DNA of 64,000 nucleotides from Gordius albopunctatus (taxonomy: Eukaryota): positions 4,464,001 through 4,528,000 of the forward strand of contig OZ193910.1 of NCBI GenBank assembly GCA_964276515.1. Reading direction: 5' to 3'. Of this stretch, positions 1 to 64,000 are shown piece by piece. The stretch's first letter is position 1; each line of letters starts with the position of its first letter. The position numbers and the translations under genes were made by a program. The notes under the pieces were generated by a model. The model did no database searches. It worked only from the letters and a program-made list of their open reading frames with translations, and had not been told where the DNA came from.

Positions 1-3000
1 AAAATAGCTTTGTCTTTACGCTACGGCGTGTAACTTAAGGGCACATTTGATATTACCGAAATGAGGAAGGAGGCGTGTTGAAGTAATATGCTGTCGAACC
101 AGGTCAGAGTTGGCTTCAACCTTGACAAAAAATTAAGATATTATCCATTTAATCTTTGGATCAGTCATCAGCTAAAGAATCCCATTTAAATTTTTGCAAA
201 TTTTGACATGAAATAGCTTAAAAACCTATACAAGTCTAAAAACTAGAGGGCTAAATTGGGAAATAAAAACAGCTATTTAATGAAATGTCAATTTGCAACC
301 AAGTACATATGTGCTGATCGATTATACATCATGGCTTGGGCGCGGCCAGCATTGGAATTAGAGGGGGGGGGCAGTAATGATTTAGGGAGGGGCAAAATGA
401 TAATTTTTTGAAAATTTAACCATATTTTATAAAAAAATTTCAACGAATCTTTGGATTTAGAGGGGGGGCTCTAAGCCCATGCATCACGGGTAAAAAGACC
501 GTAGGACACAATTTCTAAGATTAATGTACTCGTTGATTTTAGCGAAGGTCATCCGATGCCCTAATTCTGTAATGAAGGGGCATATCCACTTGAGAGGTAA
601 TCTCTTTACCGTTTCCTTTATGACGTTTTCGTTATTCGCCTGCAATACATCCTGAAGCGCAAAAAACATTAGAAATCATGCAAAATATTGATGATGTCTT
701 AAAATAAACGGAGTAAAATTAAGCTAAATTTTCCATAAAAGTTTAAACTTGCACGCTCATCAATAAACATTTTGAAATGATTCCATATCTTTTATAAAAA
801 TTTATAATGGCTAGTTAAACTTCTTCCTCATATATTCTATACATTAAAATTTGATTTTGTTCGTTTTTAATACATTTCGCCTCTTATATCTTTAAAGCAC
901 ATAAAGCTATCGAATTTTTCGAAACGAATAAACATAATTTCAAACCCAAAGTTTCATGCGGTCTCCAGCTTGCAGGCATTGCGTTATGAGCGCCACAAGG
1001 GTATCGGCTTTGGGGATGTAATTGGGAAGAGTAGCGTTGTTTGACGCTTTAACGCTAGGTTCGGGAGCGTTTTTAAGGTCAACGCGCTTCTTTTTACTCT
1101 GGCGACCTGATAAAATTTCTCGGATTCGGGAGTCAAGCGTCATCGAAGCCTGTTTGAAATTATCAAATTAAATAAGCTTTAAAGTAAATTTTTCTAAAAA
1201 ACTAAAACTTACTTTAATTTTATTATTATACTAATAAATTAAGAAGACTAAATATGGAAACTAATTGTAGCTCAAATGGCCTGATCTAACCAAACTGTCA
1301 TCAAACGTGTTAAGTTTAACGATCGACGAAAAGGGGTTCTTTACGTATTTTAAAATTCTATGACTATATTATAAGCGTGACAATATAAATATTTTAATAA
1401 AAATCTTTGTAAAATTTAGAAAATGATGATTTGACTAAGTTAACACTGACAAAATGTTAAATTGTTATATTACAGTCATTTTTTAACATCAGCCCAGATA
1501 TAAAAAAACTGAGTGTATTTTCATTCAATTACATACTTTAAACTTAAAATGTTACTAGTAATGTTTAAACCTTAGGATCGACTACAGTTTTGATTTGTGA
1601 GTCAGGCACCTCCATTTTGGATGTATGACCGCCATCTTTAGTTTCTTTCAAATCATCATACTCCCTATATATTATATTGTCCCCGGCGTTGAGTTCATCA
1701 CAATTCTATGATAAATTAAAATCCGTATTTATAAAATTTCCCATGAGCCAAAATATAAATTAATATATTAATCAACATAATTGTTATATTATGATATCTA
1801 TTAACCTCGTACATAAAAAATAAAAGCAGAACCTGAATAATTAAGACAACCCAAAATAGAATTGGTTAAATAAAAAATAAGGGTTATGATTATTAAAAAT
1901 CACAGTGCACAATCACGTTTTCCAGTCTTAAAAACTTTTTAAAGTTCACATTAAACTGTCCAAGATGAATTCAATTTGCACAAAAGTTCATGGTTTTCCA
2001 TAACTTTCAACAATAAGTATATTATATATGTAAAATAAACACTTCACATTTGTTATTTACCTCCCCCCCCCCAAAAAAATGTAATTTTTTGTTCCCTTAT
2101 TGTTGTAGCATAAAAATTTCAACATAATTTTATATTCTTTGGCAAAAAATTGTTAAACAGTGGTAAATATGATTGATGAATCAGCATATATGATAATGTA
2201 CTATTGATTATTTAAAACAGGAATGTCTAAATATAGGAAAATTGTTAAGAATCTGAAAAATTGAGTTTAAAGAATAAAACAAAATTTGCAAACCATCTGA
2301 TTCCAAGTAAAAGTACCTAGTTGATTTAATGGCTCTTAGAAATATTAAAATTTATTTAAAAATAATAGCTATATAAAATTTATAAATTATGCTAATTCTC
2401 TAAATAAGCAAGCTAAATAATAAACAAAATCTAAACAATTTTACCAGGCTATAAAATTGTGGCAGGTTTGTAGCAGGTTTTAAATACCAAAGGTGAAGAA
2501 TCAAATGATGTTGAAGTATTTTAACACTATCTTCTTCTGATAGCGTTTTGCTTGCATCACAACTCAAAAATTTAGTGCAAACTATGGGCAAAATTAAAGA
2601 GTCTTGCTCATTCATTTTTTTAATTTTAAAACACACATTTATTATTGGATGGATGGGTTTTGCATGAGCACTAAAAAGTATACGAGAAAATACAATCACC
2701 ACAAAATAAGTTCAAGAACGTGCAAAATATTAAAAATTTCCTATAAACTTACACTGAAGTATCTGAAACAATTAGATAAAGTTTGCCAACCTTTGTAACT
2801 ACAGAGGTATAAGTGATATCCTAAAAATAATAATTCAATATTATACATAATTTTTCATACTAATGAATCAAGGGAATGAATAGTGTCAAGGTTGTGAACA
2901 TTGTTTTCTAGGTTATAAATAGCATAAGGTATTATGACATTATCATCCATTTCTTTAATTGACCTTAAAATATGCAATAAAGTTTATAGAAACATAAATC

Positions 3001-3964
3001 AATACCATAATTTAATGTCTCTTTCATTAAAAGATGAAGTTACAAATTGAAGATCTTCATGCTGACTGCTTGAATCAATTGTTTCACTCTCAATTTCTTT
3101 GCCCTTATTGCTCCGTAGTTTTTTTTTCAAGGGTGTTAATTTTTTAGGACCATTATTTGTTTCATGAAAATATTGAGTCACAATTATACTATTAATAGGC
3201 TCAATATGGCCTATAAATGTCTAATTAAACATAAGTAAGTTTAATTTGACCCAACAAATTAAATTATAAAAAATAAAACTTATTTTGAAAATATTATTCA
3301 CAATGATTTTTATTAACCTTAAGAACTTGCTGAGTATTGATATCCCATAATTTTACATTTCTACTAGCTGTTAATAAATAACCTGAATCATCACATACTT
3401 GAATAGCATATATAGCATTGTTATCTGCCTCCCATTTTCTTAACAATTATTAAAAATTTAGCTTAAAGTGTTACTTTATTGTGGATTCCTCAACATTCAA
3501 AATGCTAATATATTTGTCATTAGAACAAGCATACAGATTTGCATTATTAAAATCCCAAACCAATGCATTTATAGCATCTCTGTGTTCTGATATCTATTTA
3601 ATCATTAGGGCACTTAAGAATAAGATATACCAATGGCTTCATCTCCCCCTGATGTAAAAGGTATACATACATTGCCCCAGTTTTTAAACCTAATGCAACT
3701 TGATTGTTCTCTTCATTTAACTGATGACGTTTTTTGCTACGAACGGTTCTTTTCTATAAAAAAATAAGATATTATAATAAACTATAAAACTATTGGTCGG
3801 GTCCATTTCACTGCAGTTATACTGGAGGATAGATGTGCTGGCAACTGAAACTCATTTAGTAAACTATTGTCTTCTGGTTTCCAGATTTGTAGCTTATAAC
3901 TGTTATTTACAGTTAATAAAAAAGAATTTAAAGGGCATGCTTCATATAAAATATATTTATCCAT
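1..3964 (-). CDS. WDR43: WD-repeat protein 43 / U3 snoRNP UTP5-like; multi-exon; 3' end runs off the left edge
   Basis: ATG at 3964. Short exons give WD40 segments (KLQIW..QLPAHLSSSITAVKW; EHRDAINALVWD; LLTASRNVKLWD; FIGHIEPINSI; ERDIKLW). A C-terminal Utp12-like segment follows (LVALITQCLQAGD.. / DVLQANNENVIKETVKRLPLKWICPFITEL; TWFDSILLQHASFL near 60-120). Exon boundaries only partly resolved. Confidence 0.8.
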
Positions 3965-4196
3965 ATGTAAAATTAAGTCTTAGACAAATGTACTAAACGT
4001 CTAACGCGGAAATGATATTCCTTAAGTTTCTTCACATATTTATTTATATTATAATGCTTAATCAAAGTAAAGTAGCTCTAAAAAATTTTAAGATAAAATA
4101 GGTGCTATATGATTCAATATCACGTTCAGAAAAATTTAAACAGTGCTTAAACAAATTTTTACTTCAAATAGTTGGATGAAATAAATGATGTAGGCG

Positions 4197-5194
4197 TAGA
4201 GAACTGCAAAGTCACCCTTTTAAGCCCAAACCCAAACCAAAAATGTATTATGATTTTTATCTTGAACCCGACCTGACTGATTAGCATTATAAAATCTTCA
4301 ACCTGACAGTGACCCGAGCCCGACCCAAAAGCCCTTTAAAATTTTAAACCCGAATCCAACCCAACTGCAAGAATGAAAAAATTGCTGTGTGTAAAATTTA
4401 ATCCACAAATTTAAGCGTGAATTATTAAACTAATTGACCACAAACTTTGATTACATCAGTGGCAATTAATTTGAAATATATAGTTTTTTAAATGAATCCA
4501 TGGGCTTAGACAGGGGGCAGGGAAAGGCGGCTGCCCCCTCTAAATCCAAATATTTATTCAAATTATAGCTAAAATATCAAAAAATGTTAATTTTTTCCCT
4601 CCCTTAATATCATTTCCCGCTATAATTCCAATGTTAGCTACGCCCATGAATGAATCATTTAATAAATTTTAACTTACTTTTATTTTGGTTTATGAATACA
4701 TATTTATGTAGTTTGAATTAAATTCAACTAATAGAGTCAAAGTTTTTGCTAAAATTGATTCACCTGATTATTTTAACCTAAAAAATCTAACTTTATATCA
4801 AAAATTTTAAAAAATATTATTTAATTTCCTTTTCACGAGTCAAATTTAAATTTGAGTCCTAATTAAAACAATCATATTTAAAAAACAAAAGGTAATTAAT
4901 TAACTGAATTAATGGTCTTCAATTATACAATTTTATATTAATTAAAAATATTGTATATAATAGTAGCAATAATTTAAATAGCATGCCCCGTGTATTCTGC
5001 AATGTAAAATTCTTAACCTTTGACCCGACACTTTAAATCCAAATCGTCACGACCCGAAATCATTAACAAAAATTTTAACCCGAACCCGAGAGCATTTTAA
5101 AATTTTTGACCCAAACACGAACCGACTCAAAGACATTTTAAACTCTTCAACCCGAATCTCGGGTCGGGTTTCGGGTCACCGGTGAAGGTCTCTA
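4197..5194. mobile_element. Non-autonomous hAT-type element (TAGAG..TGCA TIR family)
   Basis: Ends tagagaactgca / gaaggtctcta; arrays of acccga subterminal motifs; degenerate 8-bp TSD tgtaggcg / tgtagagg; related to 17429-17581 and 57769-58621. Confidence 0.75.
4499..4648. mobile_element. hAT-type MITE (CATGGGCGTAG family) nested in the 4197-5194 element
   Basis: Ends catgggcttag / ctacgcccatg; perfect 8-bp TSD aatgaatc at 4491-4498 and 4649-4656. Confidence 0.8.
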
Positions 5195-6642
5195 TGTAGA
5201 GGTGTCCTCTAAATTAATTATCATCATATGCTTTTTCAAATTATATATCATTAGACCTATTGCAATTTTTAACTAATGCCCGGTTAGTAGTCATAAATCC
5301 CGCTTTTTTATGAGAAAAAAAAAATCTCAACCCTATACCTATTCTCTTTATTTAGCCATAACTTGTAAGATTGTTTTTATAACTAATAAATAGGCTGTCG
5401 CAAAATTACATCTGAGTGACTACATAGTAATGGATCACTTTAAATAAGAAAGTGTTTATTAACCGAGTATATTAGGAAGAAGTTTGCGTTAAAACTCACT
5501 TAAATCGTAATAAATTATAGAGGTCATGTCATAATTAAATTGAGCCTAATAAAGCTAAAAGCAATTTTTTAAAGCTTGGCTTATAAATATTACTATTTGG
5601 TCAATACATTAAGGTTGGAGCCTAGACGCAGCTCATAAAAGCAAAACCATTTTATAATAAACTTTGTGACCGATTTTCTTTTATCCTATTAAAAATATTC
5701 AAACTTTTAAAATCGCTTAGGTGTACTCTTATATACTAATGAATCTTTAATACAAGAAAATGTAGATTTCTATCTATCATTTTTTTCAAGTAGAGCCTTT
5801 AGTATAAAATGCGGAAGGGCCGAGGCAGCGAAGACACAACAATAGTAAGCAAGCAATAGTAAAGGATTTAATCTCAATGCATCCGCGTTTAGCACCTTAA
5901 ATATAGGGATTTTATTCAACTATAACACTTAAATAAAATCTGTCATCGAATCGACCTCAACTTATCATTCGATACTAACACATGGCTACAACTACAAGCC
6001 ACATTATCAACAAAATGAGGAGGCCTGGGAATTCGTTCATCCGGTTTCTTATCATTGGCCTCATTGACAGGACGGTAGCGCCAGTTGTGTCGGTAGCGCC
6101 GGTGGGCGTGGAAGTGGTTTCGATGGACACCAGTCAGGTCGTGGTCAACCCTGAGGAAGAAATGACCCTATTGGAGAATACTCCAGGGCGGGACAGACGG
6201 ACCTGGTGGTCCCTCAATTTGTAAGGATGAGGTGTAAGGATTCGTAACCATTACATGCGTTGATTATGATTATAATTACAATTTTATTATGTAAAATGTA
6301 CGATATCGCTTCTTGTAACGGTTAGTCATAAAATATTTTACTCAGCTGTATTTTTGTAGTTATTAAAAAATCTCTAATTCTGATCTATAAAACCCCCTTA
6401 CGAAATAAGCGGTTCCTTTATCCATTTTACCCTCCCTTTACCATATTGACTTGGACTACGATATATACCGTTAGACGCCACGCTATAGGCAGTTAAACCG
6501 TCAATAAACGAAATACTTTCAGTCCCAACATTCAGACTCAACGTCCAACCTCAAAACATTACTATAATCTTTGTGTTCTCTTATTTGTGGACATTATTTA
6601 AAGTTGAAGAGCAGTCTATCTTATCTATGAATAAAACAGGCT

Positions 6643-9600
6643 CTTCTTCTTCTTTATCGTGTTGAAAATCCCACAGACGTGGGGTACGTTTTCAGCAGCC
6701 TCTTCCATCTGAGTCGTGTGAATTCCATCCCAATTTCCATCTGTTTGACGTCCATATCCTTTTCGACCAGTCGTTTCCAGGTGGCACGTGGTCTGCCCCT
6801 TCCTCTTCTTCCAGGCACGTCCATCTCCAGCGTTCGGCGTGTGACATCGTCTTCGTCTCTTCGTAATACATGGCCGTACCACCGCAGTCGATTTTCTCTT
6901 AAGAAGTCCTTCGTCGCTTGTATACCCATCTTTGTCATCAAGGATTCGTTCGTCATGCGATCCAGCTTGGTGTAGCCTAAGCTCCATCGCACCATTCTCA
7001 TTTCCGTGACTTGCAAGAGCTTCTCCTCCGCGCTGGTTACAGCCCATGTTTCGCTCCCGTAAAGCAAGACCGGTCGCACGATGGTTTTGTACGCCTTGCT
7101 TTTCAACCAAATTGGTATCTTTTTGTCACACATGACACCGGAGATGCTGCGCCACTTGAGCCATGCTTTCTTGATCCGAGAATGGACTTCGGCGGTACAT
7201 CCTCCCTCTTGATGTAATAGCGAGCCAAGATATGTGAACTTATCAACCTCCGTGTACCTTGGACCGTCAATTTTGTGCATTTGAGGACTACCGCCCATCG
7301 TTTGCATGTAAACCGTTTTCTTCTCGCTGACCTTTAACCCGAATTCCGAGAAACGTTCCGACCATTTTTTCGCCTGATAAAAAACCCCTTCTCTTGTTTC
7401 ATCGCATAGGACAATATCGTCGGCATATAGCATAGTCCAAGGGGCTGGCTTGTGCAAGTCCTTTGTTATTGTATCCATAATTAGATTAAACAAGAATGGG
7501 CTTAACGCTGATCCTTGATGTAGTCCGATCATTATTCGGAAGGGTTTCGTTACTCCTACGGTAGTCCTAACAGATGCAACCGCGCCATTATACATTTCCT
7601 TGATAAGTCGAACATATCCTTCGGGTATATTTCTGGCTCTAAGGGACCACCATATTAAGTCTCTCGGAACCGTATCGTAGGCCTTTTCTAAATCGATGAA
7701 GACCATGTGTAATTTCTTTCTTATGTCGCCATATTTTTCCATCGTCTGCTTCAACGCAAAGATTGGGTCCATCGTTGATTTACCGGCCACAAATCCAAAC
7801 TGATTGGGCGAGAGACAGACTTCGTCATTGAGCCTTTTCACTAGCACCCTTTCTAGTAGTTTTAGTGAGTGGCAGGTCAACTTGATACCTCTAAAGTTGC
7901 CACATTCCTGCGCGTCTCCTTTACCTTTGTATATGGGTATGATCGTACTTTCCCTCCATTGGTCAGGGATACGACTCTCATACAGCATAGCGTTAAATAG
8001 GCCTGTCATTATGTCGATTCCTTCTCCTTTGCACCCAAGCCAAGCTTCGATCGGTAGATCATCGGGACATAGCGCTTTCCCTTTCCGCATCTTCGTTAGT
8101 TGTGCTCCTATTTCATAAGCCTGAAATGGTAAAACCAAGTTCGAGTTCGGTTCCACCCTCTCTAGCGGTCTTCTATCATTTGTTTTGTTCATCATATTTT
8201 GGAAATAATCTTTCCATCTTTTGATGACTTCCTTCGGTTTGCACAACGTTCGTCCCTCTTCGCTTTTAATGACTTTAAGTGTCCCGACATCTCGACTTTT
8301 TTTCTCCCTGATCTTTGCGAGTTTATACATGACTATGTCGCCGCCCTTGGTATCGAGCTTGTTTGCCATCTCGGTGTAAGCGTTGTTCTTCGCTATCGCG
8401 ACCGCTATCTTAGCTTTGCGTTTCGCTTCACGATATGCCTCGTAGTCTTCTCCTTTCTTCGTTTTGTACCATCGTAGGTACAACGCCTTCTTTTCTTCTA
8501 TAACCTCTTTGACCGAGTCATTCCAGCACCATAGTTCACGCTTGTGAGCTCTGCCGCCCTTAGTTCGTCCCAATATTTGTAAGGCCGTTTCCTTTAGAAC
8601 ATTTGCAACGGTGCCCCACCTTTTGTTAATGTCGCCCTCCAAGCCTGCAACCTTCAAGAGCGGAGTTGCTCGAGTGTGAAACATTTCATTTGCATGATCA
8701 TCCTTAAGCTTTTCGTACTTTGTCCTTGGTGTGTAGACTTTTCTCCTTACGGGAAAAATCTTTCTTGCTATATCGAGGACAACTGGCCGATGTTGTTTGG
8801 CAATTTCTTCCCCCGGTATAACCTTGCAATCTTTAACTTGCCACAAATTTATGCGCTTCACTAATATGTAGTCGACCTGTGTAAGGTGATTTCCACTACT
8901 GTACGTCGCTAAATGTTCGGTACGCTTCTGAAAGAAGGTATTCACAATGGCCATATCGTAAGCTTGCGCCATCTGTAGTAACTTCTCTCCCTCTTTATTT
9001 TTCACTCCATAGCCATGCCCGCCGTGATTTCGATCGTACACGCCCCTTTCTTTCCCAACGTGCCCATTAAAGTATGCTCCGATGATGAGATTCTCGTCAG
9101 GCTTCACGTAGCGTATTTCTTCTTCGAGCTTCTCATAGAATTCGTCCTTCTCGTTTTCGGAACATCCAACCTGGGGCGAATACGCACAAATAACATTGAC
9201 AAGGCCGCCTTGATCCGCCAGCTTTATGCACATCAATCTATCCGAGCATCGTTTGACTTCGACTACCTTGTCCTTAAAGGAATCGCTAAGCACTATACCG
9301 ACCCCGTTCTTCCGTGATGGGAAACCCGAGTAGTATAGCTTGTAACCATCTCCTAGCTCCCTGGCTTTTGTTCCATGCCACCGTGTTTCTTGTAGACACG
9401 CTATGTGTATCCTTCGCCTTTTTAGCATCTGCGCAACCTCGATGCTCTTCCCCGTCAGCGTGCCCACATTCCAGCTAGCCACTCTTGTCCGTTCGACAAC
9501 TAGGTTCCTTAACCGCCTTCGTTGTGAGTGAGGCGGTGACCCTTGTATACTTTTCACATTGCACGGGTGGATGATGCAATGCGCTTCGTTTGGGGAGGAC

Positions 9601-9733
9601 GCCCTAGCATTCTGGTATAAGTTCGTATTTGAAGCTGCCATGGTGTTTGGAGTTGCTTTTTACAGCCGGCTTCCGACCTGACGCCAACCCTCCACTTTTT
9701 TCACACGGACTTGGGACCGTCGTTGGTAGTGTT
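6643..9733 (-). mobile_element. Apparently full-length RTE-clade non-LTR retrotransposon
   Basis: 17-bp TSD tatgaataaaacag(g/a)ct at 6626-6642 and 9734-9750; (AAG)4 tail next to the stop codon; RTE-type 5' UTR motif cggtcccaagtccg..ggagggttggcgtc. Confidence 0.95.
6654..9641 (-). CDS. RTE ORF: AP endonuclease + reverse transcriptase, 995 aa, uninterrupted
   Basis: APE motifs SWNVGTL, LQETRW, QVDYIL, QHRPV; RT motifs FRGIKL, QFGF, FIDLEKAYD, GLHQGSALSP, LYADD, FTYLGS; C-terminal RLRWYGHV..RGRGRP. Confidence 0.95.
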   Translation of the reverse strand: MAASNTNLYQNARASSPNEAHCIIHPCNVKSIQGSPPHSQRRRLRNLVVERTRVASWNVGTLTGKSIEVAQMLKRRRIHIACLQETRWHGTKARELGDGYKLYYSGFPSRKNGVGIVLSDSFKDKVVEVKRCSDRLMCIKLADQGGLVNVICAYSPQVGCSENEKDEFYEKLEEEIRYVKPDENLIIGAYFNGHVGKERGVYDRNHGGHGYGVKNKEGEKLLQMAQAYDMAIVNTFFQKRTEHLATYSSGNHLTQVDYILVKRINLWQVKDCKVIPGEEIAKQHRPVVLDIARKIFPVRRKVYTPRTKYEKLKDDHANEMFHTRATPLLKVAGLEGDINKRWGTVANVLKETALQILGRTKGGRAHKRELWCWNDSVKEVIEEKKALYLRWYKTKKGEDYEAYREAKRKAKIAVAIAKNNAYTEMANKLDTKGGDIVMYKLAKIREKKSRDVGTLKVIKSEEGRTLCKPKEVIKRWKDYFQNMMNKTNDRRPLERVEPNSNLVLPFQAYEIGAQLTKMRKGKALCPDDLPIEAWLGCKGEGIDIMTGLFNAMLYESRIPDQWRESTIIPIYKGKGDAQECGNFRGIKLTCHSLKLLERVLVKRLNDEVCLSPNQFGFVAGKSTMDPIFALKQTMEKYGDIRKKLHMVFIDLEKAYDTVPRDLIWWSLRARNIPEGYVRLIKEMYNGAVASVRTTVGVTKPFRIMIGLHQGSALSPFLFNLIMDTITKDLHKPAPWTMLYADDIVLCDETREGVFYQAKKWSERFSEFGLKVSEKKTVYMQTMGGSPQMHKIDGPRYTEVDKFTYLGSLLHQEGGCTAEVHSRIKKAWLKWRSISGVMCDKKIPIWLKSKAYKTIVRPVLLYGSETWAVTSAEEKLLQVTEMRMVRWSLGYTKLDRMTNESLMTKMGIQATKDFLRENRLRWYGHVLRRDEDDVTRRTLEMDVPGRRGRGRPRATWKRLVEKDMDVKQMEIGMEFTRLRWKRLLKTYPTSVGFSTR

Positions 9734-10265
9734 TATGAATAAAACAGACTAAATGTTAATAATCATAACTTGATCTAACAACAATCGAGAAAAGTCATGA
9801 TATACAAGGATTTTTTATTAAGTACTTTATGTTCTTAACAAATACTAAACTACCACAAATAATAAATACAAGGCCGCGTATACAATCGTAACAACTTAGA
9901 AAATATACAAGTTTGGTAGACAAGCAAGAGATGTAAGCTTTAAAATATCGAAGCGGGGGAATAGTAATTGGGTGATATCATGAGAATTTAGGCGATAGGG
10001 CGCTAAGATTATATTATCACAGGGGTGTGCTTAAATGATATAAAGTGATTGCGAACGAAGCATTTTGCACGTAATAGAAAACGAAAAGTATGCACAAATG
10101 TAATTGATAAATAAAGATAGTGCGTGCAATGTTGAGCGCTTTGGGGTTTTCGTTTTGATACCAGAGGAGGCGTGTAAAAAAGCGAAATTCGCAAAAGTAA
10201 AGGTATATCACAAGGAACTAGAAATTAGTGTGTACAATAGTAGTTAATGAGAGTTTTGGGATGCG

Positions 10266-10414
10266 CAAGGGTGTAGTCAGCATTGGGATTAGAGGGGGGC
10301 CATAATGATTTAGGGTGGGGGGGGGGCGAATCGATCATTTTTTAAAATTTCAATAAATTTTTTATTGAGAGGGGGGCAGCCGCCCCTCCTTGCCCCGCCC
10401 TGGCTACGCCCATT
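10266..10414. mobile_element. hAT-type MITE (CATGGGCGTAG family)
   Basis: Ends caagggtgtag / ctacgcccatt; 8-bp TSD gggatgcg at 10258-10265 and 10415-10422. Related copies near 330-481 and at 37177-37335 (TSD gtgtcaca). Confidence 0.75.
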
Positions 10415-10557
10415 GGGATGCGTGTGTATATAAATAATAAACAAAAGTAAGGGCAATTTATATAAATTTACATTTTACGGGTTTGCTACAAGTAAGTGGT
10501 GTGAATTTAGACTTAGTTTATAAAATTCCGTGTTGTTTTTCTAGCCAAAACAATTTT

Positions 10558-13500
10558 TCACTTGATTTTTTGGGAATTCTCAGAAGCTCCATTACAAAAG
10601 GACTCTTTATTACAAAATTCCTCATCATTTGGAGGCCGTGTTGAGATTTTGTCGTTGCCTTTGGTCAGCACGGAAGGTCTCTTTACACGAGCGTAAGGTC
10701 CGATAGCTGGATCGAAGATGAAATCGTAGAGGACGCGACACCAAGAGGTGTGGCATGGGAGATCTCGGTAAAATTCTTTAGCAATTTCGGTCACCTACAG
10801 TGTAAAAAATATTTTGTTTTACAAGAAACATACATTCGAAACTTCTTAATCGCAAATCGGATTATCGCGAAAATCTTTTAATCGCGAAGTTAACCGCCAT
10901 TTTGTTTTTTTAAACGATAATATTAACAAAAACATCGTTTATTGACAAATCGCTTAATAGTAAAATATCGGATATTCACAAACATTTTCGAGTCCTTAAA
11001 TCAACCATATAATTATATAAAATATCGTTTTATTGAGAAGCTTAAGAAATGAATATTTAATTTAATGTACATATACTTTTATTTCCATCGTTTAATCGCA
11101 AAATATCGGTTAATCTCGAAAAAAATTCAGGCCCAAGGCTTTGCAATTAAACGGTTTTGACTGTAATATGTAAGTTAGTGTCTTTGGATATCAACAACAA
11201 ACAGTTGGGGCTTGTCTTAATATCGGATTTCGCTGCGCAACAAAAATAGTTGTGCGGGTTATAACGGATAGCCGTGTCTTAACCATGAAATTGAATCGGA
11301 TATGTAGTCAAAGATAAATTCGCGGGATTTGAATCTGAATCCGATATTAAGAGAAGCCCTTAGAGGTGTGGTTGAAAGCAATAGATGCTTCAAAAATGAC
11401 ATCGTCCTCAAATGAATAACGCAATGTCATTATTCATAATAAAAATTCATAATATATATCCATTTGGACAATTATATTAAAATCAAATAATCAATTGAAT
11501 TTAGTTAGTTGATGTCATACGTCTTCGTACAAATAAACTTTTTTAATTAAAAAAATGATATTTTTCTTAGAAAATAAGAGAGCCAAGTCAAAGACATAAA
11601 CTATTGCAAGTACTAAACAATAAAGTACTGAAGCATATAAATGGCGAATAAAAATGACTTTATAACAATTACTTGTGGTAATTTACAGCCTGCTACGTTG
11701 GGAAAATCGTGATGCTCCATATGGTACCTAACAAAATTTGAATTTGACAAAACTATATATCAAAAACTTGATAAATATCAAAAAATAAGATGCGCAAAAA
11801 ACGACTTAATTTTAAGTAGCACATTGCCACTGAAAGTTGTGTAAGATTAAATGCGCTCAATGACGAACTTAGCAGAGACCAGAAATACCATTGTCTTAAA
11901 TTTTGACTTTCGGGCGGGCCCAGGGTGGCACCGTAACAACATTTGGGCAATGTATTATATTGCTTTTGTGCATAATTTGTCACTGTTTAATTTGATTTTA
12001 TAATGTTTGTTAATAGTAGTTTGTATCAAAAAAAATCGGGCAGCTTTTATAAGGCGGACACATAGAAGGGCTCGGGTGGGCAGATCAATTATAAAATAAA
12101 CAAATCTGACCTCTGCAACTTATTGCACTAAACTCGACCTCATATTTGAATGCACAACCGTACTCCTTCGTTCTCGCTCAGGCAAAACATAGTTTTCAAC
12201 TAACATTAAAATGTTGTCTCTACAATACGCACAATTGCAGCTCGCTCTACTTCCCACACAAATGATTGCGTACAATGTTTCAAATGAGTTGTGGACGACG
12301 AGACAAAGGTAACGAATTTTCCAAGATCCAGGACCATGGGAAAAATTGGAAAATCAGGTGGGGACAAAATAATATTTTTAAATTGAGAAAAAGGGAGAGG
12401 GGGGGGAATCTGCCCCCTGCATAAGCTCAGAGCCGGGCTATAACGAGCATAAACCTTTGACACAACAAGTAATGCCTCAATATGCCAATACCGTCCAGCG
12501 TAATATTCAATTTTTCACTATCTAAACGGTCCACCCCCCTCCCGCCCGTAACTCGAGCATGCGGGACTTTAATAGACATTTTAGGGAAAATCGACGCCAG
12601 ATTAAATTATTGTCAGCCTAAAATGCATCAATTAATACATATGGGTTATTGTCGAGCCTTTAAGCTTTTAATCATAAAAGCACTTTATCCGTTTTATCAC
12701 CTTTTCAATTTCAAGGTTCTCGCCACAATATTTATTCAAGTATTTAAAACGTACAAAATATCTAAATTAATCGGTCAAACAAGAATCTAACAAAATTGGA
12801 CCTGGTTAGAGGGAACGCACGGTCACATATTAACTTAAGAGGGCGCCATCATCTTTTCACTATACACTAAAATTAAGGAAACTCCGATTTTTTTCATTTT
12901 TTAATTAACCTATATGTCCTGTAACCCGAAATTTTATAAAATAAAAATTTTTTGGGCACTGGGAGAAATTAAATGTCATTAGATCCTGAAAGTCTAAACT
13001 AAATATATCACCTGTAAAATCAACAACTAACCCAACGTTAAAAGTTATGGCATTAAGGGAGCCGTAATAAGAGTAAGTTTCGTAGCCTTTGGCAAACATG
13101 TAATGTTCCGAGATGAAATGACCGGCCACGGGGTGCAGGCCCATAGACATGAGAGAACCGCCAAGCAAGTAAAACAACGCTTTGGGACCGAGGTAATAAG
13201 TCAGGAGGCAATCGAAGCTTAATTGGGTGCAGAGATTCAAGATTTCTAGGCCGGTCACCGGCTTGGGTCGCGTTATGATCGGGCGTAAAGCGTAAAAAAA
13301 TGGCTGAAACACGACCCACACGAATTTGGTGAACGTTCTGTTGAAGAGCTTAGCTTCCAATTGGCACGGGATATCAACGTCTAATTCGTCGTCTCCCTGA
13401 AAAATAACCTGTATAGCAGCAATTTCTAACTGAGCCAAGTGAATTTGGTGAGGTATTTTACAAGTCCGGTTTTGGAAATAGTGAGTTGGATAGCAAAGAC

Positions 13501-15322
13501 TTTAAATGCTATAACTTATTTAAAAGCACGAGTTCAATTTTTTCTTGGTATTAAAAACGGGATTATATTAATATTAAAAAGTCGGTCGATTCAGTTAATT
13601 ACATAATATTACTATTATAATAAAAAAAATCACACAAAAATGGTCTGCTATAATGGCCAACAAAAAGCTCTTCTATTTTAAAATTATATTCTTGCTTTTT
13701 ACATAGATCTTAAGAAAACAAGATTATCCCTTTATTAACTAGTAATAATACGGCTTATTGATTAAAATAATGGCCCATTCCATGTCTATTCGTCAAAAAA
13801 AAGACGATTTTCGACCGACCATCTCAGATCAGGATAATTTTTGGCGATGGTGTAGGCCTCGTTTATTGGATTAATTTCTGAAAAGTTTAGCCATTTTGGG
13901 CAAATAATTTTTAAGTTAGGGCCAAAATCCCGTTAGGTAGCGTTTTATGGATTTTACCATATTTTTGAAAGTAATTGCGTTATTCACTCAGAAATTAATC
14001 CAATAAATGAGGCCTACACCTTCACCAAAAATTATCCTGATCTGAAATGGTTGGTCAAAAAGGTTTTGATTTGTTGTGGAATGATTTTTAGCAAACAAAA
14101 TTAAATTACTAAAATTTAATATCATTTATATTTTTTGATAACCAAATGTTTATTTTAGAGGCTTGCAAATGTAGTGTTTTCCATTTCGTTGTTTATAGCT
14201 TTTCTTGGCTCTTGAACCAAAAAAATCCAAGGCTAAATAAGTTGTGTTGGTTAACATATAAAATTGCTAAAAAGGTTTGCCTCAACAATATACATTATAA
14301 ATTCTTGCCTACTCACTTTTGATTTTCTTATAATAAACCTTGAAAAACAGGGTTTTTTATAAAACATAAACACTAACTTGGTATCTGTGATGATCCATAT
14401 GATATTTTTTAAAGGCAGCAGAATAAGGGATGGCTACAGGTAGGTTAGCAAATATTTCAAATAAACGATTCCTCCAAGCCCTGCAATGCCCAAAAGCCAT
14501 GTTGTGTGATATCTCATGGATAGCCAAAGTCATTGAATGATTTATTGTCTGGAGCCAGCAAACAAAAAATGACGATACAATTAAAATTATAATATGCTTT
14601 GTAAATTTTGTAACATGTTAGTAAATATTTAGAAAAACATGTTTAAAATTTGGCCCAAAAATGCTTATTAAAAATTCTAAAATTGTATTTGCCAGGTTAA
14701 TTGCTAGGGAATGAAATTAAGTTGTAAAATCAGGTATTTTAAAATTATAACAATTTAATATATATCTAGCTTATTATTTTAAAAACTAAGTTATAATTTA
14801 AATTACATTTACTCTTTAAATAGAGTTTAATTGATTATAATAAATTATAAAGTGTGTATGCTAAGTAATTTATAAAAATATGATGTTTTCCAGATATTTG
14901 TTTTAAAATCTAAATGATTGCTTCTATAATAAATTAATATTTAACTGATACTATATTCATTTCTTTTAATATCTAATAAAACTTCAAAAATAATCTTATA
15001 AAAACTTCTTATAAGATGCATTGCAAAAAAGTCAAAAAAATGACTTACTCCTCCTATAATGTATGCTAGCAGAACAACATAAAACCATGGCAAATCTCTA
15101 ATAAGATAGCAAGAAATAAATTGGAAAATCATCATAGCTATAACTATGTATTTCAGTCTTGTATCATGCCCCATTAACTTTTTTATTTCTGGATATTTTT
15201 CTATAAATTTATAGGCATATATGATTGGATACAAACATACGAAGAATTTCTTTTCTTCTCGTTGCATGAGGCTCGTCTGTATATACCCATTCAAAATCCG
15301 TCCTAGATACTTTCTGTCCCAT
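10558..15322 (-). CDS. DEGS1: Sphingolipid delta(4)-desaturase (DES1 family), 6 coding exons
   Basis: GT-AG exons 15322-15241, 15200-15049, 14548-14378, 13396-13032, 11727-11673, 10794-10558. N-terminus [27 protein letters not shown]; His boxes [35 protein letters not shown]. Confidence 0.95.
10833..11162. mobile_element. Tc1/pogo-type MITE in the last DEGS intron
   Basis: Degenerate TIRs cattcgaaacttcttaatcgcaaa / ttgcaattaaacggttttgactg flanked by TA; internal ttaatcgc repeats. Confidence 0.5.
11208..11359. mobile_element. PIF/Harbinger (Tourist-like) MITE
   Basis: TIR gggcttgtcttaatatcggatt / aatccgatattaagagaagccc; same TIR as 57367-57707, which has a TAA TSD. Confidence 0.75.
13808..14061. 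repeat. Foldback/MITE with ~75-bp inverted arms in DEGS intron 3
   Basis: 13808-13881 (cgaccgaccatctcagatcaggataatttttgg..ggattaatttctga) is a near reverse complement of 13988-14061. Confidence 0.8.
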
Positions 15323-15554
15323 TTTGAAGCAAGAAACGTGACTCCTCAAACGACGACGTTTCTCAAAACATATGTTCAAAAAGGCTTTTCATAACATAGC
15401 GATAGCATAGTCACCCAATCTATGAACGCTAAAAGATAGAAAATGTTTAGATTGAATATATAATTATATTTCTTTAGTTAAAATGAAGTGTGTAATCTAA
15501 AAATATAAAATCGATATTGACATAACGTAAGTTATGAGTTAAAATAAAGCCTAC

Positions 15555-17283
15555 CAGGGAAAGAGGGAATCCCGCCAGTATACCAACTGAACTCACTCAT
15601 TGCCGGATGGGCAAGCAAAATGAGTAGAATGGAAGCGCTTTTGGAGTCAAGGCTTCCGGGTCCCCCTACCGTTAGAGAAACAAGACGACCCCCACCACTG
15701 GATCGAAGAGACCACGCGACGTCGTCTCAAATGTATGAGTCGGTTTCAAGGTTGGAAGAAGAAAATATTGTTACAAAGTGCTACCGATGGGGCTGGATTC
15801 TCCCCCTACGTCTTACAGCAGATAATTCTGGACCTCTGCAGCAAATCCGTGACGACATGTCGATACAACGTATACTTGAACGACGTCCTAATATACGGGC
15901 CAACGTTCGAAGTGGTAAAAGAAAACACACGGCGTTTTTAAAGAATGTGCATTTTATATATTCATATCAACGAAAAGTTTTTTTTTAATTATTTTTTCTA
16001 TCTAGCGATTCATGATGATATACATCTATATTCCATAATATCTTGCGTATTTATGACATAAGGTTAACATATATAACATTTTGGGTTTCTTCCAAAATCT
16101 TTCTGTATCTTGATATCGCTCATACCAGAAGATTGATTAATGGTGCATGGATGTCATTAGAACCTTCATTACGAGATGTACACATTATAATTTTAGTGGA
16201 GGATTTTATTACTAGCATTTAATTTTATTTTGTCAGAGGGTTTATAACGTTTAACTAAGATAACATAACTTAATTCGGCATATAATTTAATATCGACATA
16301 TGCCACAGTGCACTTACTGGAGCTTAACGATCAATTACGCAAAATTGATCACCATACCTACACAGCAACTGTCTTACCTGGGAATAGACATTAACCTGGT
16401 TAGACACCAGCTCAACATAAACGATAAGTTTTTCGAAAAGATCGACTCGGCCGTTAACATAATGACGCATTTCATCCAAAGTAACACAAAACCTCATCCT
16501 CTGGTATCCCAAATCTGCCTAGGAATTCTAACACACTATATCTACATGGTTACGGGATGGTCCAAATTCCTCTCCCCCTGGTATAACCTGTTTCTAGGAA
16601 ATACGCCCACCACCTTCAACAACCATTGGATGAAGATCAAACTGTTGGAACTACGAGATTGTCTAACCTTCCCCTTCCCGATGCAGATCACGCTATCTCA
16701 CGTAGTGGCTGCGGATGCGTCCACATCTCATCTGGGTATCGCATTCAGGGGCTCGGTGATGTCAATTTCGAAAGCCGACGCCATGGGGGCATTCAGGTGC
16801 CACTCCTTCATACCCACAATTAACCTCCTTGAGATACTGGCAATTCCCCTTGCACTCCTCAGAGTGGAGAGTGAATTCCCAAATATAAAACCGAAAATTT
16901 TTACCGACTCCAAGACAGCCTTTTACATCTTCAAAAAAATATCGGCTCACGCATCCCACCTAGAGGAAGCCTTTACCAAAATATTCCACTATATTGGAGG
17001 AGACAGGATGACAACTATCAATCAGGGTCCCTTAGAGGTGTGCACGGATCAAATTTTTTTGATCCGATCCGAGGGGTTTTTGAAAAATTTCATATCCATC
17101 CGATCCGAGTTTTTTAAAATCTAAATCCGATCCGAGTTTTGACGGATCGGATCGAATGTCGGATCGGATTGATCCGTGCACACCTCTAGGGTCCCTATAG
17201 ATTCCAATCCGGCAGACTTCCCGTCCAGAACGTGGTTACCGGACCAAAACAGATGGAACGACATTAGGGGTTTGATACTCTAA
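15555..17283 (+). mobile_element. Decayed hepadnavirus-like (HEART/DIRS-related) retroelement, copy 1: RT + RNase H
   Basis: YCYKVLPMG/AGFSPYVLQQ..YNVYLNDVLIYG (1-nt frameshift; YLDD changed to YLND). AT-rich insertion ~15942-16300. Then WSLTINYAK..LSYLGI..QICLGILTHY..FLSPWY; RNase H VAADASTSH, INLLEILAI, IKPKIFTDS. After removing the 17033 MITE and a 4-nt duplication it reads RVPIDSNPADFPSR..., stop at 17281-17283. Confidence 0.8.
17033..17188. mobile_element. hAT-type MITE inserted in the RNase H of the hepadna-like element
   Basis: Perfect 20-bp TIR tagaggtgtgcacggatcaa; perfect 8-bp TSD gggtccct at 17025-17032 and 17189-17196; internal gatcc/ggatc repeats. Confidence 0.92.
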
Positions 17284-17428
17284 GCGAAAGTTCGGAACGT
17301 CGCGACCAGAACTACAACCGGAGTGCCAGTGGCTTAAAGACCCAGGTTTATCCTAAGAAACACAGTATAATTGAGAGCCCCTAAATTCCTCAATTATCTT
17401 GTTTCTCTCTCGCTTACTGTCTCTGCGC

Positions 17429-17581
17429 TAGAGCCCTGCAAAGTCACATTTTTTCAACCCGAACCCGACCCGAAAGCGTTTTTAATTTTTCAACCCGAAC
17501 CCGACCCGAAACTATTATAAAATTTTCAACCCGACCCGAAGGTATTTTAAAATTTTCAACCGTAACCCGTGCAGGGCTCTA
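17429..17581. mobile_element. hAT-type MITE
   Basis: Perfect TIR tagagccctgca; perfect 8-bp TSD ctctgcgc at 17421-17428 and 17582-17589; internal ttttcaacccga repeats. Confidence 0.92.
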
Positions 17582-18082
17582 CTCTGCGCCACTCTTGGTA
17601 ACATCTCTGAACTTTCGCTTAATCGTTTATATAATACCCATAAATAATCGCGTTATATATATATGTTTCTAACATACTCGCATATTGATCTTGTTATCAC
17701 ATGAGGAAATATATAAAATAAAATAAAGTATAGAGGTGGGAGATATTACAATATTTATTTTTTTATCAAAATTCTACTTTGAAATATATTTTTATATATC
17801 TTAACTATTATCAGAAAAAACTCCATGTTTACAAACACTTTATAATGTTTCCATATCACAAAAGGTAAGCAATGTATACCTTACAAGTTTTAATATGACC
17901 TTTGTTGAATCCTTTGAGCCTTTTTTCTCCAATATCATACAATTAATAATACTTTTCCCAGATACTCTTTTGTATTATTAAACCTGCAAAATTCTTATAA
18001 ATCATACAGCTTTAAAATTTAAAATAATTCCAACTTTAATTTTAATTATTCAACCTCATCAAGGTTTTCTTTTATTCCACAT

Positions 18083-21000
18083 ATGTTAATCTCTAAACCC
18101 CTATGCCCAACTTGTAAGCGACGAATATGCCTTGATAAACACAATTGTTTCTGGATTCATGGCCCAGTGTCTTCAAAATGCCCTTCTTCAGCCAAATTAC
18201 TTCCACCCTGCTTACCAATTCCACCCCTGGCTTCTAACTTTGAAGAGGCTCCCCTTTTGCCAATCCCTAGCCCCGTCATCCCCCATCCTTACAATGCTCC
18301 CCATCAATTAATCAATCGCCTGACTCATCTTGGAGCAATTCTTTTTTAACAAATCCATTTCCTAATACTATCTCTAGAATCCCAAGAGGAGCCAGACCTT
18401 CCATCCAACAATCTCTGCTAAATATATTCACTTCTATTATCAAAAACCCTTATAACTTAACTAATTGGGACAAACTTTTTAAATTCCCATATTATATCCT
18501 TTATGTTAGGGAACCTAATGAACATAATTTATCAAGCCTCATCAAAGAATCCCTTCTGTGTTTTAATACTGATGATCCCATTACATGCACAAGTAAAACG
18601 AAACCCTTTCCACTGGAATTCACAATTAACCAAACAGCCAAGCACATTTCAAATAAAATCCATAATTTCAATCCAAAAAGTGCCCTTAGAGCTTTTTATG
18701 ATAACAACTCAATTGCCCCTTGTTGCCCTGACTCTTATAGGGAGCTTAATCAAAAACAGCCACCAGCATCCTCAGCCAGTAAATAACCCATAATCTTAAA
18801 TAAATTTGCAATAGGAAAACCAATTTTGTCAAACTAAGTAAAAATATAGTGGTCAGCTATAAAATTCAAGGCAGTATTAAGTCTTTTAAATTGATTATTA
18901 CGATTTTGTTTATTTGTTAGCGAAAATTACCATTTCCTATAAAATCGCTATAATTAAGCGGGTTTTAAATCTAAATAATGCAATCGTACAGACCTGGTTT
19001 CAATTTATAGCCTTTATATTAGTTTCAATAAATTATAAAAATAGTTCTAAATATATTTAATAAATTTAATATCTAAACGTTAAATAAATTTAGCCATACA
19101 ACATGAAATTGTTTTTGATTGCTAATCAATCTAGAAAAAAAAATAACAAAATTAATTTTTATACCCACTAATCCAATAGCGTGACAGAAGTTTTCTCCAA
19201 TTTTAAGGTAAATTACATTTTAGTTAAAATACTAACATTTAACTTAATTTATAACTTTTCAAACCTAACTTTTTATGAATCTAAAAATATAATTTAACAT
19301 GCAAATAACTAACTAATAACGTTTTTGATATTAAAATTTAATCATATATCGTACCTGCCAAAGCATGAAAATGTTATTTTTTAATTATCAATAACGACAA
19401 AGTGGTTGAAAAAATTTAAGATTAAAAATTATTTTACCTTAATTTTCATGATATAAAGATCGAAAATCCATTTTAATAAGCCTTAATTTTTTTCCAGTAT
19501 TAGCTCTATAAATTTTTAAATAGTATTCATTATCGATGAAACCTAATAACAATTCGATGTTATAAACGCATAGCTATGGTGTAGAATAGTGAGGATCAAA
19601 ACCTAGGTTTTGATCAGGCAACCGATGACGCCATCTATATGTTTATAAATTTTGATAAACATATCCCAACACTTTACTCTCGCGCAGTTGGAACCTTTGC
19701 TACTCGTTGCTGTAAATTTTTAACCCTTTCCCCCATTATTGTTTATGTCAAGAAAGGTCTTTCAGGCCCCCAACACTATTGACTTTCCAATTTTTAAACC
19801 TTTTTTAGTTTTAGAGAAGGAAAACATATCCTTTTTGGGATCACCCATTGGCGGTGAAAAATCTCTCTTAAATTTTCTTCATAAGAACCTTGAAATTTTA
19901 AAATCTAAAACGGAACTTTTAAAATGCTTGCCAGCGCATCACTCATTTTACATAATCAAAAACTATTTTAACATCTAAAAGATTAATCATTGTTTTCGCT
20001 CATCTGGCGCATTTTTACACCCAGACGTTTTAAAGTCGTACGAAGGCTTTTTAAAAACGTTATTAGAAAAAATTTAAAATTTAATACTAACAATTGGATT
20101 CAAACATCCCTCCCAACCAAATCTGGAGGATTAGGAATTCGCCCTCCCGGCAGCATATCGCTAGCCGCTTTTATTTCCTTTTTTAAGTCGGTCCAAAACT
20201 TAATTTTTAATCTCATAAAACATGATTCCGACCCCCTGCTAACTCAAGCCTTGGAGCTTTGGAATTTGAATGTCACACCCGAGACCATCCAACCTCAAAG
20301 TACGAGACAAAAGGATTGGGATTCTGGACTAGTATCGCGCTCCGTTGATTACCTCTTATCGAGCAGCGATGATAGCCAGCATTACAACCTTAGGTCCCTC
20401 GCTTTTGACGGTTCCGGTCACGAGTGGCTTGAAGCCTATCCCAGCAAACTTTTGGGAATGCTGCTTGAAGACTTTGAGCTATCATATTCCATAGCTTTAA
20501 GGTTGGGGATTAGTTACAGCAGAGAATTCAACTGTCAAAACTGCCTTACCGTTGTAGACGAATATGCTAGGCACCCTCTACACTGCCTAGCAAACAAATA
20601 TAAATACGTTAGGCACACTAAAGCTAATTTATTAATTCAAGCTGCCCTTAAAAAGGCCAAAATCCCCTCAATCCTTGAGCCGTCCGAGACCTCCCTTGAA
20701 GGTAGGATGCGCCCTGACGGCTCTTCTCTAGTCCCCTGGCAAAATGGCTTATCCCTCAAATGGGATTTTACTTGTATTGACCTTTTTGCATCTTCCCATT
20801 TTAATTACGACCCTATTGCTACAGAAGAAGGGCGTAAAACTACAAAGTATTCTGCCCTTTTGGCATCCAATATTTTTATCCCTGTCGTTGCCACGTGCTC
20901 CGGTTCCTTTGGCAAACAGGCAATGGGGTTTTTTAAAGAAATCGGAAAACGCACCCCGAAATCTAAAATTTCTGCGTCCTTTTTACTCAGGCAACAACTA

Positions 21001-21169
21001 GGGATTCTTGTTGCACGATACAACTTTAAATCCTTTGCCGACTGATGGCCCATTTTAGAAGAGAATGATATAAATCTTTGTATTTAACCAATATGTCTTT
21101 ATTTTTGTATTTCGCTTATTAATGTAACTTTGTTTCTTGAAAATAAACTTTTTAACAAAAAAAAAAAAA
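18083..21169 (+). mobile_element. Decayed CRE-like non-LTR retrotransposon with restriction-like endonuclease; RT core deleted or replaced
   Basis: N-terminal SRIPRGAR..NWDKLFKFP and KSALRAF..ELNQKQPPA (18361-18790). AT-rich interruption to ~19700. Then FLGSPIGG, QTSLPTKSGGLGIR, CCHC knuckle CQNC..HPLHC..RH, and RLE motifs RPDG..WDFTC..KYS..FIPV. AATAAA at 21142 and poly(A) at 21157-21169. Confidence 0.85.
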
Positions 21170-21252
21170 GAAAGGTCCCCTCTAAAAGTGTAGACGATAT
21201 CCCCTTAAGTAAATTCTTTTCCAAGTCTACGTCCCAAATCAACACCCCCAGC

Positions 21253-21835
21253 AACATGAATTCCCCAAATGGCAAAGAGTTCATCGCCGCGAAATCAGGG
21301 GGCAACGCCAAGGATTCGGATTCGGCAATGAGGCTAATCCTGAATAGGCTAGCCGAGATGGACGCAAAGATCGACAACAGGCTTTTGGGAACTATCGGAG
21401 AAACGATCAATGCGGATGATCGGCCGCATTGGGCATCTGCCTAGTGAAAGGGCTAGGGCTGCGAACGTTCCCAGTTCCAATTTTGAAATCCTAAAACTTC
21501 GCCTCAAGGGTTTGAGGGAAGCCATCGAGACGAACTATTCCATGCCGGCACATCAGAAACATGAGGCCGAATTTCTTCTCAGCTTAGGAGATTCCATCAA
21601 CGATTACGACAAAACAATAGACAAGTTCTCGGACTGAGTCCGCACTATAGCCATGGCCTCATATTATGGGTGGCAAGCAGTGACGGGCAAGTCAAGGGAT
21701 TGGGCTGAAAAGATGGGCATGGGCCAATACACGGAGACCGTGCAGCTTTTTAGACAGACTCCTCGGTTCAATGCTCCGAGGAAGAAGGGCTCTTACCAAA
21801 AAGGGCAGGCTCCGTCTAGGACGGAGCGAACGTGA
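21253..21835 (+). pseudogene. gag/core-like ORF (~190 aa; one frameshift, one stop) of the hepadna-like element
   Basis: Three ORF pieces join into MNSPNGK..RLAEMDAKIDNRLLG / ..NFEILKLRLKGLRE..FSD*VRTIAMASYYGWQAV..PRKKGSYQKG. The R..MA..YGW.AV motif recalls DIRS-type Gag; the tail is basic; the 3' end overlaps the start of the pol frame. Confidence 0.55.
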
Positions 21836-22573
21836 ACACGTTAGGACGGTAGCGGCGACCCTCGGCAGCGGTGTTAACCCGCCGAGGTCGGTGAGGGGTG
21901 GTACTATTCCTTCATGGCTTAATAACTACACTGCTATTGCTAGGAATATCGCTGTAAATTCCATCTCTCCCGACGATGGCCCGGAGTTGGAGGAGCCGAT
22001 TTATCCTTCCAACGCGCCGCTACCCGAGCGTACTAATGTGCCGGGGCATCTCCTGGAACAATAGACGGAGGTGGGTCTGGATAGCGACAGCCCACCTATC
22101 ATTAGCGAACCGTCTAATATCCCCTCTTTCCCCTCTCATCCCCTCTCCTCGTTTACTAACTTTATTCGACCATTATCCATTCGGACAACGATCCTCAGAC
22201 CCCACTACATGCAGTCTCGTTTTACCCATAACATCGCCAAACACGGGTTTAAACCCAGATTGTCCCGGGTAGCCATCGCAGCAAACAACGGACGTTATCA
22301 CATCCCACGTTATGTAAAAGCTATCCCCCCAGAACACAAAAGACTTGTGGACGAAGTTATCCTTAGCAATGTGGTTCGGAAGAATTCTTTGGCTATCCCC
22401 TCCCCCATGGACTTTATCCCGAAGAGCGATGGGTCACCCCGTCTGATTGCCGACCTGTCGCAAGTCTCAAAGAACTTCGTCAAGTATCCATTCACCCTTA
22501 AATCCATACCCCTGATCGCATCCTCCTTGTCGGACTCGCTCTTCATGACCAAAATCGATATGAAGTCGGCGTT
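21771..22573 (+). pseudogene. pol N-terminal part (pre-RT region and first RT motifs)
   Basis: ORFs 21771-22064 and 22071-22691 share a frame across one TAG; motifs FTHNIAKHGFKP, SPMDFIPKSDGSPRLIADLSQVSK, MTKIDMKSAL. Confidence 0.8.
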
Positions 22574-22582
22574 GGGCCTCGA

Positions 22583-23694
22583 TCACATGCTTCGTATCAA
22601 ACAGAACCTCGAATGGGTAGGAACCGAGCAGATCTTGGTGAAAGCGAGCTCCAAGTGTGGTGCGTGCGCTGCTCCTTTCTTGATTATATAGAACGCGGTC
22701 TTGGAATCGGTGAGTACCCTTGGTGTAATGTGTGGGGTGTCCACCAGGGCTTTAATATATGCCAGGGGGATAGCAATGAGCTTGAGGAGGTTGATCGTGG
22801 GGATTAGATCGTGGCAGCCGATGACAGCCAACGCATCTCCCTTGGCGACGGAGAGGATGGATCCTCTGTAGAATAAGCCAATGTGTGATGTGGAGGCGTC
22901 TCCGGCTGTGAAACCGTTGGGGTCGTGTTTCATGTTGAAGGGTATTGACAGATGGTTTTGAACCATGAGAACTTTTTTGATCAGCCAGTCCGTGTGGAAA
23001 GCTATAGGATCTCCCGATAGAAGAATGTTATAAGCTGGTGACAGGAACTTGGACCATCCTGTGAGCATATAAATGTAATGCGTGAGAATTGCCAAGCAGG
23101 TTTGTGTTACTAAGGGATGAGGCTTAGTGCCCGTCAGGATGAAGTGGCTTATTATCTGGATCGCTGCGTCGATTTTGGAGATGAATTTTGGATTTACCCT
23201 AAGCGTTTTTTGTTCCAAATCTACCCTAATACCCAGGTAGTCAAGGACCGTGAGCGGCTCCAAGCATGATTTACTACGGTTAATCGTCAGATTCCAAGAC
23301 TTTGCCATGTATAGGAACCTCCGTGTATCGGCTTTTACCAAGGTACTTGAGCGTCCGTATATCAATATATCATCTAAGTACACGTTGTATTTACTTTTCG
23401 TGACCGATTTTTTGCATAAATCCAGCATAACTTGTTGTAGAAAGAAAGGGGAGAATCCAGCACCTATGGGGAGTACCCTGTAAGAATATTTTTGTCTCCT
23501 ATACCGAAACCCAAAGAATTTGGAAGACTCGGGGGCCAGTGGAATGGAGAATAACGCCGACTTCATATCGATTTTGGTCATGAAGAGCGAGTCCGACAAT
23601 GAGGATGCGATCAGGGGTATGGATTTAAGGGTGAATGGATACTTGACGAAGTTCTATGAGACTTGCGACAGGTCGGTAATCAGACGGGGTGACC
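22583..23694 (-). pseudogene. pol RT core + RNase H (inverted segment)
   Basis: KIDMKSALFSIPL, YRVLPIGAGFSPFFLQQ, VYLDDILIYG, LDYLGI, TAGDASTSH, INLLKLIAI, ITPRVLTDS; collinear with copy 1. Confidence 0.9.
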
Positions 23695-23695
23695 A

Positions 23696-23939
23696 TGCGT
23701 TGTGTACGCGTATACAAAATTCAATGATGCGTGTTGATAAATAATAATATATGGGGGAAAGAAATAACAAACACGTACAAGCACTATTTCGTTAATTAGT
23801 ACAAAAGAACTAAGGAATTAAAGAAGGATAATATAAAAAGTTATCGATAAACTACGCGTTGTGTACGCGTATACAAAATTCAATGATGCGTGTTGATAAA
23901 TAATAATATATGGGGAAGAAATTAAAAACACGTACAAGC
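23696..23939. repeat. Direct repeat, two ~85-bp copies about 159 bp apart
   Basis: gcgttgtgtacgcgtatacaaaattcaatgatgcgtgttgataaataataatatatgggg..cacgtacaagc at ~23696-23782 and ~23855-23939. Confidence 0.9.
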
Positions 23940-24779
23940 GCTTGGGGGGGGGAGGAAAGTAACATACATCTAAGGGAAATTAAATGGAAAGGAAAGGAAG
24001 TATACCACAAACGTTGTTTTGCTATATAAATTATTTCTAGAAAATACTATAAGTGATGTGCATGCTCATCGTTATGCCTCGATCATATAATGAGCGATTA
24101 AAATATTATTGTCCTATGGGAAATAATTCACGAACTTAATGTAGAGAGAATTAACACGCTAAATACAAAATATATACACATAAAGCAAAGTACTTAACAT
24201 CAAATTTTTTATTGCTTTGCTTTACACATTTTGCCTATATAAATTTACTGTCAAATAAATTAATACATGCCTAAAGAATTATTTAATTTGTAAATTGCCA
24301 CATATTTGTTTTTTTTATCAAAGGTGCTAAAAACATTTTTTGGTCCTACCGCAAAATCACGATTCTGGCAAATGGCCGTTTTCGGGCTTCAATCATAACC
24401 ACAACCCGCCCTCAAAATCGGTTTTATTTTTAAGCCTGAACATATTTTAGCGCGTCCAGCTTTTCTCTTATTTGGGCAAACTAAAATTCTGCTTACATCA
24501 GCTTAGAAACTTTAGGTATATCATTGGCCGCCAAACGAGCCTTATTGCAATAGGGTCTCATTGTTATCATGTTTTGCTGATATATTGTGTAGTTTAAGCC
24601 AACAGGTACCATTATAGATGTAGCCCGACCATTTACCCTCAATTTTTCCTCCTTTAATTTTTACTATTGCTTAAATTGCATAGAAAATGAATGCTCCCAT
24701 ATTAAGGGGCGGAGCCCCTTGAGTAAGGTTTAGAGGGGTAGCCCCAGTCGGGGTACAGGGGTGAGTCCCTTTGTTTGAA

Positions 24780-25140
24780 TCTTCTTCTATCAGTTATATG
24801 GTCCAACGGTCGTGGGGTTTGTTTTGATAAGTTTCTTGCATCTTGACCGGTTGAGTGCCATGTCTTGACTACTCTTTAGTTTTCATAACTTTATCGCCTT
24901 GCCCGTTCCATGTGACATGGGGTCGTCCTCTTCCTCTCTGTCATTCGTGTCCCCCTTAGTATATCTTCATACCACCTTAACCGATTTTTGTTAATCATGT
25001 CCGCTATAGGTTGAATATTCATTTTTGTAATGAGAAAGTCATTCGTCATATGGTCGAGCTTAGTTTACGCCAAGCTCCACCGTAGAATTCTCATCTCTGT
25101 GGCTTTTATAAGCTTTCCTTCCCTGGTGTTTAATGCCGAT
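24780..25140 (-). mobile_element. Degraded RTE 3' fragment
   Basis: cttcttct tail plus degenerate EMRILRWSL..LDHMTND and RGRP..W coding similarity to the 3' end of the 6643-9733 element. Confidence 0.7.
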
Positions 25141-26229
25141 GCTTATTAATCAATTTTTAATTCCTTAATTAATTATTATCATAATGTCAATTTCGACAAA
25201 AAATAAGGTTTTTTCAAACTCACTTTGTTGTTCACATGTATTCTATCACTATTAAATTATTTTAATAATCCACAGTCGAGGTTTAAAATTCTCCATAAAA
25301 TTACCACTGTCTTACGTAAATTTGTATGAGTAGTTCGGCCCCAGGCGAAAAGCCATTTTGATTTTTGCGCCCAAATCGAGTCCGGATAAACAACAATAAT
25401 CTCGGTTATTTCTGAAACATGCGAATATCCCCTAACTTCCTAAGCAAATCCTCCTTTTCGTTTAATACAGCATTAAAAACTGAGATATTATGAGGGGTCG
25501 TAAAAAAGCATTGCCCACAAACCTTACTTTGGTCAATAAGCTATTAGTGTGTTCAGATAATTCATAAAAACTTAAAGCAACCGGTATAAGCATGGACGTA
25601 GCCAAGTCCCCAAACATTAAGGTCCGTTTTCTTCCCCTGCTTAAATTTCACAGCAAATTAAATGTTTTTCAACGAAGTGTAGAAGAGCTTAGGTTAAAAG
25701 CTCAACAAAAACCAACACGGGGCCTGGGGGCGCTACCTAACACCAAATAACCGAGGACAATAACCTTGTTAGAAGTTAGGGTCGGAGCCCTTCTTAGAGG
25801 TCTGAAGAACTGTGGCACTTTGTTGAAAGTATTTTCATTTTTCTCCTTATTTAACGCGCAAAAAATGACAAAATTAGATTTTTTAATTTATTTAGCCACC
25901 CAGGAGGGGATACTACCGTCCTATAATAATAATTGATGCGAAAAATAAGCAAAAAAATGACTTTGATTTAATATTTCAAATCGTAAAAAGTTTCCATTTT
26001 CCGCAGCATATGCTTACATTTAACACACTGCACTACCTACACGCATGACGGTCTAGAAAATACTATAAGTGAAGTAGATACACTTTTACTAAAGAACTGT
26101 ATATTCAAATTTTCAAAGAACACGATAGACACGCATTACGTCATGAGGTTGCGTTTGATTGACATTTTATTAAACGTCAAAACGTATAGACCTAAATAAC
26201 TTGACCGTCTTATGATTTAGAGATTTGGA

Positions 26230-26357
26230 ATATAGTTAAAAACCTAGGCTCAGACCTACCAAATATTCGCAGAAATTTCAATCTAATTCGGTCCAGCCGT
26301 TTCGGAGGAGTTGAGGACCAAACACCGTGACACGAGAATTTTATATATATATAGATA
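26230..26357 (-). mobile_element. Possible non-autonomous Helitron-like 5' end
   Basis: Minus strand begins TCTATATATATATAAAATTCTCGTGTCAC..ctccgaaacggctggaccg, resembling invertebrate Helitron-like repeat ends; 3' end not located. Confidence 0.45.
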
Positions 26358-26797
26358 ATCATTATCGATTATAATTATGAGGATTATTCCTTAACCACAT
26401 AAAAATGGGTTAAATCTAATTTAAGACTTATATATACCTATTTCGCTAGAATCTAACTAGAAAATTAACTTCATGGCTTACTTAAGAGCGAAAACGTTAT
26501 ATGTCTGTTATCATTTTCGAGTCACATGCTAAAAAAGATAGGGATATATATATATATTCAAATTAGTCTCTAATTATAATTGCCGATAGATGGCGCTAAT
26601 TAGAGTGTACTTTAAATTTAAGTGCGCCACTCCTGAAAGGGGTTATTATAATCTTTTGATAATTCAATTATTTTAAAGAATAATAAAAATAGAATATTAA
26701 AACTATAAGGAACTAAAAACAATTTGCACGTTATGAGAAGGTATTATGTTTGAAGCCAAGATAAAGATAATAGTAATTTAATTAAAAATAAACAAAA

Positions 26798-28926
26798 CAT
26801 AGACTGCTCATCACGGTATAAAATGTGTGTTTTTTTCCGCCATTTTGATGAACAATTTATATAGCAATGATTATATAGATTATAGTAATTTTTGTAGATT
26901 AAATTATTTTAAAAAGGTGAATGAAACATTTTGAACTATTAAATATCGACAACAGTATTTTAAAATAGATATTATTAACATATTTCATAAAAATTAATAA
27001 TGTAAAAACTGTAATGATATTAAAATTAACAATTTCGAGCCATCTATATTATGTTTAAAATTTCATTCTAATTAACTAGCGAAAAAGGTAAATCGACTGT
27101 TTATTGACCTAAAATTAAAACATTTTTATTCAATTTATTTCTTATATTTATTCTTAATTTTTGATTTATATTACGGGAATTATTATGAAGAAGGACTTTA
27201 AGATTTTTCAAAACTATTAAATTTATTAAAATTTTCAAATGTGTAAAATCTTCATTAATAAGGTGATTATTTAGTGTTTTTAAAATATTTGAACCGATTA
27301 CATAAGAAACTATTTTATTTAATATAATTAAATTTATGTTTTTTTTATTTAATAAGTTTCTATTTTTAAAATTATTAAAGATAGAGTATGTAATTTTACA
27401 TAATGAAATTAAATCTTTAGATGGATATATTAAGCCAAAATTATTTTTTATATTAATTAAATAATAATTTTTAGTTAGAGAATCATTAGGAATTGATAAA
27501 AAAGAAATGCATTCGATACAGGTCAATTTACCTTTCTCTACTAGCTTTCTTAGAATATAACCAGCAATAAAAACGATAATGTTGTCACAAAAAGCTGGTA
27601 ATTGCGATACATTTAGAATTTCATCGTCCTCGTCATCTATTAGAACATCTTCTTCTTTTCTTCGTTGAAAATCACCACAAATGATAGTATTATCCCCAAA
27701 ATCAAAACAATTGCCGTTGTTATTATTAATGACTCTGGCACACAAAGTGCCCCTTACAGCTGCCCGAAGTTGATAAGCAGAAGGGTTGTTATTAAAACCT
27801 CCTTTGGACCTAATCACAGAAAAGTAAATTTCTAGGTGGTCCTGAGAAAGTTTATAGGTTTTTAGATATCTTAACACAAATTAATTATAAATATATATAT
27901 TGTACTTTGCCGGTGTGTTAGCATTAATCAAAATATCTTCTGCTAACAAAGGAATAGAGTGCATAGCTGATATAAGACCAACTATAGGTATTTTTTTATT
28001 TGAAGTGTAAATCAAGGTTCCATTCTGAAACTTCAATTGTGCCAGGTACTTTATCATCTTCTGGTAGAAGCTTTTCAGGAGGTCCAATGACTCCTTGAAG
28101 ATTGGGGCCTTCCAACCTTTTGCCAAAACATTTCTACTGTTTAAAGTATCAAACAGCCTGGATTGATATAATAAATATATCATAATATTAATAAATGAGA
28201 AATATTCATACTTATTTATTAATAAAATAAAGGAGACTGTTGCTTCTGAGTCCTCAAACCCAGGTTCTTTGGATTCCCTGGCCAACATAATCCCCTTGGC
28301 CACAGAGGCTGAAAAAACTTGAGCTTCCTTTTCTTGGGAACTGGTTTGTAATAGTTTGTTGAATCATTCAAGGGAGTTGCTTTTGAGTTATAGGCTTGTC
28401 TTTTTGGTGTATCTTTCTAATAAATTATGTATTAATAAATACAAGAAAGTGTAAATAATTTGAATAAAAACAACCAATATAAATAATTTGAATAAAAACA
28501 ACCAATAAAGGATAATTAGGCTTACATAGCTTGGAAAGTTAAATATTGTGGGAACTGCATTTTCTCTTAATTGATGATAATTTGTTGAAGAGGGGTAAAA
28601 GTCTTGTGATCTGAAATGATACGAACACACGCGAGAATGTTCCTTAATTTCAAAATCTCGTTTAATATTGGGAATCCACGCTTTTAAAAGCTGTGGATTC
28701 TTTACTGGAAACCTAAAAAAATTTAAAAATATACTTTATCTAGTAATATATTACTTACTTATGGAAAGAAAACTTTCGGTCTTTACCTCTCTCGTTCGTA
28801 CAGAATGGCACCGAGCAATAAGACATTATGTGAGCATATGTGAGATAGTACGCTGTTGTTAATCAAAATGGCGGAATAAAACACACACATTTTGCCATAT
28901 GGTACATATGACATGAGCAGTCTATG
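26798..28926 (-). mobile_element. P-element/THAP9-like DNA transposon, internally deleted
   Basis: 14-bp TIR catagactgctcat / atgagcagtctatg plus subterminal inverted aaaatgtgtg..ccgccattttgat; no clear TSD. Confidence 0.88.
27101..28826 (-). pseudogene. THAP-domain P-element transposase with introns; central region deleted
   Basis: MSYCSVPFC..FHK|FP..AW..VCSYHF..LRENAVPTIF (C2CH THAP). KRK is fused directly to AQVFSASVA. Then LFDTLNS, YLKTYKLSQDHLEIYFSVIRSKGGFNNNP, FIAGYILRK..CIEC..GLIYPS. Confidence 0.9.
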
Positions 28927-29034
28927 TAGTCTATGATTAGAACAGACAATAGCTAGGTGCTCCGCGCCGTGTGTGTTCAGTTTGTTATTGCTATCATCAT
29001 CATGTTTACAACACGGCCACCTTATCTAACTAAC

Positions 29035-30355
29035 TAGAGACCTGCAACGGGCCTATTTTGCTTTGTCGGGCCACCCGCTTCAAAAATTTCTAGGCCCGGG
29101 CCAGGCCCGCTGAAAAAAGAAAAATTTGGCCCGGGCCCGGCCCTAAACATTGGCCGTAGAATTTTTTTTTTTGCAAATTTTTAAACGATTGTTATTTTTT
29201 TATTAAAAAGTTAATTCAATATTAAGTGATATATGTTAAAAACATCAATAATAATCATGTAAAAATAATAAATCGTTAATTATTTCCGGTCTTAATCGGG
29301 TTCTTCTCTCTTCTAATAAGCGACCAGCCGTTGAGAAATTTCGTTCACTAGTGGCACTTGTAGCCGGGATACTTAAAACCATAAATGCCAAATGAGATAA
29401 TTTTGGGTACCTAATTAAAGGTTATATTGATTTTACTTTATTTATTAACTTGCCCTGGTGTTACATTATTTATTAAAAACTGGCAAAAGTCTTAAATCCT
29501 TTTTTGCCAAAAACTTCAAATGGTCTTAAATCTTTGGCACAAAATTTTATGGCTTCATCAATTACTTTGGTTTTTAAAAGCGTTGCTTTTTTCGTATCCA
29601 TTGCTGAAACATATTGATAAATTGTTCCAGATGTTGATTCAACGCTACATTTGTGTCGTTTGAGGTGGGAGGTACCATAAGAGGGTTGGTAGGACAGATA
29701 TTTTTTGCAAGTTTTGCAGATGCACACCCTAGCTTGGTTATCGTTTTCGTCCAAGAGGATATCAAACCTTTTCCATACATCACTCTTTAAGTTCTGATTC
29801 AATTTGATTTTAAGATCTTTAGCTTTTCTTTTGGTAGCATTATTTAATTCTTCCGACATGTGTAATGTACTATAAACAATTTGTTTAGATAAGCAAAACG
29901 TTATTTTACAATTTAAAACAATGTTAAAGATTAAAAATTTAAAATAATCATAAAAATACTTGTTGTAAAATATAGCTGTAGTTTACTTTGCTGAATATTC
30001 AGGTCTTACTTATAAAGTATCAATTCAAATTTCGCAGTACTTTTTGTAAATGTATGAATGAAAAAGGAAAAGTAAGTGTGTTTGTGTTGCGTATTAGGAC
30101 ACAAAAAAAATAAATTTAAATTAATAAAAAAACAGTTTAAATATAAGACGCTTGTCTTTGTTTAAGTTGTAATTATTTTAAAGTATTTATTACTACACAA
30201 ATAAAAAATTAACTATTTTGCAACGAGCTTTTAACGGCCCTAGCTAAATCTAGGCCCGGCCCGCTTGATTTGTCGGCCCGCCCAAGCCCGACCCGTTGTT
30301 TTTTTTAAAGTACAAAGCCCGCCCATACCCGGCCCGCGGGCCGTGCAAGTCTCTA
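29035..30355 (-). mobile_element. hAT (hobo/Hermes-like) element, internally deleted
   Basis: TIR tagagacctgca / tgcaagtctcta; ggccc-rich subterminal repeats; BED finger ORF 29473-29859 (SDVW..F..CKTC..GTSHLKRH.C); dimerisation domain YPKLSHLAFMVLSIPATSATSERNFS at ~29260-29410; no TSD. Confidence 0.9.
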
Positions 30356-31599
30356 GTTCCGACTACCAAAATTGAAAGATATTTACAATGACCAAATAGT
30401 TGAAAGGCTGCAAATAGATGATCAGCAGAATGCTAACGATATGTGAATAACATAGCTAACACGGTACGATTAGTAGCGATATGTGTTCTAGGAGAAGGTA
30501 AACCAGGTATACAAAAAGATAAGGAGACATGGTGGTTGAACGAAGACGTGCAACGCCTGGTCAAGTTGAAAAAAAAGCTTTACAAATTATTGTCAGGCAA
30601 CAGAAATGAAGAAACACGATTGGCATATGCGAAAGCTAAAACCGAGGCAAAACGTTGTGTAGCCAAGGCTAAAACAGAGGTCTACCAAAATTTTAATCCC
30701 AATTTAACCAGTAAAGAAAGGGAAAGAATGATCTACAAAATCGCAAAGACCAGAGTTACGAACTCAAAGGATGTGGTAAACGTGAAATCTATAAAGAGCA
30801 AGGAAAGCATCAGTCTAACTCTGGACCATCAAATCATAGATCGTTGGGAAGAATACTATAAAGAATTATTAAACAGTGAAAATGTGTTTTCGGACCACTG
30901 CGAAAGCAAGACCTATGAATATGACCCAGAGTTAGAAGTGACAGAGGAAGAGGTTGACCAGGTGCTTAAAAATATGACCATGGGTAGAGCGGTGGGGCCT
31001 GATAATATACCTATGGAAGCTTTTAAAATGCTAGGACCCTTAGGTGTACATCTACTCGCAAAGCTGCTTAACAAAATACTTGCAAGTGGTATGATGCCTG
31101 ATGGTGGAGGGAATCTATAAATTGAAGAGAGATGTACAAGAATGCAACAACTATCGAGGGATAAAGTTAACGAGCCACGTAATGAAGGTGTGGGAAAAGG
31201 TTATAGAAGCTAGATTCCGAAAAATAATACCAATAGATGAACGAAAATTTGGGTTCATGCCTGGAAAGTCGACTTCAGATGCAATACATGGTCTTAGGAG
31301 ATTTATGGAAATATATAAGAAAAAACAAAAGGATCTTCATATGTGTTTCACCGATCTTGAGAAAGCTTTCGATAAAGTGTCAAGGCAGTTGATATGGGAT
31401 AGCCTGAGTTCTAATGGTGTACCCGACGCTTATATAATTTTAATAAAGGATATGTATAGAAACTCAAAAACCAAAGTTCAGACATCCAGTGGTACATCAA
31501 AGGGATTCAGTCTAAATGTCGGTGGGAATCAAGGATCGGCCCTAGGTCCATTGCTCTTCATTACAATAATGGATTCGATAACGAAGGACCTGAAACGCG
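30356..31599 (+). mobile_element. RTE non-LTR fragment (linker + RT up to QGSAL), frameshifted
   Basis: KETWWLNEDV, AVGPDNIP, NYRGIKL, FGFMPGKST, FTDLEKAFD, QGSALGPLLF; breaks at 31599 before YADD. Confidence 0.9.
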
Positions 31600-32345
31600 C
31601 AAAGAATTGTGTCTAGAAAATAACATTGTAAAATGATAAGTTAATATTGTACATATTTTAAGGAACATTTATGGCTTTAAAACTTGTAAAAGGATGAATT
31701 TTAAATAGAATTTATTTTTGGTTAAATATATTAAAACAAAGTAATATTATCGCGTCTACAATAATATAAGTTATTGTTGTAAAATGGGCTGGTTTTTGTT
31801 TGGTCGACCTTTGGTTTTAGTCGACTAATCATAAACAAACTAAATATTTCTTGTCTGTTTTAGTAAAGGTTTTTAGGTCAAACCTATGGGTTGTTTATAT
31901 TATGTCGACTAAAATCCAGCCTTTTTTACAACACTAATCTAAATATACAGGTATTGCATATTGTCATTACTGGTTGAATAAAAAGATCTTATTTAATGTA
32001 TTTTTTTAAAATAAGATGGTATTTATTATATATTGAAATTTTCCAACTATTTGATTTTGCTTGATTTGTCTTTTTAATAACTATCTTAAATATCTACTTT
32101 ATTTTGTATCTGCTCACAACTTTAATTATTTCCTAAAACCAAATACGACGAAATTTCAATTAACTTTAAACCCAGGAAAAAACTAACGATCTATTATCAA
32201 GGCCTTTCAACAAGTGTACTCCAATTTCATGTTTAACATTGAACCTTAGAGTCAATAACTCTCAAACATTGTATCTCAAAATAGTATCATTTGTCCAAAT
32301 GTATCATTCTTCACAACCTAATTTTTCAATAAGGTATCTTTGCAG

Positions 32346-33294
32346 ATGAAATTTACCATGTTTGCCTGTCTGTATATTCTTGGATTAGTTGCTGGATTAA
32401 ATGGTAAGCCCTAATTTTTTTGTGTTTAATATTATATATATATAAAAGGAATTTCTATCAAGCCAACTAATAAAAGTGAGCAAGTTTTTAAATTAACTTC
32501 TAAGCAATTTTTTATTATTGTATCCTCTTTCATTGCATTTACTCTTCAGTAACGGCTAAACGAGGTAAATGTCATATAAATTATAAGCGCTTTTATCTTC
32601 CTTTAGCTATTGAAACAAATGATTTTATGCTTGTTCTTAATCCCTAGGTTACTATTTTCCCTATTATCCACATTTTCCCCCTACGTCATCTACATCAAGT
32701 ATTTAATATCAATATTTAATTACAAATTACGAAAAAAATTAACTGCAATTTTGTTTATGCACAGGCAGTTTGACTAGCGATAGCTCCAATTGTGCGAACA
32801 TTACTTGTCCACAACTAAGTCTAATCTTTACTCTCCCAAATGGTTGTATACGGTGTAAGAATGAGAAGCATTTCTTTCTTATTTCTTTCCCTATATAGTA
32901 TAATAAAATCTTAATGAATTCGTAGGTTTTGCTCCAGGACAGAGGATCAACGTAATTTTTGATTTTACAATAATATAAAAGTTAGAATACACTTTTGAAT
33001 AAAAGAGTTCCTTTTTAAAAATTTATTTTTCGATCTTAATTAAATGATAAACTATAATTTAAATGGGGCTATTACATGGCATTAGGTATAAAAACCAATG
33101 TTGATTTAAAAGGATGAAATAGTTCGAATGTTCTGGAATTAAGATAAAATGTACTATGAATCAATCTACGGTGAAGAATATATAATTTATTGTAAATAAA
33201 AATATATAATGTTTGCTAGGGCGTTAGTTTGTATATAATATTTAATTCTGTGTAATTACTTTAGATTTAAACTTATTACTTTATTAGGTCAACA
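32346..33294 (+). pseudogene. Small secreted micro-exon peptide gene A, copy 1 (last exon truncated by RTE sequence)
   Basis: GT-AG exons 32346-32403, 32449-32475, 32550-32564, 32648-32698, 32765-32854, 32926-32951 encode MKFTMFACLYILGLVAGLNG-ISIKPTNK-ITAKR-GYYFPYYPHFPPTSSTS-SSLTSDSSNCANITCPQLSLIFTLPNGCIR-CFAPGQRIN. Confidence 0.65.
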
Positions 33295-33825
33295 TATGCA
33301 GCAGGAAAGAATTCAAATATCTTGGTTCTAGGGTACAATGTGATGGAGGTGTGGAAAACGAAATTAAGGTAAGAATAAACGCAGGCTGGCTAAAATTCAG
33401 GGAGTTGAGTGGTGTCCTATGTGACAAGCACATACCACTCAAATTGAAAGGGCGATTATATAACACCGTTATTGTACCCACGGTATTGTATAGAGCGGAA
33501 ACCTAGGCAATTAGGCGAAAAGAGGAGCAAAGCTTGGCTACAATCGAGATGCGAATGTTAAGATGGATCTTGGGAATAAGCAAAAAGGACCATATAAGGA
33601 ATCAAGACATAAGGGATAAACTAAATGTAGTTCCAATTCATAGAAAGTTGGTGGTAAGAAGATTGAGATGGTATGGCCATTTGGAGAGACGGGAGGAAAG
33701 TCACTTGGCAAACCGTATCAAGAAAGTGCAAGAACGTAAGCGAAAGAGAGAGAGACCTAAACTGACATGGAAGCATAAAATAGATATGGACTTGAGAAGT
33801 TACGAGCTAAAGCGAAGCTGGTGTA
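33295..33825 (+). mobile_element. RTE 3' fragment (duplicated at 42816-43346)
   Basis: EFKYLGS..INAGWLKFRELSGVLCDK..EMRMLRW..RLRWYGHL; one in-frame stop; logical continuation of 30356-31599. Confidence 0.9.
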
Positions 33826-35730
33826 TAGTGTTGCGATCTCGTCTCGGTCTCGAAAACAAAATCTCATCTCGTTTCGGGAGCGATTATGAAAATCTCGATC
33901 TCATCTCGGTCTAGAAAAATCTCGGTTTCGTCTCGAATTTTTTTTTAAAAATATATACGGAATAAAAATCTCTGTTGTTTTATTAAAAATATTAAATAAG
34001 TGTTAAAAATCCAAATGGCAAACTTCTATATTTTTAAAAAAACTTTTAATACACAAACCTTTTAAAGATTTAGCGGGACACGACATCTCCTTCACAATAT
34101 AAAGATATTAATTAATTCATAAAGAAAATATTTCTATGGAAAGTGCAAACTAAAAATAAATTTGAAGTATATAAAATTAAATTTTATTTTTCTAGCAAAC
34201 TATAACATTTGTATCAAATTCACTTTGTTTGTCAACTCTAAATAGACTGAGAAAATTATAAGTTCGCTTATAGTTGACTTAGTTGCACAATTCAGCAAAT
34301 TTAGACCCGTTATTAACCCTGGCTAAAGCTTCAAAGTCCTTACCATATTTAAAGCAACGTTTAAGTCCATTGATATTACCATCATCAATTATAGCCCATA
34401 GTGTTTATTGCATGTTCACTATAACGTTACAAACCACAAAGTGCGAGCGATAAACTAGTTGTAAATTTATAAAAACAACAAAAAAAGCAGCATTATATAG
34501 GATTAAGAACATAAGGTTTTAAACCTTAAATTAAAGTGCACGTATTTAAATTTGTGGCAAAAATCATTATAATCAAATTCATATTCCAAATAATTACCTT
34601 CCAATCCTAACTAACTTTGCCATTAAATAGTTATTTATCGAATACAATGAATATGTTCGTGTATTTATTTTATATTGCAAAATTATAGAAATTATAGTAA
34701 ATTTGAATGCACCTGCCAACCTAGCTTGTAATGTGAAAAGTAATGCGTATGAAAAAACTATGTATTCACGTAATGTCTTATTAAGGTTCAAATTTATAAT
34801 TACCGCATCATGCAGGATGAGTAACTGCAAAATTCAAATATGTTTTAGTAATATTTACTATTCTACCACAACTCATTCTAAGCTTAAACTTTTGTAATAT
34901 TTAATAATGCTATGGATATAAATATGTGATAAATATATTATACAATTATTCACATACCCTAAAAGTCAACCATACTTAGGTAATGATTGCAAAATTTTTA
35001 ATTGTTTGCAAAATATATATAATATTTACAACATTTCGGAATTTTTTTAATATCAAATATATTCCATTATATATTGATTTACACTTAATACCTGTAAATA
35101 AGAAAGATAAAATAAAATACGATTAATTGTTACTTATATTTAAATTATTATTATTTCAAGGGTTACGTTACTATTATCTTTTAGTCTTACCTTATTTTTC
35201 CATTTAATTATAATCGTCTTTAGAATGTTTAGAACTATTTAGAAATCCAATTTATATCATTTATTCATGACTCATATTTAACTGGCATCCCAATAGAATT
35301 GCTACGCGATATGATAATTATGAGAACAAAGGAACGCGGAGGGAGATATGATGTTGGGAGGCACGTGATTACAACATGGAAACACTCGTATGTATTACTA
35401 CGCTTCTAACAAAGCGATGCGAGAGAGATGATGAGGGGAATACCCGTGTTAGCATATCAATACAATAAATCGAGGAGATAGATGAGGGGGGGATACGCGT
35501 TTGAGGCATCTGTAGTATGCAACTACAACAATACCTTAAATGTCAATCATGCAAATCAAAAGACACAATAATTTAATAAAATCTAACGATGAATAAAAAG
35601 TTGAGATCTCGCCGAAAAAATCTCGTATCGTCTCGTCTCAACATCAAAATTCTCGTCTCGATCTCGACTCCATCTTTGAAATTCTGTCTCGGTCGAGACC
35701 GAGATTTTTCTCGGTTTTTCCGCATCACTA
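33826..35730. mobile_element. Non-autonomous hAT-type element (duplicated at 43347-45235)
   Basis: TIR tagtgttgcg / cgcatcacta; 8-bp TSD ctggtgta / ctggtata; tctcg subterminal arrays; no transposase ORF. Confidence 0.85.
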
Positions 35731-35831
35731 CTGGTATAAGTGCAGGAATACATGGAGAACCTACTTGAAGGAGCTGACCACTAAATGTGACAAACACCTA
35801 TAGGAAAAAAAATGTTATAGAACTCGACTAA

Positions 35832-37145
35832 CCCCGCGTTCGTGATGACGCGCGAATTGCTAATTAATTCGCACGAAAATAACAAATGTATTAATTAAAT
35901 AGAAGGCGTTCATAGTAAAATCGTAGACGATTATTTTCGTACGCGGCAAAAAGCGAACAAAATAAGATACAACTCATTTTGTATTTTTCGCGCGATGGTG
36001 GAAAATGTGAATTATGTTATGTATTTTATATATAATTTTATATGTTTATAGCATAATTACGATCTGATCAATGATATATGATAAACTCAATGAAGAATAT
36101 AAGGATATTTAAAAAGAAATGAAGATGCGATAAATTAGCCGAAAAATATTTGCTCTTATGCTAATTAGTTTAGGTGAAGATATAAAATTAAGATGGAAGA
36201 ATCTTAGAGATACATACATTAAAGAGTTGAATATGGCCAAAAATCTTAAGAGTGGAAGTGGCTTGACCACATCTTATTGGCCTTACTAGATGATTCAATA
36301 TTGTTTGGAGAAGATCTATCAATTAACCCAGATAGCATGTATTCTGATGCTTCAACTACTAATAAGGAAAATGGTAAATTGATAAAGCTTATATTAATTA
36401 ATATTCATATAGAACCTCCAACTCCAAATTAAAAAGAAAAGGAAGAAAAGTTCAGAAAACAATGTAGATATTTTATTATATTTGTAACATATGTACAACC
36501 AATAAAATAAATATGATATGTAAAAGATTTAGAAACAGCAAATTGAATATATATTATCTATAAAAATCTAAGGCAGTATAGAAATCTTGAGCTATCTTTT
36601 CAAAATCTTCCAAAGATGGAGATTTCAAATTTATGGGTTGAAAAATGGAGTATATTGCATTACATGCTTCAATCAAAATATGATGTATAGTTGATATTCC
36701 TATCTTATGTGAATAGCTTATTGATGGATAAGAATTTCCATAAGCCAAATATCTAAATTAAGCTGTGTTGATAATGCTTACCTGACAGTTATCATTAATT
36801 TTTCTTCAGGTGAAATGGAATATGCATAGTTTCGTCTCTGTGATTTTATCTTGGTAGTTATTTTGTCTAATATATAATAAAAAATTTCCTAAAAACTAAT
36901 TAATTCATTATTTTACCTTGCTCATCCTAAAATAATTGAAGAATTTCACTGGATAGTTCACTAATTTTTCTATTACCCTATTATAAATATAAGTGTTTTA
37001 ATTTTAACGTTAGGTGAAACCATGTTATAAGTGAATTAAATCGCACGCATCATGAACAACTATCGCCTGCGAATTGCTTAAACAATTTCGCGAAACAAAA
37101 TTCGCTTCGCTTTTTTTCGCTTTGCGCGTCATCACGAGCGCGGGG
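35832..37145. mobile_element. PIF/Harbinger element, internally deleted (duplicated at 45466-46779)
   Basis: TIR ccccgcg(t/c)tcgtgatgacgcgc with TAA TSD. Plus strand MADF/Myb-like remnant (IKLRWKNLRDTYIKEL..KSGSG..WPY) converges on a minus-strand transposase N-terminus (ISPEEKLMIT|YLAYGNSYPSISYSHKIGISTI). Confidence 0.9.
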
Positions 37146-38693
37146 TAAAACACACACAACACAATATAGTGTCACACAAGGGAGTAGCGAGGGGGAGGCA
37201 AGAAAGGGCGGCTGCCCCCCGTCTAAATTAAGAAATTCTTTAAATTTTAATATATTTATGGCCAAAATTACTGAAAATTGTCATTTTGCCCACGAAATCA
37301 TAATTGCTCTAATTACAATCCGGCCTACACCCATCGTGTCACATCCCTCGCGTGGCATCAAAAGATTTAAACTTTAACTAGATTTTTTTAAAAATATATA
37401 TGATACCTGGGACGTAAACAGGATTTCAATTAGAGGGGCACAAAATCATAATTTATTTCATGACAGGGAAAATCATATTTTTAAATTTAAAAATAGTTTA
37501 TTAAAATCAATTTTTTATGATATAGGCATTGTCTCCTATCAAAATCAAATAATCATTAAATTCCGGGTGTTTTATGTGCAAAAATGTCAAACGTATTCAA
37601 ATTAATAAATCGCATAAAATTTTACTGAGGAACTTTAAAAGTAACTTTTGCTTAAGATTTGTAATTGAAACTTTATTCTAATATTTTAACTTTTCTAATT
37701 TTCCCATGCGCGAAGTCTGGTGGGGCTCAAGAGACCCTTTTGTGTTGGTAGGAGGTTGATTGAATCTGGTTCTGGTATCAGGTGCATTTAGGCTAGTATG
37801 GGACTGACTTTAAGTTATTTGAGTCATTATGAGGTTAAAATTAACACACACCGTAACTAAGCAATAATAGCTATAAATCCACCAAAATAACTGCAACTAA
37901 ATTAGACAAAAAATCTAAAATAAAATTAAAAAAATTTACAAACATTTGTATAAACAAAAGAGATGCATATATCTAAATGATTTTCATGAGGGGGGGGGGT
38001 GAAATCTGGCATAATAAAATATATCGTGAAAATAATGATGTTAAAAGTAATATAATCACTAATACATTTTTTAATGTGATATACTGTTTTAACAGAATTG
38101 AAGATTACTTTTTGAAATTCTTATACTCCCCCACACCTTAGGAAAACGTGATCTCACGACTATTATCAATGCTATGTAATAAGTACGCAGCCCCGTTTTC
38201 CTGTCCTAGGAAAATTAACTTGAAGTGCAATCCAGAATTTTACTCCAAAGTTTGAAGCCTAACACAAATAAACAGGCGAGTTTTAAGGATGGAGCCACTG
38301 GCGAGGTCTTAGAAGCGAGTTTTATTTATTCATACCCAGGTCAAGCCACCATGATTATCAATGCGATATTTATTAAATAAATGAAATATTTGTTAAAAAT
38401 TAAAAAGTGGTTGAGTTTGAAATTATAGTCAAAATATGTGAAAAAATTTCCCAATATTACTATTATAGAACTGCATTCATCTATACATCATATTGCTTTT
38501 CAAAACAACGGTGATCACAATTTATTGATATATAATAAGACATCACATCACTATTGTTGAATTTAGTAAGTTCATTTTATAGCACATTGCGGAGTATACA
38601 CGTGAAATGTGAACAATAAATACATAAATTGTTAAATAAATTATACGTAAATTTAATAGCGTTTAAAGTTTGCTAGAGAAAATATGTTGCTTC

Positions 38694-39352
38694 TTAGCAT
38701 TGTGTGCACCCATCAGGGAGTATAAAGACCGCTCTGCCTGGTGGACAAAAAATGTTGGCACAATTATAACGCGCTACCGTGGTATCGCTACCTATGAAAA
38801 CATAATTAATATAGTTTAAATATTTGTAACGTCGTAAGTATACAATTAGAGTTAGTATTGATAAAATATTACTAGTTGTTGTACCGGGCGCGTTTGTTGC
38901 CACCGAGTTTTGAAAGATGTAATTATAATAACCTTTAAATAATCAAATTAAAATGATTATACGCTATGATTTGAAAGAAGTTGATTAATCAAACAATAAA
39001 TTATAAATCTTCTAAAATATTAAAGAGATTATATAAACTTTTAAAATGTAACGTTTGATTTATCATTTATTAAAAAAGTTCAAGCATTTAGACAAACTAT
39101 CACATTGGCTTTTATGTAAGAATACTTAAAAATCTAATTAATGTTATTATTACCTCTCTTTGCCGCATCTAAAATAGTCAATATTTAGAGAATTTAGAAC
39201 GTTATAATCTAATTGAATAACATATTAGATACTTTCTTTTGGTCCTTTAAGTGCCAAACCTAAATAAATGAATGTTGACTTGCGATAATTTATGGATTCT
39301 TACCATTCAGTCCAACTAACAACATGAAGACGATATATATTGTGTAAAACAT
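38694..39352 (-). pseudogene. Small secreted micro-exon peptide gene B, copy 1 (acceptor of the 18-nt exon changed AG>AC)
   Basis: Paralogue of gene A: MFYTIYIVFMLLVGLNG-LALKGPKE-NAAKR-..-YYNYIFQNSVATNAPGTTT-SDTTVARYNCANIFCPPGRAVFILPDGCTQC. Could still be expressed by skipping the symmetric exon. Confidence 0.6.
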
Positions 39353-40329
39353 CTTTAAATATTAATAATAATCTATGCAGTATGGTCCCTTTTATAAGGA
39401 TAAAAATATCCTTGACTTTGAAATTATTTCTTGATTGTGTGCGACGTTATGACCTTAAATTAAATGGAGTAATTTGATCTGGCTTTCATTAACCACATAT
39501 CAAGGTCATTTTAGTTTTGGTCTTTGTAATGGGTGTGAACCATCAACATAATTCTAAAAGGATCTTCAAACTTATATATGCTTAAATATCAAAAATTCAT
39601 ATTTGTAATGAAGCGCCATTTGAAGTAAATTGTAAGACTTAAGCAGACACATGCTTTATAACAAGTAATATGATATTAAATACCGCCCGGACAATAATCA
39701 GATATGTACGGGCCTCGATGTTGGCTAGTCATTTTATATTTTGATAAGCAGGAGTTATATTTATAGTTTAGCCCTTTAATGATTTCTCTTATTAGCTTTG
39801 AATCCGTCAGGTTTCGCATGCAAATGTCTTTCGGAGGTATGTTATTTAGTGTATCTCACGGAACAATATAAATATGGTAATAACCCTCATCACAGTTATG
39901 CCAGCCTTTTTTCGTCATTTTCCATCTGTTAAATATGTTGTGCTAGTCAACTCAATGTTCAAATTCATTTAAATAATAATTAAAGACTAAGCCAAAAATT
40001 GCTTAGGCCGCATATCTAGTGTTGTTCGAGCGAACAAAGGCTGAATCACAAGAACAAGAGCAATTTGAATGTTTTAGCTGTAATCTATTTTAGTAATATT
40101 TCATGCATACGTTAAACAGTAATAGCCCTTGGTAATTTGGTCTATAAATTATATTACACCTGACGGTCTCCCTTCACTACTCATTTGTCACTACGATCTT
40201 TTTAAAGTTCAGATAAAATTGCTGATTTCAATATTTAAAGCGAGGGGCTTCTGAACCTCGCCAAATTGAGTATTAGGATGAAGAACGGCTTAGCTCAAAA
40301 TACATATTTTGTGAAGATGGATAAAATAA

Positions 40330-41030
40330 ATAAAAAGTTAAATATTATTCCGTATGGCTCTTTCTTGAATTAGATTTACAAATAGTAAAGCCGATTTTCT
40401 GTCTTATAATAAAAGGTTCGCAATTATCATGGGATAGCAAAGAAAATTGCTTGTCTATTTTTAAAATATTTTTTAGAACTCGGGGGCCAAAGGTTGTGAG
40501 AGTGGTTGTCGAAATGGGACAAATTTAGTATTGTTAAGTTTCGAGTATTTTGAAATTTTTAGAGCCTCGGCTAAAGAGAGGATCCTTTGGTTTGATTAGA
40601 TAGGCAAATCAGTCGGTACATGTATAGTCCGAACCCCACGCTGAACAGAGTCACTTTTCCCAAGCAGCTAGAGTTTGACCATCGGGACTTATATTATCTT
40701 CACAGAGGCCTGTGGGTTCGAGAATGGAAACCATCTTGGGTTAAATACTAATGTATAAGTTTGTTAACCGCGGTATGGCGAAGGTATCGGGCTTTATTAC
40801 GATTGCATTGAGTGAAGGCTATGATGGCCATCATATTTCACAGAATTATTGCAAAGTGAACAAGTGTGTTCAGCAAGAGATGCGGAATTAGTTGTCTAAT
40901 AAGAGTGAACTGAGATCACGGCTTGGAAAAGCTTCGGGTCATTTATAACCCGAACGTAAAGCTAAGCTCCTAAGCGCCGGAAGTTCCTCTGCCGAAGGGC
41001 CATTAATGAGAGATTAAAAGGCACTCGGAC
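40330..41030 (-). mobile_element. Degraded CRE-like RLE non-LTR 3' fragment (duplicated at ~49799-50499)
   Basis: Frameshifted HTCSLCNNSVKYDGHH..RYLRHTAVNKLI..EPTGL..SPDGQTLAAW..DYTCTD..EALKISKYS..KFVPF, parallel to 20520-20950. Confidence 0.7.
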
Positions 41031-41866
41031 AGGGAAATATTAACATATATAAGTCCCTCTAATTTATATTATTATGAACTTGGTTTTAATTAAATCTTGT
41101 TCATTCGACATCTTATTTAACAAAGAATTGTGTCTAGAAAATAACATTGTAAAATGATAAGTTAATATTGTACATATTTTAAGGAACATTTATGGCTTTA
41201 AAACTTGTAAAAGGATGAATTTTAAATAAAATTTATTTATGGTTAAATATATTAAAACAAAGTAATATTATCGCGTCTACAATAATATAAGTTATTGTTG
41301 TAAAATGGGCTGGTTTTTGTTTGGTCGACCTTTGGTTTTAGTCGACTAATCATAAACAAACTAAATATTTCTTGTCTGTTTTAGTAAAGGTTTTTAGGTC
41401 AAACCTTTGGGTTGTTTATATTATGTCGACTAAAATCCAGCCTTTTTTACAACACTAATCTAAATATACAGGTATTGCATATTGCCATTACTGGTTGAAT
41501 AAAAAGATCTTATTTAATGTATTTTTTTAAAATAAGATGGTATTTATTATATATTGAAATTTTCCAACTATTTGATTTTGCTTGATTTGTCTTTTTAATA
41601 ACTATCTTAAATATCTACTTTATTTTGTATCTGCTCACAACTTTAATTATTTCCTAAAACCAAATACGACGAAATTTCAATTAACTTTAAACCCAGGAAA
41701 AAACTAACGATCTATTATCAAGGCCTTTCAACAAGTGTACTCCAATTTCATGTTTAACATTGAACCTTAGAGTCAATAACTCTCAAACATTGTATCTCAA
41801 AATAGTATCATTTGTCCAAATGTATCATTCTTCACAACCTAATTTTTCAATAAGGTATCTTTGCAG

Positions 41867-42815
41867 ATGAAATTTACCATGTTTGCCTGTCTGTATATTC
41901 TTGGATTAGTTGCTGGATTAAATGGTAAGCCCTAATTTTTTTGTGTTTAATATTATATATATATAAAAGGAATTTCTATCAAGCCAACTAATAAAAGTGA
42001 GCAAGTTTTTAAATTAACTTCTAAGCAATTTTTTATTATTGTATCCTCTTTCATTGCATTTACTCTTCAGTAACGGCTAAACGAGGTAAATGTCATATAA
42101 ATTATAAGCGCTTTTATCTTCCTTTAGCTATTGAAACAAATGATTTTATGCTTGTTCTTAATCCCTAGGTTACTATTTTCCCTATTATCCACATTTTCCC
42201 CCTACGTCATCTACATCAAGTATTTAATATCAATATTTAATTACAAATTACGAAAAAAATTAACTGCAATTTTGTTTATGCACAGGCAGTTTGACTAGCG
42301 ATAGCTCCAATTGTGCGAACATTACTTGTCCACAACTAAGTCTAATCTTTACTCTCCCAAATGGTTGTATACGGTGTAAGAATGAGAAGCATTTCTTTCT
42401 TATTTCTTTCCCTATATAGTATAATAAAATCTTAATGAATTCGTAGATTTTGCTCCAGGACAGAGGATCAACATAATTTTTGATTTTACAATAATATAAA
42501 AGTTAGAATACACTTTTGAATAAAAGAGTTCCTTTTTAAAAATTTATTTTTCGATCTTAATTAAATGATAAACTATAATTTAAATGGGGCTATTACATGG
42601 CATTAGGTATAAAAACCAATGTTGATTTAAAAGGATGAAATAGTTCGAATGTTCTGGAATTAAGATAAAATGTACTATGAATCAATCTACGGTGAAGAAT
42701 ATATAATTTATTGTAAATAAAAATATATAATGTTTGCTATGGCGTTAGTTTGTATATAATATTTAATTCTGTGTAATTACTTTAGATTTAAACTTATTAC
42801 TTTATTAGGTCAACA
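41867..42815 (+). pseudogene. Micro-exon peptide gene A, copy 2
   Basis: Same exons as copy 1; the 26-nt exon has G>A at its first base and its donor is GT>AT; last exon truncated by RTE. Confidence 0.6.
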
Positions 42816-45800
42816 TATGCAGCAGGAAAGAATTCAAATATCTTGGTTCTAGGGTACAATGTGATGGAGGTGTGGAAAACGAAATTAAGGTAAGAATAAA
42901 CGCAGGCTGGCTAAAATTCAGGGAGTTGAGTGGTGTCCTATGTGACAAGCACATACCACTCAAATTGAAAGGGCGATTATATAACACCGTTATTGTACCC
43001 ACGGTATTGTATAGAGCGGAAACCTAGGCAATTAGGCGAAAAGAGGAGCAAAGCTTGGCTACAATCGAGATGCGAATGTTAAGATGGATCTTGGGAATAA
43101 GCAAAAAGGACCATATAAGGAATCAAGACATAAGGGATAAACTAAATGTAGTTCCAATTCATAGAAAGTTGGTGGTAAGAAGATTGAGATGGTATGGCCA
43201 TTTGGAGAGACGGGAGGAAAGTCACTTGGCAAACCGTATCAAGAAAGTGCAAGAACGTAAGCGAAAGAGAGAGAGACCTAAACTGACATGGAAGCATAAA
43301 ATAGATATGGACTTGAGAAGTTACGAGCTAAAGCGAAGCTGGTGTATAGTGTTGCGATCTCGTCTCGGTCTCGAAAACAAAATCTCATCTCGTTTCGGGA
43401 GCGATTATGAAAATCTCGATTACATCTCGGTCTAGAAAAATCTCGGTTTCGTCTCGAATTTTTTTTTAAAAATATATACGGAATAAAAATCTCTGTTGTT
43501 TTATTAAAAATATTAAATAAGTGTTAAAAATCCAAATGGCAAACTTCTATATTTTTAAAAAAACTTTTAAGATTTAGCGGGACACGACATCTCCTTCACA
43601 ATATAAAGATATTAATTAATTCATAAAGAAAATATTTCTATGGAAAGTGCAAACTAAAAATAAATTTGAAGTATAGAAAATTAAATTTTATTGTTCTAGC
43701 AAACTATAACATTTGTATCAAATTCACTTTGTTTGTCAACTCTAAATAGACTGAGAAAATTATAAGTTCGCTTATAGTTGACTTAGTTGCACAATTCAGC
43801 AAATTTAGACCCGTTATTAACCCTGGCTAAAGCTTCAAAGTCCTTACCATATTTAAAGCAACGTTTAAGTCCATTGATATTACCATCATCAATTATAGCC
43901 CATAGTGTTTATTGCATGTTCACTATAACGTTACAAACCACAAAGTGCGAGCGATAAACTAGTTGTAAATTTATAAAAACAACAAAAAAAGCAGCATTAT
44001 ATAGGATTAAGAACATAAGGTTTTAAACCTTAAATTAAAGTGCACGTATTTAAATTTGTGGCAAAAATCATTATAATCAAATTTATATTCCAAATAATTA
44101 CCTTCCAATCCTAACTAACTTTGCCATTAAATAGTTATTTATCGAATACAATGAATATGTTCGTGTATTTATTTTATATTGCAAAATTATAGAAATTATA
44201 GTAAATTTGAATGCACCTGCCAACCTAGCTTGTAATTTGAAAAGTAATGCGTATGACAAAACACTGTATTCACGTAATGTCTTATTAAGGTTCAAATTTA
44301 TAATTACCGCATCATGCAGGATGAGTAACTGCGAAATTCAAATATGTTTTAGTAATATTTACTATTCTACCACAACTCATTCTAAGCTTAAACTTTTGTA
44401 ATATTTAATAATGCTATGGATATAAATATGTGATAAATATATTATACAATTATTCACATACACTAAAAGTCAACCATACTTAGGTAATGATTGCAAAATT
44501 TTTAATTGTTTGCAAAATATATATAATATTTACAACATTTCGGAATTTTTTTAATATCAAATATATTCCATTATATATTGATTTACACTTAATACCTGTA
44601 AATAAGAAAGATAAAATAAAATACGATTAATTGTTACTTATATTTAAATTATTATTATTTCAAGGGTTACGTTACTATTATCTTTTAGTCTTACCTTATT
44701 TTTCCATTTAATTATAATCGTCTTTAGAATGTTTAGAACTATTTAGAAATCCAATTTATATCATTTATTCATGACTCATATTTAACTGGCATCCCAATAG
44801 AATTGCTACGCGATATGATAATTATGAGAACAAAGGAACACGGAGGGAGATATGATGTTGGGAGGCACGTGATTACAACATGGAAACACTCGTATGTATT
44901 ACTACGCTTCTAACAAAGCGATGCGAGAGAGATGATGAGGGGAATACTCGTGTTAGCATATCAATGCAATAAATCGAGGAGATAGATGAGGGGGGGATAC
45001 GCGTTTGAGGCATCTGTAGTATGCAACTACAACAATACCTTAAATGTCAATCATGCAAATCAAAAGACACAATAATTTAATAAAATCTAACGATGAATAA
45101 AAAGTTGAGATCTCGCCGAAAAAATCTCGTATCGTCTCGTCTCAACATCAAAATTCTCGTCTCGATCTCGACTCCATCTTTGAAATTCTCGTCTCGGTCG
45201 AGACCGAAATTTTTCTCGGTTTTTCCGCATCACTACTGGTATAAGTGCAGGAATACATGGAGAACCTACTGATGAAGGTTGTTTCGTTGTGGTTTGACCT
45301 GTTGTAGGTGGTGCAACAGTAGCCCCATTACCACCTGAACACCTAGTGGATATTGCATTATGCACTTTTGTCAGTAATGAAGCTTGGGGATCCATTACTT
45401 GAAGGAGCTGACCACTAAATGTGACAAACAGCTATAGGAAAAAAAATGTTATAGAACTCGACTAACCCCGCGTTCGTGATGACGCGCGAATTGCTAATTA
45501 ATTCGCACGAAAATAACAAATGTATTAATTAAATAGAAGGCGTTCATAGTAAAATCGTAGACGATTATTTTCGTACGCGGCAAAAAGCGAACAAAATAAG
45601 ATACAACTCATTTTGTATTTTTCGCGCGATGGTGGAAAATGTGAATTATGTTATGTATTTTATATATAATTTTATATGTTTATAGCATAATTACGATCTG
45701 ATCAATGATATATGATAAATTCAATGAAGAATATAAGGATATTTAAAAATAAATGAAGAGTTGATAAATTAGCCGAAAAATATTTGCTCTTATGCTAATT

Positions 45801-48162
45801 AGTTTAGGTGAAGATATAAAATTAAGATGGAAGAATCTTAGAGATACATACATTAAAGAGTTGAATAAGGCCAAAGATCTTAAGAGTGGAAGTGGCTTGA
45901 CCACATCTTATTGGCCTTACTAGATGATTCAATATTGTTTGGAGAAGATCTATCAATTAACCCAGATAGCATGTATTCTGATGCTTCAACTACTAATAAG
46001 GAAAATGGTAAATTGATAAAGCTTATATTAATTAATATTCATATAGAACCTCCAACTCCAAATTAAAAAGAAAAGGAAGAAAAGTTCAGAAAACAATGTA
46101 GATATTTTATTATATTTGTAACATATGTACAACCAATAAAATAAATATGATATGTAAAAGATTTAGAAACAGCAAATTGAATATATATTATATATAAAAA
46201 TCTAAGGCAGTATAGAAATCTTGAGCTATCTTTTCAAAATCTTCCAAAGATGGAGATTTCAAATTTATGGGTTGAAAAATGGAGTATATTGCAATACATG
46301 CTTCAATCAAAATATGATGTATAGTTGATATTCCTATCTTATGTGAATAGCTTATTGATGGATAAGAATTTTCACAAGCCAAATATCTAAATTAAGATGT
46401 GTTGATAATGCTTACCTGTAAGTTATCATTAATTTTTCTTCAGGTGAAATGGAATATGCATAGTTTCGTCTCTGTGATTTTATCTTGGTAGTTATTTTGT
46501 CTAATATATAATAAAAAATTTCCTAAAAACTAATTAATTCATTATTTTACCTTGCTCATCCTAAAATAATTGAAGAATTTCACTGGATAGTTCACTAATT
46601 TTTCTATTACCCTATTATAAATATAAGTGTTTTGATTTTAACGTGGGGTGAAACCATGTTATAAGTGAATTAAATCGCACGCATCATGAACAACTATCGC
46701 CTGCGAATTGCTTAAACAATTTCGCGAAACAAAATTCGCTTCGCTTTTTTTCGCTTTGCGCGTCATCACGAGCGCGGGGTAAAACACACACAACACAATA
46801 TAGTGTCACACAAGGGAGTAGCGAGGGGGAGGCAAGAAAGGGCGGCTGCCCCCCGTCTAAATTAAGAAATTCTTTAAATTTTAATATATTTATGGCCAAA
46901 ATTACTGAAAATTGTCATTTTGCCCACGAAATCATAATTGATCATATTTTTAAATTTAAAAATAGTTTATTAAAAGCAATTTTTTATGATATAGGCTTTG
47001 TCTCCTATCAAAATCAAATAATCATTAAATTCCGGGTGTTTTATGTGCAAAAATGTCAAACGTATTCAAATTAATAAATCGCATAAAATTTTACTGAGGA
47101 ACTTTAAAAGTAACTTTTGCTTAAGATTTGTAATTGAAACTTTATTCTAATATGTTAACTTTTCTAATTTTCCCATGCGCGAAGTCTGGTGGGGCTCAAG
47201 AGACCCTTTTGGGTTGGTAGGAGGTTGATTGAATCTGGTTCTGGTATCAGGTGCATTTAGGCTAGTATGGGACTGACTTTAAGTTATTTGAGTCATTATG
47301 AGGTTAAAATTAACACACACCGTAACTAAGCAATAATAGCTATAAATCCACCAAAATAACTGCAACTAAATTAGACAAAAAATCTAAAATAAAATTAAAA
47401 AAATTTACAAACATTTGTATAAACAAAAGAGATGCATATATCTAAATGATTTTCATGAGGGGGGGGGGTGAAATCTGGCATAATAAAATATATCGTGAAA
47501 ATAATGATGTTAAAAGTAATATAATCACTAATACATTTTTTAATGTGATATACTGTTTTAACAGAATTGAAGATTACTTTTTGAAATTCTTATACTCCCC
47601 CACACCTTAGGAAAACGTGATCTCACGACTATTATCAATGCTATGTAATAAGTACGCAGCCCCGTTTTCCTGTCCTAGGAAAATTAACTTGAAGTGCAAT
47701 CCAGAATTTTACTCCAAAGTTTGAAGCCTAACACAAACAAACAGGCGAGTTTTAAGGATGGAGCCACTGGCGAGGTCTTAGAAGCGAGTTTTATTTATTC
47801 ATACCCAGGTCAAGCCACCATGATTATCAATGCGATATTTATTAAATAAATGAAATATTTGTTAAAAATTAAAAAGTGGTTGAGTTTGAAATTATAGTCA
47901 AAATATGTGAAAGAATTTCCCAATATTACTATTATAGAACTGCATTCACCTATACATCATATTGCTTTTCAAAACAACGGTGATCACAATTTATTGATAT
48001 ATAATAAGACATCACATCACTATTGTTGAATTTAGTAAGTTCATTTTATAGCACATTGCGGAGTATACACGTGAAATGTGAACAATAAATACATAAATTG
48101 TTAAATACATTATACGTAAATTTAATAGCGTTTAAAGTTTGCTAGAGAAAATATGTTGCTTC

Positions 48163-48821
48163 TTAGCATTGTGTGCACCCATCAGGGAGTATAAAGACCG
48201 CTCTGCCTGGTGGACAAAAAATGTTGGCACAATTATAACGCGCTACCGTGGTATCGCTACCTATGAAAACATAATTAATATAGTTTAAATAGTTGTAACG
48301 TCGTAAGTATACAATTAGAGTTAGTATTGATAAAATATTACTAGTTGTTGTACCGGGCGCGGTTGTTGCCACCGAGTTTTGAAAGATGTAATTATAATAA
48401 CCTTTAAATAATCAAATTAAAATGATTATACGCTATGATTTGAAAGAAGTTGATTAATCAAACAATAAATTAAAAATCTTCTAAAATATTAAAGAGATTA
48501 TATAAACTTTTAAAATGTAACGTTTGATTTATTATTTATTAAAAAAGTTCAAGCATTTAGACAAACTATCACATTGGCTTTTATCTAAGAACACTTAAAA
48601 ATCTAATTAATGTTATTATTACCTCTCTTTGCCGCATCTAAAATAGTCAATATTTAGAGAATTTAGAACGTTATAATCTAATTGAATAACATATTAGATA
48701 CTTTCTTTTGGTCCTTTAAGTGCCAAACCTAAATAAATGAATGTTGACTTGCGATAATTTATGGATTCTTACCATTCAGTCCAACTAACAACATGAAGAC
48801 GATATATATTGTGTAAAACAT
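48163..48821 (-). CDS. Micro-exon peptide gene B, copy 2 (best preserved)
   Basis: Exons 48821-48773, 48728-48702 (27 nt), 48637-48623 (15), 48584-48567 (18), 48401-48342 (60), 48260-48163. All introns GT-AG, phase 1. Signal peptide, KR site, Cys motif. Confidence 0.65.
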
Positions 48822-51335
48822 CTTTAAATATTAATAATAATCTATGCAGTATGGTCCCTTTTATAAGGATAAAAATATCCTTGACTTTGAAATTATTTCT
48901 TGATTGTGTGCGACGTTATGACCTTAAATTAAATGGAGTAATTTGATCTGGCTTTCATTAACCACATATCAAGGTCATTTTAGTTTTGGTCTTTGTAATG
49001 GGTGTGAACCATCACCATAATTCTAAAAGGATCTTCAAACTTATATATGCTTAAATATCAAAAATTCATATTTGTAATGAAGCGCCATTTGAAGTAAATT
49101 GTAAGACTTAAGCAGACACATGCTTTATAACAAGTAATATGATATTAAATACCGCCCGGACAATAATCAGATATGTCCGGGCCTCGATGTTGGCTAGTCA
49201 TTTTATATTTTGATAACCAGGAGTTATATTTATAGTTTAGCCCTTTAATGATTTCTCTTATTAGCTTTGAATCCGTCAGGTTTCGCATGCAAATGTCTTT
49301 CGGAGGTATGTTATTTAGTGTATCTCACGGAACAATATAAATATGGTAATAACCCTCATCACAGTTATGCCAGCCTTTTTTCGTCATTTTCCATCTGTTA
49401 AATATGTTGTGCTAGTCAACTCAATGTTCAAATTCATTTAAATAATAATTAAAGACTAAGCCAAAAATTGCTTAGGCCGCATATCTAGTGTTGTTCGAGC
49501 GAACAAAGGCTGAATCACAAGAACAAGAGCAATTTGAATGTTTTAGCTGTAATCTATTTTAGTAATATTTCATGCATACGTTAAACAGTAATAGCCCTTG
49601 GTAATTTGGTCTATAAATTATATTACACCTGACGGTCTCCCTTCACTACTCATTTGTCACTACGATCTTTTTAAAGTTCAGATAAAATTGCTGATTTCAA
49701 TATTTAAAGCGAGGGGCTTCTGAACCTCGCCAAATTGAGTATTAGGATGAAGAACGGCTTAGCTCAAAATACATATTTTGTGAAGATGGATAAAATAAAT
49801 AAAAAGTTAAATATTATTCCGTATCGCTCTTTCTTGAATTAGATTTACAAATAGTAAAGCCGATTTTCTGTCTTATAATAAAAGGTTAGCAATTATCATG
49901 GGATAGCAAAGAAAATTGCTTGTCTATTTTTAAAATATTTTTTAGAACTCGGGGGCCAAAGGTTGTGAGAGTGGTTGTCGAAATGGGACAAATTTAGTAT
50001 TGTTAAGTTTCGAGTATTTTGAAATTTTTAGAGCCTCGGCTAAAGAGAGGATCCTTTGGTTTGATTAGATAGGCAAATCAGTCGGTACATGTATAGTCCC
50101 AACCCCAAGCTGAACAGAGTCACTTTTCCCAAGCAGCTAGAGTTTGACCATCGGGACTTATATTATCTTCACAGAGGCCTGTGGGTTCGAGAATGGAAAC
50201 CATCTTGGGTTAAATACTAATGTATAAGTTTGTTAACCGCGGTATGGCGAAGGTATCGGGCTTTATTACGATTGCATTGAGTGAAGGTTATGATGGCCAT
50301 CATATTTAACAGAATTATTGCAAAGTGAACAAGTGTGTTCAGCAAGAGATGCGGAATTAGTTGTCTAATAAGAGTGAACTGAGATCACGGCTTGGAAAAG
50401 CTTCGGGTCATTTATAACCCGAACGTAAAGCTAAGCTCCTAAGCGCCGGAAGTTCCTCTGCCGAAGCGCCATTAATGAGAGATTAAAAGGCACTCGGACA
50501 GGGAAATATTAACATATATAAGTCCCTCTAATTTATATTATTATGAACTTGGTTTTAATTAAATCTTGTTCATTCGACATCTTATTTAACAAAGAATTGT
50601 GTCTAGAAAATAACATTGTAAAATGATAAGTTAATATTGTACATATTTTAAGGAACATTTATGGCTTTAAAACTTGTAAAAGGATGAATTTTAAATAAAA
50701 TTTATTTTTGGTTAAATATATTAAAACAAAGTAATATTATCGCGTCTACAATAATATAAGTTATTGTTGTAAAATGGGCTGGTTTTTGTTTGGTCGACCT
50801 TTGGTTTTAGTCGACTAATCATAAACAAACTAAATATTTCTTGTCTGTTTTAGTAAAGGTTTTTAGGTCAAACCTTTGGGTTGTTTATATTATGTCGACT
50901 AAAATCCAGCCTTTTTTACAACACTAATCTAAATATACAGGTATTGCATATTGCCATTACTGGTTGAATAAAAAGATCTTATTTAATGTATTTTTTTAAA
51001 ATAAGATGGTATTTATTATATATTGAAATTTTCCAACTATTTGATTTTGCTTGATTTGTCTTTTTAATAACTATCTTAAATATCTACTTTATTTTGTATC
51101 TGCTCACAACTTTAATTATTTCCTAAAACCAAATACGACGAAATTTCAATTAACTTTAAACCCAGGAAAAAACTAACGATCTATTATCAAGGCCTTTCAA
51201 CAAGTGTACTCCAATTTCATGTTTAACATTGAACCTTAGAGTCAATAACTCTCAAACATTGTATCTCAAAATAGTATCATTTGTCCAAATGTATCATTCT
51301 TCACAACCTAATTTTTCAATAAGGTATCTTTGCAG

Positions 51336-52307
51336 ATGAAATTTACCATGTTTGCCTGTCTGTATATTCTTGGATTAGTTGCTGGATTAAATGGTAAGCC
51401 CTAATTTTTTTGTGTTTAATATTATATATATATAAAAGGAATTTCTATCAAGCCAACTAATAAAAGTGAGCAAGTTTTTAAATTAACTTCTAAGCAATTT
51501 TTTATTATTGTATCCTCATTCATTGCATTTACTCTTCAGTAACGGCTAAACGAGGTAAATGTCATATAAATTATAAGCGCTTTTATCTTCCTTTAGCTAT
51601 TGAAACAAATGATTTTATGCTTGTTCTTAATCCCTAGGTTACTATTTTCCCTATTATCCACATTTTCCCCCTACGTCATCTACATCAAGTATTTAATATC
51701 AATATTTAATTACAAATTACGAAAAAAAATAACTGCAATTTTGTTTATGCACAGGCAGTTTGACTAGCGATAGCTCCAATTGTGCGAACATTACTTGTCC
51801 ACAACTAAGTCTAATCTTTACTCTCCCAAATGGTTGTATACGGTGTAAGAATGAGAAGCATTTCTTTCTTATTTCTTTCCCTATATAGTATAATATAATC
51901 TTAATGAATTCGTAGGTTTTGCTCCAGGACAGAGGATCAACGTAATTTTTGATTTTACAATAATATAAAAGTTAGAATACACTTTTGAATAAAAGAGTTC
52001 CTTTTTAAAAATTTATTTTTCGATCTTAATTAAATGATAAAATATAATTTAAATGGGGCTATTACATGGCATTATGTATAAAAACCAATGTTGATTTAAA
52101 AGGATGAAATAGTTCGAATGTTCTGGAATTAAGATAAAATGTACTATGAATCAATCTACGGTGAAGAATATATAATTTATTGTAAAAGAAAATATATAAT
52201 GTTTGCTAGGTCGTTAGTTTGTATATAATATTTAATTCTGTGTAATTACTTTAGATTTAAACTTATTACTTTATTAGGTCAACAAGGAAATAGCAGACAA
52301 GGAATGA
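51336..52307 (+). CDS. Micro-exon peptide gene A, copy 3 (probable original, with terminal exon)
   Basis: Exons 51336-51393, 51439-51465, 51540-51554, 51638-51688, 51755-51844, 51916-51941, and a probable last exon from 52278 (VNKEIADKE* if phase 0; frame uncertain). AATAAA near 52375. Confidence 0.65.
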
Positions 52308-53849
52308 TTATTTGTGAATTTTATTGAAATGATTAAAATATGATTATATATACTATGATGTTCATTAAATTTAAAATAAAAAGAATTTCAAAATGATTTG
52401 TTTTAGACTTTCTTATTCTTATGGTGCAAATGATTTATAAGAACCTTTTTATTACTTATGTTATCATTTAAGAAGATTTTGACCCTCTTAATTTATATTT
52501 TTGTTTCTGGAAAATTGTCTAAAATTTTTTACCATAAGCTTATGTTTAACATTAGTTCTATAACTTTTAAAATCACACAACTTTTAGCGGTTAAATATGG
52601 GAGGGGGTTAATTAAAAGTTCTTATGTCAGATATATTGAATCTCTAATATATTTAGATAATTTTGCATTGTTTATGACAATTTGACTGGACTGTAAAGTA
52701 AACTGTCTGTTATTAATAATGTCTCCAAAAATACATAAAGAGTTGTGCAAAATTATTTCACTTGTTTGATTTGGAACATTGGATTCAATGCCTGTGTTGC
52801 GACAATTCAGGAATACATTTTGCAAATAGGTGCTTAGAATACAGCCATGCAATGGTATGGCACCTTTTAGACCAATATGAATTTACAGAATTTGTTAAGT
52901 GCTTTAATTAGATGATAATAAAATATACAAACTATAATAAAGTAGAATTAAAATCAACTTGCAATTATTTAATCATCAATTTTGATTATAAATATAATAA
53001 ATCAATCTTTTATATTAAACCTATTTATCTTAAGGGTTAAAATAAATAGGAATAATATAACAATTAATATTAGTATTTAATTTTGAACTAAGAACATGGT
53101 AGACTTATTTAACTTTCTTAGAAGCTAGTAGTGTTGTGAAAAACTAAGGTTTTCATTGGTCGCTTGCACGCGTTCGCCTGTATTTTTAGACACAGCCTTT
53201 TAAATGTTAGGTGAAATTCCTTGAGAGAGCTTTTAAGTTTGGCTTTTTTGTAAAAAACAACCAAAACGTTTTGGTTGAATATTTTAAGCGACCTTTGGCC
53301 TTTAAAAAACACCCAAAGGGTTTTGGGTGAATAATTTTATTAATGTTTTAGTTTGGGTTTGGTACACGGAACGGAACTAATTATATATCATTCTCATTAA
53401 ACCATGAGCCATAATTAAATATCTTTTATTAATATTGAATAACTTAAACCAATCATTTTTAGGTCCTGAACTTAAATATGAACTAAAGTACATAAATGAA
53501 TTAGTTCAAACCAAAATGATATTTTTCAAAGTGAGTTTAAAATCCAAATTTTTTAATAAAACCTTTTTATGTCAAAACGCTAGTTTATTCAATTTTATTA
53601 CAAAAAGATACACCTACAACATTTTAAAATTAATATCTGGATATAAACCCCTTATTTAAATATAAAAATTTTGCCATTTATTTATTAAAAAAAATAAACT
53701 GGTATTAGATATTTTATTAATTAAAACATTTTTTATCATTTAATTAAAATTCTATCGCCACAACATGTATTCAAATGAGTGTACCTAAGGTGAGGCAGAA
53801 AGAAGCGGCTTCCCCATAAATCCATAAATTCTTTAAACCTGTTATTGAT

Positions 53850-54908
53850 ATAACCCGGCGCAATTGGAGCAAACCCGTCAACGATGCAATTATTCGTGGG
53901 CTATTTTATCCAAAGTAAAACGTATTATCCGTTGAAAATTATGTACTATACTGGCAAAATCGGTTAGTGGTTCCAGAAATGTTACAGCAAGCTGTGCTCG
54001 GTATTCTGCACATAGGACATCCAGGGATATCGGGCATGACTGACCTAGCAAAGTTTATTTTTGGTGGCCAAATATTAACGATGATATTGAAGACTTTGTT
54101 CAGAGGTGTCAAGCTGCCATCAAACTCGACCTAATAGGCCAGGATCTCTCTTATACTTATGGCCTACTACGGATTCTTAGTAGTTGCATATTCGAAATGG
54201 CCAGAAGTAAAAATTCTAAATATTTCTATATTCAGGTGGAATTATCAAGGCGTTGCGGGAATGGTTTGTACGGTTAGGAGTGCCTAGGGTCATAGTCGCG
54301 GATAATGGGGGTCAATTTGCTAGACAATAAATTCAATTTTCAAAAGAGCAAACGGAATTAAACACGTTTGACATCTCAATTTCACCCAAAATCTAATGGG
54401 TTATGTGAAAGATTCATTAAGACTTTGAAAAGGCGGTTTTACACTACTTTGAAGAGGAATCCAGATGAAGAAATGTAGATTTCTCAAGTCTCGATGACTT
54501 ATAGACTGACTCCCCATAATACTACCAGCGTTGCTCCTAGTGAATTAGTGTTCAAAAGAATAAAAATCTTTTCTTTGAACCAGCTACATCGATCAAGTAG
54601 AGAGATTACAATAGATAATATGTGGAAGCACAAATATTATCAGGATAGGAAGGGTTTTTACCGTACCTTTGAGGAAGGAGATAAAGTGTGGGTAAAAAAT
54701 GAAATTGAAAAAGGTTGCCACGCCGCAGTGGTTAATCGCAAAAAGAATGATTTGTCCTACGACGTCTGGGCCGAACGGCGATTAAAGCCTTAGAGGGGAC
54801 TATTGTAATAAGCGTTCCTTGTGTATATATTTCGTAATTATGATTCTATTTTTCTTAATATATAATTTTTTTTTCTGTTTGTATTCCCGTATCTTATTAA
54901 ATATTACA
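53850..54908 (+). mobile_element. Ty3/Gypsy LTR retrotransposon remnant: integrase, PPT, short 3' LTR
   Basis: RLVVP..LHIGHPGISGM..WWPNINDDIE..C (HHCC region); GVPRVIVADNG; FHPKSNGLCERFIKTLK; YRLTPHNTT..PSEL. Purine tract agagggga at ~54792. LTR 54804-54908 with TGTAATA / TATTACA ends. Confidence 0.85.
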
Positions 54909-55156
54909 CAATGTGTTTAATAGTTTTATCAAAACTTTCTAAATGATTTTGACCTCGGCAGCTTTGCTTTGATAATAAATGCTATTTTATGCCAATTGCA
55001 TGACCACATCTAAATCTATCTTATATTTTAATTTTAACTACAAACTTAAACCTAACTATACTTTAGAAATAATATATACGCCAAAATCATGAAACTTGGG
55101 CATTAGGCTGTTAGGCTAGTTGTAAAGTGATCAATTGTCATCAATTTTTTTCTACC

Positions 55157-56234
55157 ATGCAAAAGATCATCAAAAGCGGGGATTTTAAAATTCAAACTAA
55201 AATTACATCGTTTACACCAAATAAAAAACGTAAATTTTGCGAAATTAGCGAAACAACAGGTTTGTTTTTTCTCTGTGACGCTAATAGTTATAGCAGAAGA
55301 AAATGCCATTTTATCTAATATAAATATTACAAATGAACTCGGCATTAAAAATACATGGTTTGAAGCCTTAAAGAATCAATTTACTAAACCCTACTTCCTT
55401 CAAGTAATTTTTAGGTAATTGAGTATATATGATAACATCTTAGCTTCGGGAATACATTAATGAGGAGAGAAATGTACGTGTAATATATCCTTTAAAAGAA
55501 AATGTTTTCGAATGGGCAAAAATATTTGATGTGGACCAGGTATTTATTACAAGAGAGTGTCAAGTATGTTTAGACACGAGTTGTAATATTAGGTCAGGAC
55601 CCCTACCATAACCCAAAACAAGCTCATGGTATTTATTTAACTTAAAATCTATAGCAATATTTAGGGTTATGTTTTAGTGTTCCACCCCATATTTCACCAC
55701 CTCCCAGGTTTTTTATTGTAAACTTAATCCAAAACTCATTATTTAGCCTTATAAATATTTATAAAGAATTAGCAAAGGATATAGAAGGCTTTGTTATCCC
55801 AAAACATGGATATTTAAAGGGATGGGCAACACAAGGTAATAACTCCTAATGTTTATTCATAATTTAGGTGTTTTATTATTAAATTCTGTATTAACTGTCA
55901 GAGAAAATGAAGCAAATTCTCATAGGGATAAAGGATGGGAACTTTTCACAGATGCAGTTATAAATTATATAAATACACATTTGGAAAATGTTGTTTTTTT
56001 ATTATGGGGTGCATATGCTCAAAAGAAATGTGAGAAGATCAATAAAGTAACATATACTTAAATTATATTATAGATTTTTAGAATAAGCATTTAATTTTAA
56101 AAGCACCTCATCCATCACCATTATCAGCTTCAAAAGGATTTTTTGGCTGCAAACATTTTTCCCAAACAAATGCTTACCTAAAACAAAATGATCTCCAAAT
56201 AATTGATTGGTCATATCTTCCAACAAATATATAG
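55157..56234 (+). CDS. UNG: Uracil-DNA glycosylase (family 1), 8 exons
   Basis: Exons 55157-55259, 55294-55403, 55444-55539, 55574-55628, 55665-55707, 55747-55835, 55868-56046, 56082-56234. Motifs [60 protein letters not shown]. Confidence 0.96.
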
Positions 56235-57366
56235 TAGTATATGCAATTACTTATACCTTTGTAATATGTATATTGAATGGCCAAATTTATTCATTAAAAA
56301 ATTATCAAATTGTGTTGATTAATACAACTATTTAACCAAGAGTATATCCTTAAATTACATAAAATTTAACTTTAATTTGTAAATTCCGTTGTATAGAGGT
56401 TATTTGCAGCATTGTTAGTGGGGAATCTTGATATAACCACTTTTATCAAATGAAATTAATTTTATTAGCTAAAAATAATATATATGTATTATAATAAAAA
56501 AATAAGATTTCTCATATTCTTTGAGGGCCAAAGGCCATGTGTCAGAGGAATCATTGTAGCTGTATTTGCTATTTAAATACCAATGCATGATAAAACTTGG
56601 CTAAATTTGGCTTCAGATCTCTGTGTCACATTGTTAGTGTATTGCCTTCATAAGATCCATTTCATTTAAAATGCTAGTTTTTGTGTCTTTGTCTAGCTTT
56701 TTAAATAAACCTTACTCTGGTATTTGAGTTTTGTTTTATTCATATAAAAACCATTGAATGTAAATAAATGCTAATAGATAAGCCCAATTTTAGGTTAATA
56801 TAATAATTTGGCAATCACCATTAATTTCAAGGTACACAATTGAAATTTTAATATTGCTAAATACAATATACATATATTAATAATGTTAATTTTAAAAATA
56901 AACATCTAAAGTTTAAACAAAAATGATATATTATATAGCAGCTATAACACATGAAATCTCTTTTAAATGACTCAGAATCTATTATTTTAAGGGATTTCAT
57001 TATAGTAATCTAATTTAAATCGTGTAGAGGAGATTGGCGCTAGTTATATCAGGGGCTATTGTATCTTTTTTTATTAAATATAATAACCATAAAACAAAAA
57101 TATGATATGTATTAACATAATTTTGTTGGATTGATTATTTAAATTAAAAATCATTTTCAGTAAACTAACTGTAAAATCTAACCCATTTTCAATTTAGAGC
57201 ATCCATTAGTTCCATATTTAGGTTTTTTATATATTCTTGGTGTCCTGTAGACTTTTGAATTGCAATAACACAATTGGTGGTTCTACGCTTATTCAAAGCC
57301 TCACAACGTCTACAACAGACTAATTGATTATTCAAATTTTGTTTAAGTTATTTTTGTGATCACTAA

Positions 57367-57707
57367 GGGCTTGTCTTAATATCGGATTCAGATTTAAATC
57401 GCGCGAATTTATTTTTGTCTAAATATCCGATTAAATTTCTTGGGTCAAACTCGGTTGGAATCATTTATATTTTGTTTTTTGATAGTTAAAAACTTTTTTT
57501 TTGCTTATTTCAACTCTTGAGATTAAATCTAAACTTTGCTGATACCTAAAAATTGAAAAACATACAACATTTAAGGTTAGGAAAAATTTTGCATCTTACA
57601 AAATCGCTGTTATGTTATGCGTCTGAAACGTAAATCTGCTGTGAATTCGAAGTTAAGACGCGTCTATGTTATAATCCGTCAGCAAAATCCGATATTAAGA
57701 CAAGCCC
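57367..57707. mobile_element. PIF/Harbinger (Tourist-like) MITE
   Basis: Perfect TIR gggcttgtcttaatatcggatt with TAA on both sides. Confidence 0.88.
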
Positions 57708-57768
57708 TAAGAAGGGACCACACGCGCTGCCCTTACTTAATTAAAACGATCGGACTCGTGTGGTCAGC

Positions 57769-58621
57769 TAGAGGCCTGCACGGGTGACCCGAAACCCAAG
57801 GTCGAGTTGACCTCAGGTTGAAAATTTGGGTCGAGTCGTGTTAAAAATTATTATTAATCGTAGAGAAAGTTTTAAACAATAAGCTGGTTTAAATATTTTA
57901 AATATCTTTGAACCAAATACTTACTATCTCTTGAAATAATGCTTTCTTATGCAATATTTTACAATAAATCTAATATCTAAATGTACGCTTAATTAATTAA
58001 TATCTTTTTGTTTTGACGCCATTTTTAGATTTCTAACTTATATTTGACTTTAGAAATGTAAAATATAATGTTTTGTTTTTTTTTTCGCATGAAACGTGTT
58101 ACTTAATAAGAAATCTTTTCAATTTGTATAATTGCATAATTATATATTTCAAATGATATGATTTATTATTCGATATTAATAATTTTTGATACATGGAACC
58201 ATCTTTAACAATACCATTTTAATTTAATTGAGCATTATTTTCTTATGCAAATTTAAATGTAAATGAATTATCTATAATACCTTTAATTCTGATTTAGGAT
58301 GGAAGGGGGAATTTACGAACTACAGTTGTAGATGCCACATGAATATAATAAATCGTTCGACTAAATTTAGAATTCAGAAGATGTAGCATCAATTAGTCTC
58401 TTGAATATGACGCTTTAATTTGTCAATTTAATTACATATACCAAAATTTTTTCCTCGGGTCAGGTCGGGTCAAAAAATTTCCTGTCCGATTCGGGTTCAA
58501 AATCTTAAAATGCTTTCAGATTCGGGTTATACATTTTAAAACGCTTTAGGGTTGGGTTCGGGCTGAAAATATAAAACGCTTTCTGGTTCAGGTTGATTAA
58601 AAGTGACTTTGCAGGCCTCTA
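57769..58621. mobile_element. Non-autonomous hAT-type element, reverse-orientation relative of 4197-5194
   Basis: TIR tagaggcctgca / tgcaggcctcta; tcgggt subterminal arrays; TSD not evident. Confidence 0.8.
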
Positions 58622-59794
58622 GTCCCATCACCAAAAATAAGTATAAGGGTCTTCGTCCTAAACGTTTTTCCAATGTATTATTTAAAGCATTTGTTTTATG
58701 ACTTTTAATATAAATACCCTTAAAATCACCTCGTCAAAAAATTTCTATATATGCATGCATGCTGTCATTTAAAAACTTTTTAATCTCAAAATTACTTCTT
58801 GTTTTTTTACATATCATATATTGGCGGGCGGACTACTGAGTTTGTGGCAAAGATCGGAATAAGATATCTTAACCTATCTCAATTCATCTCTTAAAACTAT
58901 GGTCAGGCGTAAGATCATGTGTATAGTATAGGTAAAGGGGGAGGAAAAAGCCGATGCCTCATCCTGCCTAACCTTAATTTTTGAAAATTGAACGAATTCA
59001 CGATTAAATCTCTTAATAATTATCATTTTTTTAAAATTATTTTTGATCTTGTTTAAATCCTGGTTACACCCAAAGAAGTGAGTGTTTTGTTAAGTGGCTA
59101 AGTAAAAAAGGGCGATGGAGGCATAGACCAAAAAACCACAGACTGCCGAACAGCTGAATTTTCATATTAAAATCATTCAGACACTATTATAGCTGCCATT
59201 TTGAACGATAAACTCAATTACAGGTATTGATTTATATGCTACATTCTACTATTTATTATTTTTTGCATAAACATTTTTTATAATATATATGTTTAAGAAA
59301 ATTGACAGGAAATATGTTGTTTTGTATAATTTACAACATTAAGGGCTGAAGGCAGCAAATAAGCTGACTAAGGGTGCGTCTTAATACGCGATTTTGAATC
59401 AAGATTAAAAAAGCGAATGCATGTTAAAACATAGCCGCGTCTTAATACGAGCGTCATGTCATTTTTTTCTGTTTTTGTGTTTTTGCTCATAAAACAAATA
59501 TTTATCCTTTAATTACGCTTATTAATGGATTTTCATATGGTAACTAAACTAAAATTGTTGATTCCACGACATGTATATCGCATATTAAGGCAAACAAAAA
59601 TATGGCGCTTAAATTATGTTTGATATTTTAATCAAAAGATTAAGGTTAAATATGTATTTATCATTTACTAAAACCACAGATAAAGGTAAAATTAGCAACA
59701 CAACTATTATCTGAATCGGTTGCCAAGTCTATATAATTGGCAAGTGCAATAGACCCTTTCTCGTTGAGGAATTGTGATGCAACTATTGAATTTC

Positions 59795-61270
59795 TAGTGT
59801 TTCGATCTCGTCTCTGTCTCGAAAGCAAAATCTTGTCTCATCTCAGGTGCGATTATTCTAATCTCGATCTCGCCTCAAATTTTAAAAATAATTATTCCAT
59901 ATATATTTTTTGGCTCGTATAATTTATTATATAAGATATAAATTGTTCATAATGGAACCAAATTTTGATCTTAAACCCCATAACAGAGATAAATGAGTAA
60001 CTTAAGGTAGCAAGCATTAATATAGGTGTTATATAATACTTGACTCGAAGGCATAATAGTGCTAATTAATAAATTTTATTTCCTGTCTAAGGCTCAATAA
60101 AAGGATAAAGTTTAACACAAAAAATTATTTGCTAAGTATTTTATTTATATTGCTAAGTATTTTTAGCGTCATTGCTAAGTATTTTATTCATTTGCAAGTA
60201 TTTAATTCGTTTGCTATGTTTTTAAATTAATGCTAAGTTTTTAAGTTAAATGCTAAGTATTTTATTCATTTGCTAAGTATTTTAATAAATTTTGCTAAGT
60301 ATTTTAATAAATTTTGCTAAGTATTTTATATATTTGCTAAGTATTTAAATTATTGCTAAGTATTTAAATAAATTGTGCCAAGTATTTTAATTATTTGCTA
60401 AGTATTTAAATAAATTATGCTAAGTATTTAATTATATGCTAGGTTTATAAATATATTATGCTAAGTATTCAAAAGATTTTATACATTTTAAAACAAATTA
60501 AGCTGTCTGTTTTTATATAACATGTAATATGACATTGTGAATGTGATCGAACAATAACTGGCGTTCTTTGGCGCCAAGATCACACACGAATTTGACATAC
60601 ATTCATTTAATTGCTTAATTATGGAAGTCCAACAAAACTCACTTTATTTATCAGACGAAGGGAAGAAGCAGGAAGCTCAGGAGTTGAAATTCATAGCAGT
60701 CAGTTGTACAGATATCTTTTTATTCAAATATAAAATAAATTATTCCCCCCCCCCCTTTATTTTTTACCCTCTTCCTCACCAGGGAGGGGGTGATTTGCCA
60801 CCATTATATTTAACAAAATATTAACTTAATCTCTCAACCAACAACCATGGCAACTTTAATCTGCCGTGCTAATAACCGGGTTATTAAGCAGCATGTGCTT
60901 GTTGTGCTGATGGTAATGGTAGGAGATATGTGCCTATTACCAAGTTTAGCACAATACAAGCACAACCAATTCGAGAATATTAACAACACTAATTATAAAT
61001 GTGAAATTTGCGCGAAGCGGATAATTAGGTGCGTAAGTAATATAATATCAAAATTATATTAGTTTGCATTTAATATCCTAAATGTAAATCTCATAAAATA
61101 AAAATTCATAATTAGCTAAATTAAGTCTCGATAATTAAAAACATAAATTAAAGCCGAGATCTCGTTGACAAAATCTCGTCTCGTCTCGAGGTAAAAGTTC
61201 TATTCTCGATCTCGACTCAATCTTTCAAATTCTCGAGTCCGAGATTTTTCTCGCTTTTTCCGCATCAAAT
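59795..61270. mobile_element. Diverged relative of the 33826-35730 non-autonomous hAT element
   Basis: Left end tagtgtttcgatctcgtctc.. and right end ..gagatttttctcgctttttccgcatca match that family; the interior differs. Confidence 0.75.
60130..60470 (+). repeat. Minisatellite, ~16 units of 19-22 bp with core tgctaagtatt
   Basis: Directly visible tandem units. Confidence 0.9.
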
Positions 61271-61780
61271 TTCCTCATGAATTTCTAATTTTAATGCAAT
61301 CTCCTAATTTATATTTTAACACTGGCTTATCTCTAACACCTTTTACTAATATAGATACACCTTAAAATGTTTCCTACATAATATTCTACGAGGAATGTAT
61401 ATTAACATTAGGTTTTTCATATCAACCAAAAGGTAATATATATCGTGCAATCTAGAAATGATTTATACATTGACTTTGATACATGGCAAGGTTTTCCTCT
61501 TTTAATTAATAAAATGACAGATTTAGACAGGGACTTTCATCTTCTGGGAATTTGTCTGTATACCAACAAGAAAAAATAAAAAGGAAAAATAATATACGTT
61601 AGGTAATGAAAATTAAGAATACAGTCAATCAGTGAAATTTTTAAAAGAATATTTAATTATATAAAATAATTAAGAAAAATATAGAAATAGCGCCATCTAT
61701 AGTAAATTTTATATATTTCATTTGAAGTCACAATTTCACATAAAACTTACAAGTAAAATCATATGAATTTATTATCAATC

Positions 61781-63601
61781 CAGTGGCGTAAATACGGGGG
61801 GGGGGGAACGGGAAATTCCCCACGGAAAAATTCCCCCCCCCCCCCCCTAAAAAATTATTTTAGATCTAATGTTTATATTTTATAGTTGTGCAACGTAACT
61901 TACCAAGTAAGACACTGGGGCGCTTGATTTAGATGTGCATGATAATAATGATGGCAATTTTAGGGCCATTTTAAGGTACCGTGCTAAAGGTGACCCACTA
62001 CTTTTTGATTATTTGAAAAATCCCCCTAAAAATGCCCTCTACTTAAGTCCTCACTTTCAAAATGAGGTTATATCGATTTGTAATGACCTAATTGTTAAAA
62101 AAATAGTCAATAAAATAAACAAATCTCCCTTCTTCACAATTCTTTGTGATGAATCTACTGATATATCAGGGATGCAACAAATGTCCCTGTGTGCTCGATA
62201 TATTGACTCTTCTACATTAACAATAAAAGAAGATTTTTTACAGTTTGTGCCAGTTTGTGATACGACTGGAAGAGGGCTAGGCGACTTAATTATAAAGAGC
62301 ATAAAAGATCTTAATATAAATATAAATTTTTTAAGAGGTCAGGGATATGATGGGGCCAGAAATATGATTGGAAAATTCAACGGCGTCCAGGCCTATATTT
62401 TGAAACCATACCCAACGGCATTGTATGTACATTGTGCTTCCCATTCATTAAATTTGGCACTTTCAGATGCCTGTACCCTTCCTACTATACGGAATTGCAT
62501 GGGTATTGTTTCCAAAGTATATGATCTGTTTAAATATTTTGAACGTCATGAAGTTTTAATTGAAATGTTGTCAGAAATGGAAGATAAACCAAATAAGGAG
62601 AAATTGAAGCAAGTTTGTGTCACCCGTTGGGCATCACGACATGAAGCTGTTTCCACACACATTTTGCTTCAAGATGCCATATATCCAGCGTTGGAAAAGA
62701 TATCTACATGGTATGATCACGATGTTGTAACAGAAGCTGCAACTTTGCTCACTGCATTACGACAAAGTGAATATATTATTTCCCTTCTATGCCTAAATAA
62801 ACTCTTTGGCTATACGTCCTTATTATGCAAGCAATTGCAAAAAAGGACCTAGATCTTCAGCAAGTCACACAGTTAGCAGAAGCTTTAGTAAATCAAATGA
62901 AATTAATAAGAAACAACGTTGATGAAGTGTTTCGGGAAATTTTTTTAGTAGCCGAAGCTAAGGCTAAGTTGTATGATTTTGACCTTAAGAAACCTCGATA
63001 TGCAAAGAAGCAAACTTGTCGAAGTAATATTTTAACTGAATCCATTGAGGATTATTACAAAATCACTATTTTTATACCTTTGCTCGATATGTTCACTCTA
63101 CAATTCAATGAACGGTTCGTGGACAAGAAACAAGTTTTGGCAAATTTCCAAATATTATTTCCTTCGAATTCTTTGATTGTTTCGCCAGAAACGCGGATGA
63201 AAATAAACTTTTTATGGGACTTTTATTCCAATGATCTTAAGGGGACAAACGAAGACCTTAAATCTAAATTTAATATATGGTATATGGCGTTGTCTCAGAC
63301 GTCAGAAGAATTTGGTCCAAAGAATCCTTTGGACGCCCTATCAGGTTATAAAATATTGGAATCTTTACCCAACATCACAACTCTTCTTTACCTGTTAGCT
63401 TGTCTTCCTATCACTATATGCACCAATGAAAGAAGTTTCTCAACATTGAGGAGGCTTAAAACGTATATAAGAAATACTATTTCGAAAAATAGATTAAATG
63501 GATTGGCCCTTTTAGCGATTCATCGGGAATTAGCTCCCACTCCAGATGAAGTTCTTGAGATATTTTCGCTGGGAAAAAGAAAATATAAAATTATTTTATA
63601 A
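61781..63601 (+). mobile_element. hAT transposon with ZMYM1/Tip100-like transposase (one frameshift, N-terminus missing)
   Basis: Left end cagtggcgta; GNFRAILRYR, YLSPHFQNE, ILCDESTD, RGQGYDGA, YVHCASHSLNL, TRWASRH; frameshift near 62840; ERSFSTLRRLKTYIRNT..RLNGLALLAIH. Confidence 0.92.
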
Positions 63602-63644
63602 TGATTTTCTTTATTTAATTTTAATGTTGAAAGGAAAATGCTAT

Positions 63645-64000
63645 AAAAAAAGGCCAATCCATTTAATCTATTTTTTGACATAGTATTTCTTATATAAAAG
63701 CTAATAGGTAAAGAAGAGTTGGACGAATTCCTTCTATAATTTATTTTCATTCGCGTTTCTGGCAAAACAGTCAAAGATTCAGAGGTAATATTATTTAAAA
63801 ATTTGCCAAAAGTTGTTTCTTAAGTTCAAAATCATACAACTTAGCCTTAGGTTCGACTACTAATACTAAAGTTTCTGCTAACTGTCTAACTTGCTGAAGA
63901 TCTGGAGGTGCTTTAAAGTTGCAGCTTCTGTTGCAACATCGTAATCATACCAGCTTGCTTCAATTTCTCCTTATTTGGTTTATCTTCCATTTCTGACAAC
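63645..64000 (-). mobile_element. Inverted, multiply deleted copy of the adjacent hAT transposase
   Basis: Consecutive short blocks are reverse complements of ~63464-63510, 63380-63400, 63125-63210, 62948-62987, 62850-62888, 62709-62746 and 62567-62613. Confidence 0.85.

Follow-up and report, generated by a model that had tools for sequence, protein, structure and literature searches.

The 64,000-nt stretch of Gordius albopunctatus DNA analyzed here (hereinafter, the window) contains a real, damaged copy of a retroelement that belongs to an undescribed lineage. On balance, we consider it probable that this is a copy of a repeated two-gene element from the HEART/hepadnavirus side of the polymerase tree, with an ORF1 product that would form a particle and an insertion route that would rely on host break repair. 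The principal copy (copy 1, 21170-23694) and a second one (copy 2) are separated by an unrelated element, and the relevant features, in window coordinates, are as follows:

15553..15741, plus strand: copy 2, 5' remnant; an ORF1-like coiled-coil stretch recognized by eye, which an internal deletion joins to the middle of the reverse transcriptase (RT)
15742..17285, plus strand: copy 2 polymerase (pol); RT middle, AT-rich insert (15951-16293), thumb, RNase H, a MITE, the final RNase H motif and the stop
17286..17620, plus strand: copy 2, 3' region; some 330 nt long, with a further MITE at 17428-17581 and a weak hairpin (fold z -2.2)
18023..21169, plus strand: unrelated high-copy non-LTR-like element between the copies; its poly(A) abuts the start of copy 1, and its contig depth is high
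21170..21835, plus strand: copy 1 ORF1; gag-like by position, helical, with a basic C-terminal tail (pieces 21088-21444, 21353-21637 and 21638-21835)
21684..22573, plus strand: copy 1 pol, 5' part; ORF1 overlap and Pro/Ser/acid-rich leader, followed by the pre-RT segment and the RT motifs as far as KIDMKSA
22432..22573, plus strand: inverted duplication, left arm (142 nt), at the inversion breakpoint
22574..23694, minus strand: copy 1 pol, inverted part; RT (YLDD), thumb/connection and partial RNase H (open frame 22586-23653)
23553..23694, minus strand: inverted duplication, right arm (142 nt)
23692..23942, no strand assigned: direct repeat of two units with a spacing of about 159 nt; recurs elsewhere in the organism, in up to 28 contigs of run X1 (see below)

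ORF1 and pol of copy 1 overlap, as the earlier note had observed: in the ORF list, the pol frame starts at 21684 and the ORF1 frame ends at 21835. The motifs named in that note are also all in place, namely, on the plus strand, YGW (21665-21673), NIAKHGFKP (22230-22256) and RLIADLSQVSK (22440-22472) and, on the minus strand, KIDMKSALFSIPL (23537-23575), LPIGAGFSPFFL (23438-23473), YLDD (23369-23380), QTCLAILTHY (23075-23104), LSPAY (23030-23044), AGDASTSH (22883-22906) and ITPRVLTDS (22703-22729). The 356-aa minus-strand frame matches Pfam RVT_1 (E 2.8e-17), and the 5' part of pol aligns with the pols of another nematomorph, Gordionus (see below). The damage to this copy is extensive: ORF1 is truncated at its 5' end at the poly(A) of the upstream non-LTR element (a 13-A tract, 21157-21169), changes frame near 21420-21445 and is interrupted by a stop at 21635-21637; pol contains an in-frame stop at 22062-22064, where 27 contigs of run X1 carry a different letter; and RNase H ends before its last motif. 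The direct repeat at 23692-23942 may be either the 3' region of the element or an unrelated repeat, with no listed contig connecting it to pol.

Copy 2 is internally deleted and carries three insertions, including a MITE (17030-17191) within pol that is flanked by an 8-bp target duplication. The boundary of its 5' remnant was derived from a GC step and translation, and a tblastn search for the RT start in this copy produced no match. The last RNase H motif (NPADxPSR type, 17206-17229), which is missing from copy 1, is retained. The two copies share 52% amino acid identity over 230 aa and 63% over 54 aa, and the identities at the three codon positions are 0.61, 0.72 and 0.33 over 230 codons, as is seen when replicating lineages have been under purifying selection for a long time. 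The 3' region contains no long frame (the longest stop-free stretches are 38 aa before the MITE and 58 aa after it), and past 17620, about 330 nt after pol, the GC content drops to the host level, too soon for a recombinase gene. No Rfam family was matched in 15300-25500. A spliced, desaturase-like host gene starts next to copy 2, at 15322 on the minus strand. The non-LTR-like element at 18023-21169 has no Pfam match and contains what we take to be an endonuclease-like motif.

Comparison with contigs from two runs (X1 and X2) of one study, which are not independent and possibly derive from the source sample, shows that the element is a repeated family with many related genomic copies: the contig cover reaches 42 at the ORF1 end and is mostly 2 to 10 over pol, and another copy of ORF1, 89% identical to that of copy 1, is present among the run contigs. 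At copies 1 and 2, both of which may lack true ends, we found no target duplication or terminal repeat of the element, no LTR pair, and no inverted terminal repeats with ICR or split direct repeats.

A full HMMER scan of 1.84 billion representative proteins with the pol query yielded 4961 proteins at E up to 0.001, two of these at E up to 1e-30. The only close relatives are three RT-RNase H proteins of Gordionus sp. m RMFG-2023 (P0001-P0003: XP_065317776.1, XP_065315139.1 and CAK9296138.1; E 1e-56, 6e-51 and 3e-28), all of them uncharacterized, unannotated gene models; this result by itself points to a nematomorph as the likely host. P0001 is an unbroken 473-aa pol that extends only 11 aa beyond the last RNase H motif. 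The remaining matches among the best 150 are pols of the DIRS type, a handful of the LTR type and a group of 'short' pols, with a short RNase H region and an NPADxPSR end, that includes the Nymphon striatum 'Protein P' (KAG1654248.1). The 356-aa pol found no homologue in a word-index search. Scans of viral contigs detected only two distant LTR-type loci as relatives, none for the proto-nackednavirus motif and none for the Ngaro query; a search with duck HBV recovered no nackednavirus or proto-nackednavirus among the best 120 of 368 matches. ORF1 matches no Pfam family, and comparison of ORF1 and the 3' regions with 141 loci and 301 proteins detected only the RNase H end motif and a single 17-aa match (E 0.003).

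The domain complement of the element, as observed in the two copies and in P0001, is small. A terminal-protein profile built from 13 hepadnavirus P N-termini matched all three held-out P proteins but nothing in the window, P0001, P0002 or P0151, which bears out the earlier note on this point. An 11-sequence hepadnavirus core profile and Pfam yielded no core match, a weak test given how strongly cores diverge; the core of Pliego virus shares only 10-12% identity with known cores (PMC11551314). The capsid role that the earlier note had suggested for ORF1 thus gained no support from these weak comparisons. The element frames have no Pfam match to an aspartic protease or integrase. No methyltransferase follows RNase H, with P0001 and copy 2 each running no more than about 20 aa past the last RNase H motif, and Pfam Dam, found in the DIRS-type relatives, is not matched in the element lineage.

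The earlier note had also claimed that recombinase and integrase are missing, which holds for the 64 kb and extends only to two damaged copies. A recombinase profile, which in a control recognized 15 of 29 held-out loci at 25 bits or more, matched none of the six frames of the window, and there is no room for a recombinase gene after pol in copy 2 or between ORF1 and RT in copy 1. Given the damage to both copies and the presence of a non-LTR element close behind copy 2, a recombinase may have been lost, so that its absence from the whole family can be proposed only conditionally. The pol end itself proved uninformative in this respect: a metagenome scan for NPADxPSR identified at least 120 loci, 103 of which were parsed and 44 of which extend 1 kb downstream, and 30 of these 44 carry a recombinase (the 15 of 29 in the control are recombinase-bearing loci of this set not used in profile building). 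In viral contigs, the motif has 13 matches, all in 3.0-3.4 kb genomes, which made it look specific to hepadnaviruses, but after the metagenome scan we dropped NPADxPSR as such a marker.

The label 'hepadnavirus-like polymerase' given to the element in the earlier note is overstated. Shared motifs and the tree grouping described below speak for it, whereas the profile scores are no better than those of DIRS elements: with the hepadnavirus RT profile, the element scores 64 bits, DIRS 68 and the 'short' pols 71, and with the thumb+RNase H profile, 13 bits compared to 12 for DIRS, 19 for Ngaro, 23 for another recombinase-bearing group and 36 for the 'short' pols. Pfam DNA_pol_viral_C matches neither the element frames nor the Gordionus pols, and the spacing of the RNase H acidic residues, 64-65 aa, is within the range of DIRS (55-68) and outside that of hepadnaviruses (48-55). 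The predicted structure of P0001 (pLDDT 91) is matched over its full length by an unnamed 634-aa viral protein (A0A3S9H6R8, TM 0.66) and by HBV P (TM 0.62, rmsd 4.6), compared to TM of at most 0.57 for caulimoviral and retroviral pols, with an rmsd of about 10-12 for full-length matches; in the PDB, the matches are of the Ortervirales type only, with TM up to 0.52. The listed matches include no DIRS models, so that this comparison cannot separate hepadnavirus from DIRS kinship. The element is not a blubervirus: it has no terminal protein and no core match, its RNase H spacing is DIRS-like and its score against the hepadnavirus profiles is neutral.

The phylogenetic analysis included hepadnavirus P from 16 of 17 loci and from the duck HBV search, and recombinase-bearing pols, including those of the Ngaro type, from the metagenome scan; the reference rows are mostly matches to our own query, some on long branches, with group labels that we assigned from motifs, and HEART, nackednaviruses, proto-nackednaviruses and VIPER/TATE are not represented. 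In FastTree (107 rows) as well as in IQ-TREE (LG+C20) analyses of subsets, the element lineage, hepadnaviruses and 'short' pols form a clade, with RT+RNase H support of 95/88 (53 rows), 94/87 (45 rows), 95/90 (50 rows, with two rows omitted) and SH 91 (37 rows). The same grouping appears in the RT-only tree (90/78, with 11 of the 13 'short' pols) and in the thumb+RNase H tree (98/98). Within this clade, the 45-row tree makes the lineage sister to hepadnaviruses together with the long-branch P0085 (90/72), the 50-row tree leaves the order unresolved, and the 37-row tree places the element lineage as the sister to the rest (84); a test of this last placement does not reject it (p 0.287). The element stays outside the hepadnaviruses, which make up a clade of their own at 100/100 in the RT+RNase H and RT trees, and the gypsy rows separate at 100/100 in the 45-row tree. 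A single clade with the 13 methyltransferase-containing DIRS-type rows is rejected (AU p 0.016). These trees suggest that the lineage likely diverged early within the DIRS-like radiation, on its hepadnavirus/HEART side. The position between DIRS and hepadna/nackednaviruses that the earlier note had proposed thus stands insofar as the lineage falls outside canonical DIRS and groups with hepadnaviruses and HEART-like pols, but a single clade with Ngaro and the other recombinase-bearing group together is not rejected in either of two tests (AU p 0.159 and, with 37 rows, 0.089).

These last tests leave room for a different reading, which we regard as possible although doubtful, namely, that we are dealing with a divergent tyrosine-recombinase retrotransposon of the Ngaro or VIPER kind, with the recombinase lost from both damaged copies or supplied in trans. 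The DIRS-like RNase H spacing and profile scores fit this reading, as do the overlap of ORF1 with pol, the YGW motif, which we take to recall DIRS-type ORF1, and the NPADxPSR end that is common among recombinase-bearing elements. The dozens of related contigs suggest a transposon-like spread, and among the Atlas clusters for P0001, those dominated by Euglenozoa are on top, with Protein P at rank 20. Nevertheless, the best trees never place the lineage with Ngaro or the other recombinase group, the copies have neither the space for a recombinase nor detectable terminal repeats, and no trace of a recombinase was detected in the 64 kb. A weak additional argument comes from a pipeline survey that detected DIRS in 0 of 4 nematomorph genomes (10.1101/2024.06.11.598342). 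VIPER, which bears a recombinase, reportedly clusters with hepadnaviruses on the basis of its RNase H (PMC6681497).

We consider it improbable that the copies are integrated fossils of a free, non-enveloped worm virus, that is, a proto-blubervirus without a terminal protein, with ORF1 as the capsid and with accidental integrations. The rearranged, truncated copies without target duplications speak for such a virus, as do the two deeply diverged lineages under purifying selection, a unit length near 3 kb and the match of the P0001 model to hepadnavirus P. However, the terminal-protein profile, with its three positive controls, and the 11-sequence core profile found nothing, the blubervirus RT signatures visible in the mBio alignments are absent, and there are many related genomic contigs. 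Among the damaged chromosomal copies and short contigs covered, no full-length copy, RNA or circular episomal form was seen.

The rearrangement of copy 1 appears to be secondary. The inversion flips the stretch 22574-23694 and splits pol, and the arms of the inverted duplication differ at 3 of 142 sites. In contrast to copy 1, record 9 of run X2 contains the 5' and 3' parts of pol in a colinear arrangement, at about 83-85% identity to copy 1, and at least five opposite-strand joints, all among the 15 listed out of 32, fit colinear copies. Because colinear copies are present in the runs of the same organism, the inversion is private to copy 1; it is likely a later accident of this copy, a staggered-break event that also took the end of RNase H. 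L1-style twin priming was rejected as the source of the inversion: the junction unites 3'-ward ends, and there is no bounding poly(A) or target duplication. It is extremely unlikely that the inversion and its duplication arose in assembly and that pol is an ordinary DIRS fragment: although the runs possibly come from the source sample and the lone contig across the junction has only 30 letters to its left, just under our 31-letter spanning rule, this contig matches 22544-22820 without a difference, the duplication arms have diverged from each other, and membership in DIRS is rejected by the AU test given above.

Under the interpretation that we favor, a two-gene element with ORF1 overlapping an RT-RNase H pol, and apparently no protease, integrase, methyltransferase or terminal protein, a single RNA would direct the synthesis of the ORF1 product and, via the overlap, of Pol. 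RT and RNase H would then likely copy the RNA into DNA within the ORF1 particle and, because the terminal protein is absent, priming would be performed by a nucleic acid. Entry into chromosomes by break repair is known for hepadnaviruses and endogenous caulimovirids. Given that neither of the two copies encodes an integration enzyme, insertion of the element likely depends on host DNA repair as well, or else could employ a recombinase borrowed in trans. The product DNA is perhaps linear, as is the DNA of DIRS-1 according to a published account (PMC7192593).

Rather tentatively, we suggest that the lineage may be a living fossil of the passage from DIRS-like transposons to hepatitis B viruses, in which the recombinase and the methyltransferase have been lost, the terminal protein has yet to be gained, the particle is still formed by a DIRS-style ORF1, and spread takes place as unintegrated DNA that enters chromosomes only by accident. 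If so, it would be the earliest branch of HEART/Blubervirales and would root hepadnaviruses inside recombinase retrotransposons. The origin of hepatitis B virus is an open question, with a path from HEART via proto-nackednaviruses to enveloped viruses proposed in a recent study (PMC12691608). HEART are described as invertebrate genomic RT-RNase H elements near Blubervirales that are known from few, often damaged copies and whose mode of mobilization is unresolved (PMC12440569). With its many copies, an intact YxDD pol in a sequenced horsehair worm, an ORF1 and DIRS-like anatomy, the lineage could be used to test whether the loss of the recombinase preceded the gain of the terminal protein, and whether a DIRS-type ORF1 is the ancestor of the hepadnavirus core. 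In addition, our search brought to light a wide range of 'short' RT-RNase H pols, most of them unnamed, that fall on this branch. The literature covered, which excludes subscription journals and bioRxiv supplements, yielded no publication on the lineage. HEART retroelements reportedly go back to Gong and Han 2018, the supplements of which, as well as Repbase, may already list such elements. The words 'Gordionus' and 'Nematomorph' do not appear in the text covered of the ten mBio supplements (PMC12691608), in which long tree lines are truncated.

Comparison with known systems brings out the composite character of the element. The closest proteins, those of Gordionus, have the same RT and RNase H motifs at 35-50% identity and form one clade with the copy 1 lineage (100/99). 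With DIRS/PAT, Ngaro and VIPER/TATE, the element shares the overlap of ORF1 with pol, the pre-RT segment and the domain spacing and, with the Ngaro type in particular, the NPADxPSR end without a methyltransferase; unlike members of the DIRS order, its copies have no detected recombinase, methyltransferase or terminal repeats, and it falls outside the DIRS clade. The resemblance to Blubervirales includes R[LVI]I[AS]D[LF]S.VS[KR], comparable to RLVVDFSQFS[KR], as well as PMG.G.SP, DAS.[ST]H and NPAD.PSR, along with an RT-RNase H arrangement that appears similar in the predicted models. In contrast, the element has YLDD where Blubervirales have YMDD, and SPxxxIPKxDG and FFGF where the published alignments have TGxxFLVxKN and LxxSDG (PMC12691608), so that the blubervirus RT signatures are replaced by DIRS/gypsy-type motifs; it is also a chromosomal repeat family, with neither a terminal protein nor a core match. 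The 'short' pols (Nymphon 'Protein P', an Amphibalanus polyprotein and Logan/ENA/JGI proteins) belong to the same tree clade, have a similar acidic or Pro-rich leader before RT and the NPADxPSR pol end, and provide the best-scoring profile for the lineage, but differ in their shorter connection and RNase H and in that several of them match Pfam DNA_pol_viral_C, which none of the element lineage does. By eye, these 'short' pols resemble seven Ixodes HEART rows in data set S6 (PMC12691608). Like HEART, the element is an invertebrate genomic RT-RNase H element; in the best trees, it is placed near Blubervirales, although the alternative with recombinase-bearing elements is not rejected and the profile scores are neutral. 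Set beside the same seven Ixodes rows, again by eye only, it has YLDD and P[IM]GA[GS]FSP where these show xxDN at the YxDD position and a B motif with PFG, and it probably represents a new, early-branching lineage of HEART-like grade.

The end of ORF1 and the pol leader of copy 1, the damaged retroelement copy at 21170-23694 (this portion at 21779-22166), are covered by up to 42 contigs in X1, one of two sequencing runs from the same study, compared with mostly 2 to 10 contigs for the RT or the RNase H. There may be many derivatives of the element that lack pol. A diverged relative of copy 1, a host gene, a tandem segmental repeat and several other mobile elements and their remnants are present in the window:

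6654-9659, minus strand: open non-LTR ORF (1001 aa) with endonuclease and RT domains
12905-15322, minus strand: spliced host gene, sphingolipid delta-4 desaturase-like (Pfam Lipid_DES, E 2e-5), start at 15322
15553-17620, same orientation as copy 1: copy 2, which belongs to the element family of copy 1 but has diverged from it
18023-21169: non-LTR-like element present in high copy number, interrupted in this instance, with its poly(A) adjoining copy 1
27101-28735, minus strand: pieces of a THAP9/P-like transposase
31600-50889: tandem segmental repeat (unit of about 9.5 kb, 99-100% identity) containing RTE-type fragments
61911-63949: hAT-like transposase, part of which is duplicated in inverted orientation

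Copy 2 is located 230 nt from the start of the desaturase-like gene, on its upstream side, and the presence of this spliced host gene indicates that the locus is of the animal nuclear type. In each of the two runs, one contig joins a sequence resembling the left edge of copy 2 (15553) to the copy 2 3' region (17325) on the opposite strand, which possibly represents a terminal structure or, at a different locus, a further inversion.

A search for a target duplication of the non-LTR-like element next to copy 1 found none; pieces related to this element lie near 40369-40737 and 49838-50206. The tandem repeat at 31600-50889 may be genuine or may have arisen in the assembly.

Beyond the window, a broad collection of RT-RNase H pols, most of them without a name (P0008, P0011, P0012, P0015, P0024, P0036, P0085, P0111, P0126, P0127, P0145, P0149 and P0163-P0173), including one from a sea spider and one from a barnacle, groups with the hepadnaviruses. 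Many of these pols are encoded on contigs of 2-4 kb and their RNase H is of hepadnavirus length; the set may greatly extend HEART. Four metagenome elements (L043, L050, L064 and L023) encode ORF1, a pol ending in NPADxPSR and, immediately 3', a recombinase; three of the four, together with P0033 and P0133, form one group that is separate from the tyrosine-recombinase retrotransposons Ngaro and DIRS.
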